Below, one piece after another: positions 1 through 37,927 of a stretch of 37,927 nucleotides of DNA (positions within the stretch are counted from its first letter, which is position 1; every line of letters starts with the position of its first letter). Source of the DNA: Vermamoeba vermiformis (taxonomy: Eukaryota). The notes beneath the pieces were generated by a model. The model saw only the letters and a program-made list of their open reading frames with translations, made no database searches and was not told the DNA's origin. Position numbers and translations under genes: made by a program. The stretch lies in assembly GCA_045837725.1 (NCBI GenBank), contig JBEWZL010000172.1:1-37927 (forward strand), in the 5' to 3' direction.

Positions 1-1636
1 CGTGAAGGATACAATGTTGATAATAAACATTTCCTTCGGTAAGTTGACATTTGGTCGGATCTCATGGTGACACCTGTCAAAGTTGTAAAAGCGAATTGCG
101 CAATAATTTTGATAAAATTTTGTTTCTGCTCACCAATTATTTCGGGTTCATATAATTGAATCAACAACATCAAATAGGAACATCACAATGGTGTTCGATC
201 GACAAAGTCTGCTGGCGGTTTGTTTTCCCAGCCCAACGGCGCGACAGTTGCTACTGGTGTGCTGTTTGTGCCAGTTAATGTGGGGTACGGTACCTATTAA
301 TTTTAAGAATATATTGGATAATAATATATATAATAGAAAATATAACACTATAATGAACCATTCTCTTGTATAATAGCGAGCAAGATATTTTTTTTATTTG
401 GGTCGGACAATCTCCGATTAATCTCGCGTTGCGAATTCATTTCCATTAGTAAAATTACAACTCTAACATCGATAAATAGTTGCAGAAGCAGGGTTTGCAC
501 AACGAATGTCGTCAGCGAAAGATAAACTAACTTTATCGGTCGGATCGGTAGTGAATGGTATGCAACATCCCACTTTTCAACTTTAATCTATGCCTAATGC
601 CTAGCAGGTGCTAAAAGTGGCTATCGGTTTCTTCAGCAAGTAGCTAACGACCTCAAGCCAAAAATATCGGCTTTGAATAACTTGAAATTTTGGTCCGATC
701 CGCAAAAAATGGACAAAGTGCTGGCACTGCCGAGAACGTTGCTACGCGGCACTCAGTTGTTGAAAGCAATTTTTGGACAGTCTCAGACTTCCTCCAAAAG
801 CACGTTCAAGCTTGCCATTAGATGCGTCAATTTATTTCGAGCGGTGAAGAGTCGCCTGGCCGAAAAGTTAGGACTAAAAAAGGCTGCAAGAAAAATTCCA
901 AGGTAATTATATTGATATATTTGCTTGTCTAACAGTGTATAGTCCTAAAGTTGCCGTTGTTGTTGTCTACTTTGCCAGCGAAACTACCACATCCGCTCCG
1001 AAAAAGCCTGCAAAATCAGCCTGGAAAGCCTTTGCAGCTATACTATCAGATCAACTAGCACAATTTATTGTTACTCTTTGGCTGGATAGCATTCAAACGT
1101 CTTCAGATGGAGTTTCTGTCAAGATCTACGCCAAGACACAAGTTCATTTCTTGAATAAGAAAGCACTGCTAGCCCCGTCAGAATTGAATATAACTCCGTG
1201 CTTTGACCTCGATATTGGCACTAAAGTAGGAGACGGAGGGTTTAGTACAGTAATGAAAGGCGCCGTTAATTACAACGACGTAGCCTTTAAAATAATGAAA
1301 CAGTCGGGTACCTCGTTGATGGACGAGGCTAGGATTCAAGCGTAAGCACACAAATGGTTTTATTACACTCATACTAATTATTATGAAGTTCGATCTGTCA
1401 CAAAAACGTTGTGTCCGTTTTGGGAGTCTTGGTGGAGCCTACAACGAACTTAAAATTTATAGTTATGGAACATATGGACGATGGCTCACTACACGACCTG
1501 TTGTTTAAAGACCGAGTCAGATTGACTCGTGCGGAAGCCATCCGAGTGGCGTTGGACGTAGCCAAAGGAATGCAGCATCTTCATTCCAAAAGCATTAGAC
1601 TTGCTGTAATTTTGCGATTCCGCATGCAATTGCATA

Positions 1637-1842
1637 AATGTGCACGAGATTGCCGAACCTGCGCGCAAATTGCCGAAACTGCGCGCAATTTGCCGAACCT
1701 GCGTGCAATTGCCGAACCTGCGCGCAATTGCCGAACCTGCGCGCAATTGCCGAACCTGCGCGCAATTGCCGAAACTGCGTGCAATTTGCCGAACCTGCGC
1801 GCAATTTGCCGAAAGTGCACGCAATTGCCGAACCTGCACGAA
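1637..1842. repeat. Left subterminal tandem array, ~19-20 bp unit TTGCCGAACCTGCGCGCAA
   Basis: About 10 near-identical adjacent units, no spacers. Confidence 0.9.
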
Positions 1843-1928
1843 ATTGAAAGTGAGCATCGTTTATTTGTTAGGCATAACATAGTGTAATGTATTAGCTCAC
1901 TTAATGAATATCAAAGTCTGAGTAGTTA

Positions 1929-2720
1929 TTACAATTCATATGAAAGCTGCAACTTTTCACCTTTCTTCACTTGAAGGCCATAAAGGCTGTGCTCAGGCAA
2001 TCGAATGGCTTTGACTCCATTCGGGTGTCCAGTGGGTGCAACGAGAGTCCACGAATTTTCCAGGTTTTCCCAGTTTGGAGAAAAATCACCAAAGTCAGCA
2101 ATTAATCTTCTCACATCCTGTGATGGAGGCTTGATGGTGTACGAGCATTTAACGACAACTTTTCCATCCACAAAAGCCGAATTCACTTTAAATTCGCCAG
2201 GAGGTAATGCCCAAAGATACCAATGATTGGTCTCATTTTCGCACGTCCAAGGTCTAATTTGAAAGCGAATTGAATTATCAGTTATCTCTTGCTCGAACTT
2301 TTGCTTCGCTAATTCTTCTTCGGGCTCAAGGACTTCAGAATATTCACTTTCTGATTCGTCTTCCAATTTACGTGCATTTGTGTTGGATTTCTGGTTGGAT
2401 TCTGCAGAACATAATTTAACCCTGAAATTTAATATAATTAAATAGACAAACTTACTTTGTAAATGTTTTTGAAGTGCTTCTAAATCCTCAACAGTTTCTT
2501 CAATTCGGTCTTTTTTGGACTTCTTCTTTCGTTTCTTGTCCTTCACCTCGCGTACTTGCTTATTGAAGCGTGATTTCATCTCAACCATTTTTTTTCGAAT
2601 AGCATCTTCTTTTTTTGTAATACCATAGCGTTGTTTAATTTCAGTAGCGCTTAGAACTTCCCCCGAATCAATGTACTTTTGTAAATTGGCCAGATCTGCT
2701 TCACTCCAGCGAAAAGACAT
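1929..2720 (-). CDS. Transposon accessory protein, probable N-terminal Myb/SANT-like DNA-binding domain
   Basis: 263-aa ORF inside the TIRs. FRWSEADLANL...IRKK resembles a Myb/SANT start and is followed by a basic NLS-like tract; Harbinger elements typically encode such a second protein. Possible in-frame intron near 2402-2455. Confidence 0.7.
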   Translation of the reverse strand: MSFRWSEADLANLQKYIDSGEVLSATEIKQRYGITKKEDAIRKKMVEMKSRFNKQVREVKDKKRKKKSKKDRIEETVEDLEALQKHLQSKFVYLIILNFRVKLCSAESNQKSNTNARKLEDESESEYSEVLEPEEELAKQKFEQEITDNSIRFQIRPWTCENETNHWYLWALPPGEFKVNSAFVDGKVVVKCSYTIKPPSQDVRRLIADFGDFSPNWENLENSWTLVAPTGHPNGVKAIRLPEHSLYGLQVKKGEKLQLSYEL

Positions 2721-2845
2721 TGTGATAATTCTGAATAAAATTTAGAAAATAATATTGAACCTTGTTACAATTATAACTTACAATTTTTTCGTTGCAGTTG
2801 TTGTACTTTGTTGTAAATTAGCAAAAAATAAAAAAACGGTTGGCT

Positions 2846-3003
2846 GAATCACAAACCTGTACGCACGAATCACAAACACATACGCACGAATCACAAACGC
2901 GTACGCACGAATCACAAACGCGTACGCACGAATCACAAACGCGTACGCACGAATCACAAACGCGTACGCACGAATCACAAACGCGTACGCACGAATCACA
3001 AAC
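2846..3003. repeat. 21-bp tandem repeat (GAATCACAAACGCGTACGCAC) x ~7.5 between the divergent transposon ORFs
   Basis: GAATCACAAAC recurs every 21 bp from 2846 to 2993. Confidence 0.92.
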
Positions 3004-3011
3004 AAAACACT

Positions 3012-3961
3012 ATGGATGAGGTAAAGACCTTGCAATAAATTTTAAAAATAATTTGATAATTATTTAATTCATAGACTAGAGCTAATGAGTGCTGGTTTGA
3101 TATTATTAAATCAAGCTTACGAGTAAAAACAATGTCGTACCGAATATTTTTATCGCTCATTGGAGTGAAGCCCATTATCTTGTCGATTTTATGGACAAAG
3201 TATGGCCTGAAGTCAACGTTAAAGCCTGAACACCTCCTAATGGCGCTGAATTTTCTCCGTGAATATTCGACAATTGACTGCTTGAGCACACTGTGGGGAG
3301 TTACAGCCAAGACTTTCTCTGGCATTGTTTGGCGAACTTTACACATCCTTGCAAATTCTCTGGAGGAGATTAACTTCGATGATCGGCTGGAAAATTCTGC
3401 GCACTTTTCATGGGGCCAGTATGTTGGTGCAGTTGATGCAACCGAATGCCGCGTACAGCGGCCAAAAAAGTGGCGAATTCGGCGCTTATTGTACAGTGGA
3501 AAGAAGAAGTACTTTTCATTGAAGTACGAAAGTAAGAGATTAATTAATTTTCTTATTATAAGCGTTATAACGATTTTTTAGTTGCTGTCCACCTTGCTAC
3601 TGGGAAGCTATTCTGGACAAGTGGCTGGGTACCAGGCAAAGTACATGACATCACTTTGCTCCGATGCAATGGTTTGCTTAAAAAGCTTGGGGAAAATGAG
3701 AAGCTGATTGGTGACAAAGGCTACATTGGTGAAAAGAAGCAAATTACTACTCCATTTAAAGGAGAGTTAACAGATGATCAAGAAGAATATAATGACACTC
3801 TTGGATCAATCTGCGTCATTGTGGAGAATGTCTACTCACAGATTAAATCCTTCCGCTGTCTTTCCAATCCATGGCGACATCATTTAACACTTCACAAAAT
3901 AGCATGGACTGTTGTAGTGAATGTTGTAAATGCCAACATTAAATACTTCCCGTTAAGATAA
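3012..3961 (+). CDS. Harbinger/IS5-like DDE transposase (DDE_Tnp_4 type), 3 exons
   Basis: Exons 3012-3020, 3075-3531 and 3582-3961 join in frame. Motifs GAVDATEC, YSGKKK, PGKVHD, IGDKGY, VENV. Confidence 0.9.
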
Positions 3962-3982
3962 CCCTTTATTCCATAAACTTTG

Positions 3983-4200
3983 GGCAACTGCACGCAATTG
4001 CCAAACCTGCACGCAATTTGCCGAACCTGCGTGCAATTGCCGAACCTGCGCGCAATTGCCGAACCTGCGTGCAATTGCCGAACCTGCGCGCAATTGCCGA
4101 AACTGCACGCAATTTGCCGAACCTGCGCGCAATTGCCAAAACTGCGCGCAATTTGCCGAAACTGCGCGCAATTGCACGCTTATGCATATAATTGCACGCA
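3983..4200. repeat. Right subterminal tandem array, same ~19-20 bp unit and same orientation as the left array
   Basis: Repeated TTGCCGAACCTGCGCGCAA variants up to the right TIR. Confidence 0.9.
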
Positions 4201-4830
4201 TGTGATAGCAGTTACAGCAAGTCTATTATTCACCGCGACATTAAATCAGCTAACATTTTGGTAAGACGTTGCTTTGGTACTAATTTTGCTAAACTAATAT
4301 AATGTACAGTTAAAGCAGAAACGAGCGAAAATTTCCGATTTTGGTACCGCAACGCGGCTCGATACAAAGGGTACGTCAACGGTAGAAGGTACATTGAACT
4401 ATATGGCTCCAGAGATGAAGGCTGAAGCTCCGTACAACGAAAAAGTCGACGTTTACTCGTAAGTTATCACTTCTTTAAAAAAATTCGGTCGCTAACTTTT
4501 TTGTGGGGCAGATTTGGCGTGACACTTTTCGAGATTTTGACTATGAGGCACTTGCCAGTTCTTAATGACGAATCAGAACGAATCGATAGGATTTGCAGAT
4601 TGGTTGATGATTTGCCACTACGCCAGCTTGTCATTGAATGTTGCCGAACAGATCCAAATGAACGACCGAGTTTTACTAAGTGTATTGAAATTCTGAAAGA
4701 ACAAAAATGGAAAAATTAACGTAGCTTGCAATAATGTAAAAATAAATAATCAAAATTTAACATCTATTTACTCGAACTTTGTACATACGATGAATGCAAC
4801 ATCAGTCCTGGCGGATCTGTTTTCATTAAA

Positions 4831-7369
4831 TTAAGTGGCTTTACACGTCGCAAAGCATTTGTTCTGCATCCAATCAGATCCTAAGGGACATACGAACAGG
4901 TTGTTACTCGCTGAACAAACAGCCAGATTTTCAGGCAAAACAGTGACCTCATCATCCCACTTCCGAAATCGATTGTTTGAAATATCAAGGTAGACCATTT
5001 GGTTGAATGCAACCGGTAAAAGATGGAAATCTCCGTTGAGCTGATTATTGGACAAATCGAGATGAACTAATGAGTCAGATCTGGTCGCGGGAAATGAGTC
5101 GCCTGTCAGCATATTGTTCGCCAAATTGAGGTACTTTAGACCGAATCCAAAGTACGGCAGTGTTCCATTGAAGCGATTCGAACTCAGATCCAGCGTGTCA
5201 ATCATTCGACAGTCGGGAATTGTTCCGTCGATCTGATTGTTTGCCAAGTTCACTTCCGCAATCCATTCGCTACTGAGAAAATCTTCTGGAAGTGTGCCGT
5301 AGAACTGGTTTCTGCTCAGATCGATCACGCGCAGTTCAGGATATTTTACTATATTTGGAAGTGATCCTGTGAGACTGTTATCCGCAAGCTTTAGCTCTGT
5401 CAATCTGTCAAGCTGTCCAAATTCTTCAGGTATGGTGCCAGTCAATGAGTTGTTCCGCAGTACAAGACTACTAAGCCACGTGATTTTGTTCAGTGACGAT
5501 GGCAATGTGCCAGTCAAGTTGTTATTGTCCAGCCAAATGTGAATGTTGGTCCACAACTCGCGTGGCATAGTGCCGTTCGGAAGCTCATCGAAATAATGCC
5601 ACGTGTTCTCGCATTTAACGCCGTACCACTCGCAGATCGATATTCTTTCGTTGAGCCAATTGTCTTTTCTCAGCCACGTGTTACCATTCGTTGCAACATA
5701 AAAATCTTTCATAGCCGTGACGAACTCTGGCGGTATTTTAAAATCGTCTTGCTCGGTGCTGTGGAGCGGAATAACTCCAGCGAATGCCAGTGCCATGAAG
5801 ACGGTGGCTAGAATCGTTACACAGCTGACCGCAAGGAGCACGATCTTTTTCGTTCGTGATCCGCGTTGATAATTATCAGTGGTGCGTGACGGCGTTGAGT
5901 GTTGCTTAGTAGTGTTGTCTTTTTGTAGAAATTGCTCGTACATCTCGTCAATAGTTCGCTGAATTCGTTCTGTCTTTGATCGAAGGTCGTTGATGTCACC
6001 ATAGTTGGCACGAACTGACTCGCTAAGATATGGTATCAGAGACTCATAGTCAACGTGAAGAATACCTAGATGCCGTCTATGTTAGATAGATACTAAAGGG
6101 AATCACAATTGATTTAATAGAACTCACCGTCAATGAGTTGAACAGCTTCAGGAACAACACTCTCCACTTGTTGTGCAATGTAGCCAACAAATCGTCTGTT
6201 CGTGTCTGGATGCACTCCTTGCTTGAACTTGTAGTCAACACCGTCGATTTGAAGTAGAGTATTGCGGCAGTCGTGGTCTGAAGTACCATAAATGACACGT
6301 GTCAGTCCAATGTTACACGCGATCCTACGGGCGCAGAGAAGCTTCCAGAGATAATTATAACTACGTACCTTCAACGAGTAGCCTGATGTCCTCTTTGATA
6401 TTGATGTCTGATGACTTGTAGAAGTTCAATGCTCTGAAGTTACCAACGACTTCTGCATTGCCGTTGTAAAGTACCATGTACTGCTCGCCGTTGTTGTTGC
6501 TCGCTAGATACTGTAGCTCTGTATCGTTGTTGTTGTTCTTGGGCAAATATTGCACCTCGATAGCACTACAGGAGTTAATCGCATAAAAACGGATGTGAAA
6601 ACTTACTTCGGCTGATCGAAGGGATACATCTGATTGGTCTCCGAATAACCTTGCCCCGAGTCTTCGTTAGAACAGCTCGCTTGGTTGTAGTGTTCTTCGT
6701 CAACATAATAAGTCTCGTGCTCGTGCGGTGGACTTTCTTCAACATAAGCCGAAAGATTGGGCGAAACTTGGCTTAGAGGTGATGTCGGAACGAAATCTGG
6801 TACCCAAAACACGGGGATAAAAGCTTAACAATAAACCGGTGAGTAAATCCACGAGAAAATACATGTTTTCGTATTTTTTGGCGTACGCTCGCCGGCAAAA
6901 TTCTTAACTTGATCCAAATGCTTACCCGTCGAGTCGTTGCTCCCTTGGCGATTTTTTGGTAATATTTGGACGATGTTGCTGAATGCTTGTTTGATGATCT
7001 GACCATTTTTGATTTCATTCACTTGAATTCGTATTTCTCGGGCTTTGTATCTTCGAAAATCGAACAATTTGGCTGGAAGCTTAATTCTTACGACAATTCC
7101 TCAATTTCTTGCGTCTCCTCCGAGCGTTGAAATCTTATTGGTTTTCTCTTCGCCCAAACGAAGCAGTTTGGCAATGAAACTTCTTCGTCAGTTTGAGGTT
7201 GTTTATAAACGAGTGTTATATGGTACTGCAGGCTGCTTTCATCATTATTTTTCTCGGCCAAACCAAATCCAAAATTCGTCCCCAATAAAGGAACAGATTC
7301 GAGATTCGCGGGACCACTTAGAGGAATGTACAAATCAAAAATGTTCCGAATGCGAGCGGTGTGTGCCAT
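4831..7369 (-). CDS. MYRF-like protein copy 1: putative DBD - ICA (peptidase S74) - TM - LRR; 1-bp frameshift near 7099
   Basis: Spliced motifs YKSSDINIKEDI, GYIAQQVESVVPEAV, LHVDYESL, coiled coil, TM KKIVLLAVSCVTILATVFMALAFAGVIPL, CEWYGVKC cap, LxxNxLTGTIP repeats. Copy 1 has GAGGA where copy 2 has GAGGGA. Confidence 0.82.
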
Positions 7370-7619
7370 TTGTTGATTACATAGTAAAAAAGTGACGGGT
7401 GCCAGTTGATTCCCACAGGACACTTTCGGGCAAATAGCCAGTCCTATCAGATTTTTCAATCATTTTACTTAAAAAAAGGCGTGGAATTATTTTTAAGTAC
7501 TTTGGCGAACCCGATCATCAATCTATTCAGTTATTTCGTCGGTTAAGTGTCTTGATCTAGCTGAAATTTAAATCAGCAAGCTAAGACCCAGACTAATAGC
7601 TCCACTATTTAATTATGAT

Positions 7620-10036
7620 CTATTTACAAGTAGCACGACAAATATGTTCGATATAAACCGAGCCCAACGGACAAGCAAACTGATTATTACTTGCGTCGCA
7701 TCGGAACCCGTTCTCAGGCACGCGAGGGTACTCGTCTTGCCAAGTACGAAGCATATTATTTGAAATATTAAGGTACCTCATTTTGATGAATTGTTCGGCT
7801 GACATTGTAAAATGACCGCTGAATCTGTTATTCGCCAAGTTGAGATGGATCGCGTTTGCAGTTGACGCTAAGATCTCGCCTTCAATCATGTTGTTGGATA
7901 AATCGAGGTATTCCAATGCAACGCTTAAGAAGGGAAGAGATCCGTTGATGCGGTTTGAACTCAGATCCAGCACTTTTAGTCGGCTATGCCCTGGTATGGG
8001 ACCTTCGATCTGATTGTTTGCTAAGTAAACTTCATTGATGTGATCGTTGTCGAAGAAATCATTCGGGAATGTGCCGTAGAACTGATTTCTGTTCAGATCC
8101 AGCACTATCAACTTGGAAAATTTAGCCATATTAGGCAACGTTCCCGTCAATCTGTTGCTCGACAATCTTAGAACTTCCAAGTTTTCAATCTTCGCGAATT
8201 CTTCAGGGATGGTTCCAGTCAACGAGTTGTTCCGCAGAGCGAGACTTTGAAGCCACGTGATATTGTTCAATGACGAGGGCAATTTGCCAGTCAAGTTGTT
8301 GTTGTCCAATGAGACGTGAATGAAATTATATGTCACCGCAGTTCCGTTCAAGTAACGCTGTTGTTCGATGCACTTAACGCCATACCACTCGCAGATTGAT
8401 ATTTGTTCGTTGAGCCAGTTGTCATTTCTCAGCCACGTGTCACCATTCGTTGAACTATATAAATCTTTCCAAGCGACGCTGAACTCTGGCGGAAAGTTCG
8501 AGTCTGGGCTTGGTGGTGTGTCGTCTTGCGAGCTACCAACGTTTTGGATAGGAATCACGCCAATGAAGGCCAACGTGGCAAGTATCGCCACCAACACTGT
8601 AACAGAAATGACGCTAAGCAGAACAAGTTTTTTCAGTCGTGATGCACGTTGAGGCTTTGATGACGTCGAGGTTTGCTGAAGAGACTCCGTCTTACGGATA
8701 AATTGCTCGTACATCTCGTCAATAGTTCGTTGGATTCGATCTGTCTTTGAGCGAAGATCGTTGATGTCACCATAGTTGGCACGAACTGACTCGCTTAGAT
8801 ATGGTATCAGAGACTCATAGTCGACATGAAGAATACCTACATGGGACCTCAATTAGCTTGATAGTTCTATAGATGTACACAACGCAATAGAACTCACCAT
8901 CAATGAGCTGAACAGCCTCGGGAACAACACTCTCCACTTGTTGTGCAATGTAGCCAACAAATCGTCTGTTTGTGTCTGGATGCACTCCTTGCTTGAATTT
9001 GTAGTTTACTCCGTCAATTTGCAGCAACGTTTCACGGCAATCGTGGTCTGAAGTACCATAAATGACACGTGTCAGTCAAATGTTACACGCACGATTATGC
9101 TGATGGTAGGAAGTGTAAAGTGCTATAGCCAATGCCTCGTACGTACCTTCAACGAGCAGCCTGATGTCCTCTTTGATATTGATGTCTGATGACTTGTAGA
9201 AGTTCAATGCTCTGAAGTTACCAACGACTTCTGCATTGCCGTTGTAAAGTACCATGTATTGCTCGCCGGCATTGTTGTTGTTTGATAGGTACTGTAGCTC
9301 TGCATCGTAATGATAAGGTCTACACATAAATGTTAGGTAAGGAATTCACGGTCAGAAGAAACTTACGTGGGCAGCAGTGGGTCGATGTCTCCCAGGTTCT
9401 CGATCTCGTCCGCCGGACTTTCCGCCACATACGAAGAAAGGTTCAGCGGTGAAACTGGGCTCAATGGAATAACGTCTTGCATCCATAAAACCGGTATAAG
9501 TACTAAGTGAATCGTTAGCGCAGATTTCGCAGACGAGCTAATTAAACGTATCTTTATCTTAAAAAATTCTTAAAAATGGTAAATCGCTTACCCGTAGAGT
9601 CTGTATGAGAAGTTCGACTTTTAGGTAATATTTGGACGATGTTGCTGAATGCTTGTTTGATGATCTGACCATTTTTGATTTCATTCACTTGAATTCGCGT
9701 TTGTTGTGTTCTATGCTTTCTGAAATCGAATACTTTGGGTGGTAATTTAATCTTAACTATTATTCCCTCGACTTCTTGTGTTGCCTCCGAGCGTTGAAAT
9801 CTTATTGCGTTTCTCTTCGCCCACTCAAAGCAGTTGGTCAACGCAACGTCTTCACCCGTTCTCGGATGTTTGAAAGCTAGTTGAATGTGGTATTGAAGGC
9901 AATTTTCATCGTTGTTTTTCAAGCCCAACGCAAATCCAAAATTCGTTCCAAGCAAAGGAACCGCTTCCAGATTAGCAGGACCATTGAGAGGAACTAATAG
10001 ATCGAATAGGTTACGAATACGTGCACTGTGGGCCAT
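7620..10036 (-). CDS. MYRF-like protein copy 2: putative DBD - ICA - TM - LRR
   Basis: Exons in ORFs 9554-10036, 9076-9327, 8815-9027 and 7620-8852 carry the same motifs; no disruption seen. Confidence 0.88.
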
Positions 10037-10223
10037 CTCTACCGAAATTGATTAAATGGAGGTTTTGTGCGCAATTAAGATGTGACGAGACAAATGTGAC
10101 ATCCGGGCGAATAGTTCGGCCAGTTCATTTCAACCGTTTTAAAATTATATATTGTCGTTGAAGGTAACAACAAAGCATTATTCTTTAGAGTATAGTACAA
10201 ATAAATAGTCGGAGACTGTTCCG

Positions 10224-11369
10224 TTACAGGATCTCCAATGCACCGGTCGGATTGCCGTAATAACAATTGACATAATGACCAGAAACTGCTTCGCGCATTT
10301 GAAAGCCTCGATGAAACACTTTCAGCAATTTGAGCTCTTCAGGAGTAAATTTCCAACGTTGCTGATCTTCAGGCTTGTTTTTGTCCTCTTCTCTTTCGCG
10401 CTCTATTCGCTCCAAGTCTTGGTGCGTGCCAAATGTTAATACTCCATGGTTTTTCGACTTGAGACGTGGCTTTGGATCGCCTTTGGTGATGATACACGAT
10501 TCAATATATTCGCCTAAAGAGAATAATGAGAAATAATGCTAAAATTAGAACATTAAATATATCACTTACCAAGAATACCCTGGAAACAAGTCGAAAGCGA
10601 CAAGCTGAGGACTTGATCCAAAAAATCTTTGACGAACTTGTGACAGTTCCACTCTGTCTGCGAGTATTTGATCGTAGAGTTCCATTTTTGTACAAATTCC
10701 ACAGCCTAAAAGCTACTGTCAATCTTTGTAATCACTTTTAGCGGATTTGGCTGACCTTTTGTTCCAGTTCAGGAGTGTAAACGACTTGGACTGAATCGTG
10801 AACATCAAATAATATTGTAGCTGTCTTAGACTTTAACTCTCCAATATGTACAAGGCTGCTTTCGTTCCAATCAATGACCTTAAAATCAGAAAGTGATCAG
10901 ATCGAGCAAAAGAATTAAATTTTAACTTACAACGGAACCAAATTGCAATCCTACGTGCGATGCTCCAAATATTAGTGACCCTTTCTTGAAGAAATTGAGG
11001 ACTTTAGCCATATTTACAAGAGACGGAGTAATTGAAGAGATGAAGAGCTTGACAGGCAGTCTGATCGTCTATATAATACAAGGATTAACTTTAAAAATAG
11101 CCAAAAAATATGCAGTATTATCTTAATAATTTTAGAATTAATCTACTTACGCCGCTAGCATTTTTCGGGAACGGAAACATTTTATTGGCCAAGATCTCTG
11201 GTGAATAATAGTCGTCGGCGCTAATACTCGCCCAGTCATCTCCGAGGCCTTTAATCTTTTTATGGACGCTCGCTGCTCCATCACTCGTTGCCGAGGGATG
11301 ACTTGAGGTGGATTTGCGATTTTGAGAAGGGCCTTCAGACGGAGAGATGGCTCGAGATATATTGCCCAT
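10224..11369 (-). CDS. Permuted papain-fold peptidase (PPPDE/DeSI-like), catalytic His and Cys intact
   Basis: Spliced product has FGASHVGLQFGSVVIDW and QKWNSTIKYSQTEWNCHKFVKDFL (Cys codon 10643-10645); His-before-Cys order as in PPPDE. Starts MGN (possible myristoylation). Confidence 0.72.
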
Positions 11370-11529
11370 TAATGACCGGTTGGGTTGTTGCGTTCAAAGA
11401 ATTCAAATTTAAGTTTATAGGCAATCTTCGTCGACTTTTCGTGACTGCTAAATGTCAAGATCTTGACAGGTTCAAAGAATTAACTCGTAAATGTCCCTCT
11501 GACGACAGGAAATTTTTAAATAACAAACA

Positions 11530-14500
11530 CTACTGTTTCATGGGTTTGCCACTGTCGTTCAAGATCTCCAAACCATTGGTGGGAAGACCATAACAGCAGC
11601 TACTCACGTCTTTGCCATTCGCTGCTTCTTGCAATTGAAAACCACGATGGAAGATCTTCAACAGTTTGTTCTCATCGTCACTCAGTTTGTTTCGAAGGGC
11701 ACGATCTGCTTCTTCGAGCTCTTCATGTGTCTTGAACACCATCACTCCGTTCTTGGGTGAAAACAGTCGTGGAGTCGCGTCACCTGTTCTCATCACGTAG
11801 TCCATGTAAGAGCCTAGAGAATTATATTAGCACATGGCCAGTCATTCTACATAAGCTTTAAACGTACCCAATGGTCCTTTAAAACGGTCAAGAAGTGACA
11901 CATTCATTGTGTATTGCAAGAAGTCTCGCACAAAGCGATGAGAGTTGAACTCGTCAGATGAATAGCGGTACTCTACGTTCCATTTTTGAATGAAGTTGAT
12001 CATCTAAAAGAACGCAAGTAGTGTTAGCAATGGGTGGATAATGACTTAAAATGAAAGGGCGACTTACTTTTTGTGCCGTCTCTTCAGAGAAGTCAAACTT
12101 GACCGAGTCTTGAATGTCGAACAAAACAGCCACTGCGTTGCCGTGCTTGAGCTCGCCAATGTGCACGATACCACTTTGATTCCATTCGATGATCTAAACA
12201 AATGGTTGATTAACAAGACTGACTAGACCTGAACGTTGACAGTTGTGTACGTACTGTGTTGGCGATCTGAAGACCAGAGTGCACACCATCAACAATTGAT
12301 TTGCCTCTGAAAGGACGCATCAGCTTGGCGACGTTCGTTGCCAATCCTGCTGATGTTGATGCGATGAACACACGAACTGCGATTTTGGCATTCTGAATCG
12401 ATGGTTAAACTGAGGAGAATAACGAATAGCTGTCATTACTTACCTTGTCAGTCTTGAAGTTGAACAATTGTTGACGCAGTTGATCGCTGTTGTAGCACTC
12501 TTCGAGCGTCTTATTCCACTTATTATCAAAATTCTTCAGTTCGGCGCTTTTCTCTTCCAATACTTTTCGTTTGTTTGCCGGCAATTTATCTAAAGTCGGC
12601 GGACATTCTATTGGCAGATCATCGATGATCATTGGCTCAACCTCCTCTGGCGGCGCTAACGTTTTAGCAGCTGCCACTGCAACGTGCGAACTTGACCTGG
12701 TTATCAACGGCAAGTTTGGTAGAGTTACCAGTCTAAATCTTTGGCAAAACGTTAGTTACTTTTCTTTAAAAACTCAGTCGTACATACTTGTTAGGCGTAG
12801 GTTGTTCAGCAATGTCATCGCAAATCATTTGTTCTTTCAAGTGCTCCAACTCTTCAGTGAACTGCTCGTTTCCAGCTCGTTTCATTGAAGTTTCAACATC
12901 GCTAATGAAGCACTCGTAGATCTCGGTCAATCCGTCTTCTTTCAGGGTTTGAAGGATGTCCTTTTTGCGTTGAAGAACGTACCAAAGAACGTACGCTGGG
13001 CATCGGATGTAGACGAGCACACTGCCGTTGACTACTGACGCATCTTCCAAGTCATATTCTATACCAAGTGCAGCTAAGGAAGTTGCAGCATACTCCGTCC
13101 TGGGTTTGATACCTTTAGGCTCGAACTTGAAACAAAGAAAAATGTTCTGAACAACGCGCTTGGCGACACGTGCCAGCGTCCACTGCAAGAAGAAATTCTT
13201 GAATGGATCAGCTAGCTGAGCGGCACCAAGACCTTTTCTCCAAGAAGCACCACCAACGACAACTTCGCGAAGTTGCTCAATTGATACTACTAGCTTCACT
13301 GACTGCGCTAGCGTTGAGTAGTTGAGCTCTACGGGTCTAAAATCAGCTCCTTTAACAGCGAACTCCCATGACTCGGTGCCAATGTTAGCAATGCGAGAAA
13401 TGGCCATGAGAGGGTCTTCTTGCTTGTCTTGATTTTCGAGTAGCAAGATGACTTCGCTTGTTGCAGGCAAGTAATCATCCAAGACGTACAATCTCTCAGC
13501 CTTTTCATAGGGAAAGAGCAGTACGTGTCGTATGGTGTTGTTCGTCTTTTTAAGACTATACAGGCGCTGGTGCGTTGTCGAGCTGACCTCTTCAGCGAAT
13601 CCACAATTAATGAGCGTTGAATACGCCATTTGGATGCACTCGTCGTTGTCCGGGACCAGCAGAAGGAAGTTAACAATGAGCGCTTCAGTTGAAGCAACTT
13701 GCATGCCGTTTGGAAGAACTTGTGGCGGTGTCTGGACTTGAAACGGGCTTTGTACTTGTGACGGGGTTTGGGGCGCTTGGCCTTGTGGTGAGGTTTGCAC
13801 TTGCGGCGTACCAACTTCGTATAGAAAGTCCATCACCTCCCCGCTACTCGAAGGGCTGATGCTACTATTGGGCGAGATGAGGTTGCTTCCAAACTGGTTT
13901 ATCAAGTCATTATATTCAGCGCTGAACGGCGTTGGTTGTGCACTGTAGTTAGTCGCTGTTTGAGACTCATCGTCGAGCTGCATGTCGTTGTTGTTTGTTG
14001 GAGAGAGTTTGGCTCGTTTGTTTCTATTTGGCTGAGTCGACAAGCAATAGATAGTGTCCTCTGTCTCGTCAGGAAACCTAAAGCGAAGAGTTCCTCGCTT
14101 ATTTTTGTGAAAGTCAACTTGGTTCAAGTAGTAAGTCACGCCATTTGAAGCGGCGAAAGTACGGCTCTCCTTCCAAATAAACAAGTTTGTGTCTTCGATT
14201 ATCAGCATCACTGGTTCAGTAGTAACGAACCAATAAATTGCTCGTGCAGTAAGAGCATTGCCCGGAGGTAGTTTCGATATTTCAACGGCCCTTTGGAGTT
14301 TTAGATCTGGTGAAAGTCGAGTTCCAACATCTTTGACTCGCGTACAATATATCCGATTCCTTAAAATTACGTTATAATTGTGACGCTTTCTGCCAACACT
14401 TACGTTTGGACGGATGGGACCCGAATCCGCTGTTCTTCGACTGAATCCTCCCGAGGACGCTTCGCCCTAATTTTGTTGTCAATATTTTATTAATGAAAAA

Positions 14501-14565
14501 TGGAATTCTACTCACGCGTAATTGCGCTGGGGTAAATCTGCCGGGTAAGTATTTCGATCTGACAT
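11530..14565 (-). CDS. Multidomain protein: unknown domain X - NLS/QP-rich linker - unknown domain M - PPPDE-like pseudo-peptidase (Cys>Ser)
   Basis: Exons join in frame from ATG 14565 through ORFs 12766-14211, 12405-12713, GVHSGLQIANT, YSSDEFNSHRFVRDFL, to stop 11530. Further 5' exons possible. Confidence 0.75.
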
Positions 14566-14981
14566 TTCTCCTGAACCTGAAGCAATAATTAGCTATTATG
14601 GAGCTAAAATTAAATGAATTATAATTTAAATTAGTTTAATTTAATTAAATTTAAATGTCAATCTGCGGATTCATGATTTTTTACCGTAAAATCCAATTGG
14701 CTGTTGTATACTTTCTTGGCTTGGTGTTTCAAAGCCTCTTTTATGTTTTAGACCAAAAGAATTGAATGCGCATTACCCAAAATCAATTCTTTCCAAGCAC
14801 GTGCCTCGCTCGCATTGAAATGTTAGGCCAGAAATTTAAATCTTTTGTCGACGAGAATCGATCTATCAATACCAAAAGATGCAATATATCCACCAAATAT
14901 AGAAAGGCGAGAGTGTGGGCGAAGCGGCAGATCCGATCAGAAGATCCACAAGTAAAATAAGTGCTTTGGGTTTAATGTATT

Positions 14982-17731
14982 TCATTGGTTCAAGATCTCC
15001 AAACCATTCGTGGGAAGTCCATAACAGCAGCTACTCACATCTTTGCCATTCGCTGCTTCTTGCAACTGAAAACCACGATGGAAGATCTTCAACAGTTTGT
15101 TCTCGTCATCACTCAGTTGGTTTCGATCTACTTTTTCGAGCTCTTCATGTGTCTTGAACACCATCACTCCATTCTTGGGTGAAATCAGTAGTGGAGTCGC
15201 GTCACCTGTTCTCATCACGTAGTCCATGTAAGAGCCTAGAGAAGCGTATTAGCTCATGTAGTCATCACATACAGACGTACCCAATGGTCCTTTGAAGCAA
15301 TCGAGAAGTGACACATCCATCGTGTATTGCAAGAAGTCTCGCACAAAGCGATGAGAGTTGAACTCTTCAGATGAATAGCGGTACTTGATGTTCCATAGTT
15401 GAATGAAGTTGATCATCTGACGAAGTAGTAGATGTAGTTAGCAAACTATCATAACCTTAGCTAGCTAGTGTACTGTTTACTTACCTTCTGGGCAATCTGT
15501 TCCGTAAAGTCAAACTTGACTGAGCCTTGAACATCGAACAAAACAGCCGTGGCACTCGTGGGTTTTAGCTCACCAATGTGCACGATACCACTTTGATTCC
15601 ATTCGACGATCTAGCGTACAAATGAGTACTAATGAAGAAATGTCGGTTATTCACTTACTGTATTGGCGATCTGAAGGCCAGAGTGCACACCATCGACAAT
15701 TGATTTGCCTCTGAAAGGACGCATCAACTTGGCGACGTTTGTTGCCAATCCTGCTGATGCTGATGCGATGAACACACGAACTGCGATTTTGGCGTTCTGA
15801 ATCGATGGTTAAAATGAGGATAATAACGGATAGCTGTCATTACTTACCTTGTCAGTCTTGAAGTTGAACAATTGTTGACGCAGTTGATCGCTGTTGTAGC
15901 ACTCTTCGAGTGTCTTATTCCACTTATTATCGAAGACTTTCATAGCGTTATATTTTGCCTCAAGCGATTGTTGCCGCTCCTTTGAAAGTTTGTCGACGGT
16001 GGGAGGCATGGTTGGTAGATGTACAACCTTGAATCTGCGTACATAACGAGTTAAAACATTAAATAGCTTGTAGAATCGCCTTACCTTGTCGCTGTTGGCT
16101 GTTCTAGCACATCATCTTCAAGCATGAGCTCCTTCAAAAATCTCAACTCCTCGACGAACTTTTCATTGCTGGGTCGCTTCATTGACGCTTCAATATCGCT
16201 GATGAAGCACTCGTAGATCTCTGTCAGTTTGTAGTCGCTGAGAGTATCGAAAACGTCTTGTTTGCGCTGAAGAATGTACCATGGAAGATACGACGGGCAA
16301 CGGATATACACGAGGACACTGCCATGGACCACAACGGGCGTATATTCATATTCGATGTCGAGCGCAGCAAGTATGATGGCAGCGTACTCGGATAACGCTT
16401 GAACAACGTCTGGTTCGAACTTGAAGCAGAGATAAATCGCTTCTGGGGTATGTCTGACAACCCGTTCGGAGTTCAAAGTCCATTCAATGAGGAACCTGTT
16501 GAACGGCCCTTGAAGCTCTTGGATTGTGGCGTTCTGACAGCTCGCACCACCGAGAATGCCACGCAGCTTTGAGATCGAAAAGAGTGTTTTGACAGACGGT
16601 TCCAGCGGCTCGTAGTTCAACACTAACTGACCAAAGTTGGCTGTCTTGGTCACGAACTCCCACGTGTTGTTGACCAAGATATTGTTGACAATAGTGGCGA
16701 CGTTATTCACTTGTTTTATGGCCATCAACTCGTTCGGTTGCTGCTCTCCTTTGTTGTCAATCAGCAACAGGACTTCACTGGCTTGCGGCAGGTAATCGTC
16801 GATTCGGAGATATCTATTCTCGGTGCCAAAAGGAATCAAGAGCACGTGTCGCTTGGTGTTGACCAAGTCTGTGTGGCTGTAGATGTACTGACGATTGTGC
16901 GAGCTAACTTCTTTCTTGAAGCCAACGGTCGTCAGTGCCGTGTCAGCCATTTGAATGAAGTCAGGTTCGTCAGGAACTAACAGCAGTGTGTTGATGACAA
17001 CTATGGTCTTAGGAGGTAGCTTGCTGAGGAGATCTTTCAGATCGAATGGCTCCTGACAAGGAAACGTTAGTTCGTTAAAAGTTTCAACGCAAGATCCAAT
17101 TTACCTCGGGTGATTTTGCAACTCCAATATTCTCTAATAAGAGATCAAGTGGTGGCAAGCATTCTACTCGCACTATAGTACCGTCTGTAAATTCAAAACC
17201 AATTGCTCCACGCTCCTTGGCTTTAAAATCGACTCGGTAGAGGTAGTGCACGATGCCACTGGAATCTTCAACTTCAGTTTGCGACTTCCAAGCGAATAAT
17301 TTGTCGTTGTATTGAATATCTTCCAACACTTCTGTTGTTACGAACCAATAGCATGCAAGCGACGGCAATTGTTTGTCCTGGGGAACGGGTTGAGCGAATT
17401 GAAGGATCCGTCTGTTCCGCTCCTCTTTATTTCCAGGACTTTGCACTTTCTCGACCCTAACATAGCGCAATGACCTAGTTCAATAATTAATAACGAAATT
17501 GCAAGGCGAATACAGAAGATTTTGCACATCTGGCAATTAAAACCAGATTTTTTGTTAGAACCAAATTTCTGTATAATTATTACTCGATAATTTGACGCTA
17601 ATACTTAAATTGTAGCTGATTCAAAATTGATAATTAATTTTAATGCATCTGGTTAATTTTCCGCTTTGAAAACGAACTTACTTAGACTCCATGCTGCCTT
17701 ATTTGCATTAGTGTTGTTGGCGACCAACGCT
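14982..17731 (-). CDS. Paralog: domain X - domain M - PPPDE-like pseudo-peptidase (Cys>Ser); 5' end uncertain
   Basis: ORFs 17084-17470, 16081-16950, 15809-16009 and 14982-15227 splice in frame; YSSEEFNSHRFVRDFL; small upstream exons at about 17682-17731 and 17514-17529. Confidence 0.72.
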
Positions 17732-17955
17732 CTACAGAGAAGAAATGTCGATTTTCGAAGCTAAAATGAATTGCCTCCCTGTCATTTCCGAGGAGCCAAT
17801 TCATCAGGGTTCGACCAACAGATCTAAGTACGCAGTAACCTCCATACAGCGCTGTATAGCGAATAACTTCCAATTACTCCAAACAAGGTTTAATTCAGTT
17901 CTGATCCAACCCAAGGCCTAATCATACAATTTTATACACGCTATTTTACACTCTT

Positions 17956-20608
17956 CTACTTACAATTGGCATTACAGCTAGAAATAGCCCAATTTGGCAA
18001 AGGACATTTCAAAGGCACGTGCGACATGTCACAAGACTTGAAAGACGGTCTGCCAGGTACAAATTGGGTCTGTTCAATGCTGCTGATCGACGTGTGGGCC
18101 ATACGGAGCACTTTAATCGTGCGCAGCTGTGTTTCGCTGAAGCTTAATGTGCCAGTCAAGTTGTTCGAGCCCATGAGCAGCGAAACAATGCCAGTCAAGT
18201 TGCTCAGGTTCGCGACATCACCCACAAGCTTATTGTTCTCAATGTTGAGGTTAGTCGTTACGGCACTAAACTCAGGCAACGGGCCCTCGAGGAGGTTATT
18301 GCTAACGTCGAGATGCGTGACGTTCACGAAGGGAATAGTGCCTGTAAGTGTATTGTTTGCGAGCTTAACTTCGTGCAACTGTGGTGCGCTGACAATGCTC
18401 GCAGGAATGGTGCCGCTGAATCTATTGTTGTCCAGTCGGAGGGTACTAAGTGAAGCCATGTGCGCGAGTTCTTCAGGAATCGTGCCAGTCAAGTCATTTT
18501 GTTGAAGTTGAAGCACTTGCAATTGTGTCAATGCAGTAATGTCCGATGATAAAGTTCCGCTGATATGATTGCCAGATAAATCCACTTCAATTAACGTCGT
18601 TAAGTCGAACAAGCTCGAAGAAATTGTGCCGCTGAGACCATTTTCTTGCAATGCTAGCTTCGTAACAGATTTGCCTGTGCAGCTCACGCCGTACCACGTG
18701 CAAATAGGTATAGATTTGTTGAGCCAGCCAATACTATGTCTCCAATTCAGGCCATTTGTCGAGAGATACAGGTCTTTGAAGACGCGCTCGATCAGCGGAT
18801 CTTGAGGTTCAGCAGGACCCGAGTGGGCAGGCGTCAATGGGTCCGCAGGAACATGAGTAATATGTCCAGGAATGATCATGACTGCAATCATCGCACCAAC
18901 ACCTACTATGGCGAGACCGGCTATCAAGATGATAACTTTCCAGATCGTGCTGAATCCTGGACCGGATTCGCCAGATTCGTTCTCTTCTGTCTTCACAGGC
19001 TCCTTCTTTGCTTTCTTCGTCTTTTCTTTTTGAATAAATTCTTCGTATATTGAATCAAAAGTTTGATGGAACTTCGTTTTGTCTGTCTTAATGTTTTGAA
19101 TGTCGTTGTAATTGGCACGAACCGATTCACTCAGATATGGTAGTAACGCTTCATAATCGACATGAAGCACACCTAGAAGATACCACCATCAGTTTAATAT
19201 ACTAATTGACCGCAGTAGGCTCGATGGAACTCACCATCAATGAGCTGAACAGCTTCAGGAACAACACTCTCCACTTGTTGTGCAATGTAGCCAACAAATC
19301 GTCTGTTCGTGTCTGGATGCACTCCTTGCTTGAACTTGTAATCAACACCATCGATCTTTAGCAACGTGTCACGGCAGTCGTGATCTGAAGTCAAGAAATG
19401 ACACGTGTCAGTCATGAATTACGCGCACGATTATGCTGATGGTAGGCATTGTAAAGTGTTATAGCCAGCACCTCGTACGTACCTTCAACTAGTAGCCTGA
19501 TATCCTCTTTGATATTGATGTCTGATGACTTGTAGAAGTTCAATGCTCTGAAGTTTCCAACGACTTCTGCATTGCCGTTGTAAAGTATCATATAATTCTC
19601 GTTCTGCATCTGTTGCGGTATATCTTCGTAAGGAGAATAATGCTGTTGTTGTAAGGTTGGTAGATTTGGGTTCGGAAACATGAGCAATTCGTAGTCGGAA
19701 CTGGATGCGCGGGTTAGCAAACCTTAAATTGAAGCGTTTTTACTAGTATTAACTTACTAATGCCCCGATAATAGGCCCTGTTGAGGGCTATTCGACATTG
19801 CTACATTTGTATTGGAACCAGGCCTATGTAAGTTATTAATAACGCCTAATATTTTGGTACAGAGCGAAATTATTGATGCTTACGCTATATAACTCGTAGA
19901 GCTTGCGTATGATTCTATCGAAGGGCTCGTGTAATAATCGTGCGATGTGTTTGCAATATTCGCTGTTGTATCCATTCGTGCCTCGCTTTGATCGGGCTTA
20001 GGTTCGTTGGTAAGTGGATCCCAGTCGATTGATAGCCTAACTATAATAACGTGCAATTAATTTTGAGCCTTACAACGAAGTTTGAAACTAAAATGGGAAT
20101 TGGGTCCCATCGAGATGGCGGCTAAAACAAAAAAATAATTACCTTCATCGCCATCGATATCTAAATCATTTCCATGTCTTCGCTTTGGCAATACTTTGAA
20201 TAGCGCAGATACTCCTTGGTTCTTGTACGCTCCATCCACGAAGTAAAGCGCTGATATTCTTACAAGCTGCTCTTTCATTTTTCTAAAATCAAATACTCCA
20301 TGGCTGACTTTAATTCTAATTATTACGCCTTCAATTTCCTCGGTTTGAGGGTTCTTTTGGAAGCTGAGCGGATGCCTTTTTCCCCACGTTGCCCAATCCT
20401 CATAAGTGCGTTCGGCATATTCTCTGTCGGCTAAACAATATAATTGCAGTTGATATAAATGCACTTGGCCTGTTGCTGTGTCTTTGAGTGAAAAACCGAA
20501 ACGATTATTGCCCGGATTTGTTGGTGTTAGTCGGTCCACTTGATGGCCAACAGGGCAAACTAAGGGTACGTACACCCTAAATAAATTTCTTACGTGTACT
20601 TTCTGCAT
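17956..20608 (-). CDS. MYRF-like protein copy 3: putative DBD - ICA - TM - LRR
   Basis: HVRNLFRVYV...SALFKVLPKRR; SSDINIK; GYIAQQV; TM WKVIILIAGLAIVGVGAMIAVMII; CTWYGVSC cap and LRRs. Confidence 0.87.
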
Positions 20609-20747
20609 GGAGGAAGACAATGATTCTGTTTTCGTGTCTCGCTAGACGTCAATGGGTGTCACCCGCGGGTTGTATTTTCTGCGTGCACATTTTAAAGGGG
20701 CGTGTATTGAACATTATTATTTACAGCATAAAAACTATTAACATAAA

Positions 20748-23371
20748 TTAGCTACAGGTGGCTTTACATTTCGCTGCCCAACTCGGCAGCGGGCAAATGA
20801 ACGGGGTATCGCTCGCGTCACATCTGTTGAAGTTTGGACTCGGACTAGACTCTTGCTCCACCAAGTGCTTGATCTTCGTGTGAGATACATCAAACACTGT
20901 TAGTGTTCTTAACTGGTCGGAACTGAGCTCCAGCGTGTCGTTGAAGTTATTGTACGACAGATCTAGCACTACCAAACTCGACATTTCCGTAATGGTATGG
21001 AGGTTGCCATAGAAGCTATTATTAGACAAATTCAAGTGCGTTGTTGACCATGAAAGAGATATGGTGCCTTCGAGGCGGTTGTGGCTCAGATCTAACCTCG
21101 AGATGACAAACTGCGGGATCACGCCTGTAAATTTGTTTCTTGATAGGTTCAGCTCGACCATCGCCAATTGTATGCCCATCATATCCGGAATAGTACCCGA
21201 GAGCTCGTTGTTGCTGAGATCCATAACTATGAGGCTAGTTTGAATAAATTCTTTCGGGATCGTGCCGCTGAACTTATTTCCGCTAAGAATCAATGTTCGA
21301 AGCTCTTTGTTCTCCAATACGACCGCGGGAAGGGATCCTTCTAGTAAGTTGTTCGTCAAATTGAGCAGCGTTAAATTTCCTAATTCGGAAAAAGTTTCTG
21401 GGATGGTTCCCACCAAGTTGTTGGAGGGTAAATTGAGCTCCACAACGGCAGAATTCTTGCACTTGACGCCAAACCATTTGCAGACAGTAACACTCGTATT
21501 CAGCCAGTTATCTCGTATCTTCCAGTTCGGTCCATTCGTTGCTTCGTAAAACTCTTTCAGTGCGATGAACGTAGCAGACTTTTCTTCACCAACGGGTTCG
21601 AGGGGTATTTCGGGCACGCTCGGCGGGGTGTTAGGCACCGGATCGTGAAGTTGTGACGTCACAACTAAGTAGGTAACGAGGCCTATTGTTGCACACGTCG
21701 CTACTATACTGATAATGATTATAGTCTTCCACAACGTGCTCAGACCTTTCTTGCTCGGGGCTGGTCTCTTGGTCTCTCGTCTGCTGCTCTCAGTGACAGC
21801 AACTGGTGTTTTGAGGTCTTCTTTCTTCACAAACTGCTCGTACATACTGTCAATAGCTTGCTGTATCCGATCTGCCTTCGCGTTAACATCCTTTATATCA
21901 TTGAAGTTCTGCTTGATAGACTCGCTTAGATATGGTATCAGAGACTCATAGTCAACGTGCAGCACACCTGTATGAAGTTAATTAGTTTAACAGGGCATAC
22001 TGGCTCGGTGGAACTCACCATCAATGAGTTGAACAGCTTCAGGAACAACACTCTCCACTTGTTGTGCAATGTAGCCAACAAATCGTCTGTTCGTGTCTGG
22101 ATGCACTCCTTGCTTGAACTTGTAGTTTACTCCGTCGATTTGAAGTAGTGTATTGCGACAGTCGTGATCTGAAGTACATAAATGACACGTGTCAGTCATG
22201 TATTACACGCACGATTATGCTGAAGGTAGGAAGCGTAAAGTGCTCTATCCAACGCCCCGTACGTACCTTCAACGAGCAGCCTGATGTCCTCTTTGATATT
22301 GATGTCTGATGACTTGTAGAAGTTCAATGCTCTGAAGTTACCAACGACTTCTGCATTGCCGTTGTAAAGTACCATGTAATTCTCGTTTTGCGGTGAAATG
22401 TACTGCAACTCTGCTCGCTGTTGCATGGCGTAATCAATGTTAGTGTTATTAAAGCCTTGCATTTGCTCGTAATCATCCGGTGACGAAGAGCTAAAAAAAG
22501 GTTTAGTCGGACGAAACTGGCATAATTGATTATCGAACTTACTAGAACTTGTTTACATCCTCGGGCACGGGACTCGCTGAATTTGAAGAAGTTTCGGCGA
22601 CCACTGAAGACGTCTTTCTAATCCAACGGTTATACATAATCTTTTGTATATAGAAGGTTAGGCAAGCTTACAATTGGTCATCAGGGCTATCATAGCTTGA
22701 ATATGAACCAGAAACATCGAATGGATTGTAATTGTCGGAATTGAGGCCTTGGCTGCTAGCCGACACAGATGACGGATCGTTAATGCCACTTCCAGTGTTT
22801 GGTTCCCAATTAATGGGAATACATACTATAAAATATAATGTAAATAATCACGATTATGCTAATATTATCCGTAATGATTTCGCCGTGGAAAGTCCAGATT
22901 AAGAATTTTAGGACGCTAGTTAAGCTTACCTTCATCTTCATCTGCAGCTGTTCGTCTTTTAGGCAATATTTTAATAATTGGAGAGGCTGCACGTTGTTGT
23001 AGAATTCCATCCACGGAATAGTTCAATGCTATCCGCGCCAGTTGCTCATTTAATTTTCTAAAATCAAATACTCCATGATTTACTTTAATTCTAATTAATA
23101 CTCCTTCAATTTGATCATTCTCCGTCGTTTGAAAGCAGATCGGGCTTCGCTTTGCCCAAGTAGCCCAGTTTTCGTAGGATCTTGAGGGCTTTTCGTCATC
23201 AGCAATGCAGAATAATTCTAAGTGATAATTGTGCGTCCGATTTGTTGCCTTGTCTTTAAGAACAAAGCCGAATGGATTATCCGGCGGCGTTAACATCTGA
23301 AGTTGATACCCCGGAGGGCACGCTAAAGGCACGTATAGCCTGAAGAAGTGCCGAATATGCACCTTCTGCAT
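20748..23371 (-). CDS. MYRF-like protein copy 4: putative DBD - ICA - TM - LRR
   Basis: HIRHFFRLYV...SPIIKILPKRR; SSDINIK; GYIAQQV; TM WKTIIIISIVATCATIGLVTYLVV; CKWFGVKC cap and LRRs. Confidence 0.87.
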
Positions 23372-23844
23372 TCTTTAATTACGTGTCGTTGCAAAAATGA
23401 ACTCCAACAACCGATTGACAGGTGGTATAAACCGGATGGGACAAGGACGAGACAATTCCTTTTGTCGTCCAATTTTTCTATTTTGCGCAAAATACGAGCG
23501 ATTCGTAACTCATATTGATAATTATATTTCGTCTTTGCTCTTTATTGAACCTTTGCGATTGCGGAAAACTGGAATCCATTGTTTGATTGATTTCATTTGA
23601 GTTGATTTAAGCAACAAAACAGCAACAATGCTTGAAAACCTATTAGTAGATTAATTAAATTGATATTGGCCACATGAATCATTCTGCGACAGAAAAGTAG
23701 GTGCAGAGCAATGAACTTAGATTATTAAATATTTATTTAATTAAAAAGCCTTTACAATAATAAAATATAATTAATTCGTGTTAATTTTTGCTCAATTTTT
23801 ACCCATTTAGGGCAGCCACCTCGCTAGATGCTAGAAATCCGCTG

Positions 23845-25188
23845 ATGGCCAACAATGAGCCTGCAGCGATTATTACCGCATTAACTATGAAGCCATCGAG
23901 CAACTCGACAACAATGATGTACATGCTAGAAGCTTTAACAGTGCGTGTACAGCTTGAGCTCCAATCCCGAGTCGTGCACGAAGATCTTATTGCTGCTGAG
24001 TTGGTAAGCTTTCTTCATCACCTTAGCACGAGCATTATAGAAATTATTGTATTATTTTGTATTTTCAAAACCTTACAGACTTCATTGCAACGCAAGTAAC
24101 CAATTTTTTTTTCAAGGTCACGAATCTAATCCACCAAGCTAATCCTGATGGTCGCTGGCATCATATTCCAATGGAGATTGAACGATCAGCGTATTTTACT
24201 CCCTCGAGCAACAGTTCTTACAACTTCAAAACTACTCTCATGTGCACGACAGAAGGCAAGTTCGCGTTCACGTCGAGGATCCGCAACAATAAAGGAGGTA
24301 TGTAGTCGCGGCCATTTTACATTATTCAATAATAGATGTTTTATCAATATAATGAACTTACTGTTATTTTGCCGTCATACAAGTATTTAATCGGATCTGA
24401 ACTTTTCTTAGATTGGATCTGGATCGGTTCATATGGCTCTAATGCAATCGTGGACGTGTTCCCGCCTAATCCTAACTCTAAGTGGACACAGGGACCACAA
24501 TACAACGAAGTGGCACCGAACTTTTTTGTTGGAAATTTTATTGCCGCGAACCAGGTACGCATCCGAGTTGAAAAATATTGTGTACTAGCAGTTATATTAA
24601 TTAATATCGTATTGTCGATAGGCCGCTTCATTAGGCTTTACAGCAATTCTGAACATGGCCGAGGAACTTGACGTCATAATTCCTGCTGCTACTGAGGACG
24701 TGCCGATTCAATACAAAAAAATTCCTGTCCCTGGTACGCATTTGAAATATTCGCAAATATATGAGGATAAAATTTCATTGAGGTCTCAAAACACATCCGC
24801 TCGGGATGAACAAAGATCCAAAAAGTTGATTTGGTTTAGCACGACAAATTAATCTTATGAAGTTATAGATTATATTAATAGCAAGCTAATAATTGTACGA
24901 TCAGACGGAGCTTCGCATCCGATCGCAACTCCACTCGTTGCTCAAGCAGTGGATTGGATCGAGCAAATGTTGGCAGACGGACGCAAAGTCTTGGTGCATT
25001 GCAGGGCGGGAATAGGACGGTCAGGTTCTATCGGTATAGCCTATCTCTATAAGACTAATCCTACATGGAGCTACGATCAAGTGACAAAGTTCATCTGGTC
25101 AAAAAAGCCCGATGTTTATCCGCACAAGAATTTGCACGAGAGTTTGAATCGATTGTACCCGAGAGCTGTAGAGCTGACTGAGAAGTGA
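23845..25188 (+). CDS. Dual-specificity phosphatase with N-terminal beta-rich (possibly carbohydrate-binding) domain; start uncertain
   Basis: YNEVAPNFFVGNF, ILNMAEEL and KVLVHCRAGIGRSG (CX5R motif) across several exons. Confidence 0.85.
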
Positions 25189-25559
25189 CATACTATTCGC
25201 TATTTCACGTGAGATCTGCAACGAAGGAAGGCTACGTGCCCGTGTCCGTTACTTGCTTATTTAAGGTAATCATTGAAGTGCTCAGCATTACCTACTCATC
25301 AAATGCTAACCGACAAAAAGATTATGCCTCGGATATCCCGCAAAAAGAATTGGTTTGTTCTCTTGATTCAAAAAATAAACCGTCACGGCCATTAATACAA
25401 TAGTTCCAGCGTAAAATATGGCAGCCAATGAAAGGTACCTTTTCGTTTTCGGATGATCATCAATTCAACCCGGTTTGACACTGACATCAGTTCTTGTTTG
25501 TCATTTAACGATAACTAATTAACATGTAATAAATTATACAGTTGTATGTGGAGATTAGA

Positions 25560-26380
25560 TCTGTTGAATTGGCTCCTCGGAAACGACAGGGAGGCAATTC
25601 ATTTTTACTTCGAACACCGACATTTGACATTTCTTCTCTGTAAAGGGCCACAATACTAATCCAAATAAAGCACCATGGAGCCTAAGTAAGTTAGTTTTTA
25701 AAGCGCAAAATTAACCAAAGCCAAATAATCAATTTTGAATCAGTTTCAATTACAACTTATTTCATAAAACCTGCCTCGTAAAATATTTTGTAAAATATTT
25801 AGATAAGTTGCAAATTAGTTAATATATTCCCCATAGATCAGGCCATTCGGCTACGGCATAATTTACGCCAAAATATTTTACGAGGCAGGGTTTATGAAAT
25901 CAGTTATAAAATATTTGCGCCAAAATATCGAGTAATAATTCAACAATAATTTGGTTCTACTAACAAAATTAATTCTGGTTAAAATTGACAGATGTGCAAA
26001 ATCTTCTGTATTCGCCTTGCAATTTCGTTATTAATTATTGAACTAGGTCATTGCGCTATGTTAGGGTCGAGAAAGTGAAAAGTCCAGGAAATAAACAAGA
26101 GCGGAACAAAAGGATCCTTCAATTCGCTCAACCCATTCCCCAGGACAAACAATTGCCGTCGCTCGCATGCTATTGGTTCGTAACAACAGAAGTGTTGGAA
26201 GATATTCGATACAACGGCAAATTATTTGCTTGGAAGTCGCAAACTGAAGTGGAAGATTCGAATGGCATCGGGCACTCCCTCTATAAAGTCGATTTTAAAG
26301 CCAAAGAGCGCGGAGCAATTGGTTTTGAATTTAAAGACGGTACTATAGTGCAAGTAGAATGCTTTCCACCACTTGACCTA
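25560..26380. repeat. Inverted duplicate of about 17140-17810
   Basis: Reverse-complement similarity covers exons, introns and upstream sequence, e.g. GAATTGGCTCCTCGGAAA.GACAGGGAGGCAATTCATTTT. Confidence 0.85.
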
Positions 26381-28627
26381 ATATTCGAGCTGCCTTTGGG
26401 TAAAATCACGAATCTCGATTGACATTTAAATCTAATGAAATTAAACAATTGTAATTTACTAATTATAATTCACTGAATTTTAGCCCCACAATAGCTAATT
26501 ATTTCTTTCCGGAGATAGCATATCAAAATATTTACTCGGCAGGTTTACCCCAGCGCGATTACGTGTGAGTTAGTTCCATTTTTCTTTAATAAAATATTGA
26601 CAAAAAACTAGGGCCCAGCAGGATTCAGTCGAAGAAAAGCAGATTCGCCTCCCATCCGTCCAAACGTAAGCGTTGAACGAAGCAATCACATGTATAACGT
26701 AATTTTAAGGTATCGGATATATTGTACACGAGTCCAGGACGTTGGAACTCGACTGGCTGAAGATCTGAGACTCCAAAGAGTCGTTGAAATATCGCAACTA
26801 CCTCCAGGCAATGCTCTTACTGCACGAGCAATTTATTGGTTTGTTACTACTGAACCAGTGGGGATGATAATCGAAGACAAAAACTTGTTTATTTGGAAGG
26901 AGTGTCATACTTTTACCGCTTCCGATGGCGTAACTTACTACTTGAACCAAGTGGACTTTCACAAAAATAAGCGAGGAACTATTCGCTTTAGGTTTCCTGA
27001 CGAGACCGTAGACACTATCTACTGCTTGCCGACTCAGCCAAACAGAAACAAACGAGCCAAACTCTCTCCGACAAATAACAGTGCACAGAATTTCTTCGAA
27101 TTAGAACCTCAATTCAATTTTGAAGCCGTGCTCGATGAGTCTCAAACCGCGACAAACTACAGTGCACAGCCCGGAGGCGGCATGAGCCCGTTCATTAGTG
27201 AATTCACGCGCAGTGCTCAGCAGAACAATAGCCCCCTATTCACCAAGCAGCAGATGTACACGATATCCCACAACGACACGTGCAGTCACAGCGAGGAAGC
27301 CAGCGAGGAGTTGACGCAAGCCGATCAGAATTTCTTCGAATTAGAACCTCAATTCAATTTTGAAGCCGTGCTCGATGAGTCTCAAACCGCGACAAACTAC
27401 AGTGCACAGCCAACGCCGTTCAACGCTGATTATTATGACCTGATAAACCAGTTTGGAAGCAATATTATCTCGCCCAATAGTAGCATCAGCCCTTCGAGTA
27501 GCGGGGAGGTGATGGACGTATTTTATGAAGTTGGTGTGCCGCAAGTACAAACCTCGCTACAGGACCAAGCTTCACCCCAAACCCCATCACAAGTCCAGCC
27601 CCCGCCACAAGTTGTTCCAAATGCTGTGATGGACTACATATTCGCAGTTACGCCACAAACAACTCTTCAAATACCATTCAAGCAGTTAGATATTGGTCGT
27701 CAGATCGGTGAAGGAACGTACGGAGTTATTAGCGAGGCTACATGGAACGGCCAAATGTATGCAGTCAAACGCTTCAAGTTCACGAGCAAGAAAGAGGATA
27801 TAATCAAAGAAACCGAAGTGTTGCAGTACGTGCATAACATTAATAGCGCCCTATTCCAATGATTAACATTAATTTCAGACGATTGCAACACGAGTGCATT
27901 GTGTCTTTGAAAGGCGTCACAACGGATCCAAGCACCAATGAAACAAGGTTAGTTTTGGAGTACATGGCAGATGGATCATTAGACGACCTACTGTCACGTG
28001 ATGGTGCTCACTTGTCGCGAGTGGATGTGATTCAGATCGCGTTGGATGTCGCACAAGGACTTCACTACCTTCATTCACAAAAAATAATTCATCGAGATCT
28101 CAAGAGTGCAAATGTCTTGGTAAGCTATTGCCATGCTTTTTTTGACCACCAATCTCACATACAGCTATTCTAATTAATTCACTGTCAATTATACTAACGC
28201 TTGCTTACAAGCTTTATAATAACAAGAAGCGAGCCAAGATATCGGACTTTGGCACCGTTAGAATATTTTTTAACAGCACCAATACAACTGCAATGGTTGG
28301 TACTTTAGGATTTATGGCCCCTGAAGTTCTTCATGGAGATCCTTACGACAAAAAGGCCGACGTCTATTCGTAAGTTTTACGTGCAAAATGCCGCGCTTTA
28401 TAAACTCATTAGTATTCAGGTTCGGCGCCCTTCTCTACAACATGTTAACGAGAAAAAATTTTCCGATGTTGTTTAAAGACGCCGCTGCTGCAAACGTCAA
28501 GATTCGATCTGATGTTAGCGACTTCGACTTTCAAGAGCTAATTCTCATGTGCTGCAAACTAGAGCAGAACGAACGACCAACGATTGAAGCGTGCATAGAG
28601 ATCTTGAACAGGTTGAAGGAAAATTAA
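25646..28627 (+). CDS. Domain X (probably tandem X-X) - QP-rich linker - TKL-type kinase; 5' end uncertain
   Basis: ORF 26690-27862 (X plus IGEGTYG, AVKR), then HRDLKSANVL, ISDFG, GTLGFMAPE, ERPT. ORF 26051 can splice in frame via intron 26400-26518 and two short exons. Confidence 0.7.
25753..25906. mobile_element. MITE of about 154 bp, probable TA target-site duplication, intronic
   Basis: 32-bp inverted repeat with 1 mismatch (25759-25790 and 25869-25900), extendable outward to flanking TA dinucleotides; absent from the paralogous site near 17605-17615. Confidence 0.8.
26400..27600. repeat. Inverted duplicate of about 13770-14690
   Basis: High nucleotide similarity over introns, domain X and linker; ends where the kinase replaces domain M. 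Confidence 0.85.
27086..27411 (+). repeat. Exact 86-bp direct repeat inside coding sequence (27086-27171 and 27326-27411)
   Basis: QNFFELEPQFNFEAVLDESQTATNYSAQP encoded twice, period 240 bp, in frame. Confidence 0.93.
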
Positions 28628-28847
28628 CGGGTGTAGGTTTGATTAAAGGATGATGCTCCATGCAATAATATTTAGTATTAATTACAGAATAAGGCAGTCA
28701 ATGCGTATGGGGTACCAATTCTTGAGTGCGATTCTTTGGTGTGTACGAAACAAAACCTGTCGAGTTTTCATCTAGTTCTCATTTTACTTAATTCAAAAGG
28801 CGAACCAAGTCTAGTTTCATTTCCAATTTCGTTCTCGATTAATACCA

Positions 28848-30294
28848 ATGGACCTCCTTTCATCGCTAGTCAACACTTTTGCAACAGAGCCAGTGCTCGT
28901 CGGCAATTGGCGTATCAAATGCCCGTATTGCGGTCAAGTGGATCCCGTGGACGGCGCTACAAGGCAACATCCGTGCTCTAAATGTGGCGAGCAAACTAGA
29001 GTTAACAATGGTTTTAACATTGCGTGTGCAAATCCGGAGTGTCCTCAAGCGGATCACGTCACAAACTTCACAAAGATGCACCAATGCTCTGTATGTGGTT
29101 CAAGCAAGGGCGATATCAAGCCGGTGAGGTAAAATCTTTAATTTACTCTTCATTAAATCGATACTTTCAAAAAAAAAAAGTCAATTCTTTTTTGAAAATC
29201 TGATCTTCACCGTGTTGCGTATTGTGGATTTATTAACCTATTAATTACTCGTGCAATAATAACATTACTGATCGGAATTGCTTTATCTTGTTCAGAAAAC
29301 CTTATACAATTCACTACTCCCTGCCATCGCATCCTGCTAAGCAGACGCGTGTCAATATTGCAAACCAAGGTCTTCATATAGACTTTGCGCAATTGCGACT
29401 GCTTCGACTTATCGGCGAAGGAAATTTCGGTGAAATATACGAGGCTTTGTTGAACGGCAACAAGTGTGCTGTGAAGCGCCTCAAGCTCTCAAACGGAAAC
29501 AAAGAGCAACTGATTAAAGAGGCACAAGCTTTGGAGTACGTAATCATAGCGCAAGAATAACGTTCCAATAACGGTGTTTTTCTAGGCAGCTGCAACATGA
29601 GTGCATTGTCTGTCTGAAGGGCACAGCAACGGATCCGAGCACCAATGAAACAGTGATCGTTATGGAGTACATGGCGGATGGATCATTAGACGACCTACTA
29701 TCGCGCGATGGTGCTCATTTGTCACGTGCGGATGTGATTCAGATCGCGTTGGATGTCGCACATGGACTTCACTATCTTCATTCACAAAAAATTATTCATC
29801 GCGATCTCAAGGGCGCTAATGTACTGGTGAGCTTTCGTGATTAATACGATTTGTCAATTAAACTAACGCTTGCTTAAAAGCTTTACAACAACAAGAAGAG
29901 AGCCAAGATATCGGACTTTGGCACCGTTAGAATATTCGACAAAAGCACCAAAGCGTTGACAATAGTCGGTACTATGGGATTCATAGCACCCGAAATTCTG
30001 CAAGAGAAGCCTTACAATTCAATGGCTGACATCTATTCGTAAGTTCGATTCACGAATTTATAACCATCTGACACTGTGACAATTTTCAGGTTTGGCGTAC
30101 TTATGTATCAAATGCTCACTAGAAAACCGCTGCCAATTCTGTTCACTGAGGAGTCGCGTGCAGAGAAGATCAGATCTGAAGTCCACGACACGGACTTTCA
30201 AGATCTCATCATCAATTGTTGCAGAATGGAGCCCACTGAACGGCCAACAATTGACTCATGCATTGAAAAGTTGAGGACATTGGAAGCAAAATAA
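28848..30294 (+). CDS. Double zinc-ribbon - TKL-type kinase
   Basis: CPYC..HPCSKC and CANPEC..HQCSVC exon splices in phase 2 (GTGAG|gtaaaa ... ttcag|AAAA) to IGEGNFG, AVKR, HRDLKGANVL, ISDFG, GTMGFIAPE. Confidence 0.82.
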
Positions 30295-31276
30295 TGTTGG
30301 GCGTGATTGCAGTCCAAGAGCGATTGATTATTGGATCACTTCGGCCAGATCGCGCGTGCTTAAGGATCTAAAATAGAATATTATTGTAAAAAGTATAACA
30401 AACTTATTTTCGTTCTAAATATTGAAATTCTGAGGAGTGCGCCGATGAACGAGGATCTGATCGACAACACCAACCGAAAAAAATTACCCATCTGATATTG
30501 AGTGATTGCTAACTTTCAGATGCTCGAAGACCAAGAAACAAACTGCCTCGCGCTGTTGATGATCCCGCTCGGCCAGGCGAAAAAAAAAGTTGTTGCTTAG
30601 CACTTTTAATGGATGCTGGAGACCAGAACTCTCTTATTTACCTTCTTTTTTACTATTTGTTATTGATGATGGTCAGTGCCACAATTCATGCGATTCTTGC
30701 GCAGGAATCTGCCTGTTGGTAAGGTACGCTAACTAATTATTAAAAAAAATTGCGCGAGCATTTTAAATAAATTCGGCTAAATGGTAAGCGTTTAATCCAT
30801 CCAAATATATTTAAATTAGAATCGAAAAATTTATATTTCGATATTGAAGGCCGCAAGCGGTGGATTCACCCATCTGCCAACTAGATGGCGGATCACGGCG
30901 GATTCATCTCGAACGTAAAACCTCGAGCCATGCTATTTATAAACCTTTGTTGTCATGTGAACCCCAGCGCAGCGAGAAAATGAGCCGAAGAATTGAAAAT
31001 GGATTGCATTTTTTTTACATTACAGAACACCACAAATGAACACGTGCAACACCGACTAAGCTCCTACGATGTCCTTTTTTGCGTGTAAGTACCCACCACC
31101 TTTTGAACGTACATTCAAATTTTAAAAACTGACATCCGGATTTGACACTGTGTTTTTGGCGATAATATTCCTTAACCAACTGGAAGTCTACACGGTAGAC
31201 GTACCAGAATTTGGACATGGCTGCTCCCATTTCTCATAAATAAGCTCAATAGTAGCCCAGGCTATCGTCTGTTGAG

Positions 31277-31544
31277 TAAATCTGAAGCAAACTGACTATC
31301 CCCAAACTCTCAGTGCCTACACACGAGGTTTTTTGCGTCAAAGCTGCCTCAGGCACTTTCGTGCTCATGCTACACCACAACGTGTTACATGCTACTAACA
31401 GTTAGCCTAGCAGGTGATTATGTGAATAAATCTGAAGCAAGCTGACTATCCCCAAACTCTCAGTGCCTACACACGAGGTTTTTTGCGTCAAAGCCGCCTC
31501 AGGCACTTTCGTGCTCATGCTACACCACAACGTGTTACATGCTA
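31277..31544. repeat. About 118-bp direct repeat x2 (period 150 bp, 2 mismatches) just 3' of the transposase gene
   Basis: 31277-31394 versus 31427-31544. Confidence 0.92.
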
Positions 31545-31582
31545 TTCACACAATAGTTAACTGATAACTCCTTGTACAAAAC

Positions 31583-34520
31583 TTAAAGATTTACACCTTT
31601 GAATTTCTTCCAGCACTTCTTGTGTAAGGCAACTTTGCACTGAATGCACTTGTAGCTAAGGCAATTAATTAGTTTGACAAAAGTACACCTACACATACTT
31701 ACAGTGTAGAAGAAGATATCTTTTGAGTTTGACAAAAGAAACAACGCTTGGAGTTGCCAAATTCGTACGCACAGGTGTGGGTGTATGGATTATGCTTTCC
31801 ACTGGCGCGCACAAGATCTAACGCTTCTATTGTGTAGTTTCGTTTCCTTTTTGATTGGAATTCCTCTACCAGGGAGCGCGCTAAATTGGCAAGAAATTTC
31901 TTGGCAGGAATATCACTGTTGGTGAGTCTTTTGAAGAGTGTTTCTGCCTGAACTTGAGCAGAGCGCTCCCAATCTGCAAATACTAAGCGCTCTGTTACTT
32001 TTCGAATCCGGTAGGGCCACTTAAACTTCTTGGCTTTGGAGTTATGCTTATCCACAGAACTGAAGTATGTCCGATATTGTTGCACCAAGTGGGGAGCAGA
32101 GTATGCAAGCTTTTTCTTTTTGTTTCCATCAATTACTTTTTCAGAAATTGAGGCTGCTGTTCCTCGATTACTAGCCCAGTGACAGGTCTTGCCTTGAGGG
32201 TCATAGAATGACATGATGATATCTGAGTCGTTTGTTAAGCTGCGCCATTGTCCTGGCTGTAAACAATGAGCAAGGTTGTTTTGAAACAGGTTAGGGTGTG
32301 ATGTTCCAATAATGCCAACAGTGTATCCAATATTGTGCTTTTGCAGGTGCTGCCATAGTGAGGAAAACTCTCTGTCACAAAATACATGATAGTGTGATAA
32401 GTTTCGAGTTGTCAGATTGTTCCATTCTTCATAATTTGTGGGTTCTCTAATAAAGTCATAAACGTGCCTTTGTTTGTCAGGGAGTCTTGACAATAAAAAA
32501 CTGACGGCTTTTTCCAAATCGAAATTTGTCTTTGATGCTCGTGGAAACATTGTTTTAAATGGTAGAGGTCTTTGCGAAAGTTGACCTGTTTTGAAGGCGT
32601 GATATAACTCTCGCCATTTCTTGAACTTGTCTGTTATGGTAGCAAACAGTCCATATCGAGGAATGAAGCCAGACATCCATCCACTTTCATCAATAATGAC
32701 ATATTCTAACATTGCCCAAGGGAATGGCTTGCGTAATCTGTAAATCTTGTAAATTGACCTTCCTTTCCAAGCATTTGCTTTATCATCTAAAGCAAGGTGG
32801 CTGAATGGCACCCATATTTCTGAGTAGGTTTGATTCAGAGCTGCCCAAACAAAGTACACATCATACCTAAGACCAAAGGTAAGAACCATTACAGTGAGTG
32901 AACAACGAACTTACTTTTTGTTCCGGTGTATAAACTTGAATTCATCTTTTAGCATTGTTTTAGCAATCCACCTGTTGCCCCACATGGCGCGTGAATGCAA
33001 AAAGGAGGCCCAAGAGTCATCAACAGAATGACCTGGCGATAATTGTTGTGCAATTCTAACACCAAGATAAGCGCGCAAATCGACTGCTTTGATGTGCAGA
33101 TTTGCATCTGTTGTTTTTTCAATATGTTCAATTATGTCATTCATCATAAGTAAGTAACAGTCAAGCTCTGTGACACGTAGTGTTGAAGACAGTTTTGGCT
33201 TTCCCAGTTGATGACGTATTGCATTAATTTTTGTTAAGATGAGCTGGTGCTTTGGTCCTGGGTTTGTCAATGGTTGAGAAGTTTTGGGCTTGAATTTACT
33301 CCCATCGTTTTTCCACCCAGACAGTTTTGCTTGAAGTTTAGCTGCCAGTAATGGTTATCAAAATGATTAATGAATGAGAAATCAATACCTTCTTTCACTG
33401 CTGCAGGACTTGCGACTTCTGATGTCTCTTCATTATCTTCTTCAATTGATTCACTCATATCATCACTTTCGTTTGCTTCATATTCACTATCTGATATCTC
33501 TATTGGATCACTTTGACATGATGTTGAGTCCCATTCCATAAAATCATTAAATTGCTGTGATTCATTTCCAATAATTCGTGTGGGTCTGGACTTGGTTGGG
33601 GATGAAATACGCTGTGTGCAGTACACTAAGATATAAGCACTTGCAATTCCCTCAAATAACCTCTGCATGAAGTCTTTGGGAGCCTACATTGAGGTTAGAA
33701 CCTGCAAAATGGCATACTTTGACTACCTTTGAGACGACTGCATCATTGAGTTCAAGCCATTGGTTGTTCGCAAGGCTGTAGGTTACGTAGTGACCCTGTT
33801 TAGCAGTTCCTTGGTGCACTATTATTGATTTGAGTTGGTAGGTCTCTGCATGACCACTACAACTGAGCTTTGCTGGAATAACTAGAGTTGACTTGAAGTG
33901 AAACTTCGCTTCATTCTTGTTGCCCAGATTATCAAAACGCTTAAGGTGGAGGACTAATGCAGTGGGGAATGTCAAAAATTTGTGTGAACCCCAGTCCTTA
34001 TCATTGAATAAGTTAAAATCCAAGTCTTATGCAAATGTTACGTACACTGCTGAAAAGTTGAACTAAACTGTCCACAACATTGCCGGGGGCAACTGGAATT
34101 GAAATATCTAAATTATAAAGTCAATTGAAATTAAGTCGAGTTGCAGCAGTCATTTGTACCTATAAAAGGCTCCATTAATTCTGAACCATTACGTTGTAAG
34201 GCACCACCAAAAACTTGCTTTATAATTCGCTTGAACTCAGAGTCTTCAGTTAACTTGTCCAATAAATTGAGCAGAAACTCTTGTAAATCACGGTGTTCTT
34301 TTTGGTAGCTTGCTTTTGATATTTTCAATAGCCTTGTTAATGGTTCGATATGAATTGTTTTATTACTCTTCATAAGTGTGATAATCTGTCGAAATTCAAT
34401 CGCAAGTTTGTGTGTAGGTTTTGATGATATAACAAGCTCACGGAAAGCTTCAATACTAAATAATAGCTGTAAAGAACTGCTAATGTAGCATGTGGCACCA
34501 AGGTTTACTACTTTGGCCAT
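31583..34520 (-). CDS. USP (peptidase C19) deubiquitinase fused to a piggyBac-type DDD transposase with C-terminal Cys-rich domain
   Basis: NLGATCYISSSLQ, LHLKRF, VHQGTAKQGHY, NDAVV, AYILVY; acidic linker; LRAYLG, IIDES, FCDREFSS, YFSSVD; CFFC...CIQC..LHKKC. Six GT-AG introns keep one frame, including 33342-33388 and 32867-32914. Confidence 0.82.
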
Positions 34521-35219
34521 TGCCGAGGCACTTTTCGAGGTCGCGTGTGGTTCGGATCTAACACATCAAAAATAAACTGAGTAATCATTAGCCATGTATA
34601 AAGTGATAATAACTCACCACTATTGTGCGAAATTTACTGGAATTTGTTTACAAAGATGGCAGAAAAAACTCAAACAATAGAGTCCGGGTCCCCTAAATCG
34701 CCTGTACAAAATCTTCTCAATATGAAGTCGCACACCTATCAATAAGATTGTATTAATAAGAGTGTTACAAATCGAAAGTACGACCCGAATAGTTGCAGCA
34801 CAATGGCCGAACAGATCGGAGGCGTTAATTTTAAAAAATAATTCAAAATAATTCAAAAGTGCTTGTAATTGCTTACGAGGCACTCTATTATTAATATTAT
34901 GATTTATCGCGATGGAATTAGTCGTTAATTTTGTTGTGATGCGAAGATCAGAAAAAACAAATCCAGCATCTGGCTTACCAACCAAAAGTTACGGCACTTC
35001 GCATCAATTGCCGTCAATTCAGGGACCACTTTGTACAGAAATATAACTTTAAGATATAAGTGTGGTCGTTCTATGTTGAAAAACGTAATTTTATTGTTAC
35101 AGTCGACTGCGAAATATGCCGCATAATTAATTCTTATAATATGACTCGGTATCTGGAATTTAATTTTGCATTGCCGAAGGTTAATTCTTATTAATTTTAA
35201 AAACTTATTCTATCTTCAG

Positions 35220-37502
35220 ATCAGAACAACAACATCGACCAAGCAACGCTGCAACAGGCGAAGCCTATAACGTACGGAGATATTATTTTCTTAAATTTTA
35301 TATTAACATACAACAGGGACATTCGCGTCGTTATTTCAAATACTTGGCCAACGTGGTGGAGCAGTATTGCTCAGTTCAATGCTGACGCCGCAATGATACT
35401 TCAGTGCGCAAGGCCACTACCAGAAGAACGTGAGCTTGCGCGTGAGGATGGAACACTGTGGTTCATTAGCCAAGTTGAACTGCAGTTGCGCGGTGGTGGT
35501 GATGAACTACAGGTGTCGCATTTCATTTATGAGCAGTATCACTTGTACTGCACTCGCATCGAATCAGATCTCCTCATCGAGTTCTGCAACAACGGGCACT
35601 TGGTTGATCATTTAATTTACAAGAGGTACGTGGCAGACCTTTGCCAAAGAGTACTGTTACATGTGATCTTAATGCAACATTTCTAGGTCTCGCTTGCGCT
35701 ACACGCGAGCGAAAGATGTTGGCACTCGAATTACATCAGTTGAGCAACGCAATGCAAGAATTATCGAGATTGCTAAGCCTCTTCCAAAAAGCAACACGCT
35801 CACTGCACGAGCGATATATTGGTTTGTCACAACTGAACAAGTAGAAGTAGTCTTTGACGACACCCAATTATTTGAATGGTCAGAGACGGTCCCACTTTGT
35901 GACAGCAACGGTGCAACATCTTATTATCTGAATCGAGTAAACTTTCGACGAAACAAGCAAGGAACATTTTGGCTTCGATTTGTTAATAATGGCGAAGTGA
36001 TGAGTGTTATTTGCTCCAAAACTGTGAACAAACAACCAAAGCCAAACAAACGTATCAAATTGTCACAAGCTAGCGATGAGTCCAGCAAGCAGTCTGATCA
36101 AGAGACAGATTATGTTGTTCAATCTCCTGCAAACAATACCAACATGCCACAGTATTCAGAATCAATCCCTCAGCATCTTAAAAATCATGTGCAAACTCCA
36201 GTCCAAGAGCCTCTTATCATTAACATACTACTCTTGGTACCTCATGAATCAAATATTGTTAATCGGGTTCAGAAAGTGCTCCTCAAGCTCAAATATGACA
36301 AAGCAGCCAGCTCTGATAATCTTCATCTCTACAACCAAAAACAATTTGACCAGATACGGCACATATTGATATTTCTTTACAAAGAGGTTGATGCTACAGC
36401 ACTACAACATATGTTACCAACTGCTAATGATGTCATAGCGCTGCTTGAGAGAGATAAAAAAGAACAACCAGGCTACATAATGGAAGTTGAAAAAGTCAAC
36501 ATTTGTGCCCAAGGGGTCAACACAACATGGAAGTTAAACATCAAGACTTTTTTTGAGAAGGCAACAATTGATTACTTGCAGCTTGACCCTGCATTTCAAA
36601 CACTGTTTCATATTGACAAACTTGAAGCTCTTCTAAGTGGTGTTAGTTGTCAGAAAGATCTATCTTTGGAAGAGTTTGAAAAGAAACTTAGCACATTTAT
36701 CATTCACTGGAGCCTCAAGCCTCCTGCTGTGAAGGAACTGCGACAAAAGATCTACTTGTGCTTCAAATATGAGCATGATTCAGTCAGATCATTCACTGAC
36801 TATGCTCAAACTACTCTTGAGGCTCTTGGACTTGCTAGAAGAGCATTTGGCACTGAGCCTGTTACGGTCAATGGCTGTGTGCAAGTCTACATTCGATGCC
36901 CATCATACACACTGTGGTATATAATGCTAAACAAAAAAGAGATCTTCAGTATGCTGGCAGAAGAAGGACTTCAAGAGATCTATGAATGTTTCATTAGTGA
37001 TGTTGAAGCATCAATGAAACACCCTAAAAATGAAAAGTTTATGAATGAATTGACACACTTACAAGAACAGATGATAAGCGACAAGATCGCAGAGCAGCCT
37101 ACAACAAATAATAGATTTAGAGTTGTAGCAGAGACATTGCATACTGTTTCTACAATTGCTGATTCAAATGCAGCTATGACTACACCAGCTGTCACCAATG
37201 AGGGCTACACAGGGCCAGACAGAAAAAAGAATTGTGCCACATTGTTACGTTGCCTTGTCACACCTTTACAGTTTTTCTACAGCACTCTGCAATATTTAGC
37301 AGCTAGTATAGCACCAGCTATCATTGCAGTACCTAAATCAGCATTTGTAGTGCAGCTCAAACGAATTATCTATGTATTATTTGCCTGGAGCATATGTGTT
37401 AATTTGGCTGGTGGGAATGCTTTTCGCCTGGCAGTAAGCAAAACAGATTTAAAATTCTATTCTAATATCTCTTTAGGTTTTTGTCTTCATTTTACTATTT
37501 AA
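35220..37502 (+). CDS. Tandem domain X-X - linker - domain M - hydrophobic (TM-like) C-terminus; both ends uncertain
   Basis: ORF 35393 (ILQCARPLP..LWFISQVE) splices in frame via intron 35626-35686 to ORF 35694 (ARAIYWFVTTE, LLLVP, CFKYE, YIRCP, EIYECFISDVE). The hydrophobic tail probably continues in further exons after 37433. Confidence 0.72.
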
Positions 37503-37927
37503 GCCAACTACCACTCATGGCTTGAAGATCTGCTTTTTTTTTGTATTGGTCTTTTCTGTCATCAACTTATGGCAAGCTGGCCCTCTTTTATTCGTATGCT
37601 CACATCTCTCCTAACCAAACCCTAAACTTAACATCTTGCTAGTATGAAAGAATTAGTTCTGTGTTCTGGGTTCTTGCCGGTCGGTAATTTTTAAGGATCT
37701 AGAACTGCACCAGGAAGAACAGAGAATTAGTTTTACTCAATACCAATGAAAGTCACACAATTAAATATGTAGGAGTGTATTTGCATGTTAAGATTACATT
37801 TAATTTGTACTACTTTTTGACAGGTTTGGACATCCGAAGAATACACCAAATAAAGTAACCTCCATTCACACAAAACTAAAACACTTTATACAACAACTAT
37901 GATACAATCCTTGCAACGCTTTCTAAG

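Follow-up and report, generated by a model that had tools for sequence, protein, structure and literature searches.

Why would an amoeba carry, beside the gene of a cysteine peptidase, two larger genes that end in the same domain with serine in place of the nucleophile? The arrangement lies on a 37,927-nucleotide contig of Vermamoeba vermiformis (JBEWZL010000172.1), which was analysed over its whole length and is called the window here; the closest named relatives of its proteins are V. vermiformis proteins in EukProt. A first-pass annotation, made from the letters alone, had located the nucleophile codons, and these read as it gave them: TGT at 10643-10645 (W-N-C-H-K-F) in the stand-alone gene A, and TCT at 11941-11943 and 15354-15356 (F-N-S-H-R-F) in the fusion genes B and C, all on the minus strand. 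The intron match that it described is also present: four introns of the peptidase part lie at corresponding places in the three genes, in phases 0, 0, 0 and 1.

Gene A (10224-11369, minus strand) encodes the stand-alone Cys enzyme of 301 residues in exons 11369-11151, 11068-10931, 10878-10756, 10705-10570 and 10513-10224. The protein starts with Met-Gly; its His codon is 10957-10955 and its Cys codon 10645-10643. A start at 11011 would skip the first exon, which begins at 11369; the 5' intron is backed by RNA joints (11060/11065-11151), and the 301-residue relative P0001 has the same exon, which is homologous to the linker of genes B and C. RNA of a diverged strain gives this joint (11060-11151) and one for the second intron (10872-10929). 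Gene B (11530-14565, minus strand; 887 residues, eight exons), whose stop is separated from the ATG of gene A by 160 bases, encodes a domain X, two domains M1 and M2, a linker and the Ser pseudo-peptidase domain (11530-12392; His codon 12281-12279, Ser codon 11943-11941). Its spliced model is backed by joints 14465/14515, 14358/14403 and 12738/12788 in the contigs of one RNA sample, as well as the full-length relative P0156. Gene C (14982-17692, minus strand; 729 residues, eight exons) is a spliced model with the same order and a short linker: X at 17464-17138, M1 at 17004-16456, M2 at 16449-16111, an intron at 16084-16035 and the Ser codon at 15356-15354. Its ATG is modelled at 17692, and its 5' half has little RNA cover. 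In all three models, the introns are GT-AG and the frames stay open to the stop. RNA runs X8 and X13 represent a single sample, available as contigs; runs X14 and X16, in which most reads are less than 95% alike, stem from the diverged strain and inform on neither strand nor level. The union of the Ser domain with X and M in one protein, as first annotated, is confirmed by P0156, a complete transcript frame of 881 residues holding all of them; the transcript hence does not separate the Ser domain from X-M.

Fold comparison of P0001 revealed a circularly permuted papain fold, with DeSI/PPPDE as the best structural match, in agreement with the papain-like fold that had been proposed. Gene A belongs to a large, unnamed protist peptidase family with 142 representatives. 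It has the His and the Cys of an N-C-x-x-F motif, as do 124 of 146 aligned family rows (in 14 of the 146, the row is a fragment or one of these two positions is misaligned), whereas genes B and C are devoid of the catalytic Cys. Among 113 rows, the His is conserved in 113, a Tyr in 110, the Cys in 107 and a third triad residue (Asp, Glu or His at His+11, placed by alignment and strand order) in 110, as in permuted NlpC/P60 enzymes of the LRAT/YiiX type. PPPDE1, on the contrary, lacks the third triad residue (PMC3142127). Further differences from PPPDE/DeSI peptidases (MEROPS C97, PF05903) are an extra C-terminal subdomain of about 90 residues and the frequent Met-Gly start, found in 34 of 91 full-length family matches. 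Moreover, neither P0001 nor P0156 matches PF05903, and the four genome matches to this profile, the true PF05903 genes, lie away from the A, B and C loci. The assignment of A as a DeSI-type deSUMOylase or deubiquitinase is, therefore, not supported. Sequence matches of the A family to the permuted NlpC/P60 enzymes YiiX, BcPPNE, LRAT/PLAAT, CLN5 and TseH are at noise level (E 0.2-1). The Met-Gly starts would, indirectly, fit a membrane or lipid enzyme as well, and the probable identity of A is a thiol hydrolase or acyltransferase that is myristoylated and bound to membranes.

All 14 genome matches to the nucleophile exon could be read, and they divide evenly. Seven have Cys: four near-identical copies of A, A2, a stand-alone gene on C126 and a fusion to a protein kinase on C30 (L045 4877-6670). 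Seven have Ser: three copies of B, three of C and a gene D. All seven Ser copies carry TCT and stand behind X-M, which is no chance pattern; fusion does not imply Ser, however, as the kinase-fused copy keeps its Cys. Phylogeny unites the Ser domains of B, C, D, P0156 and P0007 in a single clade (SH-aLRT 99), whose sister group is A, A2 and P0001 (96); another four Ser forms and an Ala form are scattered at separate tree positions. Two quick trees with SH-aLRT support only were built, a smaller one of 16 rows and a larger one of 69 (all non-Cys family rows, the first 55 Cys rows and our own models).

The dN/dS values of the Ser domain are 0.22 (B-C), 0.15 (B-D) and 0.15 (C-D), similar to the 0.17 of the Cys pair A-A2. 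C133 and C87 match the window at about 93.5% identity along 9.5-10 kb and are probably its other haplotypes; between haplotypes, pN/pS of the Ser domain is 0.06 and 0.10, and diversifying selection was detected in none of the domains (pN/pS 0.05-0.26). Apart from the nucleophile, the His, Glu, Tyr and Asn are all retained in the Ser domains of B, C, D, P0156 and P0007. In DeSI1, the C108S change abolishes activity (PMC13596326). Conserved, selected copies and the inactivity of that mutant together make the Ser domain a kept pseudoenzyme; the pseudo-peptidases of the first-pass annotation are real.

The trees support an origin of the Ser domain in the Cys enzymes next door, the A lineage; its identity to A is about 45%. 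Between B and C, dS is 0.26 in the Ser domain and about 2.5 in M, and the intron at the domain border is 94% identical, so the module was recently copied or converted between the two genes. A well-supported account of the origin starts from a tandem copy of an A-type Cys gene, which an upstream X-M gene took up as its C-terminal part by way of the phase-2 intron that the family shares; a single TGT>TCT change eliminated the nucleophile, and selection has maintained the dead domain, which B and C have exchanged.

The gene order recurs at a distant metagenome locus, L113, where an X-M-Ser gene lies directly upstream of a Met-Gly Cys gene. The Ser domain there is 58% identical to that of B, with Arg replacing the catalytic His, and the Cys gene is intact and 75% identical to A. 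This conserved order counts as one independent locus, L113 and L114 being identical over 5236 bases. Adjacency is not fixed: on C133, an insert of about 5.7 kb separates B from A. The insert (about 17500-23800) holds an opposite-strand, multi-exon gene with GTPase-like motifs, an Asn/Asp-rich tract and an LRR fragment; the GTPase-like gene has no Pfam match and is presumably dynamin-like. Gene D (C87, L011 5520-7865, minus strand) is a third Ser fusion, devoid of the second half of M2, and no ordinary-length intron restores the frame into its linker. It looks damaged, yet its Ser domain has a dN/dS of 0.15. No A-type neighbour of gene D was found within the 10 kb read.

The scaffold in front of the Ser domain consists of three parts. 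X of gene B (14029-14358, minus strand) is a beta-rich domain of about 110 residues, followed by a basic NLS-like motif that is present in 18 of 25 rows. M1 (13162-13683), about 175 residues long, has a shortened nucleoside phosphorylase (PNP/MTAN) fold by structure comparison, with catalytic residues not recognisably retained. None of 30 M1 rows matches PF01048, whose five genome matches include none at an M locus, and hhalign against one PNP protein of the same genome gave a probability of 0.05. In the sequence alignment alone, a single acidic column reaches 85% conservation and none lies in the last strand; M1 looks catalytically eroded. A Roc-like GTPase was also considered for M1 and ranked below PNP in the fold search. 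M2 (12814-13155) comprises an alpha+beta domain with a GS turn, plus two helices. Its model reads strand-helix-(unassigned)-strand-kinked helix-strand, the region of the second strand (residues 433-444) being of low confidence. The G of the GS motif is invariant and the S is found in 12 of 13 rows, with Cys in one. TRADD-N domains have an RRM-like fold of four antiparallel strands and two kinked helices, with the uS motif, usually GS and sometimes with Cys for Ser, at the turn between strands 2 and 3 (PMC8195603, available part). By topology and motif, M2, present as a single copy between the constant and variable parts, may, therefore, be called TRADD-N-like. It matched neither PF20694 nor a PDB TRADD-N profile; PF20694, run without a positive control, also matched none of 401 bacterial genomes.

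No similarity of X with PDB sequences was identified, the ESM Atlas returned nothing for M or X, and a single-exon Pfam search gave only a weak match to DUF4796_C (E 0.0013). P0156 matched no Pfam family, the STAND/NLR type included, and no STAND fold was among the fold matches of X-M. Searches for X-M beyond amoeba-like sequences, in viral contigs, in plasmids and, with P0156, in metagenomes, were empty or at chance level. In prokaryote genomes, there was one 19-residue match, and 3 of 401 genomes gave E 0.001-0.005, two of them with an internal stop, which is chance level.

The X-M scaffold is a family with exchanged C-terminal domains. The exchange point is the phase-2 intron behind M2 (12739-12787 in gene B, minus strand), at which the constant scaffold meets the variable part: a GT donor stands at the same codon in 11 of the 12 loci examined. 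Nine of the 12 have an intron of 41-64 bases here, with an open exon behind it; C181 and C213 are ambiguous, and one window gene reads through. The Ser pseudo-peptidase follows this point in B, C and L113. Other partners are a caspase (PF00656, C237), TPR and then a kinase (C101), a kinase (C235) and a 26-residue tail (C87). C232 has a segment followed by RhoGAP and kinase, and a coiled coil and kinase lie downstream in C181. At all these loci, exons beyond the first downstream one were assigned by position and not by transcripts. The caspase member (L103 3495-7076, minus strand) shows the His and Cys motifs, and its domain order is that of the bacterial PNPase-TRADD-N-caspase protein. On C56 (L105 1222-9397), the shared intron links X-M1-M2 with an RNF213-like AAA+ region of very large size, which matches solved RNF213 at E 1e-40.

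X also occurs on its own. On the plus strand of the window, an X-only open frame (26042-26419) resembles the X of gene C, and at 26612-27859 an X that is 85% identical to that of B is fused to a protein kinase without M. A further X-M1-M2 member (35673-37499, plus strand) is devoid of the exchange intron and continues for 140 residues. On C132 (L109 2919-4457, minus strand), X lies between a kinase end and a Gln/Pro-rich tract with DUF4476 behind it, a layout that would suit a transcription factor. Tandem genes (4831-7459, 7620-10051, 17956-19723 and 20057-23374, minus strand), with further copies on C87, C133 and C289, are interspersed among the X-M genes. They encode an N-terminal domain without assignment and a Peptidase_S74 chaperone domain (E 7e-10), with extracellular LRRs beyond a transmembrane segment, and look like membrane-bound, self-cleaving transcription factors of the MYRF/MrfA kind, fused to an LRR receptor part. 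The window furthermore holds DDE transposase genes of two families (3075-3961, plus; 31699-32910, minus), a kinase frame that passes into short, degenerate repeats, each about 10-14 codons long (1387-1887), and a UCH/USP-family deubiquitinase gene, its open frame in pieces (33652-34565, minus), adjoining the X-M member at 35673.

What the dead domain does can be proposed with a probability of roughly one half. The Ser domain would act as a non-catalytic binding module, a bait for whatever enzyme A binds or whatever attacks A: the substrate of A, or an inhibitor from a prey bacterium, an endosymbiont or a giant virus. A decoy or trap, as first suggested, would be plausible. The domain would fill the variable slot of a scaffold with a constant order, X and a PNP-fold, then a TRADD-N-like bridge, then the variable domain, as in bacterial and animal TRADD-N conflict proteins. 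Ligand binding may reset the bridge, which would pass the signal on and free the constant part, X-M1. Since M1 looks eroded, protein recruitment or a nuclear action of X would be a likelier output than ATP cleavage. If, however, X-M is nuclear, as the basic motif may suggest, and A sits on membranes, one and the same ligand might never reach both.

Alternatively, the Ser domain could be a regulated output that binds enzyme A as a heterodimer and inhibits or positions it, in a dominant-negative-like manner. This is rather unlikely, even if the Ser domain is sister to A, adjacency is retained at L113, and other members hold enzymes (caspase, kinase) in a slot that may thus be one for outputs. 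Homodimer formation keeps DeSI1 inactive, and dimerisation survives the C108S change (PMC13596326); this dimer surface may, however, not be kept in the Ser domain and A, the identity to A is only about 45%, and the C133 insert breaks the adjacency. A complex prediction of P0001 (Cys) with P0007 (Ser), made without alignments, scored 0.00 in both runs, which is evidence neither way.

Unlikely as well, and somewhat more so, is the reading of A as a deSUMOylase or deubiquitinase with the Ser domains as ubiquitin or SUMO readers or traps. DeSI is the best fold match, 23 of 113 family members match PF05903 weakly (E up to 0.01, best 2.1e-6), and the X-M family has its RNF213-like member and the window its UCH-family gene. 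As DeSI-type activity of the family is not supported, the reader function that the first-pass annotation proposed is without positive evidence. It is improbable, too, that X-M is an ordinary signalling or transcription scaffold without a role in defence, M1 being an eroded small-GTPase-like or metabolite-binding domain and M2 of SEA/ACT type, possibly self-cleaving at GS. The lack of diversifying selection and of an NLR core counts against the defence reading.

An active Ser-His-Glu enzyme with new chemistry, an ester hydrolase or acyltransferase, is quite improbable. Its other catalytic residues are kept in five Ser domains, and the four further Ser forms in the family arose separately, but L113 has Arg for His, and Cys>Ser kills DeSI1 (PMC13596326). 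That the fusion is a neutral by-product of tandem duplication and read-through, in a locus rich in tandem copies and transposases and with a damaged-looking gene D, is very improbable, as the dN/dS values indicate purifying selection, transcripts are present and the Ser domain is retained down to 58% identity.

As to the bait reading, giant viruses and intracellular bacteria use free-living amoebae as hosts, and little is mapped of how these amoebae defend themselves. It is a tentative possibility that Vermamoeba-like amoebae have a family of cell-autonomous immune receptors, made of X, an eroded PNP and TRADD-N without an NLR core. Exon exchange at a single intron would supply the family with sensors and effectors (caspase, RNF213-like ATPase, kinases, RhoGAP), and its members would include a genuine integrated decoy, derived from the adjacent enzyme and inactivated. 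If so, TRADD-N systems would extend to unicellular eukaryotes and integrated decoys to protists. With a well-delimited, expanded family that has a single exchange point, and with an enzyme and its pseudoenzyme at hand as a pair, the locus makes the substrate of the peptidase family and the role of the scaffold directly testable. No description of Vermamoeba PPPDE proteins, amoeba TRADD-N or this family was found in the literature searched, which left out most subscription journals. Each part resembles known things, and the combination of X-M with a pseudo-peptidase in an amoeba appears new within that literature.

A close likeness in layout is that to bacterial and metazoan TRADD-N conflict proteins, for example PNPase-TRADD-N-caspase of Gemmata (PMC8195603, available part): a PNP-fold is followed by an alpha+beta domain with a GS turn at the junction of constant and variable parts, the partners include caspase, kinase and TPR, and the expansion is lineage-specific. 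The X-M family differs by its unicellular amoeba host, not reported in that part of the source, its missing PF20694 match and its eroded-looking PNP, as well as by the additional N-terminal X, the exchange through an intron, and the pseudo-peptidase and RNF213-like partners. With immune PNP ATP nucleosidases (Cap17, DtcC, fungal and coral NLR-PNP; bioRxiv 10.1101/2023.01.24.525353), it shares a PNP fold in multi-domain proteins with immune-like partners. Unlike these, M1 spans only about 175 residues, without a PF01048 match, a conserved acidic residue in the last strand or an NLR core. For a dead enzyme copy in a signalling protein, plant NLR integrated decoys and pseudokinase baits are the comparison system. 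X-M differs from the plant proteins by the absence of an NB-ARC or NACHT core, of a helper gene paired head-to-head and of a known effector; like them, it combines an inactive host enzyme copy with a larger signalling protein, encoded near the relative of that copy, and the Ser clade, sister to the A clade, derives from a host protein.
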